Of a stretch of 24,046 nt of DNA, positions 1 to 24,046 are shown one piece after another (within the stretch, counting starts at the first letter, position 1; the number at the start of each line of letters is the position of its first letter). This DNA is from a virus (Duplodnaviria > Heunggongvirae > Uroviricota > Caudoviricetes). The DNA lies in IMG/VR virus record IMGVR_UViG_2617270979_000003, positions 1 through 24,046 of that record. One strand, 5' to 3'. The position numbers were made by a program, and so were the translations under genes. A model generated the notes under the pieces. That model was not told where the DNA came from and made no database searches. It was given only the letters and a program-made list of their open reading frames with translations.

Positions 1-316
1 TATAACAAACTTACTTTTTTATCATTTTTCCACTTTAACAACATTTTGCTCCACTTTTCCACGACCAAACAACTTGAAATCTGGTTAAAATAACACGCAA
101 CACTATTCTTCTTCCTTGAGTCCGCCCGGAACTCGAAAAACAAACCGAGTTAAAGCCATTTTTCACAAAATCGATTTTGGGTCTTACCAAAATTACGGGG
201 TTGCATACGCATTCGTTTATTTTCGAACGTGTACATACAAATATGCACAAAAATAATCATAATTATTTTCTGAGATGCATTATGATATGAACACCAATTT
301 CGTATAGAGTCTCACT

Positions 317-907
317 ATGTCTCAAATTTTTGCTTACTGTCGGATATCAACGCTGGATCAGACCACCGAAAATCAACGCCGGGAAATCGAAAGTGCAGGT
401 TTTAAAATCAAACCTCAGCAAATAATCGAAGAACACATTAGCGGCTCAGCAGCAACCAGTGAGCGTCCTGGTTTTAACCGGTTGCTTGCTCGCCTGAAAT
501 GTGGTGATCAATTGATTGTGACAAAACTGGATCGCCTTGGTTGTAATGCAATGGATATCAGGAAAACAGTGGAACAACTGACCGAAACAGGTATCAGAGT
601 GCATTGCTTAGCATTGGGGGGCATTGACCTGACCAGTCCAACAGGAAAAATGATGATGCAAGTAATTTCAGCAGTCGCTGAATTTGAACGAGACCTTTTA
701 CTTGAACGCACTCATTCCGGGATAGTAAGAGCCCGCGGCGCAGGGAAACGTTTTGGTCGACCACCTGTGTTAAATGAAGAACAGAAACAGGCGGTATTCG
801 AACGAATTAAGTCAGGTGTAAGTATAAGTGCCATTGCCCGGGAATTCAAAACCTCGCGGCAAACCATTTTAAGAGCCAAAGCAAAACTTCAGACACCTGA
901 CATATAA
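317..907 (+). CDS. pinR: Serine recombinase / DNA invertase (Pin/Gin/Hin family)
   Basis: 196-aa ORF with N-terminal catalytic-serine motif YCRISTLDQ typical of resolvase/invertase family and a C-terminal HTH-like tail; sits next to the tail-fibre assembly gene as in Rac/e14. Confidence 0.9.
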
Positions 908-1004
908 AAAATAATCTCGGTGTGAGATGCTTTACGTCTTCCAAGCCCCCTTCCTTGCCGTAAATGGAAAGATACATCTAATTATAGAATTTATATGTTT
1001 TACC

Positions 1005-1580
1005 CTACGGCAGTGCTGGCCATTCAATATCCTGTGCAGTTGACGTATCAACACGGTTCAGCAATACCCGATACTTTTTCCATGCTTCCAGCAACGAGAT
1101 TTCTTCCTCCGTTGCAATTTCCAGATCTGCAGCATCCTGAAGCGGCGCAATATGCTCACTGGCTACCTGCATCAGGTTGTTTTTTGTTTCTTCCGCCTCC
1201 CGGATCCGGAACAGTTTTTCTGCTTCCGTATCCTTCACCCAGGCTGTGCCGTTCCACTTCTGAAACTCCCCTTCCGGCGATAACCAGGTAACATTTTTCG
1301 GTAACGGACCGAGTTCAGAAATAAATAACGCGTCGCCGGAAGCCACGTCATAAACCGTTTTACCCCGATGATCTTCAACGAGATGCCACGATGCCTCATC
1401 ACTGTTGAAAACAGCCACAAAGCCAGCAGGAATATCTGGTGGTGCACTATCGGTACTGTTTGCTGGCAGACCTGTATGAGGCGGAATATATGCGTCACCT
1501 TCACCAATAAATTCATTAGTTCCGGCCAGCAGATTATAAATTTTTATGGTCCGTGGTTGTTCACTCATTCTGAATGCCAT
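1005..1580 (-). CDS. tfaR: Tail fibre assembly chaperone (Tfa family)
   Basis: 191-aa ORF immediately downstream of the tail fibre gene on the same strand, start overlapping its stop; sequence resembles lambdoid Tfa proteins as I recall them. Confidence 0.8.
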
Positions 1581-3484
1581 TATGCAAGCCTCACAATATA
1601 GTTAAATGCGATGTTTTTGACGGTGTTTTCCGCGTTACCAGCAGCGTTAACGGTGATGGTGTGTCCATGTGAACCAATCGCAACGGAGTGCGTATGAGCA
1701 CCAATACCGACAGTATGCGCGTGTGCACCTGCAGATGCTGCTGTGCCGGACAGTGAATGGCTATGATTACCATCTGTACTGGTATTCGCTAACCACCCCG
1801 TAGACATACCTACTGAGCCTTGTACACCCCAGGTATTTTGACCTGAGCTTGTATAACCATATTGATAAGTATCTTTAAAAACACTGGGGTTAAATCGACG
1901 GCCATCTCTATGGCTGTGATTACCAGCTGCATTCGTGCTGCCACTTAAACTATGGGTATGCGCACCAGTGTTATTCGTGGATTTAGTGCCGTAATCAAAC
2001 GACGATGTGGTTTTCGTCCCCAAATCTGTACTGGATGCGCTGGCGCTGTGGGTATGCGATTTAATGCCGTCCTGTTCCTGAGACAATACGGCCCGACCAC
2101 TGGCAGGTTTGCCCTTAATCGTCCAGCCACGCATATCAGGGATCACGCCTGACGGATAAGCAGCTGCAAGTTTCGGGTAAGCAGATTTGTCAAAAGTCTG
2201 CCCCTGCATCAGGGCATAACCAGACGGAACGGTATCTGATGGCCACGGGATTGGTGCGCCGACTGGGTAGCTTTCTGGTGGAAGATTTTTCGAGGTATAA
2301 ACTTCTGCCCAGTCATCCTCAAAACCATAACCGTCTCTTGAAGAACGGTAGAACAGACCACCATTTCTGTAATGCGCCTTCATCTGCAAGGTCCGGCAAC
2401 TTCCGACTCCGGTATAGAAGTTAACCAGAATATAGCTGTCGCCAGAGCGGGTGACATTATAAGCGCCTGATTCGGCATTCCAGGGAACGCCACCATCCGC
2501 ATCGGCATATGTATCCGTTGCCCTTCTGGCAAAAGCAGCCACATGCGCGGCGGTTAAAGTAATATCTTTGGAACCATCAAACTCAACACCAGAAACCCGT
2601 CTTGGCGTTTGCAGCTTTGTTGCTGTTAATGCATTACCGTTCAGACTTGCGGACAGTTTGGTTCCAATAACCAGTTCGCCGGTTGCGTTATCAATAGCAA
2701 ACGGTCTTAATGTATTCCAGCCACCATAAACATCACCTTGATTGGTAAGCAGCAGGTAAGTTTTAGCGCCATCATTACGCCATAATGCCCCATACTCCCC
2801 ACCTATCATTCGAATCTGATTACCACCACGCGCTACAATTTCGTCTGTGGCAAAAAGTTTTTTGCACGACAAGTTATCGTTAACGATTAACGAATGAGAC
2901 TCATAAAAACCACGCCCACTCTTAAAATCAAGGATAACGTCCGCCGCGATACATTCAGTCGCTGGATTTGTTGCCCCAAACTTATAGGTCGTATCATTAA
3001 CAACGAGATCAGCACCAGGTGCGGATATTGACAGGCCATCTTCGATAAACGCAAAAACAGGGAAAGCAGCGCCATCAACATAGAACACAGAGCGCAAATC
3101 ATCGCCCTTATTACTCATCATTATTGAGTGGATGGCTCGTTCATTGTTTTGATATTGCCAGAACATTCCATAAGCATAACGCCCCCTGTCAGTCCAGCCA
3201 CCAGGCATAACAAATCCGTTAAACTCGCAGTTATTCATCGGATCGCCTGCGGTTCGCGTTGCCGTGGTGATAATGACCCTTGATGCCAGTTCGCTTACTG
3301 AGCCAGCAGAACGCATAACAACAACAGGGTAATATTTTCCAGATGTTGCACCTGCAGGAGCGTTAACCCGCACATAACGCATACCACGCTTATCAGCAAA
3401 GTCTGTTTTACTGACCGCGTTAATGTTGTTCAGGAAGCGTCCCTTATTCCAGTGCAACCTCAACACCATTAACCAGTTCACCAA
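1580..3484 (-). CDS. stfR: Side tail fibre protein, C-terminal receptor-binding portion with His-x-His repeats; N-terminal part probably missing or frameshifted
   Basis: 634-aa ORF; C-terminus has [77 protein letters not shown], as in T4 gp37 / lambdoid Stf C-termini. Much shorter than the roughly 1100-aa Rac StfR I recall, and upstream reading frames are disrupted. Confidence 0.75.
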
Positions 3485-3779
3485 CCCCTTTCCAGTCTTT
3501 CAGCAGATAACGAGCGGCATTATCAATGAGTAAATCATCAACAGAATCCACCTCGGAAACCTTTGAAATATCAAACTCCTTCGTTCCGACGTGCAAACTG
3601 GCATCCATTTTCTCAATGTGGCGACGGATTAATGCATTACGGGAGCGATACTGATCGTTATCGCTGCTTGCCACCTACAGTTTTAACCCGTCTACAGGTT
3701 TTAAGTCCTTCATTGGCGTAAACCAGCGTTCTCCACCAATGATAATTTTCTGATTAAGAATAAACATCCATAACCTCAT
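3444..3779 (-). pseudogene. Amber-interrupted ORF remnant upstream of the tail fibre gene (34 codons, in-frame TAG, 76 codons), overlapping the stf start in another frame
   Basis: Hand translation of the minus strand: ATG at 3779, in-frame TAG at 3677..3675, then GTG and 76 more codons to 3444. The 3' end overlaps the 5' end of the 634-aa stf ORF. Confidence 0.3.
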
Positions 3780-3969
3780 TCAATGCGTCCCCCTGTAGGG
3801 CAGTACCACAGGAGGAATAACGGAAAATCAACTAATCGCCTCAGCACTGGCTTTTGCGATCACGGCAGCCAGTGCTACTGGGGGCGGAGGTGTTGCTGGT
3901 AAAGTTAGGTATTGGATCAATGAGTGAGTCAACATAATATTAAACTCACAATTATAAATCAGCCATATA

Positions 3970-5427
3970 TTAGGAGCGCCAAAAAAAACCTGAAAACAAT
4001 ATAATAACAGGATAAATTTCAAGGCGACCAAGAATCATAGCTATGCACATTAAATATTTTGCAATGTCATTAAGCACTCCGAATGACGATGCAGTAGCCC
4101 CAAAACCTAATCCCATATTATTAATACATGCAGCCACTGTTGCAAATGATGTAAGAAAATCATATCCCATACCATTTAACACCAGTATAAAAAACACCGT
4201 GAAGAGAGTATAAAGAAAAAAGAAACTCCATACAGACCTCATTACACGATCTGTAACTATCTTCCCTCCTACATTTACACTCAACAACGCTCTGGGATGA
4301 GAAAGCTGATTTATCTCGTGTTTGCTTTGTTTGAAAAGTATAAGAAATCGAAGTGACTTAATTCCACCACAAGTTGAACCTATACATCCCCCAAAGAAAC
4401 TTGACAACAGCAAAAACACTATCGTGTGCGTGGGCCAACTTGCATAATCCTGCGTAGCTAAACCATTATCAGTGAGCATGGAGCTGGCAAGAAAAAACGA
4501 ATGAATAAAACTTCCATGCAAGTCATACATACCTATATGCCAGACCTGGAAAGAGGTAACAATGATCACCCCTAAGGCTATTAACAGAAAGAAACGAAGT
4601 TCAATATCTCTGATTAAAGGTTTTATCGTTTTCCTGCTAATAACAATATACCAAAGAGTGAAGTTGAAAGCCGATAGCAGGGAAAAAGAACCAGCCACCA
4701 GCTCAACCAAATAGTTATTAAAATATCCGATACTCTCGCTATGAGTTGAGAAACCACCAAGCGAAACTGTGGAAATCCCGTGACAAATAGCATGAAACAA
4801 AGGCATTCCTGCAAGTCTATAACAGACAATACAAGCAATACCTAATAAAGAATAAGTTATCCACAGTGTCCGTGACGTATCGGCCAGGCGGGGAGTGAGT
4901 TTGTCATCCTTAAATGGCCCCGGCATTTCTGACTGATAAAGCTTTGCACCACCAATACCCAATAATGGCAATACAGCAACCGCCAGAACAATAACTCCTA
5001 AACCACCTATAAAATTTAACTGTGACCGATAGTACAAATATGCCCGAGGTAATGAACTAACATCATCAATTACAGTTGCTCCTGTTGTTGTTATTCCAGA
5101 AACCCCTTCAAACAGAGCATCAATGAACGTTAAATTAAGTTCTGAGTCAATCCATAAAGGGAATGCACTAATAACAGAAAACAAAATCCAAAACATTACA
5201 ATTATAATAAACCCATCACGGGTACGTAATTGAATGCCAGATTTCTTAGTTGTATACCACGCTCCGCCACCAATGCAAAAAAATATAACGAAAGTTATAA
5301 AGAAAACAAACAGGCTTTTTTCTTTATAAAACAATGCTACAACCATTGGTGGCAACATTGAAAGACTATAGAGCCAAACTAGGAACCCACACATATGAGT
5401 AACAACTCTTACATGAGATGTATTCAT
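3970..5427 (-). CDS. trkG: Trk-system K+ uptake membrane protein TrkG
   Basis: Polytopic membrane protein; the ORF from its 7th codon (MNTSHVRVVTHMCGF...) gives 485 aa, the length I recall for TrkG; visibly A+T-rich compared with flanking phage genes; same position after Rz as in Rac. Confidence 0.85.
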   Translation of the reverse strand: MNTSHVRVVTHMCGFLVWLYSLSMLPPMVVALFYKEKSLFVFFITFVIFFCIGGGAWYTTKKSGIQLRTRDGFIIIVMFWILFSVISAFPLWIDSELNLTFIDALFEGVSGITTTGATVIDDVSSLPRAYLYYRSQLNFIGGLGVIVLAVAVLPLLGIGGAKLYQSEMPGPFKDDKLTPRLADTSRTLWITYSLLGIACIVCYRLAGMPLFHAICHGISTVSLGGFSTHSESIGYFNNYLVELVAGSFSLLSAFNFTLWYIVISRKTIKPLIRDIELRFFLLIALGVIIVTSFQVWHIGMYDLHGSFIHSFFLASSMLTDNGLATQDYASWPTHTIVFLLLSSFFGGCIGSTCGGIKSLRFLILFKQSKHEINQLSHPRALLSVNVGGKIVTDRVMRSVWSFFFLYTLFTVFFILVLNGMGYDFLTSFATVAACINNMGLGFGATASSFGVLNDIAKYLMCIAMILGRLEIYPVIILFSGFFWRS

Positions 5428-5564
5428 ATCTAAATATTCTTTCAATTATAACCACCTTGCTGCAATATTATGATTATACTGTATAAAATTTAACTCCTCT
5501 TAGATCTTACTTCACTGTTCCTTATGAAACAATCATCAAAATGAATCATATTGTAGTTAAGATT

Positions 5565-6029
5565 TTACTTTAAACACTGCTCGGTTATGTATTGCTGAGC
5601 ACCTTCAAGTTGGGCCTGCATCATTACCAGTCGTTCCCGGAGGGTGAAATAATCCCGTTCAGCGGTGTCTGCCAGTCGGGGGGAGGCTGCATTATCCACG
5701 CCGGAGGCGGTGGTGGCTTCACGCACTGACTGACAGACTGCTTTGATGTGCAACCGACGACGACCAGCGGCAACATCATCACGCAGAGCATCATTTTCAG
5801 CTTTCGCATCAGCTAACTCCTTCGTGTATTTTGCATCGAGCGCAGCAACATCACGCTGACGCATCTGCATGTCAGTAATTGCCGCGTTCGCCAGCTTCAG
5901 TTCTCTGGCATTTTTGTCGCGCTGGGCTTTGTAGGTAATGGCGTTATCACGGTAATGATTAACAGCCCATGACAGGCAGACGATGATGCAGATAACCAGA
6001 GCGGAGATAATCGCGGTTACTCTGTTCAT
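5565..6029 (-). CDS. Spanin inner-membrane subunit (Rz)
   Basis: N-terminal TM segment ([20 protein letters not shown]) followed by charged coiled-coil-like sequence; start MNRVT overlaps the endolysin stop as ATGA; position after the endolysin. Confidence 0.8.
5624..5809 (-). CDS. Spanin outer-membrane lipoprotein subunit (Rz1), embedded in Rz in another frame
   Basis: 61-aa ORF wholly inside Rz; lipoprotein signal ending at a Cys (LPLVVVGC), proline-rich mature part ([15 protein letters not shown]). Confidence 0.7.
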
Positions 6030-6523
6030 TGCTGACCCCACAAACAGATTTCACGCTCAATCTCACGACGAGTCATGAGACCTTTCCATTGCTTACCGCC
6101 AGCATATGTCCAGCGACGTAGCTGATCACATGCGCCTTTGATATCGCCCTGGTTTATTTTGCGAAGAAGCGTCGATGTTCTGAAATTGCCAGCACCCACG
6201 TTGTAAACGAATGAGTAAAGAGCGCCGCGCGTTGTTTCCGGTATATCGACTTTGATGTACGGGTTAATTTGTCTGGCGACAGTGGCAAGGTCTTTATTCA
6301 AGAGTGTTTTGCATTCTGCTTTGGTATACGTTTTACCGAGCATGATGTCTTTTCCTGTATGCCCGTGACATACAGTCCATACACCAACAATATCTTTGTA
6401 TGGTATGTAGCTGACACCTTCCAGACCATCGTTACCACTTGGGCCAGTGATTAACACTGATGCTATAGCAATTGCTCCGCCACCAATAGCAGCAGCAACG
6501 ACTTTTCGTAATGATGGAGGCAT
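6026..6523 (-). CDS. SAR endolysin (phage lysozyme, phage-21 R type)
   Basis: 165-aa ORF; N-terminal Gly/Ala-rich weakly hydrophobic signal-anchor-release segment ([18 protein letters not shown]) followed by the lysozyme catalytic region ([24 protein letters not shown]). Confidence 0.9.
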
Positions 6524-6738
6524 TATTCACCTCTCGCAGCCTTGCGCTTATCTTCTTTAATCTTGAAATAAAGGTTTGTCAGGTACGTCAGCAGGCCAAA
6601 TACCAGACTACCCAGCACACCGATTGCAGCCCACTGTGACGGAGTTACTCTATCGAGCAACTGTAAAAACCAGTAGCCAGCACTGCCTGCGGAGGTGCCG
6701 TAGGCAATGCCTGTTGAAATTTTGTCCATGGATTTCAT
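6523..6738 (-). CDS. Pinholin (S21-like) with dual-start motif MKSMDK
   Basis: 71-aa product from [26 protein letters not shown]... with two TM segments and a charged C-terminus; closely resembles phage 21 S as I recall it. The ORF-track Met lies further upstream and is unlikely to be used. Confidence 0.85.
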
Positions 6739-6989
6739 AGCCTCACCTCCGCACGGAACGGATGGCATAGTTATTATGTGTAGGCTTTCAGACACATCAA
6801 TCAGAGCCTTAATTGATATATATGCTGGAGACGATGCAATATAAAAAGCTCGCCGTAGCGAGCTAATAAAATGTATTTCTCTGATATTATGTTTATTTGT
6901 ATTAGCTCAGACTTGACATCACAGGTTTCGTATATAGAACATCATCAAATCTGTCAGTTTGCTATGAATGAGATATAGTAATTGAAGAG

Positions 6990-7385
6990 CTAACCTCGCA
7001 TGTCAAAGCCAGATTTCTGAAAATCTCTGTAGACTTCCGGATTGTTGAAGGCCGGAAATTTGGCTTTATGAGCTGCGGACTTTATCGCTTCGCAATAGGC
7101 TTTATCACCGTTACTGGTAGATATTTTTAACGCCGTGCCATCCTGAGAGAATTCCATATGCAACCTGCATTTTTTCCCTTTCCAGTTATGCGGCTCATCA
7201 AGTTTGGCATTAATTACAGCTCTGATTCCCCGCGCTTGCGCCCCCCATTCATCCTGATCATCCCAGCGTCCTGAACTGCAACTACCTGTAGCAGTAGTTT
7301 TGTGGCAATCTGAAGGGTGTAAAGGTGTGCATCCCGCAACAAAACCGACCCAAAAAGTCAACATAACGATTTTCTTTAATCCCAC
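6990..7385 (-). CDS. Lipoprotein with TolA C-terminal (domain III)-like domain, paralog 2
   Basis: Signal peptide with lipobox (FVAGC); C-terminal region (KKCRLHMEFSQDGTALKIS...GDKAYCEAIKSAAHKAKFPAFNNPEVYRDFQKSGFDMRG) is a diverged copy of the domain found in the neighbouring paralog. Confidence 0.65.
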   Translation of the reverse strand: MGLKKIVMLTFWVGFVAGCTPLHPSDCHKTTATGSCSSGRWDDQDEWGAQARGIRAVINAKLDEPHNWKGKKCRLHMEFSQDGTALKISTSNGDKAYCEAIKSAAHKAKFPAFNNPEVYRDFQKSGFDMRG

Positions 7386-7535
7386 TTCTTGCTCCTCAAT
7401 CCATTAAAATCTCAGCAATAGTAGTTGTTACGTCCGCCACTGGCTCAGAGCTGACTATCCGCTAAATTTAGCTCAGTGCCGTAGCTGTGTCAGAACAAAC
7501 CTAAGCCGAAACCGTTTATTACAAAACAATAAATA

Positions 7536-7964
7536 TCAGGGTTTAAAATCCAGCACCCCATTTTGAAATACTTTATATACTTCCGGCGAAGGGGGGGCAG
7601 GTATATCAGCATTCTTTATCGCATTCATCGCTTCACGACATAAATCGAGGTCTCCACTTTCTCTTTTAACCTCCAGTAGAAGGCCATTCGGGGCCATATG
7701 CATTCTCAGTGTACACTCTTTTCCTGAATACTTACTCGCATCCCCGAACTGTTTTTCGATGGCGCTCTTGATTTGATGGGCATACAGACGGATATCCTCA
7801 CTAACATCAGAAGTACGTTCAGATGAACTCACATACTGTGTCTCTATTGCTTTATCGGGGTAATATGATGTACGGTCATGATAATTTGTCGATACAGCAT
7901 CAGTGCACCCGATAATAATCCCACTAATAATCAACGTAAGAATTGATGCGCTACGAAAACCCAT
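7536..7964 (-). CDS. Lipoprotein with TolA C-terminal (domain III)-like domain, paralog 1
   Basis: Signal peptide with lipobox (IIGC); C-terminal HQIKSAIEKQFGDASKYSGKECTLRMHMAPNGLLLEVKRESGDLDLCREAMNAIKNADIPAPPSPEVYKVFQNGVLDFKP matches my recollection of the E. coli TolA C-terminus (..QIKSAIE..F.DAS.Y.GK.CTLR...AP.G.LL....GD..LC......IP.PPS..VY.VF.N..LDFKP). Confidence 0.75.
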   Translation of the reverse strand: MGFRSASILTLIISGIIIGCTDAVSTNYHDRTSYYPDKAIETQYVSSSERTSDVSEDIRLYAHQIKSAIEKQFGDASKYSGKECTLRMHMAPNGLLLEVKRESGDLDLCREAMNAIKNADIPAPPSPEVYKVFQNGVLDFKP

Positions 7965-8552
7965 TTTTCTTCACATATGTCATATAGTAAAGGATTATAT
8001 ATACCGTTGTTTTGGACGCTCAAACAGCGAATCAGATCAAATAAAACGCACATTTGTTAACATTTACACAAAGTCTGCGCGGGATATTCTGAAAGAATAT
8101 CCATAATGTGGAGAGAATCTATTGAAGTGCATGGTGCCGGGTGCCTCCCGGTGAACAAAATGTTCGTGATACCTGTCGGCGATAGAAAAGGTTAATGGTA
8201 TCACCCCACCGCACAGGGGGATTCACCATGCAGGAGTTTTCTTAGCAAACTCACTGCGCGCCCGGCAACTCCCAACCACATAAAATGCGGAGTTTGTGGC
8301 ATTTATGCATATAACTCGCAGGAATTATCTTAAAAAACTGATGTCGATCCGGATTAAAAAGAAGCAGGTCATCATCAGATGACTGGAAAAAAGGAAAACA
8401 AAAAATACTCATCATACAGTTTTGATTGCAGGGATGAGCCTGCTATGCACAATATGCAGAATATAAGCAAGATAAAAATATGCAGGCATATTATTTCGGA
8501 TTTTGTTATTAACACAACCTTTTTAATAATCATTTGGCATACAATAAACCAG

Positions 8553-8581
8553 CCCAAAAAGAACCGCCTAAACAGGCGGTT
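8553..8581 (-). terminator. Candidate intrinsic terminator on the minus strand (7-bp G+C stem, U-rich tail)
   Basis: AACCGCC / GGCGGTT stem with a 6-nt loop; on the minus strand it is followed by CTTTTTG. Confidence 0.35.
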
Positions 8582-8901
8582 GGTCAATACAAAGGATGCT
8601 TCGTCTTTATTATAGTAATCTGAGGCGTCGGGTGTCTTGTATCAGACAACATATTGTCCCGCTAAACAGCGAATTACAAACCACCCTGCAATGATCTCTC
8701 ATCTCATTTTATATGAGTTGACGACATCAGGATAACGCATCATCAGCCCCTGCCAAGAAATATCAAAACTCCCGCCAGCAATGTGTTATCACAATATTGT
8801 AAAAAAAACACAGCACCGAAACTATAACTGGTCTCTGTTATAATTTGGAGCAGAAAGACCAGTTGCCCAACTAGCAGCATTCTCCCCTGCTTTCCTGACG
8901 T

Positions 8902-8928
8902 AAAAAAACCGCATTAAGCGGTTTTTTT
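8902..8928. terminator. Bidirectional hairpin flanked by A7 and T7 runs; candidate tR'-like terminator downstream of the Q-like gene
   Basis: AAAAAAACCGC-ATTAA-GCGGTTTTTTT; lies about 100 bp downstream of the Q-like gene stop on the late-gene strand. Confidence 0.5.
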
Positions 8929-9008
8929 ACGATGTCCATGTCTGCAATCCGCCTCGCGATACAGCTTTGCGAAGCATAGCAAAATTGAAGCAGTTTATAC
9001 GTAAGAAA

Positions 9009-9464
9009 TCAAGCCATTTTATCAGCAAATGATTCACGCATGGGAATATATAGGGCATACTCAGCAACAGCTAACCAATTAGCAATCCGTTTTTCGCATG
9101 TGCTAAAACACCACTCTGGGTGTGCATCATTTAGCAATTCAGCCATTTTGCGCTTAGTCATCCCCCGCCCTTCATAGCGTTGCCGGAGAATGCAAATCAA
9201 TCCTGGATGCTCTGCCAGCACCTCACTTATGACTCGATCAATACATAACGCCTCTGCATCAGTACAATGCGCCAGCCAGCTCTTTTGCTTGCCGTTGATC
9301 ATCTCTCGCAAAAACGCTTCCAGCTCAGCTTTCTCTATTCCCGCTTTTTTCATTCTGCGCAGGGCTTCATTGATGGCTGTTTTCGTCAATTTTTTGGATG
9401 CCAACAACTGATTGAACATATTTCCTGACCTGCCACCGCCAATATACGACCAGCGCCCCCACAT
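9009..9464 (-). CDS. Putative late-gene antiterminator (Q-like); start uncertain
   Basis: Last ORF before a terminator hairpin and the lysis region; has a WGRW motif near the chosen start and several Cys pairs, reminiscent of Q-family proteins. The ORF-track start (9671) would overlap the upstream gene by over 120 nt, so an internal Met is preferred. Confidence 0.5.
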   Translation of the reverse strand: MWGRWSYIGGGRSGNMFNQLLASKKLTKTAINEALRRMKKAGIEKAELEAFLREMINGKQKSWLAHCTDAEALCIDRVISEVLAEHPGLICILRQRYEGRGMTKRKMAELLNDAHPEWCFSTCEKRIANWLAVAEYALYIPMRESFADKMA

Positions 9465-9547
9465 ACGCAGTTTGCCCTGAATCCAGACACTTTCCAGCGT
9501 TGCGAGACGAAGGTGTTCTCCGCTTTTTCCTGTATTCGTTGGGTAAA

Positions 9548-9838
9548 TCACAAATATCCCTCCTTTCTCCAGATTTCTTGTGTGCGAAAAACACCTTCTG
9601 CATGCATCAGGCGTAATTCTTCTTTGGTGTAATCGCTGGTTTTTACCCGCCCGTCGATTAGATCGTGGCATGAGCTACAGGCAATCGCCGCCTGCATATC
9701 GTGTGGTTTTGTCGCTGTTCCGCACGTTCCCGCCAGTCGGTAATGCGCCAGCACAGACGTTTCCGGATCGTGATTGCAGTAGCCAGGAATTCTGACGGCG
9801 CACATCTGCCCCCGCGCCGCTTTACGTAAATCCACCAT
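9548..9838 (-). CDS. Nin-region Cys-rich protein (YbcO-like, putative nuclease)
   Basis: 96-aa ORF with Cys clusters (CAVRIPGYCNH...CGT...ACSSCHD); resembles the DLP12 YbcO protein as I recall it; lies in the nin region upstream of Q. Confidence 0.55.
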   Translation of the reverse strand: MVDLRKAARGQMCAVRIPGYCNHDPETSVLAHYRLAGTCGTATKPHDMQAAIACSSCHDLIDGRVKTSDYTKEELRLMHAEGVFRTQEIWRKEGYL

Positions 9839-10437
9839 TACGCAAACTCCAGCAGCTGCGCGGCCACATTTTCGACTTGTTCCGGAGAGGAAAATTTACG
9901 GAACAGAATCCAGTTCCACAGCACATTCAGAACAGATTTATAAACCTGCTGAAACTCGACTTCGTCCATATTCGCAAAAGCGATGGATTTCGCCCGACGC
10001 CCATGGCTACCGTCCGGATAAAAATGTTCGGTGTAAAATCCAGCCTGAATGGTTACCCACTCGCGAAAAGCCTCAAACGACTTTAACAATGCCGTATCCC
10101 GGGTTCTGCGTGTCGCAACTGTATTCAGATATTGCTCTGCGGCATCACTCAGGGCTGGCGTGTGTTCCCGACCAACTGATTCGCACAGGTAATCAACGAA
10201 ACCAGACAGCAGTTTTCGTTCGCGAGGCGTGATCGCCCCACCGACCGGAGTCCAGTAATCAAATCCCAGTTGCAGGAGTTTGAAAAAACGCTTGTGGAAT
10301 GCGTAGTTACGCACACGCTTAAAGTCTGCGTGTATCCACTCGCCTATTTTGATTTGATGCAGAAAATCACAACTCTCCGGCGTCGCCGGGAGAAGTAATC
10401 CGGAAGAGGTTTGTTTGACCAGTTGTATATGCGCCAT
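9838..10437 (-). CDS. Conserved lambdoid nin-region protein of unknown function
   Basis: 199-aa ORF with ordinary codon usage, 1-nt overlap with the downstream gene; no motif I can name with confidence. Confidence 0.55.
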   Translation of the reverse strand: MAHIQLVKQTSSGLLLPATPESCDFLHQIKIGEWIHADFKRVRNYAFHKRFFKLLQLGFDYWTPVGGAITPRERKLLSGFVDYLCESVGREHTPALSDAAEQYLNTVATRRTRDTALLKSFEAFREWVTIQAGFYTEHFYPDGSHGRRAKSIAFANMDEVEFQQVYKSVLNVLWNWILFRKFSSPEQVENVAAQLLEFA

Positions 10438-10710
10438 TTCTCAATCTCTCGATGGCGCAGCGCAGCAGATGCCAGTTGTTCAGGCTGACGTATGAAGTAT
10501 AAATAAACTGGCTCCAGTGTAAAGCCCCCACCTTAATAGAATAAAAACCAAACAACAGATTGCTGGGATACAAACAACGCTTATTATTAAAAGCGGTTAA
10601 ACAAATTAAATTTTAATGTTATGCAAATTTGTCAGATCACCATAATATCTCATTTGAAAACCGCTGAAATAACAACCCTATCAGGATTAATCATATTAAG
10701 GTGAGTAAAT

Positions 10711-10797
10711 ATGGAAAACAACAAATCTGCACATTACGTTCCTTTTTTATCTGTAATACTTTTTGTTTTATGCTGTGCGTGGGCATTATTTTTATAA
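10711..10797 (+). CDS. Candidate small hydrophobic peptide (28 aa, MENNKSAHYVPFLSVILFVLCCAWALFL)
   Basis: ATG preceded by AAGGTGA at 7-nt spacing; single hydrophobic helix; below the ORF-track cutoff; convergent with hok. Confidence 0.3.
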   Translation: MENNKSAHYVPFLSVILFVLCCAWALFL

Positions 10798-10865
10798 AAA
10801 TATTTACAGATGAAATAAACCCGCCAATCAGGTTAACTGTGGCTGCGTTGAGGATGCATAATACA

Positions 10866-11114
10866 TCAGAGGTTGCGGGGATTTCTCCCCGCTGGTCCTC
10901 TTACTCCCCAAGTTCGTAAGCTGTGAAGACAGCGACCTCCGTCTGGTCGGTTCGGATTCGTACCTCGCAGAGGTCTTTCCTCGTTACCAGTACCGTCACT
11001 ATAACGGTTAAACAGATGACGATCAGGGTGATTAACATCGCCTTTTGCTGCTTCATAACCTGCTTCTCCTTGACCTTTTGGTCGGTAAGAGGCTAATCTA
11101 CGTATGCAAAGCAT
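10866..11114 (-). CDS. mok: Mok-like overlapping reading frame (translational coupler for hok)
   Basis: 82-codon ORF in another frame that starts 58 nt upstream of the hok ATG, spans hok and ends beyond its stop; GAGG 8 nt upstream of its ATG. Confidence 0.45.
   Translation of the reverse strand: MLCIRRLASYRPKGQGEAGYEAAKGDVNHPDRHLFNRYSDGTGNEERPLRGTNPNRPDGGRCLHSLRTWGVRGPAGRNPRNL
10901..11056 (-). CDS. hok: Hok/Gef-family type I toxin (51 aa)
   Basis: Hand translation of the minus strand gives MKQQKAMLITLIVICLTVIVTVLVTRKDLCEVRIRTDQTEVAVFTAYELGE, nearly identical to HokD/RelF as I recall it; absent from the ORF track because it is under 60 aa. Confidence 0.85.
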   Translation of the reverse strand: MKQQKAMLITLIVICLTVIVTVLVTRKDLCEVRIRTDQTEVAVFTAYELGE

Positions 11115-11170
11115 AGATGTGGCCTCAGATTAATGTTAAGCGTCTTGCCGGACGCGTAATGTTAACTGGG
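11106..11170 (+). ncRNA. sok: Predicted Sok-like antisense RNA (approximate boundaries)
   Basis: Plus-strand TTGACC (11070..11075), 18-bp spacer, TAATCT (11094..11099) would start a transcript complementary to the mok SD and start codon; 3' end not defined. Confidence 0.3.
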
Positions 11171-11481
11171 GCTTTTCTCTATCTGCCTTTGGTGTTCATG
11201 CCCGAGGCAGACAGCCTCAAGCACCCGCAGCAATTCTACTTAACTATCCTTTTCCCGCAAATCGTTTTATCCTCAACGCAAATTTCACCAGTCCCCCCAA
11301 CTCGTGTCCCTTACCCTAAGGCTGTTTCCCTCTTTACACAGAAGATAATTAATGTATTATTTTTTACAAACAATCAATTAAGAGCTATCTGTGGGTGGAG
11401 TCGACTTGCGGTAGCTTTTTCTTTTATGCATTGCACACATTCATGCTCTAATATATTCCTATATGTTCAAAAGGACTTTTC

Positions 11482-12414
11482 ATGCACAGCGTTAACTTCT
11501 ATTCATTCCGTGTGTTAACCCACAAGGGCAGCCGAACCAGCAAAAGACTAAACAACCTAGGTTTAAGCGATAAAAAAACAGCATATGAATTATTTGTTGA
11601 GTATTTTAATAGCTATAAAAACACACCTATTGAATTTGGTCTCTCGAAAACAAAGGTTTCTCTTGAACAACACACATCACTCACCTTTGATGCTCAAAAC
11701 CAAGTAATATATGGATATGTAAAGGTTGGGAAATATGGTGAGAGCAGTGAAATAAAAGACGATAAACTTACTAAAATACGTTATACAACAACTATCAACG
11801 ATGTAACTCTCAAACAGCGTTACATTTTAATATTTTTGCCAGACAATTTAGAAGAAGGGATTATAGCATTTCACGCTAATGACAATATTTCTGCTCGCAG
11901 CACACTCTCTGATGCATTACTAGACCACTTGAAAACAAAATATAAACTTGAAGCGAGAATCAATCCTCTTTGCCACAAAAAAATCCCCCAACACATCCTT
12001 GATTCAGAATTAAAACAAATAAAAGCCCAAGGTTACAAAGCACCAAAGGACATCACGGATTCATTCGGAAATAACAAAACAAACATCAAAACCGATTTGG
12101 TAATAAAAGCAAATCAAGGCGTATTTGGTAGTTTTAAAGACTTAAAAGACAAAAAACTAGGAAATATAATAGAAATAATTGAAGATAAGTGTGACGCAAT
12201 AAAAGTTAGTTTACAATTAGGCAATAGAACAGTCATTTTTAATTACGACACCATCTTAAGAAAAGGAATTTCTGCCGAATTAGATGATAACGACTTAAAC
12301 ATAAACGCATCTACAGGAATCCCCGATCTTAAAGCACTTCATGACACTGTTAAAATCATTGCGAATGATATACTAAGTGAGTTACATAGTGGTAATGGGG
12401 GATTAAAAATATGA
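11482..12414 (+). CDS. Hypothetical soluble protein (310 aa), first gene of an A+T-rich two-gene cassette
   Basis: Long ORF with AAGGA 6 nt upstream of the ATG; K/N/I/D-rich composition; no predicted TM segment; no catalytic motif I recognise. Confidence 0.7.
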   Translation: MHSVNFYSFRVLTHKGSRTSKRLNNLGLSDKKTAYELFVEYFNSYKNTPIEFGLSKTKVSLEQHTSLTFDAQNQVIYGYVKVGKYGESSEIKDDKLTKIRYTTTINDVTLKQRYILIFLPDNLEEGIIAFHANDNISARSTLSDALLDHLKTKYKLEARINPLCHKKIPQHILDSELKQIKAQGYKAPKDITDSFGNNKTNIKTDLVIKANQGVFGSFKDLKDKKLGNIIEIIEDKCDAIKVSLQLGNRTVIFNYDTILRKGISAELDDNDLNINASTGIPDLKALHDTVKIIANDILSELHSGNGGLKI

Positions 12415-12965
12415 ACAAGATTAACGTAATGAGTGTAATAAAAAAACATTACACAACAATGTCGGATCAACGCGGAAATATTTTACTCGAAGACATCGCA
12501 ATACACTTCATTATTCCTCTTACATTATCATTAATCATATGTTTTACCTATGGGATAATGAAAACCTCTATCGCATCTGTTTTTGTTAACTTTGGAGCAA
12601 TTACTACCGCACTGTTAATGAGCGCGGTTATTATGATCTACGATCAAAAACAAAAAACTGTATTTAAAATTTCAGACATTGAGGAAAACAACAAACCACG
12701 TTCAAATCTAATAATTTTAAATAATAATAAAACCGTATATGAGCAATTATGTCACAATGTTTCTTATGCTATATTAACATCTGTAGCGTTAGTTATTTTT
12801 TCGGTTGCAATATATTTTCTCCCAGAAACCCCAAGTGAATTAAAAAAATGGTATTTCGCAACCCCTGCTTACATAATCAGTTATTTAGCATACTCATCCT
12901 TCTTTTTTACCGTAGTAACATTCTTGATGGTTATAAAAAGATTTAGCACAATATTAGATAGTTAA
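12411..12965 (+). CDS. Hypothetical four-helix membrane protein (184 aa), second gene of the cassette
   Basis: Start overlaps the upstream stop (ATGA at 12411..12414); four hydrophobic segments at about residues 28-50, 55-77, 117-137 and 150-176. Confidence 0.7.
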   Translation: MNKINVMSVIKKHYTTMSDQRGNILLEDIAIHFIIPLTLSLIICFTYGIMKTSIASVFVNFGAITTALLMSAVIMIYDQKQKTVFKISDIEENNKPRSNLIILNNNKTVYEQLCHNVSYAILTSVALVIFSVAIYFLPETPSELKKWYFATPAYIISYLAYSSFFFTVVTFLMVIKRFSTILDS

Positions 12966-12976
12966 ACAATGAAACC

Positions 12977-13005
12977 ACCGCCCTTTCGGGCGGTTTCCTG
13001 ATTTT
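12977..13005 (+). terminator. Intrinsic terminator after the two-gene cassette
   Basis: ACCGCCC-TTTC-GGGCGGT stem-loop followed by TTCCTGATTTT, 12 nt after the stop codon. Confidence 0.6.
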
Positions 13006-13171
13006 ATGAGGGTGCAGAAATACCTCCGGCTAAGGATTAAATTTTATTTACAGTGCTAACTTAATTATTCATGCGTGCGAAGTTGTTCCGCGCAAAGATC
13101 GTTAAATGCGCCCGCCCGAACTTCAGCAAGTAAAGCATTGACAGCGACTACCCACGGATAGTTAATCTTGT

Positions 13172-13609
13172 TCACCACACAACCTCCTGAATATTTCCAT
13201 GGTAGAACGCGAGTACACGCTGCATAACTTCTCTCTTCAGGCACTCGCGACAGATTATGTTCAGACGCCTGTCGTAACGGCGTATTTCTCCGTCTGGTAA
13301 TGACCAGATAAGGTCAGGATCAACCACAACCGGTTTCTTCACCTTTGCCCTTGATAGTTTTTTGCGGGCGTTTTGCCAGTCTTTACGCGCCTGCTCAGAC
13401 GGGAATAATCCGTAGCCTGAATTGTAAACATCACCACTGGCGACCAGTTCTCTGGCGAGAGTGCTTATGTAATACCTTGATGCACCGGTTTTAGCCTCCA
13501 GAGCCCGTAACGTCTCGCGACCGCTCAGACGTACAAGTTCAACAACCTGCCCTTTAATTTTTTCCCGCTCTTCTGGTGTAAATACTTTTGCCATAGGTGC
13601 CTCCGGCAA
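13172..13609 (-). CDS. Hypothetical DNA-binding protein (HTH-like segment, C-terminal CxxC)
   Basis: 145-aa ORF; segment LRALEAKTGASRYYISTLARELVASG looks like a helix-turn-helix; CRECL near the C-terminus; start abuts the upstream gene stop. Confidence 0.5.
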   Translation of the reverse strand: MPEAPMAKVFTPEEREKIKGQVVELVRLSGRETLRALEAKTGASRYYISTLARELVASGDVYNSGYGLFPSEQARKDWQNARKKLSRAKVKKPVVVDPDLIWSLPDGEIRRYDRRLNIICRECLKREVMQRVLAFYHGNIQEVVW

Positions 13610-14026
13610 TCACTTTTCCGATGCAACATGGCGGGAAGAATCAGTAATCTGTCGTACAATATCCCTGTGCTTGTTCAGCTCCCGCAGCGCGGCGCAGACA
13701 CGCTCCCACTTCTGGACATGATTTTTCGCCCGACGCAGTTCGCGGTTTGCCATATGCAGTGATGGTAAAACCAGGTCATCCGCTCGCGTTTCAGTAAACG
13801 ATGGCAGCGACTGCACAATGTCCGCCACAGTTTCTGTTTTAATATCTTCCTGTGTTGCAGCCTCCTGTACTGGTAACGCAACACCTGCGGGCTGAGGAAA
13901 GGCCTTACCAGCAGTTTCCGCTACCGATGCTGCTTTCGGCTCTGCTGGTAAATTATCGCCCGGTATGCAGTAACGAAATTTACCGCCCTGATTTACGCGA
14001 AGCAGACGACCTTTGCTGATTGCCAT
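13610..14026 (-). CDS. Hypothetical protein in the replication region; start uncertain
   Basis: The 190-codon ORF overlaps the 3' end of the ydaU-like gene by about 200 nt in another frame; an internal Met (MAISKG...) reduces the overlap to 47 nt. Confidence 0.4.
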
Positions 14027-14876
14027 TGCCAGCGTTGAAGCCACTTTGCGTGATGTGGTACCAAACAATGTACCCCCTGAAGCCTGGCGGGATCGCACTA
14101 TCCGGTAACGAGACGGTGTTAACCTGTCGGAGTAACGTCTCAGGTCGAACACCTTTCGGCGCGAACAAGCCCTGGTATTCATTGGCGATGCTGTGTCGAA
14201 TCACCTGCTCAGGTGAAAAACCCTGCTGGCGGAATTTTTCCAGCTCCCGTATCGCCCCGTTAGCGCCCTGCTCCGTTCGAATCGGTTTTCGCAATGCCTG
14301 GCGAAATTCAACCCACTCACGCCAAAGCGAGACAGAAATCCAGTTCGGCAAAGTAATATCCAGAGGGTCAAACTTTTTGACACCTCGATTCCCCCGGGGG
14401 GGATTTAGGGGGGGATCTGTTTTTAGATCTTTATCTGTATCTTTATTAGTTGCCTTTGTGTTGACATCATGTTCAAACACCACTTCAACATCTGTTTGAA
14501 CACCTGTTAAATTTCTCTCTTGTTTTGTTTGAACATCTGCTTCCTTTCTGCTTCTTCTGGCCTGAACAGATGCTTTTCCTGCGGCTGATTTTTTGGTTAA
14601 TTTTTCCCTGACTGATGCCAGATCTTCCTCAATCCGAAGATGCACCCATTCCTCGCCGTTATCGCAAAAAAACTCCTGCAAGGATGGTTCAACATCAGCC
14701 CATCGCTCGTTAGTCAGACGGGCAATTTTTGCCAGCCTGTTTTTAGGTATTGGCTTTCCTGTTTGCCAGTAATTGAACATCAGCAACAAATACGCACCAT
14801 GCTCCTCTGCTGACAAATGCATGGTGTCAGCCAGGTAATCAGCTATGTACAGTTGCATGTATGGTAATGCGGCCAT
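13980..14876 (-). CDS. ydaU: YdaU-like (DUF1376-type) putative replication initiation protein
   Basis: N-terminus [37 protein letters not shown]; position downstream of ydaS-ydaT as in Rac; contains two G7 homopolymer tracts. Confidence 0.7.
14391..14414. repeat. Homopolymer cluster C5G7 ... G7 inside the ydaU-like gene
   Basis: Read directly: CCCCCGGGGGGG ATTTA GGGGGGG. Confidence 0.9.
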
Positions 14877-14939
14877 AATTGCCCCGTATGATGCTGCCCG
14901 GTGGCTTAGAATAAGCACAAACAGCATGGAAACTTTTGC

Positions 14940-15362
14940 TTAATGAACAATGACAGAATCGTCGGAAGAACCGCCGCCGCTGAAATGCGCTTTCCGGTAA
15001 ACGGCTTGGACTGCATCATCATGCGCATCAATTGCCGTACTTAACGCTTCCTGCGCCGCCAGTAATGCACGGCGTTCCAGGGTATCGAAGATGCAGAGTC
15101 GGTGACGCAGCTCGCGCGGAAGGATTGCCAGAATTGCTGGGATCAGCTTCTGAATTTTTTCTCTTTGCGTTTTCGTTTCACCTTTCAACCAACGGTGATA
15201 GATATTCTGCTGATTGTTCCAGTCCTTGCCTGGAACCAGGGGCAATTCGCCGCCCCCCTGGCGCAGATATTCTTCAGTAATTGCATTGGCTACCCATGCC
15301 TGCCCTTTTTCGGCTGCTAGGGCAAACAACACTGATTCGATGTGCTCATGCTTGATTTTCAT
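14940..15362 (-). CDS. ydaT: YdaT (Rac immunity-region protein, toxic partner of YdaS)
   Basis: 140-aa ORF directly downstream of ydaS; length and N-terminus match my recollection of Rac YdaT. Confidence 0.85.
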   Translation of the reverse strand: MKIKHEHIESVLFALAAEKGQAWVANAITEEYLRQGGGELPLVPGKDWNNQQNIYHRWLKGETKTQREKIQKLIPAILAILPRELRHRLCIFDTLERRALLAAQEALSTAIDAHDDAVQAVYRKAHFSGGGSSDDSVIVH

Positions 15363-15384
15363 GAATCATTTGCCTCTTGATGTT

Positions 15385-15681
15385 TCAGGTATGATCAAAT
15401 GAGGATTTGTTACTGTCATTTAGTTGCTTCACTGACATATTCTGCGAACAACATGCCGAACGTCGTAAATATGACCAGTCAATATCAGGACGAAGTTCTT
15501 CGCACAGAACCTCACCTCTTGTTGCACGTTCAATTGCTGGACATCTCTCGGCAGGCAATTGACGTACCCCTTTGATCCATTGATTTACGCTTGGAGGTGA
15601 TACACCTAAAAGCCTAGCCATTGCTGATTGCCCACCGACAACAGCACAAGCTTGCTTGAATGAATAGTTCTCTTTTTTCAT
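15385..15681 (-). CDS. ydaS: YdaS (Cro-like HTH protein)
   Basis: 98-aa ORF divergent from racR, beginning MKKENYSFKQACAVVGGQSAMARLLGVSPPSVNQWIKG (HTH); GGAG 8 nt upstream of the ATG. Confidence 0.85.
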   Translation of the reverse strand: MKKENYSFKQACAVVGGQSAMARLLGVSPPSVNQWIKGVRQLPAERCPAIERATRGEVLCEELRPDIDWSYLRRSACCSQNMSVKQLNDSNKSSFDHT

Positions 15682-15708
15682 CGAATGAACTCCAAAAACA
15701 CACAGAAA

Positions 15709-15753
15709 ATATTAGGCGACGCCTAACGCAATTGTCAATAGGCTGTGCCTAAT
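15709..15753 (-). promoter_or_regulatory. ydaS promoter (-35 TTGACA, -10 TAATAT) overlapped by operator palindromes TTAGGCG-A-CGCCTAA and TAGGC-TGT-GCCTA
   Basis: Minus strand: TTGACA (15738..15733), 18-bp spacer, TAATAT (15714..15709); perfect 7-bp-arm palindrome at 15712..15726 within spacer/-10; second palindrome at 15737..15749 overlapping the -35. Confidence 0.5.
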
Positions 15754-15805
15754 GCAGTAAGGGTAGGGATTGACTAATGTAATGCGCATAGGAGAATATT
15801 AAGCA

Positions 15806-16282
15806 ATGCTTAGTGGTAAAAACTTAGGCCGAGCGATAGAGCAGGCCATTAACAAAAAAATCGCATCGGGATCCGTCAAATCAAAGGCGGAGGTCGCACG
15901 CCACTTTAAAGTCCAACCACCATCAATTTATGACTGGATTAAGAAAGGCTCTATAAGTAAAGATAAACTTCCAGAATTATGGCGTTTCTTTTCTGATGTT
16001 GTTGGTCCAGAGCATTGGGGGCTTAACGAATACCCCATACCAACCCCCACCAATTCAGATACAAAAAGTGAACTTTTAGATATAAACAACCTTTATCAAG
16101 CAGCCTCTGATGAAATAAGAGCGATTGTAGCTTTCCTGTTATCTGGAAATGCTACAGAACCAGATTGGGTTGACCACGATGTTCGCGCCTACATAGCAGC
16201 GATGGAAATGAAAGTGGGTAAGTATCTGAAAGCTCTTGAATCTGAACGGAAAAGCCAGAACATCACAAAAACTGGAACTTAA
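15806..16282 (+). CDS. racR: RacR prophage repressor
   Basis: 158-aa ORF divergent from ydaS, with an HTH-like N-terminal region; length and context match Rac RacR. Confidence 0.85.
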   Translation: MLSGKNLGRAIEQAINKKIASGSVKSKAEVARHFKVQPPSIYDWIKKGSISKDKLPELWRFFSDVVGPEHWGLNEYPIPTPTNSDTKSELLDINNLYQAASDEIRAIVAFLLSGNATEPDWVDHDVRAYIAAMEMKVGKYLKALESERKSQNITKTGT

Positions 16283-16377
16283 ACTTATATGGTCTGACGG
16301 AAAACTCCTGGATTCCGTTATTTAACCCCCCCATCACTTTCTGCTGTCGCCATCACCTATTAGGTTACGCTCAAAAC

Positions 16378-16421
16378 ATTAGGCATAGCCTATTGACAAC
16401 CAATTAGGCATTACCTATAGT
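16378..16421 (+). promoter_or_regulatory. pL-like rightward promoter (-35 TTGACA, 17-bp spacer, -10 TATAGT) overlapped by operator palindromes; inverted copy of the ydaS promoter/operator element
   Basis: ATTAGGCATAGCCTATTGACAAC (16378..16400) is 21/23 identical to the reverse complement of 15731..15753; -35 at 16393..16398, -10 at 16416..16421; TAGGC-ATA-GCCTA palindrome at 16380..16392. Confidence 0.5.
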
Positions 16422-16590
16422 TCCAGCATGCCACCCACCCCGCCCCACAGAACGCCGGGCAATACTTCGAGTTACCAGGCAGTGGTAAGGGGTTAAGTAG
16501 CCAGCCCGAGGCGTATGAACATGACGGCGGGATTCAAATTTTGCAGTGCAGCAGTTAGTTCCGCCACCCGGCGTTAATGGGAGAGATAAG

Positions 16591-16725
16591 ATGGTGCATT
16601 ACGAAGTAGTTCAGTATTTGATGGATTGTTGCGGTATCACTTACAACCAGGCTGTGCAGGCTTTACGCAGCAACGACTGGGATCTCTGGCAGGCAGAAGT
16701 CGCTATACGTAGCAACAAGATGTGA
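16591..16725 (+). CDS. ydaG: Small protein YdaG-like (44 aa)
   Basis: Hand translation MVHYEVVQYLMDCCGITYNQAVQALRSNDWDLWQAEVAIRSNKM; GGGAGAG upstream; Rac has 44- and 51-aa genes between racR and sieB; symbol assignment from memory. Confidence 0.5.
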   Translation: MVHYEVVQYLMDCCGITYNQAVQALRSNDWDLWQAEVAIRSNKM

Positions 16726-16735
16726 GATTCGCAAA

Positions 16736-16891
16736 ATGCAAAAAATCGACCTCGGCAACAACGAATCCCTGGTGTGCGGCGTGTTCCCCAACCAGGATGG
16801 AACGTTCACTGCCATGACGTATACCAAAAGCAAAACATTTAAAACCGAAACTGGTGCGCGCCGATGGTTGGAGAAGCACACAGTAAGCTAA
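16736..16891 (+). CDS. ydaF: Small protein YdaF-like (51 aa)
   Basis: Hand translation MQKIDLGNNESLVCGVFPNQDGTFTAMTYTKSKTFKTETGARRWLEKHTVS; stop overlaps the convergent sieB stop. Confidence 0.5.
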   Translation: MQKIDLGNNESLVCGVFPNQDGTFTAMTYTKSKTFKTETGARRWLEKHTVS

Positions 16892-17376
16892 CGATTAAAA
16901 CGTCTACTCCTGCTGTTCCAGAATAACTTCATAAAATGGGAGTATTTTTCGGTGACGAGATAATAAGAACAGTTTGCGCTATCACTCTGATGTTGAATGA
17001 TGCCCTTCCGTTCTAATTTTTTCATAACCGGGTTACGGCAAGGAGAAGTGATAATAAGATTTCCTGTTTTAAGGAAATCTTTAAATACAGCGATTTCTTT
17101 CTCAGATAAACGAAGCAATACTCGTTGCTCTGGTAGTAATGAATAATGCTTTTGAATATGTGCTCGCAATCTTGAGAAGGAAATGGCGACCACGAAAGAA
17201 AAGGCAAAAACGATAATCTGAAAGAGCCAAGGTATTTCAGTATAAGCATTGAATGCGACAGTAAACTCTTTCGGTATCAGCCAGAGAGTGAGACCAAAAA
17301 TGATAATCGTATACATAAGTCTTTCGAGTGGCTCGTTAGCAAAAAGTTTCAACAATGGAGTAAATACATCCAACAT
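16888..17376 (-). CDS. sieB: Superinfection exclusion protein SieB
   Basis: From the internal Met (MLDVFTPLLKLF...) the product is 162 aa with two hydrophobic segments, matching Rac SieB length; the upstream extension in the ORF track is unlikely to be translated. Confidence 0.8.
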   Translation of the reverse strand: MLDVFTPLLKLFANEPLERLMYTIIIFGLTLWLIPKEFTVAFNAYTEIPWLFQIIVFAFSFVVAISFSRLRAHIQKHYSLLPEQRVLLRLSEKEIAVFKDFLKTGNLIITSPCRNPVMKKLERKGIIQHQSDSANCSYYLVTEKYSHFMKLFWNSRSRRFNR

Positions 17377-17594
17377 ATCAATAACTCTCAACTGTAAGGG
17401 TATTGAAATGTTAACACAAGCTCTCGCTGTAGGGGTATAGCCGAGACCACCGAAGCCCGGAGGTGGTGAAATAAAACCGGGCACAACACGAAGGCGCATT
17501 TCCGATATCCATAAAGAGTCGGTCTTGTCTGTTAAATTTAAATGGTGGGAGTGCGCCTCCGGTTGTAAATAACGACATTGCTGTGTGTAGTCCT

Positions 17595-17642
17595 GGCGGC
17601 ATCAGTTTTTTTCTTGAAGTTCGGCTGATGTCCGCCCTTTTT
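17595..17642 (+). terminator. Candidate plus-strand terminator-like hairpin upstream of kilR
   Basis: GGCGGCATCAG ... CTGATG(T)CCGCC: 11 bp with a 1-nt bulge and a 19-nt loop, followed by CTTTTTAAAG. Confidence 0.3.
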
Positions 17643-17817
17643 AAAGTGAATTTTGTGATGCGGTGAATGCGGCTAAGCGCACGTGGCACAGTTAAAAGTC
17701 ATGTTAGTCCTTATTGGTTTGGGTGGGAAAGCCGACTGTAATTGTTAACTGGTTGCAGTCACCTGGAGGCACCAGACACCGCATCAACAAAGTTCATTTG
17801 TAAAAATGGAGATAATT

Positions 17818-18039
17818 ATGATTGCACATCACTTCGGAACTGATGAAATACCACGTCAGTGTGTGACTCCTGGCGATTATGTTCTTCATGAAGGCCGGAC
17901 ATATATTGCCTCGGCAAACAATATTAAAAAGCGAAAACTATATATTCGTAACCTGACCACAAAAACATTCATTACTGACCGCATGATTAAAGTCTTCCTC
18001 GGTCGTGATGGTTTACCTGTAAAGGCGGAGTCATGGTGA
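17818..18039 (+). CDS. kilR: KilR, FtsZ-inhibiting killing protein
   Basis: 73-aa product [73 protein letters not shown] matches Rac KilR as I recall it. Confidence 0.85.
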
Positions 18040-18209
18040 TGACTAAGAAAATAAAATGTGCTTACCACCTTTGCAAAAAAGACGTTGAAGAAAGCAAAGC
18101 TATTGAAAGAATGCTTCACTTCATGCACGGGATTTTATCAAAAGACGAACCGAGAAAATATTGCAGTGAAGCTTGTACCGAAAAAGACCAGATGGCACAT
18201 GAACTTTAA
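18039..18209 (+). CDS. ydaE: YdaE-like small Cys-rich protein (56 aa)
   Basis: Hand translation [56 protein letters not shown]; start overlaps the kilR stop (TGATG). Confidence 0.7.
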   Translation: MTKKIKCAYHLCKKDVEESKAIERMLHFMHGILSKDEPRKYCSEACTEKDQMAHEL

Positions 18210-18283
18210 TTAATTGACTATTCGAAACTGAATTTATGCCAGAAATGGCAGGTATTCGCTCAACCTTAATTAAGGAGAAAAAC

Positions 18284-18559
18284 ATGATTACCAATTATGA
18301 AGCCACTGTTGTAACTACCGATGACATTGTTCACGAGGTGAATCTGGAAGGAAAGCGCATTGGCTACGTAATTAAAACAGAAAATAAAGAAACCCCATTC
18401 ACTGTGGTTGATATCGATGGTCCATCAGGCAACGTAAAAACACTTGATGAAGGTGTCAAAAAAATGTGCCTGGTGCATATCGGAAAGAATCTGCCCGCAG
18501 AAAAAAAAGCCGAATTTCTGGCAACTCTAATTGCAATGAAATTAAAAGGTGAAATCTGA
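18284..18559 (+). CDS. racC: RacC
   Basis: 91-aa product from MITNYEATVV... with AAGGAG upstream; position between ydaE and recE. Confidence 0.75.
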   Translation: MITNYEATVVTTDDIVHEVNLEGKRIGYVIKTENKETPFTVVDIDGPSGNVKTLDEGVKKMCLVHIGKNLPAEKKAEFLATLIAMKLKGEI

Positions 18560-18564
18560 AAGAA

Positions 18565-18589
18565 ATAGCCTGCGTATGGCGCAGGCTAT
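18565..18589. other. Perfect 10-bp stem hairpin (ATAGCCTGCG-TATGG-CGCAGGCTAT) between racC and recE
   Basis: Read directly; no U-tract on the plus strand. Confidence 0.6.
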
Positions 18590-18660
18590 GAACAGTGTGT
18601 ATCCGGCAAGATCATTCACTGAACAAAACGAATTTTAATCTGAGTTGAGGTTAAAAAACA

Positions 18661-21261
18661 ATGAGCACAAAACCACTCTTCCTGTTACGGAAAGCGAAAA
18701 AATCATCCGGTGAACCTGACGTCGTCCTGTGGGCAAGCAACGATTTTGAATCGACCTGTGCCACTCTGGACTACCTGATCGTTAAGTCAGGTAAAAAACT
18801 GAGCAGCTATTTTAAAGCTGTTGCCACGAATTTTCCTGTCGTTAATGACCTGCCCGCTGAAGGTGAGATCGATTTTACCTGGAGTGAACGCTATCAACTC
18901 AGCAAAGACTCCATGACATGGGAACTAAAACCGGGAGCAGCACCAGACAACGCTCACTATCAAGGCAATACCAACGTCAACGGCGAAGACATGACTGAGA
19001 TTGAGGAGAATATGCTACTCCCAATTTCTGGCCAGGAACTGCCCATTCGTTGGCTTGCTCAACACGGCAGCGAAAAACCGGTAACGCACGTTTCACGCGA
19101 CGGACTCCAGGCATTACACATTGCTCGGGCTGAAGAACTACCGGCTGTTACTGCCCTGGCTGTTTCCCACAAAACCAGCCTGCTCGACCCGCTGGAAATT
19201 CGCGAACTCCACAAACTGGTTCGTGACACTGACAAAGTTTTCCCTAATCCTGGTAATTCAAACCTGGGACTGATAACTGCTTTTTTCGAAGCATACCTGA
19301 ACGCTGACTACACCGATCGAGGACTGCTGACAAAAGAGTGGGTGAAGGGTAATCGTGTTTCACACATCACTCGCACGGCTTCCGGTGCTAATGCTGGCGG
19401 CGGAAACCTCACCGATCGCGGCGAAGGTTTCGTACACGATCTGACGTCACTGGCGCGCGACGTAGCCACTGGCGTACTGGCCCGTTCAATGGATCTGGAC
19501 ATCTATAACCTTCATCCGGCACACGCTAAACGCATTGAGGAAATTATCGCTGAAAATAAACCGCCCTTTTCTGTTTTCCGCGACAAATTCATCACCATGC
19601 CTGGCGGGCTGGATTATTCCCGCGCCATCGTGGTTGCGTCCGTAAAAGAAGCACCAATTGGGATCGAGGTCATCCCCGCGCACGTCACTGAATATCTGAA
19701 CAAAGTACTGACTGAAACCGATCATGCCAACCCTGATCCGGAAATCGTGGATATTGCCTGCGGTCGCTCCTCTGCCCCGATGCCGCAGCGAGTAACAGAA
19801 GAAGGAAAACAGGATGATGAAGAAAAACCGCAACCATCTGGAACAACGGCATTTGAACAGGGAGAGGCTGAAACAATGGAACCGGACGCAACTGAACATC
19901 ATCAGGACACGCAGCCGCTGGATGCTCAGTCACAGGTAAATTCTGTTGATGCGAAATATCAGGAACTGCGGGCAGAACTCCATGAAGCCCGGAAAAACAT
20001 TCCATCAAAAAATCCTGTCGATGCCGATAAATTGCTTGCTGCATCACGTGGTGAATTTGTTGACGGAATTAGCGACCCGAACGATCCGAAATGGGTAAAG
20101 GGGATCCAGACTCGCGATTGTGTGTACCAGAACCAGCCAGAAACGGAAAAAACCAGCCCGGATATGAATCAACCTGAGCCAGTAGTGCAACAGGAACCGG
20201 AAATAGCCTGCAATGCCTGCGGCCAGACTGGCGGGGATAACTGCCCTGACTGTGGTGCGGTGATGGGCGACGCAACATACCAGGAAACATTCGATGAAGA
20301 GAGTCAGGTTGAAGCTAAGGAAAATGATCCGGAGGAAATGGAAGGCGCTGAACATCCGCACAATGAGAATGCTGGCAGCGATCCGCATCGCGATTGCAGT
20401 GATGAAACTGGCGAAGTCGCAGATCCCGTAATCGTAGAAGACATAGAGCCAGGTATTTATTACGGAATTTCGAATGAGAATTACCACGCGGGTCCCGGTG
20501 TCAGTAAGTCTCAGCTCGATGACATTGCTGATACTCCGGCACTGTATTTGTGGCGTAAAAATGCCCCCGTGGACACCACAAAGACAAAAACGCTCGATTT
20601 AGGAACCGCTTTCCACTGCCGGGTACTTGAGCCGGAAGAATTCAGTAACCGCTTTATCGTAGCACCTGAATTTAACCGCCGGACAAACTCCGGAAAAGAA
20701 GAAGAGAAAGCGTTTCTGAGGGAATGCGCAAGCACAGGAAAAACGGTTATCACTGCCGAAGAAGGCCGGAAAATTGAACTCATGTATCAGAGCGTTATGG
20801 CTTTGCCGCTGGGGCAATGGCTTGTTGAAAGCGCCGGACACGCTGAATCATCAATTTACTGGGAAGATCCTGAAACAGCAATTTTGTGTCGGTGCCGTCC
20901 GGACAAAATTATCCCTGAATTTCACTGGATCATGGACGTGAAAACTACGGCGGATATTCAACGATTCAAAACCGCTTATTACGACTACCGCTATCACGTT
21001 CAGGATGCATTCTACAGTGACGGTTATGAAGCACAGTTTGGAGTGCAGCCAACTTTCGTTTTTCTGGTTGCCAGCACAACTATTGAATGCGGACGTTATC
21101 CGGTTGAAATTTTCATGATGGGCGAAGAAGCAAAACTGGCAGGTCAGCTGGAATATCACCGCAATCTGCGAACCCTGGCTGACTGCCTCAATACCGATGA
21201 ATGGCCAGCTATTAAGACGTTATCACTGCCCCGCTGGGCTAAGGAATATGCAAATGACTAA
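18661..21261 (+). CDS. recE: Exodeoxyribonuclease VIII (RecE)
   Basis: 866-aa ORF with an acidic, low-complexity middle region and a C-terminal nuclease domain; overlaps the recT start; length matches RecE. Confidence 0.9.
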
Positions 21262-22063
21262 GCAACCACCAATCGCAAAAGCCGATCTGCAAAAAACTCA
21301 GGGAAACCGTGCACCAGCAGCAATTAAAAATAACGACGTGATTAGTTTTATTAACCAGCCATCAATGAAAGAGCAACTGGCAGCAGCTCTTCCACGCCAT
21401 ATGACGGCTGAACGTATGATCCGTATCGCCACCACAGAAATTCGTAAAGTTCCGGCGTTAGGAAACTGTGACACTATGAGTTTTGTCAGTGCAATCGTAC
21501 AGTGTTCACAGCTCGGACTTGAGCCCGGTAGCGCCCTCGGTCATGCATATTTACTGCCTTTTGGTAATAAAAACGAAAAGAGCGGTAAAAAAAACGTTCA
21601 GCTAATCATTGGCTATCGCGGCATGATTGATCTGGCTCGCCGTTCAGGTCAAATCGCCAGCTTGTCAGCCCGTGTTGTCCGTGAAGGTGACGAGTTTAAT
21701 TTCGAATTTGGCCTTGATGAAAAGTTAATACACCGCCCAGGAGAAAACGAAGATGCCCCTGTTACCCACGTCTATGCTGTCGCAAGACTGAAAGACGGAG
21801 GTACTCAGTTTGAAGTTATGACGCGCAAACAGATTGAGCTGGTGCGCAGCCAGAGTAAAGCTGGTAATAACGGGCCGTGGGTAACTCACTGGGAAGAAAT
21901 GGCAAAGAAAACGGCTATTCGTCGCCTGTTCAAATATCTGCCCGTATCAATTGAGATCCAGCGTGCAGTATCAATGGATGAAAAGGAACCACTGACAATC
22001 GATCCTGCAGATTCCTCTGTATTAACCGGGGAATACAGTGTAATCGATAATTCAGAGGAATAA
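21254..22063 (+). CDS. recT: Single-strand annealing protein RecT
   Basis: 269-aa product from [25 protein letters not shown]...; ATG lies 8 nt inside the 3' end of recE. Confidence 0.9.
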
Positions 22064-22118
22064 TTCAGCCTGGCGGTGTAATGCACCGCCAACTTGAAAT
22101 ATTTTTATGAGAAAAATT

Positions 22119-22268
22119 ATGAGATATGACAATGTTAAACCATGTCCATTTTGTGGTTGTCCATCAGTAACGGTGAAAGCCATTTCAGGATATTACCGAG
22201 CGAAGTGTAACGGATGCGAATCCCGAACCGGTTATGGTGGAAGTGAAAAAGAAGCACTCGAACGATGA
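22119..22268 (+). CDS. ralR: RalR/Lar-like Cys4 toxin / restriction-alleviation protein, ending at an in-frame TGA after 49 codons
   Basis: MRYDNVKPCPFCGCPSVTVKAISGYYRAKCNGCESRTGYGGSEKEALER then TGA; reading through the TGA gives 14 more codons to a TAA at 22311..22313, i.e. exactly the 64 aa I recall for Lar/RalR. Confidence 0.65.
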   Translation: MRYDNVKPCPFCGCPSVTVKAISGYYRAKCNGCESRTGYGGSEKEALER

Positions 22269-22305
22269 AATAAACGAACCACTGGAAATAATAATGGAGG
22301 TGTTC

Positions 22306-22494
22306 ATGTATAAAATTACCGCCACTATTGAAAAGGAAGGTGGCACTCCTACTAACTGGACAAGATATTCAAAATCTAAACTAACGAAATCAGAATGCGA
22401 AAAAATGCTCTCAGGTAAAAAAGAAGCAGGCGTTTCCAGAGAGCAGAAAGTAAAACTGATAAATTTTAATTGCGAGAAACTTCAGTCCTCGTGA
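22306..22494 (+). CDS. ydaC: YdaC-like small protein
   Basis: ORF MYKITATIEKEGGTPTNWTRYSKSKLTKSECEKMLSGKKEAGVSREQKVKLINFNCEKLQSS with GGAGG 5 nt upstream of this ATG; alternative in-frame ATG at 22294. Confidence 0.55.
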   Translation: MYKITATIEKEGGTPTNWTRYSKSKLTKSECEKMLSGKKEAGVSREQKVKLINFNCEKLQSS

Positions 22495-22593
22495 ATTGCA
22501 TTGTATTCAAATTAAAACTTCATAGCTGATTATTAATAATCAACATCGGGCGTCAATTTAAGTCTAACATTGGCGCCTGCCAGAGGTGATGCG

Positions 22594-22809
22594 ATGGCAC
22601 AAGTAATCTTTAATGAAGAGTGGATGGTTGAATACGGCCTGATGCTTCGCACTAGTCTGGGGGCCAGACAAATTGAAGCATACCGCCAGAACTGTTGGGT
22701 GGAAGGCTTCCACTTCAAACGAGTATCTCCTTTAGGGAAGCCAGACAGTAAGCGAGGGATTATCTGGTATAACTATCCAAAGATAAATCAGTTTATCAAA
22801 GACTCATGA
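22594..22809 (+). CDS. xisR: Excisionase-like protein (XisR/YdaQ)
   Basis: 71-aa product [44 protein letters not shown]... immediately upstream of the integrase, stop 1 nt before the int start. Confidence 0.75.
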
Positions 22810-22810
22810 T

Positions 22811-24046
22811 ATGTCTAAATTACCAACAGGTGTCGAGATTCGAGGTAAATACATTCGCATCTGGTTCATGTTTCGAGGAAAACGATGTCGGGAAACATTG
22901 AAAGACTGGGAGGTTACTAACAGTAACATTAAAAAAGCCGGGAATTTAAGAGCGTTGATAGTTCATGAAATCAATTCCGGTGAGTTTGAGTATTTAAGAC
23001 GTTTTCCCCAGTCCAGCACTGGGGCAAAAATGGTGACAACGAGGGTCATAAAAACGTTCGGGGAGCTTTGTGATATCTGGACAAAAATTAAAGAAACAGA
23101 GTTAACAACAAACACAATGAAGAAAACGAAATCACAATTAAAAACACTCAGGATAATAATTTGTGAGAGTACTCCGATATCGCATATTCGTTATAGCGAT
23201 ATCTTAAACTACCGGAATGAACTGCTGCATGGAGAAACGCTTTACCTGGATAATCCAAGATCCAACAAAAAAGGAAGAACCGTGCGCACAGTTGATAACT
23301 ATATCGCCCTGCTCTGTTCGTTGTTACGTTTTGCGTATCAGTCGGGATTTATATCAACCAAACCATTTGAAGGAGTAAAGAAATTACAGAGAAACAGAAT
23401 AAAGCCTGACCCGTTATCTAAAACAGAATTCAATGCATTAATGGAAAGTGAAAAAGGACAGAGCCAGAACTTGTGGAAATTTGCCGTATACTCCGGGCTT
23501 CGTCACGGGGAACTGGCTGCTCTGGCGTGGGAGGATGTGGATTTCGAGAAGGGAGTTGTGAATGTCAGAAGAAACCTGACGATACTGGATATGTTCGGTC
23601 CCCCAAAAACAAATGCGGGGATCCGGACGGTAACACTACTGCAGCCTGCTCTTGAAGCACTGAAGGAGCAATACAAACTGACCGGGCATCATCGCAAAAG
23701 CGAAATCACCTTTTATCATCGGGAGTACGGCAGAACCGAAAAGCAAAAACTGCATTTTGTTTTCATGCCCAGGGTGTGTAACGGAAAACAAAAACCTTAT
23801 TACTCGGTAAGCAGTTTGGGGGCAAGGTGGAATGCAGCAGTAAAACGTGCTGGTATTCGCCGCCGTAATCCGTACCATACGCGGCATACTTTTGCCTGCT
23901 GGCTGTTGACGGCAGGAGCGAACCCGGCATTTATAGCCAGCCAAATGGGGCATGAAACTGCGCAGATGGTGTATGAAATTTACGGTATGTGGATTGATGA
24001 CATGAACGACGAACAGGTAGCCATGTTGAATGCGCGGTTATCATAG
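22811..24046 (+). CDS. intR: Tyrosine-family site-specific integrase
   Basis: 411-aa ORF with catalytic-domain signatures (GLRHGEL, HTRHTFA, C-terminal Tyr region EIYGMWI); ends at the window edge. Confidence 0.9.
   Translation: MSKLPTGVEIRGKYIRIWFMFRGKRCRETLKDWEVTNSNIKKAGNLRALIVHEINSGEFEYLRRFPQSSTGAKMVTTRVIKTFGELCDIWTKIKETELTTNTMKKTKSQLKTLRIIICESTPISHIRYSDILNYRNELLHGETLYLDNPRSNKKGRTVRTVDNYIALLCSLLRFAYQSGFISTKPFEGVKKLQRNRIKPDPLSKTEFNALMESEKGQSQNLWKFAVYSGLRHGELAALAWEDVDFEKGVVNVRRNLTILDMFGPPKTNAGIRTVTLLQPALEALKEQYKLTGHHRKSEITFYHREYGRTEKQKLHFVFMPRVCNGKQKPYYSVSSLGARWNAAVKRAGIRRRNPYHTRHTFACWLLTAGANPAFIASQMGHETAQMVYEIYGMWIDDMNDEQVAMLNARLS

Follow-up and report, generated by a model that had tools for sequence, protein, structure and literature searches.

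A phage-21-type S/R/Rz/Rz1 lysis cassette with four uninterrupted reading frames in a Rac-family prophage

The lysis system of phage 21 combines a pinholin, a SAR endolysin and spanins, and in the reviewed mechanism the membrane is depolarised by small heptameric channels of S21-68 (PMC9636201). The deposited phage 21 genome (OL657228.1) carries annotations for the antiholin S21-71, the holin S21-68, the SAR endolysin, the i-spanin and the o-spanin. An intact cassette of the S21 type, essD-rrrD-rzpD-rzoD, is also present in the defective prophage DLP12 of E. coli K-12, where the lysis operon reportedly modulates the formation of outer membrane vesicles (OMVs) and is itself under stress regulation (PMC7918800). 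Among Rac-like prophages, KingRac has been described as inducible with mitomycin, lysing its host and forming particles (PMC6731689).

The DNA analysed here is a stretch of 24,046 nt from a virus of the class Caudoviricetes (IMG/VR record IMGVR_UViG_2617270979_000003), which we refer to as the window. Its membership in the Rac family is indicated by the presence of the gene set intR, xisR, ralR/RalA, recET, kilR, sieB, racR-ydaS-ydaT and trkG, and the RalA RNA itself was found in the window. The ORF listing revealed four uninterrupted reading frames on the minus strand of positions 5565-6738, corresponding to S, R, Rz and Rz1. The features of this region are as follows:

6523-6738, minus strand: S gene, class II pinholin, 71 aa, beginning MKSMDK (PF04971 'P21 holin S', 120.9 bits)
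6026-6523, minus strand: R gene, SAR endolysin with a GH24 lysozyme fold, 165 aa (PF00959 Phage_lysozyme, 154.8 bits)
5565-6029, minus strand: Rz gene, i-spanin, inner-membrane subunit, 154 aa (PF03245, 179.6 bits; phrog_13)
5624-5809, minus strand: Rz1 gene, o-spanin, outer-membrane lipoprotein, 61 aa (PF06085, 69.5 bits)
3970-5427, minus strand: trkG, Rac cargo gene directly downstream of Rz (RefSeq annotation of identical DNA)
6741-6765, minus strand: Shine-Dalgarno sequence GGAGG of S, part of which is paired by a preceding short hairpin, UCCG...CGGA (fold)

The preliminary description of this locus had claimed four intact frames, and all four were recovered, each with a strong Pfam match whose score is far over the family cut-off (26 bits in the case of S). 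Matches to PHROG families of holins, endolysins and spanins were also obtained, while no NCBIfam model matched S, Rz, Rz1 or the Q-like protein considered below. No further sizeable ORF and no Rfam family was detected on either strand within 5565-6738. The minus-strand orientation of the cassette is absent from the preliminary description. The four genes are translationally coupled, and a purine-rich ribosome-binding site precedes each of them. The 'ATGA junctions' described earlier hold for the R stop and Rz start, which overlap in this way (CAATGAAC), but not for the S stop and R start, which share one nucleotide in TAATG. Rz1 is nested inside Rz in the +1 frame, as had been reported. The assignment to the S21/R21 pinholin-SAR endolysin type was borne out by the identity of the proteins to those of phage 21, which amounts to 64/71 residues in S, 162/165 in R, 143/154 in Rz and 57/61 in Rz1, a range of 90-98%. 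We therefore consider it highly probable that the cassette is a standard phage-21-type S/R/Rz/Rz1 module of a Rac-family lambdoid prophage, which would operate by the phage 21 mechanism and be expressed late under the control of Q. Judged by their sequences, the four proteins look functional, and the neighbouring trkG anchors the cassette in the Rac context.

The S gene begins with M1-K2-S3-M4, identical to phage 21, so the reported dual-start arrangement is indeed retained. Initiation at Met1 is predicted to yield the 71-aa antiholin form, with an additional positive charge at the N-terminus, and initiation at Met4 (codon 6729-6727) the 68-aa holin form, encoded by 6523-6729. The first transmembrane domain (TMD1, residues 8-27) is weakly hydrophobic and SAR-like, with 60% G/A/S/T and a mean hydropathy of 0.39; TMD2 (residues 36-57) has a mean hydropathy of 1.44 and contains G40, S44 and G48, which we take to be the functionally important small-residue face of S21 TMD2. 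Nucleotide homology to phage 21 starts in the alignment ~40 nt upstream of the S start. The window and phage 21 have the same small hairpin over the S Shine-Dalgarno sequence, and it may be a start-choice element of the dual start, although it folds no better than shuffled sequences (z = -0.9).

The R protein matched the structures 3HDE (R21) and 4ZPU (RrrD) over residues 1-165 with E-values of about 1e-110, and 3HDF (R21) was matched as well. Residues E35, D44 and T50, the catalytic triad of the lysozyme fold, are all present; their numbering as Glu35-Asp44-Thr50 follows the structural work on R21. The N-terminal Gly/Ala-rich SAR segment (residues 8-27, 60% G/A/S/T) is the same as in R21 save for the substitution A8V. 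Thus, both the SAR segment and the catalytic region proved to be kept, as had been proposed, and the inactivating changes in catalytic residues that the preliminary description had named as a possible refutation were not found in the alignment.

In Rz, an N-terminal transmembrane segment with a hydropathy peak at residues 4-22 is accompanied by Cys99 and Cys152, the two conserved cysteines of the predicted periplasmic domain, and the C-terminus is identical to those of the K-12 Rac remnant and of the element vB_EcoS-683R6 (683R6). Rz1 has the lipobox VVGC with Cys20, an additional Cys29 and 10 prolines among its 41 mature residues, and the whole protein is identical to RzoR of K-12. At their C-termini, Rz and Rz1 are of a Rac-type variant, unlike those of phage 21.

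The sequences also bear on the selective history of the cassette. Between S and S21, 43 of the 216 nucleotides (20%) have changed but only seven residues, almost all of the changes being synonymous (dN/dS 0.03); across the compared alleles dN/dS ranged from 0.03 to 0.16 for S and, against three alleles, from 0.07 to 0.19 for R. Since the differences are mostly synonymous, S and R were under purifying selection while the lineages separated.

Because the proteins are near-identical to those of phage 21, we propose the S21/R21 mechanism for this cassette. Late transcription would give rise to the 68-aa pinholin and the 71-aa antiholin from the two starts, while the endolysin would be exported by Sec and remain anchored to the inner membrane through its SAR segment in an inactive state. 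At a set time the pinholin would form small channels and the membrane potential would collapse; the endolysin would then be freed, refold and cut the cell wall, after which the Rz/Rz1 spanin complex would disrupt the outer membrane. Expression would start from a late promoter past the Q-like gene and would require Q-dependent read-through of at least three hairpins and ~2.2 kb of cargo DNA.

Another important question is whether the region upstream of S provides the elements for such expression. The features identified there are the following:

9009-9551, minus strand: Q-like late antiterminator candidate, 180 aa, full length (DUF1133, 352.7 bits; phrog_753 'anti-termination protein Q-like', 264.5 bits)
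8947-9008, minus strand: conserved post-Q block, inferred late promoter/Q-binding region, with a candidate extended -10 element TGcTATGCT at 8981-8973
8899-8931, minus strand: strong hairpin, candidate tR', ~80 nt past the Q stop, whose 14-nt arms pair perfectly and are flanked by A/T runs
8562-8581, minus strand: second terminator-like hairpin (fold energy -13 kcal/mol, z = -1.4)
7536-7964 and 6990-7385, minus strand: paralogous pair of lipoprotein-like genes, each with a TolA C-terminal domain (PF06519, 82.6 and 53.6 bits, respectively)
6847-6864, minus strand: terminator-like hairpin with a T-run, past the TolA-like gene and 110 nt ahead of S (-13.0 kcal/mol, z = -4.3)

The full-length Q-like ORF and the terminator-like hairpins agree with the Q-like gene and terminators noted earlier. 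With respect to the characterised Q families (lambda, 21 or 82 type) the Q-like protein is borderline: it scored 25.5 bits against Pfam Phage_antitermQ, just below the cut-off of 26, and a PDB search with it returned no meaningful match, including to Q21 and Q-lambda. Neither a characterised nor a structurally solved relative was recovered from PDB or NCBIfam. The ~60 nt past its stop codon are the only intergenic sequence between Q and S that is common to elements with the same Q (683R6 and 673R7), and this block is also recognisable in Providencia and Klebsiella phages. Phage 21 has an annotated arrangement of the same kind, with Q21, pR'/QBE and a terminator, and by this analogy the late promoter is most likely placed at 9012-8947, just past the Q-like gene; a promoter scan of 8947-9012 found no consensus promoter, and neither the scan nor inspection by eye yielded clear -35 and -10 hexamers. 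The hairpin at 8899-8931 has a fold energy of -19.7 kcal/mol (z = -6.8), and analogous hairpins occur at the same place in 683R6, 673R7 and the Klebsiella and Providencia phages of this Q type, while only a weak hairpin follows the post-Q block in Rac-SA53. A promoter-like site at 8638-8609 (AAGACA-18-TATAAT) lies ahead of the hairpin at 8562-8581, an element that is partly kept in 683R6. This site and the terminator at 8581-8562 were considered as an alternative pR'/tR' pair and ranked second, as both are missing in 673R7, which has the same Q.

The TolA-like pair is cargo between the Q-like gene and S. Its members belong to phrog_5772, whose function is unknown, and RefSeq labels them TolA C-terminal domain-containing proteins; PADLOC returned nothing for them or for a two-gene island located between ydaU and Q. 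An STnc100-like RNA element is present between the post-Q region and S. No tRNA genes were found between the Q-like gene and S. In the deposited phage genome mEp460_ev081, S and the 1.5 kb upstream of it, a stretch that covers the TolA-like genes, show 97% identity to the window; the sequence of the hairpin at 6847-6864 occurs there as well. We take mEp460_ev081 to be an induced and propagated infant-gut phage, and this near-identity suggests that the arrangement is compatible with late-operon expression.

The relation to the Rac prophage of K-12 was established by alignment. Positions 14071-24046 of the window, from ydaU to intR, are 99.1% identical to K-12 Rac, and positions 3865-6009 are 99.4% identical to its trkG-rzoR-rzpR region; contigs that are nearly identical to the window have a ttcA-type gene (PF01171) next to intR. 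K-12 Rac lacks the sequence corresponding to 6010-13921 of the window. This gap removes R and S entirely and Rz in its first 20 nt, and with them the TolA-like pair, the Q-like gene, ybcO, a ninB-like gene and hok/sok. What remains in K-12 is a start-less Rz (the rzpR pseudogene) and rzoR, with the 5' end of ydaW joined out of frame to Rz. The decayed lysis region that the preliminary description had attributed to K-12 Rac was thereby substantiated.

The contrast with K-12 had been presented as if an intact cassette were unusual, and on this point the genome counts do not agree. At least 80% of the 5400-7000 region is present in 704 of 5,426 complete E. coli genomes, whereas the K-12 deletion junction is the minority state, being found in 338 of the 5,426, with K-12 laboratory strains included among the matches listed; genomes with the intact cassette are thus about twice as numerous as those with the K-12 deletion. 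Many RefSeq genomes contain DNA 100% identical to 5400-7000, annotated with essD, rrrD, rzpD (or 'lysis protein') and trkG, and in 762 genomes Rz-trkG is followed by terminase genes, as in long Rac-like prophages. Rac-like elements are mosaic, and other holin and endolysin genes are found in Rac-SA53 and 673R7. From the counts of 704 against 338 genomes it follows that the intact cassette is the usual state of the Rac family. An intact phage-21-type cassette in a Rac-family prophage is therefore already known, widespread and annotated, and it is the lysis region of K-12 Rac that represents a derived deletion from the complete module usual for E. coli.

These data raise a further question: would derepression of this heavily deleted prophage reach the lysis genes and lyse the host? 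We give this about an even chance. From the sequence, competence for lysis on induction is plausible but weaker than the preliminary description had implied. In favour of lysis on derepression are the intact proteins, the intact Q-like gene, the conserved post-Q module and the inducibility of KingRac. On the other hand, the early-to-late cascade may be broken, since ydaV and the virion genes are missing and a convergent island lies in the early operon. The homologous cassette of DLP12 shows that a defective prophage is able to express such a lysis module and that this can be of importance to the host (PMC7918800). For studies of RacR essentiality and Rac excision in non-K-12 strains, derepression could add true lysis to the known YdaT/KilR toxicity.

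The alternative that survives best is that the cassette is a silent relic, intact as a result of recent spread of the lineage and never expressed, with the chain from racR/ydaS through Q to the late promoter broken. An exact-protein look-up found the same architecture, with 99.98% identity over 20 kb, both in draft assemblies at NCBI and in scaffolds from human-gut metagenomes; the window is thus a natural variant, and copies so similar would have had little time for decay. The window prophage also lacks ydaV and has ydaU as a fusion ORF, and the two-gene island separating the early genes from Q is transcribed convergently to the early operon. Further downstream, Q is separated from S by three terminator-like hairpins, and the scan after Q yielded no consensus promoter. 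These features would all be expected of a silent cassette, but the Q-like gene encodes a full-length protein, the post-Q block with its terminator is kept as in the relatives, and the low dN/dS shows that the genes were under selection until recently. We consider silence a possible, though rather unlikely, explanation; if it were true, loss of RacR would kill via YdaT/KilR without true lysis.

A domesticated module is doubtful. Here the cassette would be expressed at a low, host-controlled level for cell-wall turnover, vesicles or biofilm lysis, as reported for DLP12, whose operon is close in sequence and has the OMV and stress connections mentioned above (PMC7918800). In the window, Q and the lysis genes survive although the virion genes are gone: between trkG/ynaK and the 3' part of stfR only a ydaY fragment is left, with no terminase, head or tail genes. 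A weak promoter-like site at 6800-6773, directly upstream of S, would also fit local expression. However, the homology to DLP12 ends 11 nt upstream of S, and most genomes with the cassette have terminase genes by trkG, so that it is usually a plain phage module. Moreover, neither of the two deletion junctions of the window occurs among the 5,426 complete E. coli genomes of RefSeq, which speaks against a long-selected architecture; the exact 40-nt stfR/ydaY deletion junction was likewise absent from the one-genome-per-species contigs. The related proposal that the Q-like gene, the two TolA-domain lipoproteins and the lysis cassette have been kept jointly by selection as a host-beneficial unit appears similarly improbable. 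If it were correct, the benefit could be altruistic lysis on derepression, or control of envelope turnover or vesiculation as proposed for DLP12.

Finally, it is very improbable that missense changes have abolished function in an outwardly intact cassette, the candidates being A8V (in the SAR segment) and A73T of R, which are absent from four comparison alleles, including phage 21, DLP12 and 683R6, or the combination of residues in S, whose exact allele occurs in no deposited phage genome (closest match 97.2%): the R changes are by sequence conservative and outside the catalytic triad and are common to many genomes with 100% identical DNA, all seven S residues differing from S21 recur in DLP12 EssD, mEp460_ev081 or 683R6, and many of the genomes that have long Rac-like prophages carry these same alleles in fixed form.

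The preferred reading, a standard phage-21-type module in a Rac-family prophage, can be set against the described systems as follows. Phage 21 has the same four genes in the same order, with the same nesting and dual start. In that phage, Q21, pR', the terminator and two tRNAs all lie within 370 nt of S, whereas the window has a Q of another type (DUF1133) 2.27 kb from S, with TolA-like cargo and no tRNAs in between.

The DLP12 cassette is close at the protein level: EssD has six of the seven residues by which the S of the window differs from S21, RrrD differs from R at three residues, and the RefSeq names of the window's lysis genes come from the DLP12 genes. However, DLP12 is another prophage with another Q (quuD) and has nmpC upstream, and the regions beyond the end of homology upstream of S are unrelated to those of the window. 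As the homology stops there, DLP12 regulation should not be assumed for the cassette described here.

Within the Rac family, the K-12 MG1655 remnant ydaW'-rzpR-rzoR-trkG shares its Rz1 protein and its neighbour trkG with the window. The full-length Rac-like prophage of E. coli EC2 (NZ_CP058571) is identical over 5400-7000 and has the same order of Q, TolA-like genes, S-R-Rz and trkG. Full-length Rac-like prophages have terminase, capsid and tail genes past trkG, which the window lacks. KingRac is likened to the window as Rac-like on the basis of its published description. The element 683R6 was considered as an isolated phage and rejected as such: the only paper naming it finds phages within the genome sequences of clinical isolates, and it therefore provides no evidence of function.

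The S105/S107-R-Rz-Rz1 cassette of phage lambda follows the same operon logic, with a dual-start holin and closely related Rz and Rz1. Lambda S, however, is a canonical holin with three transmembrane domains that forms large holes, whereas the S of the window is a pinholin with two; and lambda R is a cytoplasmic transglycosylase, whereas the R of the window is a predicted Sec-exported SAR lysozyme.

The following features lie between the Q-like gene (a DUF1133 late antiterminator candidate) and the pinholin gene S, or elsewhere in this Rac-family prophage.

8947-9012, minus strand: conserved block of ~60 nt immediately 3' of the Q-like gene
8899-8931, minus strand: intrinsic-terminator hairpin after this post-Q block
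6990-7385 and 7536-7964, minus strand: paralogous, lipoprotein-like TolA C-terminal domain genes (131 and 142 aa)
8075-8261, minus strand: STnc100 sRNA match (Rfam, 85.6 bits vs a gathering score of 47)
11482-12965, plus strand: two-gene island encoding a 310-aa soluble protein and, overlapping it, a 184-aa multi-pass membrane protein
10901-11056 and 11051-11226, minus strand: hok/sok-type toxin-antisense RNA module, comprising a Hok-like ORF of 51 aa and an Rfam sok match (103.9 bits)
1039-1237, minus strand: IS009 RNA family match (Rfam, 220.9 bits)

Conservation of the post-Q block extends from E. coli Rac-like elements to Providencia and Klebsiella phages, and in the elements that carry it an intrinsic-terminator hairpin comes next, the Rac-like prophage Rac-SA53 having only a weak one. 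The block and the hairpin probably represent the late promoter, the Q-binding site and tR', the terminator overridden by Q, of an uncharacterised Q family.

The pair of TolA-domain genes, which is also present in the deposited phage genome mEp460_ev081, lies downstream of the Q-like gene and upstream of S. In lambdoid phages, this position is a site of cargo, such as stx. Both proteins belong to the PHROG family phrog_5772, to which no function is assigned; they could serve as decoys against TolA-binding colicins or filamentous phages. The STnc100 match is located in the same intergenic region and includes a short motif, GGAGGCACCCGGCACC; a similar motif was found upstream of the second terminator-like hairpin (8581-8562), and another in 683R6. 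The IS009 match falls within the tfaR/pinR end.

The two-gene island is oriented convergently to the prophage early operon. Searches of Pfam, PADLOC and NCBIfam gave no match for either protein. Over at least 80% of its length, the island was detected in only 36 of the 5,426 complete E. coli genomes, in every one of which its genes are labelled hypothetical. It may constitute an uncharacterised defence or exclusion pair.

Is the arrangement of this Rac copy particular to it? At ~3445 and 3669-3865, the 3' part of stfR is joined to a ydaY fragment, followed by a tail-tube fragment and then trkG, and at ~14071 ydaV has been lost and ydaU and ydaW are fused. None of these deletion junctions was found among the 5,426 complete RefSeq E. 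coli genomes; the same prophage, with 99.98% identity, is present in the draft assemblies GCA_000704825.1 and GCA_047837585.1 and in gut metagenomes. The deletions of K-12 Rac are different. The hok/sok module, situated in the nin-equivalent region, is shared with Rac-SA53 but is missing from K-12 Rac because it falls within the 7.9-kb deletion of the latter.

Follow-up and report, generated by a model that had tools for sequence, protein, structure and literature searches.

Two tandem prophage lipoproteins with a TolA domain III fold as possible decoys for TolA-dependent colicins and filamentous phages

Results

Gene arrangement of the A-B locus

In the window, which here means the whole stretch of 24,046 nucleotides analysed, two open reading frames (A, 7964..7536, and B, 7385..6990) stand in tandem on the minus strand of a Rac-like E. 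coli prophage, with a Q-like gene on one side and a P21-type holin gene on the other. The first-pass annotation had described the two genes at these coordinates and in this Q-to-holin position, and both points were confirmed, with the DUF1133 Q-like gene on the 5' side and the P21-type holin, the lysozyme and Rz/Rz1 on the 3' side. The features of the region, from 5' to 3', are as follows.

9009..9551, minus strand: Q-like gene, DUF1133 (Pfam DUF1133 352.7 bits; Phage_antitermQ 25.5 bits, below the cut-off of 26)
8075..8261, minus strand: STnc100 sRNA-family element just 5' of A (Rfam 85.6 bits, gathering score 47)
7994..8023, minus strand: candidate sigma-70 promoter TTGAGC-18-TATAAT, 30 nt 5' of A (pattern scan, 10/12; consensus match only)
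7536..7964 (stop codon included), minus strand: ORF A, 142-aa lipoprotein precursor (predicted) with a C-terminal TolA domain III, ATG start
7905..7964, minus strand: predicted signal peptide of A with lipobox Cys20, MGFRSASILTLIISGIIIGC, Thr at +2 (read from the translation)
7809..7904, minus strand: linker of A, residues 21-52, disorder predicted and conservation poor (pLDDT, dN/dS)
7539..7808, minus strand: TolA-III domain of A, residues 53-142 (PDB match, AlphaFold model, fold match)
7465..7493, minus strand: weak promoter-like site CTGACA-17-TAAATT in the A-B spacer (pattern scan, 9/12; weak evidence)
7392..7397, minus strand: Shine-Dalgarno GAGGAG, 6 nt 5' of the GTG of B (read from the sequence)
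6990..7385 (stop codon included), minus strand: ORF B, 131-aa lipoprotein precursor (predicted) with a diverged TolA domain III, GTG start
7329..7385, minus strand: predicted signal peptide of B with lipobox Cys19, MGLKKIVMLTFWVGFVAGC, Thr at +2 (read from the translation)
7257..7328, minus strand: family-specific N-terminal motif of B, TPLHPSDCHKTTATGSCSSGRWDDQDEW, with two extra Cys and an acidic W...W stretch (near-invariant across genera)
6993..7256, minus strand: TolA-III domain of B, residues 44-131 (PDB match, AlphaFold model, fold match)
6838..6864, minus strand: intrinsic terminator, AGCTCGCTACGGCGAGCT and then a T-run, in the gap that separates the stop of B from the start of the holin gene
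6523..6738, minus strand: P21-type holin S (Pfam Phage_holin_2_1 119.9 bits)
6026-6523, minus strand: endolysin (Pfam Phage_lysozyme)
5565-6041 and 5624-5809, minus strand: Rz/Rz1 spanins (Pfam Phage_lysis, Rz1)

The PGAP product at the Q-like gene is 180 aa long, and the holin is named essD in a near-identical annotated locus. The promoter-like region 5' of A is shared with the 90% A variant, where the -10 hexamer reads TGTAAT; over the region as a whole, the pattern scan returned 12 promoter-like sites against 7.6 ± 2.5 expected, which is no clear enrichment. The terminator at 6864..6847 is clear. No tRNA lies between Q and S in this window, although related prophages have them there, and no bacteriocin gene was found among the annotated neighbours, roughly positions 3865-11245 of the window.

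The interval between Q and the holin is variable in content. Copies of STnc100 flank A in three related prophages (L018, L019 and L003), and L019 and L021 have A without B, together with STnc100 copies, behind the same Q module (DUF1367-YbcO-DUF1133). The A-B pair of mEp460_ev081 sits behind a different Q, A-type variants are found behind different Q types and also directly upstream of nanS-p, and in related prophages the slot is occupied by other cargo. Among related phages, A is thus present, absent or exchanged at the same slot. The Q-to-S position upstream of the lysis genes is also the one in which Stx phages carry stx.

Signal peptides and predicted localization

Both N-termini have a charged n-region, a hydrophobic core and a lipobox cysteine, in the order IIGC then T in A and VAGC then T in B. 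With the pattern [LVI][ASTVI][GAS]C, a lipobox was present in all 120 B-family cluster representatives and in 24 of the 27 full-length A-family ones, so that the lipobox signal peptides first read in the two genes are a conserved property of both families. From this pattern and its conservation, A and B are predicted to be lipoproteins. The +2 residue is T or S in the A-family representatives and mostly A, S or T in the B family (C in three, G and V in one each). A +2 residue other than Asp was taken as the criterion for outer-membrane sorting; Asp was found at this position in no representative of either family (120 B, 27 full-length A), and sorting of both lipoproteins to the outer membrane is therefore predicted. 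The first-pass annotation had called the proteins membrane-anchored; a lipid anchor is predicted here too, and its predicted destination is the outer membrane.

Identity of the C-terminal domains

The resemblance to TolA domain III (TolAIII) proposed at first reading proved highly significant for both proteins. Pfam PF06519 matched A with 82.6 bits (E 2.4e-23) and B with 53.6 bits (E 2.7e-14) against a cut-off of 25, and in a phmmer search of the PDB residues 55-142 of A aligned gap-free to residues 334-421 of E. coli TolA (E 5.6e-28), with residues 51-129 of B also matching TolA (E 1.7e-8). Over TolA 334-421, A is 59% and B 30% identical to TolA, and the two proteins are 26% identical to each other (E 2e-17). 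In the aligned sequences, the putative disulfide cysteine pair (C363 and C388 in E. coli TolA) is invariant in A, B and all relatives. Structure prediction gave the same answer: the AlphaFold domains, with pLDDT of about 90 or higher, match the alpha/beta fold of TolAIII with its three-stranded sheet, and Foldseek placed them on 3QDP with a TM score of 0.93 and 0.8 Å for A and of 0.92 and 1.1 Å for B. The pLDDT of A is below 50 over residues 1-52, and the B model has a small hairpin at residues 29-37, within the N-terminal motif that is near-invariant between genera. The SGRWDDQDEWG stretch of B bears some resemblance to the colicin TolB box (DGSGW...W), of which it might be a mimic, but its spacing is different.

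Neither protein has the N-terminal transmembrane domain I or the long helical domain II of TolA, in place of which there is a predicted lipoprotein signal peptide and then a disordered linker of 25-33 residues, and both genes lie outside the tolQRA-tolB-pal cluster. The full-length TolA model NF007065 scored A at 107.7 bits and B at 51.1 bits, both below its cut-off of 213; with TIGR02794, B scored 45.1 against a cut-off of 59.45 and A 75.1, via model positions 266-362 only. In Pfam, only TolA and TonB_2 domains were detected, with no match to a bacteriocin immunity family, and PADLOC gave no defence-protein match for A or B. A belongs to phrog_5772, a PHROG family of no assigned function.

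Binding surfaces of A and B

Two binding sites have been defined on TolAIII, the colicin A site and the beta3 site, and strand addition at these sites is backbone-driven (PMC3365938, PMC4339652). TolB, g3p N1 and colicin N share a single site, the beta3 strand, for which proline-free positions 418 and 420 serve as the criterion of strand addition (PMC4339652). The g3p contacts considered here were taken from the published description of beta3, D418 and K420 (PMC4339652). In A, the beta2 strand reads LLEVKR (LLDIKP in TolA), and with K379 and K396 kept the colicin A site is retained; its beta3 strand reads VLDFKP (PLDFKP in TolA), with D418 and K420 kept. In B, E, S and H stand in place of the three lysines that contact colicin A, and beta3 reads GFDMRG, a diverged but proline-free sequence predicted as an edge strand. 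Positions 418 and 420 carry no proline in either protein, and AlphaFold predicts beta3 as a strand in both. Of the two proteins, A is the better candidate for a decoy of the ligands of E. coli TolA, and the ligand range of B may be narrower or different.

Distribution and evolution

At an identity of at least 99%, the A-B tandem was present in 772 of 5426 complete E. coli genomes (14%). A-type genes were found only in prophages of E. coli and Shigella, where they always occupied the Q-to-holin slot and in most cases had no B beside them; the slot holds an A-type gene in all eight of the variant loci listed, in this window and in mEp460_ev081. The B family keeps 78-88% identity across Escherichia, Citrobacter, Enterobacter, Klebsiella and Serratia. 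It is represented on pO157, on IncK/Z and I-gamma conjugative plasmids, where the gene stands directly after the nikB relaxase gene and before the trbABC transfer genes, and in Enterobacter and Serratia, where the gene stands alone in the chromosome. The gene of E. kobei has a stable chromosomal locus amid metabolic genes with no mobile-element signature, and that of Serratia lies beside GmrSD and HEPN defence genes. B-type genes move as a minimal unit consisting of the ORF and about 40 nt, and the Shine-Dalgarno GAGGAG is kept in the prophage, pO157, IncK, Enterobacter and Serratia copies. Neighbourhood links of TolA-III genes of this kind could be coincidental.

The second gene had initially been read as a diverged local paralog of the first, which did not hold. 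B belongs to an older family separate from A, and since A usually occurs without B, the tandem is the juxtaposition of two independent units. An origin of B as a tandem duplicate of A was ruled out by the 26% identity, by the separate distributions and by the finding of A without B. A recent capture of the 3' end of the host tolA was not supported as the origin of A, given 59% protein identity to TolA and differences of up to 34% among the A variants.

Selection has acted on both families. In the B family, dN/dS was 0.07-0.13, indicating strong purifying selection. In A, it was 0.4-0.86 for codons 1-54 versus 0.09-0.34 for the domain, at substantial dS. Among 50,697 records of isolated phage genomes, a DNA search and tblastn found A or B in one (mEp460_ev081), and no TolA-III-like fold was found in the BFVD viral structure library; phage databases therefore offer no comparative leverage on these genes.

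TolA-III lipoproteins on bacteriocin plasmids

Short secreted TolA-III proteins form a large and diverse class. On at least 238 plasmids, mostly Klebsiella ColRNAI plasmids of 10-12 kb, a TolA-III lipoprotein about 39% identical to A is encoded beside a cloacin-like bacteriocin-immunity-lysis operon, and it is paired with a signal-peptide protein that has a TonB C-terminal domain. The operon carries its own E3-type immunity gene. The Klebsiella lipoprotein receives a passing mention in PMC10269471, and full-text literature searches found no functional study of A- or B-type proteins.

Discussion

The arrangement of A and B resembles that of a moron, with a promoter-like site 5' of A, a terminator between B and the holin, and cargo that varies in the slot. 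The best reading of the two genes is that they are lysogenic-conversion genes. As to what they may confer, we tentatively propose that A and B act as outer-membrane-tethered decoys that trap TolA-dependent colicins and the g3p of filamentous phages, a reading that we regard as plausible though short of probable.

In the proposed mechanism, A and B would be expressed in the lysogen, their products would be exported and lipidated on the lipobox cysteine, and they would then be delivered to the outer membrane, on its inner leaflet. From there a free-standing TolA domain III would reach into the periplasm on a flexible tether of about 25-33 residues. As the transmembrane helix and domain II of TolA are missing, there would be no coupling to the TolQR motor, and the decoy would be a non-productive copy of the hub needed by group A colicins (A, N, K and others) and by g3p N1 once they are past the outer membrane. 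Strand addition by g3p N1 or by the translocation domain of an incoming colicin would then take place on beta3 of the decoy (and on beta2 of A) and not on TolA; with no force applied to the bound ligand, entry would stall, and the host of the prophage or plasmid would be tolerant whatever the killing activity of the toxin.

The edge strands retained in A, the purifying selection on both families and the published affinities are consistent with such a role. TolAIII is bound by colicin N at 1 µM and by TolB at 40 µM, and parasitic ligands bind it about 40 times more tightly than the native TolB does (PMC4339652); the affinity for colicin A is 1.3 µM, and TolB-TolA binding is weak (40-250 µM). 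Because strand addition is backbone-driven and colicins bind at 1-1.3 µM against 40 µM for TolB, a decoy could trap invaders with little interference with TolB. Levengood-Freyermuth, Click and Webster reportedly found in 1993 that overproduction of a periplasmic TolA domain III renders E. coli tolerant to group A colicins and Ff phages. The same overproduction is also said to have made the outer membrane leaky. Because TolB binds where g3p and colicin N do, a decoy that works could disturb Tol-Pal as well. In addition, A was found only in a late operon and might therefore be made only after induction, and the solitary B of E. kobei among metabolic genes hints at a physiological rather than a defensive role. 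B also has none of the three lysines that contact colicin A, and its beta3 sequence has diverged, which speaks against the decoy reading for this protein.

Circumstantial support also comes from the settings of the B-type genes. Their position beside nikB of I-complex plasmids would fit exclusion, as would their presence on pO157 and beside the defence genes of Serratia. IncI plasmids are the type members of the I-complex, and their pili are the receptor of phage IF1, which might also adsorb to IncK/Z pili. TolAIII is the coreceptor of IF1, and the IF1 g3p-TolAIII structure 2X9A was among the PDB matches.

A role of A and B in modulating Tol-Pal, the main rival reading, is rather unlikely. A tethered TolA-III could bind the N-terminal strand of TolB and block the force-dependent release of TolB from Pal, and the looser outer membrane would aid the spanins at lysis or raise vesicle output in the lysogen. 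The two genes lie in a Q-dependent late operon, just 5' of the holin, endolysin and spanin genes, and must therefore be strongly transcribed at induction; an A-type gene occupies this slot in every one of the listed loci, and the beta3 site kept by A is the TolB binding site. When TolA-TolB binding is blocked, the full tol phenotype appears and the outer membrane is destabilised (PMC4339652), and a review of Tol-Pal holds that modulating TolB interactions could regulate vesicle production. However, B-type genes are carried on plasmids and chromosomes without lysis genes, and in the prophage a terminator parts B from the holin, as would be expected of an autonomous unit. Moreover, TolB-TolA binding is so weak that sequestration would need a very high copy number, and the cost to be expected of a chronic tol phenotype is hard to square with a cassette carried by 14% of complete genomes. 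Spanins suffice for outer-membrane disruption in lambdoid phages. The idea of an aid to lysis is thus weakened for B, which is found far from lysis genes, and may still apply to A.

It is also unlikely, and slightly more so, that the proteins serve an envelope function through a different ligand, either in conjugation of I-complex plasmids or as housekeeping in Enterobacter and Serratia, with carriage by the prophage as incidental cargo. This would concern above all B, with its Cys-loop, acidic W...W stretch and remodelled surface: it is only 30% identical to TolAIII, with a different colicin A site and other side chains on beta3, its N-terminal motif is near-invariant, the whole gene is under strong purifying selection, and it is fixed between nikB and trbABC as well as at a stable locus in E. 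kobei. The size and diversity of the class of short secreted TolA-III proteins suggest more than one function. On the other hand, no neighbourhood offers a candidate ligand, the linkage on bacteriocin plasmids points back to import pathways, and A, 59% identical to TolAIII with both edges intact, is hard to explain unless it binds TolA partners.

That the genes are decaying fragments, A being the 3' remnant of a captured tolA and B a similar relic, is most improbable and effectively refuted by conservation: PGAP does call A "tolA, incomplete, missing N-terminus", and A falls short of the TolA equivalog model (107.7 bits, cut-off 213), but this flag arises because a short protein is measured against a full-length model, whereas the two ORFs are intact, each having a start codon and a signal peptide with a lipobox kept across its family, the domains fold confidently, dN/dS is well below 1 at substantial dS, and the A-B region is found at an identity of at least 99% in 772 genomes.

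Returning to the decoy proposal, the independent link to bacteriocins on the Klebsiella plasmids lends it circumstantial support and suggests how it might extend beyond prophages. The paired TolA-III and TonB C-terminal domain proteins reproduce, as separate domains, the hubs on which the two import routes of bacteriocins depend. We speculate that secreted transducer tips, that is, TolA-III lipoproteins and periplasmic TonB C-terminal domains, may constitute a widespread and unrecognised class of mobile-element decoys, placed in a prophage moron slot, by a conjugative relaxase gene or by a bacteriocin operon, that would give broad, toxin-independent protection against Tol- and Ton-dependent bacteriocins and pilus-specific filamentous phages. 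This generalization is doubtful at present, though conceivable.

If the decoy proposal is true, import-level resistance to bacteriocins and filamentous phages, independent of immunity proteins or receptor loss, would be present in roughly a seventh of the E. coli strains sequenced, on many plasmids of the I-complex and of the pO157 type, and on hundreds of bacteriocin plasmids of Klebsiella. This would bear on colicin ecology in the gut and on the use of bacteriocins and phages, including Ff-based phage display, with Enterobacteriaceae as targets, and it would provide a toolkit of natural TolA-III variants for research into force transduction by Tol-Pal. Even without a decoy function, RefSeq systematically mislabels A as a tolA pseudogene, and the short secreted TolA-III proteins make up a large family, as yet uncharacterised.

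Comparison with known systems

Domain III of E. coli TolA (1S62, 3QDP, 1TOL, 2X9A) is the closest counterpart of A and B, with the same fold to about 1 Å, the cysteine pair of the disulfide and the beta2 and beta3 edge strands. In contrast to TolA, A and B are predicted to be lipid-anchored in the outer and not the inner membrane, and they are prophage-encoded, outside the tol-pal operon. The mechanism proposed here, in which an uncoupled TolAIII would compete with TolA for incoming ligands, would be the natural counterpart of periplasmic TolAIII fragments, g3p or colicin T-domains made in the laboratory, which reportedly confer tolerance to colicins and Ff phages. The laboratory TolAIII constructs are soluble, overproduced and cause leakiness, whereas A and B are natural, putatively lipid-tethered, mobile and diverged from the host TolA.

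Among small outer-membrane lipoproteins by which mobile elements block the entry of competitors, Cor of phi80 and N15, Llp of T5 and TraT of F offer a parallel; such proteins are frequently encoded by morons or accessory genes. These proteins block outer-membrane receptors (FhuA, OmpA), whereas A and B would mimic a periplasmic coreceptor, and they have no sequence relation to A or B, for which Pfam and PHROG give only TolA and phrog_5772. The A-B locus is an accessory unit of variable presence that lies near Q and the lysis genes and has a promoter-like site and a terminator, and in this it resembles the lambdoid morons bor, lom and stx, which differ from it in their proteins and functions; the promoter of A and B is a candidate only. 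Finally, the TolA-III lipoprotein of the Klebsiella ColRNAI plasmids shares with A and B the lipobox, a short linker, the TolA-III domain and carriage by a mobile element, and it differs in its TonB C-terminal domain partner, in the adjoining cloacin-like operon and in its location on small mobilizable plasmids instead of prophages.

TolA domain III in two short lipoproteins

The pair of neighbouring genes, here called A and B, is laid out as follows:

7964..7536, minus strand: ORF A, ATG start, 142 aa, complete
7385..6990, minus strand: ORF B, GTG start, 131 aa, complete

The first-pass annotation had claimed a TolA domain III (TolAIII) in both, and this resemblance is real: alignment and structure prediction gave significant E-values and a superposition of about 1 Å for each. 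The Pfam TolA C-terminal domain (cut-off 25) scored 82.6 bits in A (E 2.4e-23) and 53.6 bits in B (E 2.7e-14). In a PDB sequence search, A matched E. coli TolA 334-421 over residues 55-142 in an ungapped alignment (E 5.6e-28) and B matched TolA over residues 51-129 (E 1.7e-8); across TolA 334-421, A has 59% identity and B 30%, and the C363/C388 pair is kept in both. AlphaFold pLDDT was around 90 or higher across both domains, with a disordered N-terminus (A residues 1-52, B residues 1-25) and, in B, a small hairpin at 29-37. The best Foldseek match was the TolAIII crystal structure 3QDP (A, TM 0.93 and 0.8 Å; B, TM 0.92 and 1.1 Å), followed for both by the g3p and colicin A complexes 1TOL, 2X9A and 3QDR. 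Neither protein is a TolA ortholog, because the full-length NCBIfam TolA model gave 107.7 (A) and 51.1 bits (B), both below its cut-off of 213, TolA domains I and II are absent, and both genes are located outside the tol-pal operon.

The N-termini of A (MGFRSASILTLIISGIIIGC-T) and B (MGLKKIVMLTFWVGFVAGC-T) share the same plan, in which a charged n-region and a hydrophobic core lead to a lipobox followed by Thr at +2. The lipobox that had been read in both ORFs is thus present, and it is conserved across both families (120/120 B-family and 24/27 full-length A-family cluster representatives), with Asp at +2 in none of these representatives. In Enterobacteria, a residue other than Asp at +2 directs a lipoprotein to the outer membrane, which is therefore the predicted destination of A and B. 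A GAGGAG ribosome-binding site lies 6 nt before the GTG of B and is conserved in all B copies aligned.

The RefSeq labels of both genes are annotation artefacts. In L001, a near-identical RefSeq-annotated locus, PGAP calls A a tolA pseudogene, "tolA, incomplete, missing N-terminus" (12737-12997, window 7536-7796), and places the start of B at an internal Met, losing the n-region of the signal peptide (12191-12565, window 6990-7364); on plasmids, the B-type gene is called too long at its 5' end (143 aa). Elsewhere the PGAP name is "TolA C-terminal domain-containing protein", and the PHROG 5772 entry reads "unknown function". The pseudogene call and the misplaced starts are systematic and affect hundreds of genomes.

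Prophage context

The window is a Rac-like E. coli prophage (recE, trkG, stfR and RalA RNA are present), with 99% identity to poultry isolates across 95% of its length. Features around A and B and further afield are:

1039-1237, minus: IS009 RNA element
3970-5427, minus: trkG, potassium transporter, by collinearity with L001
6026-6795, minus: P21-type lysis cassette, S gene Phage_holin_2_1, pinholin-like
between B and holin, coding strand: clear intrinsic terminator
A-B spacer, coding strand: weaker promoter-like site, consensus match
30 nt before A, coding strand: promoter-like site TTGAGC-18-TATAAT, consensus match
8075-8261, minus: STnc100 sRNA-family element (Rfam), just upstream of A
8562-8638, minus: strong hairpin terminator AACCGCCTGTTTAGGCGGTT then T-run, after the Q-like gene
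about 8900-8925, minus: strong hairpin terminator AAAAAACCGCTTAATGCGGTTTTTTT, ~85 nt past the Q-like gene stop codon
11051-11226, minus: sok antisense RNA with hokD
22312-22490, minus: RalA antitoxin RNA

A DUF1367-YbcO-DUF1133 module precedes A, and its DUF1133 protein scored 25.5 bits against Phage_antitermQ, below the cut-off of 26; B is followed by a P21-type holin, lysozyme and Rz/Rz1. The Q-to-S position assigned at first reading is therefore correct. The promoter-like sites and the terminator form a classical moron layout in which the promoters are putative, since the region holds 12 such sites against 7.6 ± 2.5 expected and enrichment is not clear. A further promoter-like AAGACA-18-TATAAT precedes hairpin AACCGCCTGTTTAGGCGGTT; either this hairpin or AAAAAACCGCTTAATGCGGTTTTTTT may belong to the late promoter and terminator (pR'/tR'). 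The lysozyme N-terminus resembles a signal-anchor-release domain.

STnc100 copies also occur in related prophages with A-type genes (L018/L019, 4704-4877, 5599-5803 and 5854-6061; L003, 5444-5634), one before and two after the A-type gene, where they occupy a "gene-free" 1.4 kb. These repeats of ~200 nt might serve as recombination linkers through which cargo is exchanged between Q and holin, or act as regulatory RNAs in the late region. No tRNA genes were found in the Q-to-holin slot of the window; they are present in that of related prophages.

Distribution of the two families

The 1.4-kb A-B region is found at ≥99% identity in 772 of 5426 complete E. coli genomes and, among 50,697 phage records, only in mEp460_ev081, behind a different Q gene. 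The range of the A family is narrow, all 46 clusters coming from E. coli or Shigella. Variants at 90% and 66% have no B alongside and occupy the Q-to-holin slot of other lambdoid prophages, with other Q types and, at some loci, an AraC-like regulator or PmrD; in prophage locus L016 the A-type gene is directly upstream of nanS-p, the slot in which Stx phages carry stx.

The B family is broad (368 clusters; Citrobacter, Enterobacter, Klebsiella, Raoultella, Serratia; 78-88% protein identity), and DNA conservation extends only over the ORF and about 40 nt before it. B-type genes are carried by about 600 plasmids, including pO157, between toxB and the hok/psiAB region, and IncK2/Z and I-gamma/K1 plasmids, directly after the nikB relaxase gene. 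In the latter (L012, L013, L024, L025) nikA-nikB are fixed neighbours, with the B-type gene on the same strand, 68 nt past nikB and facing trbC; it and the relaxase gene may share a transcript. Solitary chromosomal copies lie amid metabolic genes in Enterobacter kobei and beside GmrSD and HEPN genes in Serratia marcescens, where the neighbourhood is defence-island-like (GmrSD-family DUF262 and HEPN-domain genes, L008-L011, 6001-8736).

B has dN/dS of 0.07-0.13 at dS 0.5-1.1, and A 0.09-0.34 in the domain and 0.4-0.86 in the signal and linker region. Both are therefore maintained genes, and the spread of B is more than recent transfer. A and B are units independent of each other, A variants occurring without B and B alone on plasmids and chromosomes, so that the earlier description of the second as a diverged paralog gives way to separate families.

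An exhaustive HMMER search with A returned 330 representatives at E 1e-3 or better. Among the best 150 of these, 67 were short proteins of 105-170 aa. Of these, at least 47 had a lipoprotein signal, and several of the rest had an ordinary signal peptide instead. Automatic scoring of 45 gave no Asp at +2, and the two added by eye had Thr and Gln. By tblastn, 1301 plasmid records matched, 660 from Klebsiella. ColRNAI plasmids of 10-12 kb carry a pair of overlapping genes, one for a TolA-III lipoprotein of 123 aa (lipobox LTAC) and one for a TonB_C protein of 121 aa with a signal peptide; next to this pair are genes for a cloacin-like bacteriocin, E3-type immunity and lysis. In K. pneumoniae plasmid NZ_CP044260.1 (L022) the positions are:

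2876-5062: bacteriocin/immunity/lysis operon
5908-6641: TolA-III/TonB_C pair

The whole block is found on at least 238 plasmids; CloDF13-like relatives have an Exc2-family lipoprotein in place of the pair, which has been mentioned as "TolA and TolB family" genes, without study (PMC10269471).

Ligand sites and possible function

Two ligand sites of TolAIII have been published. Colicin A binds by strand addition at beta2 (residues 375-380), with contacts to K368, K379 and K396 (PMC3365938), while beta3 (A415-K420) gains a strand from g3p N1, colicin N or the TolB N-terminus, with key hydrogen bonds from the backbone of D418 and K420, where prolines abolish binding (PMC4339652, PMC7391070, PMC7066135). 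These sites are nearly unchanged in A (LLEVKR in beta2, K379, K396, VLDFKP in beta3); in B, beta3 is proline-free, and E, S and H replace the three lysines. Reported affinities for TolAIII are 1.3 µM for colicin A, 1 µM for colicin N (PMC4339652) and 40-250 µM for TolB (PMC7066135, PMC4339652).

The difference between colicins and TolB favours a decoy that traps TolA-dependent colicins and filamentous-phage g3p. Overproduced soluble periplasmic TolAIII reportedly confers colicin and Ff tolerance. A TolA-III domain anchored on the periplasmic side of the outer membrane could transmit no force and would lie exactly where translocation domains and g3p emerge, and so might trap them with little effect on TolB. 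We infer that A and B would be sorted to the outer membrane, expressed in the lysogen, bind these ligands and protect the host; this decoy reading is, tentatively, the preferred one. IncI pili are the receptor of phage IF1, whose g3p-TolAIII complex is PDB 2X9A. B on I-complex plasmids suggestively fits IF1 exclusion, the receptor being known for IncI pili and the B carriers being IncK/Z.

As TolB shares the beta3 site, the same proteins might instead, or also, sequester TolB, with a weakened outer membrane at lysis or more vesicles as the outcome. The exclusive residence of A in the late operon agrees with this; the presence of B on plasmids and chromosomes, the terminator ahead of the holin and the weak TolB affinity speak against it. 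Such Tol-Pal modulation is rather unlikely. B, which combines a remodelled surface with an invariant Cys-loop and W...W motif, might plausibly bind some other ligand; as an overall reading this too is rather unlikely. Decaying fragments, as the RefSeq pseudogene call implies, are scarcely credible with signal peptides intact and conserved and dN/dS low. Residues 20-43 of B (window 7257-7328, minus) hold the near-invariant family motif PLHPSxCHKTTATGSCSSGRWDDQDEWG, with two extra cysteines and a tryptophan-bracketed acidic stretch, loosely similar to colicin TolB-box sequences.

The A-B finding is real and common in E. coli, and the decoy function proposed for it is plausible and directly testable with simple assays. 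No functional study of A/B-type TolA-III lipoproteins was found in the literature, no entry matching A or B in PADLOC, and no structural counterpart of their TolA-III in the viral structure library. The TolA-III domain itself is textbook knowledge, and databases already list the genes; what is new is its natural occurrence as a lipid-tethered protein standing alone, on prophages, conjugative plasmids and bacteriocin plasmids.

Follow-up and report, generated by a model that had tools for sequence, protein, structure and literature searches.

The question raised by this locus is whether a short reading frame on the minus strand of a Caudoviricetes virus record is an isolated toxin gene, a relic, or part of a complete hok/mok/sok type I toxin-antitoxin module that could still operate. 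The window, by which we mean the whole stretch of DNA that was analyzed, consists of 24,046 nucleotides (positions 1 to 24,046 of IMG/VR record IMGVR_UViG_2617270979_000003), and all coordinates below refer to it. We estimate a probability of about 90% that positions ~10818 to 11260 contain a complete module of this type, which a Rac-like, lambdoid prophage of E. coli carries as a moron. This reading is based on sequence homology, open reading frames (ORFs), predicted alternative folds and covariation, from which we infer that both RNAs are transcribed, that the mRNA is processed at its 3' end, that Hok is toxic and that the locus has a biologic role. The locus is an intact, ordinary member of a thoroughly described family, and in that respect is already known.

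A hok/mok/sok interpretation had been proposed in a first-pass annotation of the window, and it is supported at the level of sequence, since the defining parts that can be checked in silico are all present and intact. No IS element, frameshift or stop codon that disrupts any of these elements was found in the window locus. The interval originally assigned to the module was 10866..11170. The features listed within it do lie where they were placed, but the functional unit overshoots this interval on both sides. Its limits are the hok promoter (11233..11260) at one end, and the fold-back inhibitory element (fbi, 10841..10853) followed by a terminator-like hairpin (10818..10834) at the other.

The hok toxin ORF (10901..11056, minus strand) was found in the ORF listing and by Pfam and PHROG searches, and its translation is exactly the 51-aa Hok-family peptide that had been quoted. 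The peptide matches Pfam family PF01848 (HOK_GEF) over the full 42-position model (74.4 bits, cut-off 22; E=5.3e-21), as well as PHROG 251, "MokW-like host killing" (E=3.9e-30). The NCBIfam Hok subfamily and HokA models matched it below their curated cut-offs only (43.7 vs 73 and 40 vs 89, respectively). Its amino acid identity is 90% to K-12 HokD, 84% to HokW and 55% to R1-type Hok. A Shine-Dalgarno (SD) sequence for hok, AAGGAG (11066..11071, minus strand), was read from the sequence and is conserved in an alignment of 51 related loci that is described below.

One codon of hok deserves separate mention. The motif recognized in editing by TadA is UACG. Such a motif occurs at Tyr47 (10915..10918, minus strand), and conservation together with the analogy to K-12 hokD makes it a candidate site of A-to-I editing, with a change of Tyr to Cys. 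The sequence TACGAA, which encodes Tyr47-Glu48 (10913..10918, minus strand), is invariant in all 51 of the diverged loci, even at third codon positions. In K-12 hokD, Tyr-to-Cys RNA editing has been reported at the codon that aligns with Tyr47 (PMC5630033). By analogy, the window Hok would be edited at Tyr47, and the genome-encoded toxin may perhaps acquire its second cysteine only through RNA editing.

To the 5' side of hok, a match to RF01794 was detected in an Rfam search of the window, a check that the first-pass annotation had suggested. The match (11051..11226, minus strand) has a score of 103.9 bits (gathering score, 59; E=6.5e-23) and spans the full 157-position model. It lies on the hok-sense strand and extends over the mRNA from its start as far as the hok AUG, so that the model corresponds to the hok leader. 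Although RF01794 is named "sok", matches to the family mark the hok leader and not the Sok RNA strand; Sok is the reverse complement of the middle part of the model.

Position 1 of the RF01794 model aligns to 11226, and this is the predicted 5' end of the hok mRNA. An RNA of 392 nt that begins there and ends at 10835 has a minimum-free-energy fold of -149.3 kcal/mol (z=-6.7 relative to shuffles), in which the two ends pair. Given the Rfam E-value and this fold z-score, the hok/mok/sok features are far beyond chance. A coincidental origin, in which a small ORF and hairpins happen to share an intergenic spacer, would be suggested by nothing but the size of the ORF. Against it stand the same Rfam and fold scores, a Pfam E-value of 5e-21, and matching DNA in 4748 of 5426 complete E. 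coli genomes. We regard this explanation as already refuted and assign it a negligible probability.

The predicted full-length hok mRNA is ~386 nt (10841..11226, minus strand), with its 5' end placed by homology and its 3' end taken as the end of fbi. Upstream of it is a putative minus-strand promoter, which consists of a -35 hexamer, TTGCGG (11255..11260), and a -10 hexamer, TAGAAT (11233..11238). The former was read from the sequence, lies 16 nt upstream of the latter, and is the same in phage 933W. The latter is 6 nt upstream of a conserved GGG start, and a TAnnnT hexamer is conserved at its position throughout the 51-locus alignment.

Within this mRNA, an 82-codon frame resembling mok had been noted, and the details given for it are correct: its ATG precedes that of hok by 58 nt, and it ends downstream of hok. 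Its stop is a TGA that lies 35 nt past the hok stop. This leader ORF (10866..11114, minus strand), which is present in the ORF listing, is in the +1 frame relative to hok, and its start at 11114 aligns with the annotated mokW start of 933W. A mok SD sequence, GAGG (11123..11126, minus strand), lies 8 nt upstream of the mok ATG and is conserved in the alignment. The predicted Sok antisense RNA is 71 nt long (11106..11176, plus strand), as mapped from the sokW misc_RNA feature of 933W, and overlaps the mok start by 9 nt. A plus-strand antisense unit that covers the mok SD and ATG had been predicted, and is retained here, except that its predicted 3' end is at ~11176 rather than at 11170.

Evidence for Sok is at the level of sequence and has three components: a base-for-base map onto the annotated 71-nt sokW, a fold with a tail, a hairpin and a U-run, and promoter hexamers. 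The predicted fold (-28.6 kcal/mol; z=-4.6) begins with 15 unpaired nt at the 5' end, continues with a long hairpin and ends in UUUU. A plausible antisense promoter on the plus strand had also been proposed, and putative hexamers do occur where the 933W sokW promoter lies. The -35 hexamer, TTGACC (11070..11075, plus strand), is in a region homologous to that upstream of sokW, and is separated by an 18-nt spacer from the -10 hexamer, TAATCT (11094..11099, plus strand). The latter has the TAnnnT form, matches the consensus at three of six positions, and precedes the predicted start (11106) by 6 nt. Both the hok and the Sok promoter were placed by homology. Neither was listed in a simple promoter/terminator scan, and each has one hexamer that matches the consensus at only three of six positions.

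The presence of this leader also bears on whether hok might be an orphan without antisense control, located at the tail of another operon as hokD (relF) is behind relBE in Qin. The peptide is indeed 90% identical to K-12 HokD, and RefSeq calls close relatives hokD. However, the first-pass annotation had contrasted the locus with the Qin relBE-hokD operon, and our alignment bears this out: homology to K-12 hokD begins only ~15 nt upstream of the hok ATG, because relBE takes the place of the leader in K-12. The two loci share homologous sequence in the hok SD, the ORF, the 3' stem-loop and the fbi region. Missing from K-12 hokD are tac, ucb, the mok start and the Sok unit in its entirety; these make up exactly the full leader that is found here, and the window locus represents the complete form. 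Also, as had been stated, no relBE-sized ORF precedes hok in the window, nor does any other same-strand ORF occur upstream. In the region 11227..11481 the ORFs are short, apart from a frame of 133 aa overlapping Sok, and the next gene beyond the hok leader starts at 11482 and is divergent. The window locus does not belong to the Qin relBE-hokD type. Because of the point at which the K-12 homology begins, we consider the orphan explanation refuted, and very improbable overall. The Rac-like prophage studied here carries a complete, regulated module of the hokD/hokW type, whereas Qin of K-12 keeps a truncated hokD.

A complete module is expected to contain the elements of an RNA switch, and these were sought in predicted folds and in the alignment. 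The translational activator element (tac), GGGUGCUUGAGG, is located at 11215..11226 (minus strand) and was identified by both approaches. It is followed by a conserved 5' leader hairpin (11179..11214, minus strand; helix 3), which is part of the Rfam model structure, is 92% paired over the 51 loci, and has three pairs that are changed on both sides. Next is ucb, an anti-SD element with the sequence AAGCCCC (11168..11174, minus strand), which is nearly invariant and can be the partner of either the mok SD or tac. Downstream of hok, we confirmed the 7-bp G+C hairpin that had been noted, GCGGGGA-GAAA-UCCCCGC at 10892..10875. This 3' GC stem-loop with a GAAA loop (10875..10892, minus strand; helices 19-20 of the folds) is 95% paired across the 51 loci, with compensatory changes in four pairs. 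The first-pass annotation had presented it in the context of an mRNA 3'-fold arrangement. The hairpin is present, but it is not the fold-back element; the true fbi, CCUCAACGCAGCC (10841..10853, minus strand), is further downstream, outside the interval originally assigned to the module. A terminator-like hairpin followed by a U-rich tail (10818..10834, minus strand), which was listed by the scan, would then end the locus.

In the predicted fold of the full-length RNA, the first 11 nt (tac) pair with 10853..10841 (fbi), and this pairing is seen in both the minimum-free-energy and the centroid structure. In the same fold, ucb (11174..11168) pairs with the GAGG of mok and therefore masks the mok SD. 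When the RNA is instead made to end just after the GC stem-loop, tac is predicted to pair with ucb, as it does in the RF01794 structure. These alternative tac-fbi and tac-ucb folds, as predicted, reproduce the published switch of R1 hok mRNA (PMC9841398). According to mutagenesis of R1, the last stem-loop of the processed mRNA shields its 3' end from 3' exonucleases (PMC9841398), and the GC stem-loop is expected to have this role in the window locus.

Support for these structures from comparative data was assessed with 129 related loci gathered from viral and genome collections, of which the 51 that differ by more than 4% were aligned. When the window fold was imposed on this alignment, 84% of cells were paired, compared with 37% to 43% when partners were slid, although the structure used for counting pairs was derived from the window sequence, itself one of those aligned, which favors it over the slid controls. 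A total of 39 pairs were changed on both sides, a number that none of 500 shuffles reached. The tac-fbi pair at columns 46/465 covaries, with U-A in 32 loci and C-G in 12, and covariation was also seen in the Sok hairpin and the 3' stem-loop. Most positions of tac are invariant or nearly so in the 51-locus alignment. This observation is independent support for the element; in a second set, of 72 loci of the hokD/hokW clade, tac has zero column entropy by construction, as those loci were selected for the exact motif.

The closest characterized relative of the locus is hokW/mokW/sokW of the Stx2 phage 933W, also found in the Sakai prophage Sp5. The 933W locus is 89.6% identical over 420 nt, with coordinates that map one to one. 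Both loci have their elements in one order, are identical in tac, ucb and the Sok hairpin/target, and are prophage-borne morons. The two loci differ in their neighboring phage genes, in a C-to-G change in the window fbi, in the Sok 5' tail (GCAAAGCAUAGAUGU in the window vs GUUCAGCAUGGAUUG in 933W) and in mok. Specifically, mokW starts 57 nt upstream of hokW, is in frame with it, has the same stop and comprises 70 codons, whereas the window mok has an offset of 58 nt, is in the +1 frame and comprises 82 codons. In Sp5, HokW is toxic and sokW suppresses this toxicity, with an antitoxic activity that partly needs RNase III and Hfq (Takada et al. 2021, PMC8621323). Mutations around the -10 of the sokW promoter, which were meant to repress sokW transcription, unmasked the toxicity of HokW (PMC8621323).

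The archetype of the family, parB of plasmid R1, follows the same logic, with tac/fbi and ucb/mok-SD pairings, translational coupling of mok and hok, a cis-antisense Sok and a 3' stem-loop after the hok stop. It differs from the window locus in its setting (a conjugative plasmid vs a chromosomal prophage) and in the length of mok (70 vs 82 codons). The Sok hairpin of the window has ~18 nt more than the Rfam consensus. The locus hokC (gef)/mokC/sokC of K-12 has the same architecture, and sokC, at 59 nt, overlaps the mokC start by 9 nt, as is predicted for Sok here. The mokC frame has a 57-nt offset, is in frame with hokC and shares its stop, and a copy of IS186 ends 20 bp downstream of that shared stop.

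As an R1-type locus for comparison, we used that of IncFII plasmid L135 (NZ_CP128973.1, 343..559), whose Hok is a 100% match to what we take to be the Hok of R1. RefSeq annotates only a shortened CDS in this locus, at 458..559. The L135 mok starts 57 nt upstream of hok and is in frame, unlike mok of R1, in which the mok AUG is at 116-118 and the hok AUG at 174-176, giving the same 58-nt, out-of-frame offset as in the window (PMC9841398). The mok frame therefore varies even among plasmid copies.

Among 116 unique loci, the mok offset is 57 nt and in frame in 93, and it is 58 nt in 13, a number that includes one artefact, a damaged locus in which the match is shifted (L127). Loci with the 58-nt offset mostly have a GACC/GGUC leader stem in common, and this stem occurs in Kluyvera too. 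The length of mok in this group ranges from 55 to 82 codons. We considered the possibility that a recent 1-nt insertion broke an in-frame mok in the window, and rejected it because the CCGACC-loop-GGUC variant with a 58-nt offset is found in diverged E. coli and Kluyvera loci. A fresh frameshift is also contradicted by the 58-nt offset of R1 itself. Because R1 has this offset, and because translation of mok past the hok start is dispensable in R1 (PMC9841398), the out-of-frame mok is a neutral variant. Another feature of the long mok is that its stop (10866..10868) is positioned past the 3' stem-loop. Once the mRNA has been trimmed to its active form, translation of mok might run off the end without encountering a stop codon, although this is less likely than the reading of the hypervariable patch that is given below.

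By homology with R1 and with hokW-sokW of Sp5, the module would be expected to work as follows. A weak promoter would produce the ~386-nt hok mRNA. Pairing of its 5' tac with fbi at the other end, followed by masking of the mok ribosome-binding site by ucb, would keep the full-length RNA from being translated and from binding Sok. Once slow trimming from the 3' end had reached the GC stem-loop and removed fbi, tac would pair with ucb and the mok start region would be exposed. Ribosomes on mok would then open the hok start and allow synthesis of the 51-aa membrane toxin. As long as the abundant but unstable 71-nt Sok is supplied, it would pair with the mok start region and block translation of mok directly and of hok indirectly, and RNase III would cut the duplex. 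The supply of Sok could end through loss of the prophage, through a halt of transcription in the host or on prophage induction, and the stable pool of mRNA would then be translated, resulting in membrane damage.

Whether the module still functions in this manner is less certain than its identity. We judge the hok/mok/sok module of the window to be probably functional. Toxicity has been established for HokW, which is 84% identical (PMC8621323), and for HokD, which is 90% identical (bioRxiv 10.1101/2025.08.07.668861). The main alternative is that the locus is a real hok/mok/sok homologue that is silent or decaying, a harmless relic like the chromosomal hok loci of K-12. Four K-12 hok toxins are reported to be inactive (PMC5630033), and chromosomal hokA, hokB and hokC are described as lacking post-segregational killing, at least in the passage of bioRxiv 10.1101/2025.08.07.668861 that cites the earlier work. 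However, 42 of 45 Hok homologues tested were toxic, regardless of localization (bioRxiv 10.1101/2025.08.07.668861).

Within the locus itself, both promoters are weak by consensus, and the C-to-G change in fbi (position 10844; GCAGCC vs GCACCC) introduces one G.G mismatch into the tac-fbi duplex, as a relic might show. This mismatch weakens the duplex by ~4 kcal/mol relative to the clade consensus (-15.2 vs -19.3 kcal/mol), but leaves it as stable as that of the R1-type plasmid locus (-15.8 kcal/mol). Every element is intact in the window, and the Sok hairpin/target is identical to that of 933W, whose Sp5 counterpart, hokW-sokW, functions (PMC8621323). Moreover, the allele is kept at 99.6% to 99.7% identity in at least 10 sequenced strains. 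A silent relic is thus in our view unlikely, and a functional module remains the preferred reading.

Decay is clear in some loci with the same or nearly the same Hok, which would be in keeping with a relic. Three IMG/VR prophage contigs (L007, L008 and L009, at ~2821..3235) have such a Hok together with leaders that look decayed, with GGGG as the mok SD and AAGAAG as the hok SD. In L007 and L009, the 3' region that contains fbi has been replaced. Judged from their sequences, these three contigs suggest that prophage hok loci undergo both mosaic recombination and decay. Separately, hok loci that are 91% to 93% identical to the E. coli type were found in contigs of 275 to 431 bases labeled Acinetobacter idrijaensis and Xanthomonas pisi (L103 and L105), and another such hok locus is in a record labeled "Actinobacillus phage" (PP818812.1). 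These three probably reflect contamination or mislabeled hosts.

The chromosomal setting is consistent among near-identical sequences. A segment of 701 bases around the locus is 99.6% to 99.7% identical to chromosomes of at least 10 E. coli strains, which come from frog, pig, poultry, human and wastewater sources. In one of these, ET201 (NZ_CP100994.1), the locus lies within a Rac-like prophage that also carries recET, ralR, kilR, sieB, ydaT, ydaV, trkG and essD/rrrD, and the hok CDS is flanked by a DUF1367 gene on one side and by two divergent hypothetical genes on the other. KV7 is another strain with this prophage. In Rac of K-12, ydaW is followed directly by rzpR and trkG; everything from the DUF977 gene up to the lysis genes is missing, and with it hok/sok and the adjacent cassette.

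The locus had been described as unannotated, which holds for mok and sok, as these features are absent from the near-identical genomes. It does not hold for hok, since RefSeq annotates the identical CDS as a "Hok/Gef family protein" (WP_021554378.1), and the 89.6%-identical locus of 933W already has mokW, hokW and sokW features (GenBank AF125520.1). The annotation of the record should gain mok and Sok features, and the locus should be stretched to tac and fbi; beyond annotation, the significance is small. For those engineering or curing the prophage, the practical point is that it probably carries an active killer module.

For the prophage, the module could serve in retention, in keeping other phages out or, as has been reported for Sp5, in assisting lysis once the prophage is induced. 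In Sp5, hokW-sokW roughly doubles phage release after mitomycin C (PMC8621323), and the module in the window may similarly add to lysis after induction.

Variation within the locus is concentrated in a single hypervariable patch at 11107..11116. Among the 72 loci of the hokD/hokW clade, mean column entropy is 0.91 bit in the patch vs 0 to 0.47 bit elsewhere in the locus, and about 0.4 bit in flanking non-coding DNA. On one strand the patch corresponds to the first codons of mok, and on the other to the unpaired 5' tail of Sok. One tentative and somewhat doubtful explanation is that diversifying selection keeps the Sok of each prophage specific for its own hok mRNA. If so, several hok/sok copies in one cell could avoid cross-silencing. 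Complete E. coli genomes have a median of two matching places per genome and a maximum of 10.

Beside the hok leader is a divergent cassette of two genes (11482..12965, plus strand) that encode proteins of 310 aa and 184 aa, the second of which is rich in hydrophobic stretches. The G+C content of the cassette is 0.29 to 0.35, compared with ~0.50 in its flanks. Searches of both genes with Pfam and PADLOC gave no match, and the corresponding PHROGs, 15676 and 15250, are of unknown function. Strain F9792 has a gene pair of the same size in the same slot beside hokD. The cassette looks like an uncharacterized moron, possibly for defense or exclusion.

Three further minus-strand matches above the gathering score were found in the Rfam search of the window: IS009 (1039..1237), STnc100 (8075..8261) and RalA (22312..22490). 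Because RalA is the RNA antitoxin of the type I pair RalR/RalA, its presence marks a second module of this type in the window.

Follow-up and report, generated by a model that had tools for sequence, protein, structure and literature searches.

Rac, from which RecET recombineering, KilR and RalR come, is among the most studied cryptic prophages, and its repressor gene racR is essential in K-12. The question raised by this locus is how loss of RacR releases the early-left genes, which lie on the opposite side of racR from ydaS, when current papers describe RacR as acting only at the racR-ydaS intergenic region and speak of a 'toxin-repressor' pair. Expression of ydaG, ydaF, kilR, ydaE and racC rises 40-70-fold on RacR perturbation (PMC6765115, PMC11014345), and derepression affects the early-left genes and ydaS-ydaT alike (bioRxiv 10.64898/2026.09.06.749655). 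The stretch of DNA analysed here (24,046 nucleotides, hereafter the window) is the Rac prophage itself, reversed in orientation relative to the K-12 map, as established from the list of open reading frames and the K-12 annotation; the features discussed are collected in Table 1. Over positions 15380-16600 the closest of 5,426 complete E. coli genomes are K-12 strains, at 99.5% identity, and the window has six private differences from K-12 in this region of ~1.2 kb.

Table 1. Genes, promoters and operators around racR, in window coordinates.
Feature	Position	Strand	Sequence or description
ydaT	14940-15362	-	
ydaS	15385-15681	-	
PydaS (proposed PR analogue)	15709..15738	-	-35 TTGACA 15738-15733, 18-nt spacer, -10 TAATAT 15714-15709; scan 10/12
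OR-a	15713..15725		TAGGCGACGCCTA, exact; overlaps spacer and first two bases of PydaS -10; centre -87 from racR ATG
OR-b	15739..15751		TAGGCTGTGCCTA, exact; adjoins PydaS -35; centre -61 from racR ATG; within left arm of 23-bp inverted repeat
OR-c	15764..15776		TAGGGATTGACTA, 2 mismatches; spans -35 of leaderless racR promoter
racR promoter (published PracR3)	15770..15797	+	-35 TTGACT (K-12: TTGCCT), -10 GAGAAT 15792-15797; leaderless racR mRNA
OR-d	15800..15812		TAAGCAATGCTTA, 2 mismatches; N3 overlaps racR ATG; published as O3 (PMC9638921)
racR	15806-16282	+	158-aa repressor; N-terminal helix-turn-helix domain (residues 1-73) conserved, C-terminal domain variable
OL-1	16380..16392		TAGGCATAGCCTA, exact; adjoins -35 of rightward promoter
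Rightward promoter (predicted; proposed PL analogue)	16393..16421	+	-35 TTGACA 16393-16398, 17-nt spacer, -10 TATAGT 16416-16421; scan 11/12
OL-2	16405..16417		TAGGCATTACCTA, 1 mismatch; 25 bp from OL-1; overlaps first two bases of -10
Untranslated leader (predicted)	16427..16590	+	~165 nt, C-rich 5' end; conserved in lambdoid phages with unrelated repressors
ydaG	16591-16725	+	First gene past the rightward promoter
ydaF	16736-16891	+	Next after ydaG
sieB		-	Between ydaF and kilR in gene order
kilR	17818-18039	+	Followed by ydaE, racC and recET on the same strand

The preliminary description of this DNA proposed that racR is bracketed by an inverted 23-bp element, and both direct reading and a pattern search confirm it: ATTAGGCATAGCCTATTGACAAC (16378-16400) agrees at 21 of 23 positions with the inverted copy at 15731-15753, whose reverse complement is ATTAGGCACAGCCTATTGACAAT, and no comparable match arose in 100 shuffles of the window. 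Since position 16400 differs between window and K-12 (C/T), the K-12 pair agrees at 22/23. A repeat search extended the inverted pair to 34 nt at 82%. Each copy holds TTGACA and a TAGGC-N3-GCCTA palindrome, accompanied by a -10 of TAATAT in one case and TATAGT in the other, as a promoter scan and a motif search found. The palindrome earlier placed in the spacer and -10 of the ydaS promoter, TTAGGCG-A-CGCCTAA, is likewise present as TTAGGCGACGCCTAA (15712-15726) and is a member of the TTAGGC-N3-GCCTAA family. Exact TAGGC-N3-GCCTA occurs three times in the 24-kb window (15713, 15739 and 16380; 0.01 expected), each time flanking racR. Allowing up to two mismatches adds 15764, 15800 and 16405, which puts six of the window's eight sites within 15713-16417, in one cluster on either side of racR (15713-15812 and 16380-16417). 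A one-mismatch site at 6701 stands alone and is compatible with chance.

The left-hand cluster has a published function. PydaS (TTGACA/TAATAT), which transcribes ydaS-ydaT leftward, was mapped in K-12 by primer extension and mutagenesis of its -10, the leaderless racR promoter with its -10 GAGAAT was likewise mapped by primer extension and mutagenesis, and DNase I footprints of RacR define operators of the form (T/A)TAGGC-n3-GCCTA(T/A), one of which overlaps the racR ATG (PMC9638921). OR-a belongs to the published operator set, and at the lowest RacR concentration the footprint lies over the PydaS promoter region (PMC9638921). A mobility shift by RacR is also published for the racR-ydaS intergenic region, together with repression of PydaS (PMC5700373); the repression of ydaS-ydaT that had been cited as established is indeed on record. 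YdaS autorepresses (PMC9638921), and competition between YdaS and RacR for the racR-ydaS intergenic operators has been reported. In size-exclusion chromatography RacR behaves as an octamer, a state that the authors of that work attribute to the four inverted repeats preceding racR (PMC11014345). The weaker left-hand sites at 15764-15776 and 15800-15812 were absent from the preliminary description; the former reads TAGGGATTGCCTA in K-12, as in the remaining Escherichia alleles of the comparison, and the latter, a candidate site of racR autorepression, has an equivalent, TAGGCAATGCTTA, at the repressor ATG in most related loci.

The right-hand cluster mirrors this arrangement. On both sides one operator adjoins the -35 (OR-b and OL-1) and a second, 25-26 bp away, lies over the first two bases of the -10 (OR-a and OL-2), and both the promoter scan and an alignment of 21 cassettes from related loci place the operators over the -35 and -10 of divergent promoters that face away from racR. 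Set against the published RacR consensus, 16379-16393 (TTAGGCATAGCCTAT) has a perfect core and 16404-16418 (TTAGGCATTACCTAT) has one core mismatch, which sits in a half-site (ACCTA). The preliminary description had listed further TTAGG half-sites here: both are present, but the match of OL-2 to OR-a in its position at the -10 makes the pair at 16403-16415 a full second operator, and the one at 16360 belongs to a three-mismatch site (16361-16373) that varies among Escherichia alleles and is missing in other genera. No third conserved OL operator was found when 20 loci were searched to 45 bp on each side of the pair with as many as three mismatches allowed. Along the + strand from 16400 to 19500 the rightward promoter is the only consensus-like one, and no intrinsic terminator was found there on that strand. 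A genomic SELEX map of RpoD holoenzyme flagged the trkG promoter as the sole Rac site, but this carries little weight here because the validated PydaS was also missed.

Immediately behind the rightward promoter lies the leader, which is 84-87% conserved in phages and prophages with unrelated repressors and operators and has, in every case, the repressor gene on one side and the first early-left ORF on the other. Its conservation begins a few bases past the -10, which is why the start of the rightward transcript is placed there, at a predicted ~16426-16430. For DNA of the Qin kind the comparison covered phage Tritos (dicF/dicB) and E. coli prophages of the dicB-operon type, in which the leader following the PL-like promoter is homologous to that of Rac. 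A structured RNA was considered and gained no support from the fold and covariation results: the single-sequence minimum free energy z-score was -1.2, and an alignment of eight homologues gave one covarying pair with an unfavourable covariation term. The conservation is at the level of sequence, and an Rfam search of 15300-17600 returned no match at E<=1.

Here, the right copy (16380-16421) is read as a lambda-type OL/PL of Rac that controls the early-left genes, with racR lying between two outward-facing cassettes, and we put the probability of this reading at roughly 0.8. The left copy would then be the analogue of PR/OR and the right copy that of PL/OL, each cassette consisting of a RacR operator (TTAGGC-N3-GCCTA), TTGACA, a short spacer and, 25-26 bp on, a second operator that ends on the first two bases of the -10. 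We infer that RacR binds the candidate operators of the right copy, to which the Cro-like YdaS probably also binds. When the level of RacR drops, both promoters would fire; a second and independent route into the early-left genes would be read-through from the racR promoters, which is published as being normally blocked by Rho/NusG. The proposal that operators flank racR like lambda OR and OL, serving ydaS-ydaT on one side and an early-left transcript on the other, had been made in the preliminary description; it now draws support from conservation of the right-hand pair in 21 of 28 loci against none in shuffled sequence, and further from half-sites that are nearly invariant within Escherichia, the co-occurrence of a variant half-site, the footprinted left copy (PMC9638921) and the published derepression.

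The comparative evidence was obtained from an alignment of 23 diverse RacR homologues, with near-invariance over the N-terminal 73 residues and a variable C-terminus. When it was used to scan one genome per species, 30 loci were retrieved, distributed over Enterobacterales (Escherichia, Mixta, Morganella, Proteus, Erwinia and Klebsiella) and over Achromobacter, Bordetella, Burkholderia, Comamonas, Herbaspirillum and Nitrosomonas, among them Burkholderiales. With the window and Klebsiella phage KpF5 included and duplicate Escherichia copies dropped, 28 non-redundant loci remained. Exactly one operator pair, 24-26 bp apart, lies downstream of the repressor gene in 21 of them and is absent from the other seven within the locus sequence examined, and 50 dinucleotide shuffles of all loci produced no pair. 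In all 21 pairs a -35 hexamer directly follows GCCTA (TTGACA in 16, one-base variants in 5), a -10, mostly TAATAT, overlaps the second site and the promoter faces away from the repressor gene; the recurring design is an operator, TTGACA, 6 nt and an operator overlapping TAATAT. The pair lies anywhere from 68 bp to 5.2 kb past the repressor stop codon and is conserved regardless of that distance, and unrelated cargo genes (HSDR_N-like, ankyrin, LprI and 5'-nucleotidase) occupy the interval. The upstream operator layout, at -60, -35 and 0 relative to the ATG, also recurs across loci. Furthermore, where the outer base of the half-site is changed (AAGGC), genomes with the variant at OR tend to have it at OL as well (rho 0.91), which points to one protein acting on both sides.

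Phage KpF5, whose RacR homologue is ~68% identical in DNA, illustrates the point. Operators stand at positions -60, -35 and 0 of its repressor gene, counted from the ATG. Beyond that gene come an HSDR_N-like cargo gene and a strong intrinsic terminator and, after these, ~1.4 kb downstream, ACATTAGGCTAAGCCTATTGACATATCATTAGGCAAAACCTAATAT, the architecture of which is the same as that of Rac 16376-16421. As the terminator stands just upstream of the cassette, the genes beyond it in KpF5 need a promoter of their own.

Variation within Escherichia is in keeping with the wider comparison. A scan of viral contigs for RacR gave almost only near-identical Escherichia copies, of value for the footprint inside the species and not for distant comparison, and the within-Escherichia set comprised ~40 distinct alleles. 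The half-site columns of OL and OR are 0-20% variable with very low entropy, against 38% of columns in the rest of the spacer between racR and OL and 38-46% of flanking intergenic columns overall. The half-sites of OR-a are invariant in 40 alleles, in which all three N3 positions vary, and those of OL-1 are invariant in 42 alleles; N3 positions vary freely in general. The pattern supports purifying selection on the operator half-sites.

The rival that survives best denies that the distal copy works as a repressible promoter and holds that the early-left genes are reached solely by read-through from the racR promoters, their induction being an indirect consequence of YdaS/YdaT, excision or replication. 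Published work gives it substance, since a Rho-dependent terminator ('trac') within racR guards cells against kil expression (Sen lab, PMC4150792) and the OxyS/NusG literature agrees that Rho/NusG terminates transcripts from upstream of racR and so silences kilR. No intrinsic terminator was found between racR and ydaG, which leaves the early-left genes open to read-through from the racR promoters. One deletion also counts for this account: the smallest viable racR deletion removes racR, ydaS and the intergenic region and leaves the distal promoter and kilR intact, which requires that KilR driven from PL be sublethal or that the transcript be curtailed downstream if the distal cassette is active. 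Another counts for the OL/PL reading: in the viable sieB-ydaU deletion racR and the cassette are gone and kilR is kept. Published silencing data point the other way from read-through. CRISPRi (Cascade) roadblocks at racR +3, +58 and +208 lower racR RNA 11-20-fold and at the same time induce ydaG, kilR, ydaE, racC, recE, recT, ralR, xisR and intR (bioRxiv 10.64898/2026.09.06.749655). Read-through predicts the opposite; as racR RNA falls while downstream genes on the same strand rise, the racR promoters are not the source of the induced transcripts and a separate promoter is needed. The cassette and its promoter hexamers are moreover conserved across orders whatever their distance from the repressor gene, and in KpF5 the terminator before the cassette calls for a separate promoter beyond it. 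As a sole explanation read-through is accordingly unlikely, although as a second route it fits the lack of a terminator after racR in Rac, unlike in KpF5.

The other functional rival, a shade less probable again, accepts the distal sites as real but regards them as mainly architectural, either as the anchor point of a RacR loop through which PydaS and racR autoregulation are adjusted or as targets of YdaS, and not as the off-switch of the early-left genes. In lambda the OL-OR loop mainly sharpens repression of PR and autoregulation of PRM, and this was counted in favour. RacR does form octamers (PMC11014345), and YdaS autorepresses (PMC9638921) and competes with RacR at the racR-ydaS operators, as Cro shares the operators of CI. 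The distal sites are, however, always interlocked with a near-consensus -35 and -10 aimed at the early-left genes, which a pure anchor does not need, and those genes are derepressed along with ydaS-ydaT. The architectural account is in any case compatible with a repressible PL and differs from it in emphasis alone. Finally, it is very improbable that the similarity is a relic of duplication or recombination, or that the palindromes are small terminator hairpins, with no regulatory role in either case: a terminator scan does mark both perfect palindromes as a weak hairpin and T-run on the - strand, but the stem is 5 bp, the two scan matches compare with 1.8 expected, it is the half-sites and not stems and T-runs that are conserved while the N3 loop varies freely, and the pair is retained in 21 diverged loci against none in shuffles.

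The OL/PL reading gains from comparison with systems in which a distal early promoter is already known, analogous PL/OL elements having been tested in CP-933P and Qin. Rac resembles lambda in having the repressor gene flanked by two operator clusters, each overlapping an early promoter that faces outward, in operators spaced 24-26 bp centre to centre, in a leaderless repressor mRNA with an operator over its own promoter or start, in an interval from repressor to OL that holds variable cargo (rexAB in lambda; in relatives of Rac, HSDR_N-like, ankyrin or LprI genes) and in a repressor that is octameric in solution. It differs in operator length (17 bp in lambda, 13-15 bp TTAGGC-N3-GCCTAA in Rac), in the number of OL sites (three in lambda, and also in P22, Qin and CP-933P, against two), in the distance from OL to OR (~2.3 kb against ~640 bp), in a RacR C-terminal domain that is not an S24 autocleavage domain and in the lack of an evident N-like antiterminator in Rac; OR sites number four in Rac and three in its relatives.

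CP-933P, with PaaR2, YdaS and YdaT, shares the gene order of Rac (Jurenas et al., mBio 2021, PMC8630535). It likewise has a repressor and divergent ydaS-ydaT, an octameric repressor with a leaderless mRNA and, beyond the repressor operon, operators and a second promoter, PL933P, whose -35 and -10 are identical to those of PR and which is repressed in reporter assays (PMC8630535). The repressor family and the operators, which are GTTTAGTAA repeats, are unrelated, however, three operators form OL1-3 and a toxin-antitoxin pair resides in the repressor operon (PMC8630535). Qin offers a similar case in DicA, dicCp and dicBp: a short repressor that is not cleaved in the SOS response stands over a divergent cro-like gene, and the PL-like dicBp serves an early-left operon with a cell-division inhibitor, albeit with another repressor, other operators and three operators reported per promoter (PMC10448788). 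As to RacR itself, the distal sites match its published operator consensus and a published operator corresponds to the left arm of the inverted repeat, whereas the published work covers 123-271 bp around the racR start and puts the octamer on the four upstream sites and not on an OL-OR bridge.

The preliminary description knew of no earlier account of the distal copy, and none was found in the RacR, YdaT, KilR, Rho, OxyS, Gifsy, Qin, CP-933P or CRISPRi literature. The racR-ydaG intergenic region is not mentioned in the RacR literature searched and the literal operator sequences occur in none of the papers covered, although an older description is possible, and ydaG is named merely in lists of induced genes in the RacR, YdaT, KilR, Rho, OxyS and CRISPRi papers. 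Conceptually the arrangement is not new, being the expected instance of the lambda paradigm in one more repressor family. Its interest is moderate, chiefly for those working on Rac, RecET, KilR and the regulation of cryptic prophages. A second operator/promoter would provide a direct mechanism for the coordinated derepression of ydaG, kilR, racC, recET, ralR, xis and int upon loss of RacR and a concrete target for revisiting classical sbcA-type activation of recET, and it would allow two routes to KilR to be told apart, namely derepression of PL and Rho-sensitive read-through. The conservation across the family could also supply an operator model for annotating the immunity regions of many prophages in Enterobacterales and Burkholderiales.

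A second operator region also suggests an alternative role for the octamer. Looping had been raised in the preliminary description and, while speculative, agrees with the published octamer. By analogy with lambda CI, a RacR octamer may tentatively be pictured as bridging two OL dimers and two OR dimers across a ~640-bp loop. A wider synthesis is considerably more doubtful: in it, the octamer would bridge OL and OR around racR and not the four upstream repeats; the order operator-TTGACA-operator-TAATAT would be an ancient portable module of phages of Gamma- and Betaproteobacteria, served by repressors that share one DNA-binding domain and have swapped C-terminal domains (a SOS-cleavable S24 or a non-cleavable oligomerisation domain); and the C-rich ~165-nt leader would be a Rho/NusG-sensitive gate to kilR/recET. 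One further observation, a link to classical cI, supports the OL/PL reading itself. In the betaproteobacterial prophage loci tested, a RacR-type N-terminal domain is fused to Peptidase_S24 (E-values 1e-13 to 1e-24) to give a repressor of the classical cI type, and these loci have the same OR and OL layout as Rac. RacR itself has no S24 match, which makes it a C-terminal-domain-swapped relative of these repressors, outside the SOS-cleavable cI/LexA class.

The N-terminal DNA-binding domain of RacR recurs in betaproteobacterial and some Pectobacterium prophages as a fusion to a Peptidase_S24 autocleavage domain. In six such repressor ORFs (L093, L095, L102, L104, L105 and L112) the N-terminal part is 51-74% identical to RacR over 77-102 aligned residues, and in four proteins of the same composition (P0100, P0104, P0113 and P0115) the identity is 70-81%. 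The loci of the S24-fused repressors have the same operator layout as that of RacR; RacR is therefore a variant of the cI-type repressor in which the C-terminal domain has been swapped.

The interval between the repressor stop codon and the pair of distal operators is variable in these RacR-type loci, reaching up to 5.2 kb and holding unrelated genes in L095, L097, L100, L102, L103, L105, L107, L109 and L112 as well as in Klebsiella phage KpF5 (L001). The cargo includes HSDR_N nuclease-like, ankyrin repeat, LprI lysozyme inhibitor-like and 5'-nucleotidase genes, and several others had no Pfam match. In lambda the equivalent position is occupied by rexAB, and by this analogy the cargo may consist of defence or fitness genes that are expressed in the lysogen.

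In several loci (L097, L100, L112 and KpF5) the operators on the PR and PL sides share identical N3 spacers, the non-contacted bases: in L100, for instance, three sites have GTC, and in KpF5 two have TAA. This is a hint that the two cassettes undergo gene conversion or evolve in concert. Far from racR, the window holds an isolated operator-like match with no partner site or promoter context, which is compatible with chance.

Features of the RacR-type loci and their positions
Feature	Position	Sequence	Remark
Isolated operator-like match	window 6701-6713	TAGGCAATGCCTG	1 mismatch
Interval between racR and rightward promoter	window 16283-16379		no intrinsic terminator found
Predicted untranslated leader	window 16427-16590	CCACCCACCCCGCCCCACAGAAC (C-rich 5' end)	about 165 nt; directly after rightward promoter
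18-codon ORF	window 16521-16577	MTAGFKFCSAAVSSATRR	within conserved leader; preceded by GAGG
Cargo interval, KpF5	L001 3306-4703
Intrinsic terminator, KpF5	L001 4661-4682		strong; immediately upstream of cassette

KpF5 carries an intrinsic terminator ahead of its PL-side cassette, whereas Rac does not. The terminator-free interval in Rac fits published reports that Rho/NusG, rather than an intrinsic terminator, stops racR transcripts short of kilR in K-12. The leader behind the rightward promoter is 84-87% identical to sequences in phages and prophages whose repressors are unrelated (Evi, Tritos with DicF/DicB, Actinobacillus pPE4 and LexA-family prophages), and in the nine loci inspected it stands after the repressor gene and ahead of the first early-left ORF. 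By megablast, 3,703 of the 5,426 complete E. coli genomes matched a 1.2-kb query and only 1,086 matched at least 80% of it, most matches being to the leader segment alone. The leader gave no Rfam match, and covariation among its homologues lends no support to a structured RNA; a role in Rho loading or attenuation is possible. The start of its small ORF, ATGACGGC, is kept in homologous leaders, while length and the remaining peptide vary (20 codons in Evi, 6 in the Actinobacillus phage), and the ORF may be either a leader peptide or a coincidence.

Over the 1.2 kb, six positions (15706, 15773, 15821, 16400, 16430 and 16578) distinguish the window from K-12, and the best identity of any complete E. 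coli genome to it is 99.5%. The C>A change at 15773, unique to the window among approximately 40 Escherichia alleles, disrupts the right half-site of the third operator on the left, which reads GACTA instead of GCCTA, and also converts the racR -35 element from TTGCCT to TTGACT; it is predicted to strengthen racR transcription and weaken autorepression.

Follow-up and report, generated by a model that had tools for sequence, protein, structure and literature searches.

The ralR locus

The locus described here consists of a small toxin gene, ralR, the adjacent gene rcbA and an antitoxin RNA, RalA, that is encoded within rcbA on the opposite strand. It lies near the end of a stretch of 24,046 nucleotides, which as a whole is called the window. 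The plus-strand gene ralR starts with the ATG at 22119 and, according to the ORF list and the translation of the window, has 49 sense codons before a TGA at 22266-22268. In the same frame 14 more codons follow until a TAA at 22311-22313. Translated on the plus strand, 22119-22313 reads MRYDNVKPCPFCGCPSVTVKAISGYYRAKCNGCESRTGYGGSEKEALER, a stop, NKRTTGNNNGGVHV and a second stop; this interrupted frame, as given in the original prediction, is thus confirmed. The 49-residue product keeps the Cys4 zinc ribbon (CPFCG ... CxxC) with C9, C12, C30 and C33. The features of the locus are:

22119..22268, plus strand: ralR coding sequence in its present form, 49 codons and TGA; Cys4 zinc ribbon and most of the single helix
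22241..22256, plus strand: RalA target in the ralR mRNA, 16 nt, AAGTGAAAAAGAAGCA; identical to K-12, sequence as in Guo et al. 2014
22263..22263, plus strand: synonymous marker C (CGA versus AGA, Arg49), which defines the haplotype that gave rise to the common TGA allele
22266..22268, plus strand: premature stop TGA (W50*); the mutated base, 22268, is G in K-12 and all outgroups and A in the window
22269..22313, plus strand: the former C-terminal 14 codons, NKRTTGNNNGGVHV, and the TAA of full-length ralR, now untranslated
22306..22494, plus strand: rcbA/ydaC (DUF1187), 62 aa; Pfam PF06688, 132 bits, profile positions 1-61 of 61
22312..22490, minus strand: RalA antitoxin sRNA, full length of 179 nt; Rfam RF02694, 225.1 bits; identical to K-12
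22413..22428, minus strand: pairing element within RalA, 16 nt, on the plus strand AGGTAAAAAAGAAGCA; as in Guo et al. 2014

In K-12 MG1655, ralR (b1348) comprises 195 nt and 64 aa and is flanked by recT and rcbA, with the ralA sRNA gene (b4714) on the opposite strand. What had been stated of this system in advance holds: RalR of K-12 has 64 aa and is the DNase toxin of a type I toxin-antitoxin (TA) pair, and RalA is the antitoxin sRNA. The idea that the reference RalR might end at the same position does not; the K-12 protein runs to 64 aa. Base for base, the window from 22060 to 22570 differs from K-12 MG1655 in five places. Within the ralR ORF the sole differences are A to C at 22263 (AGA to CGA, R49, synonymous) and G to A at 22268 (TGG to TGA, W50*). 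The remaining three are a shorter T-run 5' of ralR, A to T at 22492 in the rcbA stop, and one intergenic change near 22563. The proposed single-base change from TGG to TGA is fully borne out when the window is aligned to K-12 and four further Rac-type copies. The base named for inspection, 22267, is G in both alleles, and the one that actually changed is 22268, the third position of the codon. The T-run, at about 22100-22106 in the 5' leader or promoter region and some 15 nt upstream of the ralR ATG, has 5 T versus 6 T in K-12. A promoter and terminator scan of the ralR locus yielded nothing above shuffled expectation.

The antitoxin is complete. Its Rfam match (RF02694) covers model positions 1-179 of 179 with 225.1 bits versus a gathering score of 170. 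The predicted fold has a G at its start and a terminator hairpin with UUUU at its end, as described by Guo et al. 2014. The complementarity of 16 nt between 22241-22256 in ralR and 22413-22428 in RalA is unchanged in both partners when compared with K-12, and the target site lies 10 nt upstream of the new ralR stop. Repression of toxin translation by RalA is Hfq-dependent (Guo et al. 2014). The locus is, in short, a type I TA module with an orphan antitoxin: RalA is present, while the toxin ORF is broken at codon 50.

The gene rcbA deserves a comment of its own. At 62 aa it is shorter than the 69-aa protein of K-12, and we considered that it might be truncated too. This idea was rejected, since the 62 residues span the whole DUF1187 profile and the TGA is common to Rac-SA53, 683R6 and pPE4. 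The stop (22492-22494) is TGA in four of the five Rac-type copies and AGA only in K-12; judged by this distribution, the 69-aa form of K-12 is a derived stop-loss extension and the 62-aa form is ancestral. The polymorphic base, 22492, lies 2 bases upstream of the RalA 5' end (22490). It is the sole difference from K-12 close to RalA, and haplotypes with intact ralR have it too. The former 3' end of ralR (22269-22313) holds the Shine-Dalgarno sequence of rcbA, GGAGG (22296-22300), and overlaps the rcbA start.

Prophage context

The window is a mosaic Rac-type prophage. Positions 14071-24046 are 99.1% identical to the part of K-12 Rac between the ydaU region and intR; positions 1-6009 match the pinR/tfaR/stfR/trkG segments of K-12 Rac, with deletions, and 6010-13921 is absent from K-12 Rac. 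As one contiguous piece at 100% identity, the whole window occurs in no complete genome of the collection.

The segment that K-12 Rac lacks has its own peculiarities. Three co-oriented overlapping ORFs of 133, 310 and 184 aa (11117-12965, plus strand) run opposite to the neighbouring minus-strand prophage genes; searches of Pfam, PADLOC and NCBIfam gave no match to any of them. Possibly they form an accessory or moron cassette that sits in a variable hotspot. On the minus strand, two adjacent ORFs (6990-7385 and 7536-7964) carry a TolA C-terminal domain (PF06519; 53.6 and 82.6 bits).

Frequency and origin of the allele

Allele counts were obtained with 80-nt queries in the 5426 complete E. coli genomes, the band of at least 99% identity being equivalent to an exact match. 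For codons 49-50 they are:

CGA-TGA (window): 308 of 5426
AGA-TGG (K-12): 1113 of 5426
CGA-TGG: 121 of 5426
AGA-TGA: 0 of 5426
CGA-TAG: 0 of 5426
AGA-TAG: 1 of 5426

Between about 1760 and 1890 E. coli genomes have the ralR segment, and about one in six of them (some 17%) carries the allele of the window. At least 1000 contigs encode the exact 49-aa protein, and three deposited prophage records also have the allele. Many independent complete genomes share a 521-nt segment around ralR at 100% identity. The genomes with the identical allele come from cattle, humans, pigs, beef, a crow, and river or creek water, and include O26, O103 and O111 strains. In complete genomes the TGA is consistently linked to the synonymous CGA marker. 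That the codon might owe its existence to a sequencing or assembly error, as had been considered, is refuted by these population data: 308 complete genomes, three phage records, at least 1000 contigs and the linkage to CGA leave this explanation a probability close to nil. The phage records were also considered as evidence that viable phages carry the allele. This was rejected; they are PHASTER-predicted prophages, not sequenced virions.

The direction of the change is clear. In an alignment of five Rac-type copies, K-12 and 683R6, a prophage, have TGG as codon 50, as do Rac-SA53, a complete Rac-type phage that is about 94% identical, and the pPE4 record (about 92% identical); TGA occurs only in the lineage of the window. 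With TGG in all outgroups, TGA is the derived state. The common TGA allele arose on the CGA haplotype, because an intact CGA-TGG exists and AGA-TGA is absent from complete genomes. W50* is a genuine, naturally circulating, derived and common allele.

One of the outgroups is unusual. The record PP818812.1 ('Actinobacillus phage vB_Apl-pPE4'), attributed to Actinobacillus pleuropneumoniae, contains recT, ralR and rcbA in a segment that is about 92% identical to Rac of E. coli, with ralR left unannotated; an Actinobacillus host looks odd for an Escherichia Rac-type module.

What the stop removes

RalR belongs to the Lar family (Pfam PF14354, Lar_restr_allev). The 64-aa protein matches the profile with residues 5-54, covering positions 2-58 of 58 with 53.5 bits; the 49-aa form reaches positions 2-52 of 58 with 39 bits (cut-off 28.6). 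A profile built from five full-length natural RalR homologs retrieved 3968 relatives from 1.84 billion representative proteins. When the best 145 of these 3968 representatives were aligned with HMMER (201 domains), the four Cys columns proved to be 95-97% Cys, and in the same 201 domains Trp occupies the W50 column in 96%, Asn the N51 column in 93% and Arg the R53 column in 84%, while 62% have R or K at position 52. When 79 single-domain Lar proteins, which are 30-77% identical to RalR, were aligned with MAFFT, the only invariant columns were C9, P10, F11, C12, G13, C30, C33, W50, N51 and R53. Across the family, W50, N51 and R53 thus appear, in these alignments, to be as conserved as the cysteines of the zinc ribbon. 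Among the aligned members examined (the 79-member MAFFT alignment), no Lar sequence ends before the WN(R/K)R motif. The 49-aa RalR does: it ends at R49 and is devoid of this family-invariant motif, which closes the helix.

A search for a solved structure of the Lar family gave none by sequence and, by fold, only generic zinc ribbons (0 hits at E ≤ 0.001). An AlphaFold2 model calculated from the 79-member alignment (mean pLDDT 78) has strands at 17-22 and 25-30 and a single helix at 43-52. The pLDDT is about 87 as far as residue 50, and from about residue 54 onwards the tail is modelled with low confidence. According to this model, the stop would delete the last turn of the only alpha-helix together with the whole invariant motif.

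The functional consequences can be judged against the experiments of Guo et al. 2014 (PMC4041452). There, over-production of the 64-aa RalR lowered the CFU about 10^3-fold, and the protein cleaved DNA as a non-specific, Mg2+/Ca2+-dependent DNase; toxicity of the K-12 protein was seen only on over-expression. Error-prone PCR is reported to have yielded changes at residues 14, 37, 39, 49, 51 and 52 that reduce toxicity; these are substitutions, not truncations. In the same study, purified RalR K52Q failed to cleave DNA. With residues 51-52 absent and W50, N51 and R53 invariant family-wide, the most likely outcome is that the toxin's activity is lost or strongly attenuated. The 49-aa RalR is therefore most likely non-functional, be it null or strongly attenuated, if the family alignments and the substitutions are a guide to the loss of toxicity. 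The original prediction that the change may inactivate or attenuate the toxin has thereby gained strength: what is lost comprises the invariant W50, N51 and R53 and also residues 51-52, which are needed for toxicity and DNase activity (Guo et al.).

The G to A transition at 22268 truncated RalR to 49 aa and left the zinc ribbon in place. Loss of the helix end and of the WN(K/R)R motif would disable the toxin. With RalA, its 16-nt target site and rcbA untouched, the outcome would be a type I TA module in which the toxin is disabled and the antitoxin an orphan. We consider this reading as a whole, a real derived W50* allele with a probably disabled toxin and an intact, orphan RalA, to be well supported and quite likely correct. 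The truncated ORF is free of further decay; it exists in hundreds of identical copies, and an independent sign of relaxed constraint is absent. Possibly the allele is just young.

Apparently recurrent hits on the same motif

The window is not the only place where this part of RalR has suffered. The complete genome of strain LSN03-016011/A (NZ_CP035884.1) contains a 150-nt ralR that encodes the same 49-aa protein and ends with TAG. It belongs to the K-12-type haplotype, with AGA as codon 49 and a 69-aa rcbA, and is annotated as WP_001443846.1. Given this sequence background, the TAG at codon 50 is an independent event. A rare 49-aa variant with D5 (P0166, nine contigs) places the TGA on three further haplotypes in draft assemblies, one of which is AGA-TGA with a clearly diverged 5' backbone. 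Overall, TGA at codon 50 is found on at least four haplotypes, a pattern that calls for repeated mutation unless recombination broke within a few bases of the site.

Other natural E. coli alleles of ralR (P0181, P0183 and P0002) affect the same residues: R53Q (360 contigs), N51D (339 contigs) and W50S. Frameshifted forms of ralR and fusions of ralR with rcbA are also present among the natural alleles. Taken together, these variants suggest that the W50-N51-R53 motif is repeatedly hit in resident prophages. The Trp codon is the only one that is turned into a stop by two different transitions. Recurrence at W50 is therefore unsurprising if loss of the toxin is tolerated or favoured, since RalR has a single Trp and its codon is two transitions from a stop.

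The fusions merit a remark. In other E. coli genomes, RalR-RcbA fusion proteins of 67 aa (P0012) and 96 aa (P0015) are encoded. The 67-aa protein has its junction precisely at the 16-nt repeat (GGSEKEA|GVSREQK...); this implies that the repeat copies in ralR and RalA recombined and the DNA between them was deleted. A deletion of this type would remove the C-terminus of the toxin and most of RalA.

Other readings of the stop

UGA is the leakiest stop in E. coli. With A as the next base it terminates relatively weakly, and read-through is raised by an acidic residue at -2. The stop could accordingly be leaky: a near-cognate tRNA-Trp would insert Trp and rebuild exactly the ancestral residue, so that the precise 64-aa RalR would be made at roughly percent output as an attenuated toxin policed by RalA. 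Neither the 14 downstream codons nor the RalA system is damaged, and TGA is found in 308 genomes versus a single one with TAG. The excess of TGA over TAG, however, is equally explained by the expansion of one lineage, and conservation of the downstream codons is uninformative, as these carry the Shine-Dalgarno sequence and start of rcbA and the allele shows zero divergence. The very existence of the TAG allele means that a tight stop at codon 50 is tolerated. The RNA 3' of the UGA does not help either: it forms neither a stimulatory structure nor a SECIS-like hairpin, its first 29 nt are unpaired, and the minimum free energy is -6.2 kcal/mol with z = 0.01. Nor is the UGA conserved in any diverged homolog, all outgroups having TGG/Trp and the 79-member family alignment having Trp. 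Selenocysteine insertion or another programmed recoding, which we also considered, is not supported for the same reasons, i.e., no hairpin after the UGA and no conservation of the stop. Finally, K-12 RalR is toxic only when over-expressed, and read-through at the percent level is unlikely to matter. We therefore regard the leaky stop as improbable. Its extension, a UGA that serves as a dosage dial for weak wild-type RalR under RalA, with the motif hits reflecting selection to tune down and not merely lose the toxin, is a shade less probable still.

The truncated protein might also have kept a function, such as restriction alleviation or the binding of a partner, or might be non-toxic or dominant-negative, which would mean that the functions of RalR can be separated. 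Two different activities have indeed been assigned to Lar and RalR in the literature. King and Murray are said to have described the restriction-alleviation activity of Lar in 1995, and its sequence requirements might differ from those of toxicity. The zinc ribbon and most of the helix remain, the family thresholds are still passed, and hundreds of genomes have the truncated ORF without any change. The last point loses its weight if the allele is recent, since perfect conservation is then to be expected. Whatever the true function of the family may be, the W50, N51 and R53 that are deleted equal the zinc ligands in their invariance, and no aligned family sequence that we examined ends before the motif. 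A residual or separated function must thus be rated as rather unlikely, about on a par with the dosage dial. A real W50* allele with a probably disabled toxin and an orphan RalA is the reading that we prefer.

Comparison with known systems

[quoted passage not shown] 2014). The synteny, recE-recT-ralR-rcbA/RalA-xisR-intR, is the same, residues 1-49 of the toxin are 100% identical, and RalA and both 16-nt pairing elements are identical. In contrast to K-12, the toxin of the window stops at codon 50 instead of 65 and loses WNKRTTGNNNGGVHV; codon 49 is CGA instead of AGA, the 5' T-run is one base shorter, and rcbA encodes 62 instead of 69 aa. With the Lar family at large (PF14354; TIGR03655, anti_R_Lar) it shares the CPFCG...C..C zinc-ribbon core and the helix that follows, but it is without the C-terminal WN(R/K)R that every full-length member examined carries. 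Degenerate or orphaned TA loci of prophages likewise combine a single nonsense change in the toxin with an intact antitoxin and a high population frequency. Here, however, the antitoxin is an sRNA embedded antisense in rcbA, and its persistence need not reflect selection for the antitoxin.

Annotation hides the truncation. Genomes with the identical allele have the 150-nt ralR annotated as a coding sequence, with WP_001443846.1 as its product. In the RalR equivalog model NCBIfam NF007260 the 49-aa form scores 126.9 bits versus a cut-off of 113, though it covers only positions 1-49 of 64, and with TIGR03655 it barely passes (40.3 bits versus a cut-off of 39.6). Because the 49 residues pass the NF007260 cut-off, PGAP assigns the full product name and no pseudogene flag. 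A prophage survey of clinical isolates lists the truncated product as 'the toxin RalR'. In the searchable literature we found no paper that discusses a truncated ralR allele; a search on the Lar family or PF14354 gave nothing informative, and the EcoSal 2025 review on restriction-modification does not mention Lar or RalR. We are dealing with a loss-of-function polymorphism of an ordinary kind in a prophage TA toxin that is well known, and the 49-aa product already has a RefSeq accession of its own.

Implications

Carriers of the 49-aa form include O26, O103 and O111 strains as well as carbapenemase-producing clinical isolates, and censuses of TA systems and prophage inventories of 'defence/toxin' genes over-count functional RalR. 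Isolates that are toxin-minus and antitoxin-plus could be used to separate the antitoxin role of RalA, the 'double-strand-break reduction' phenotype of rcbA and the toxicity of RalR, which are entangled in K-12. For the Lar family, which is structurally uncharacterised, the repeated hits at W50, N51 and R53 mark a functional hotspot.
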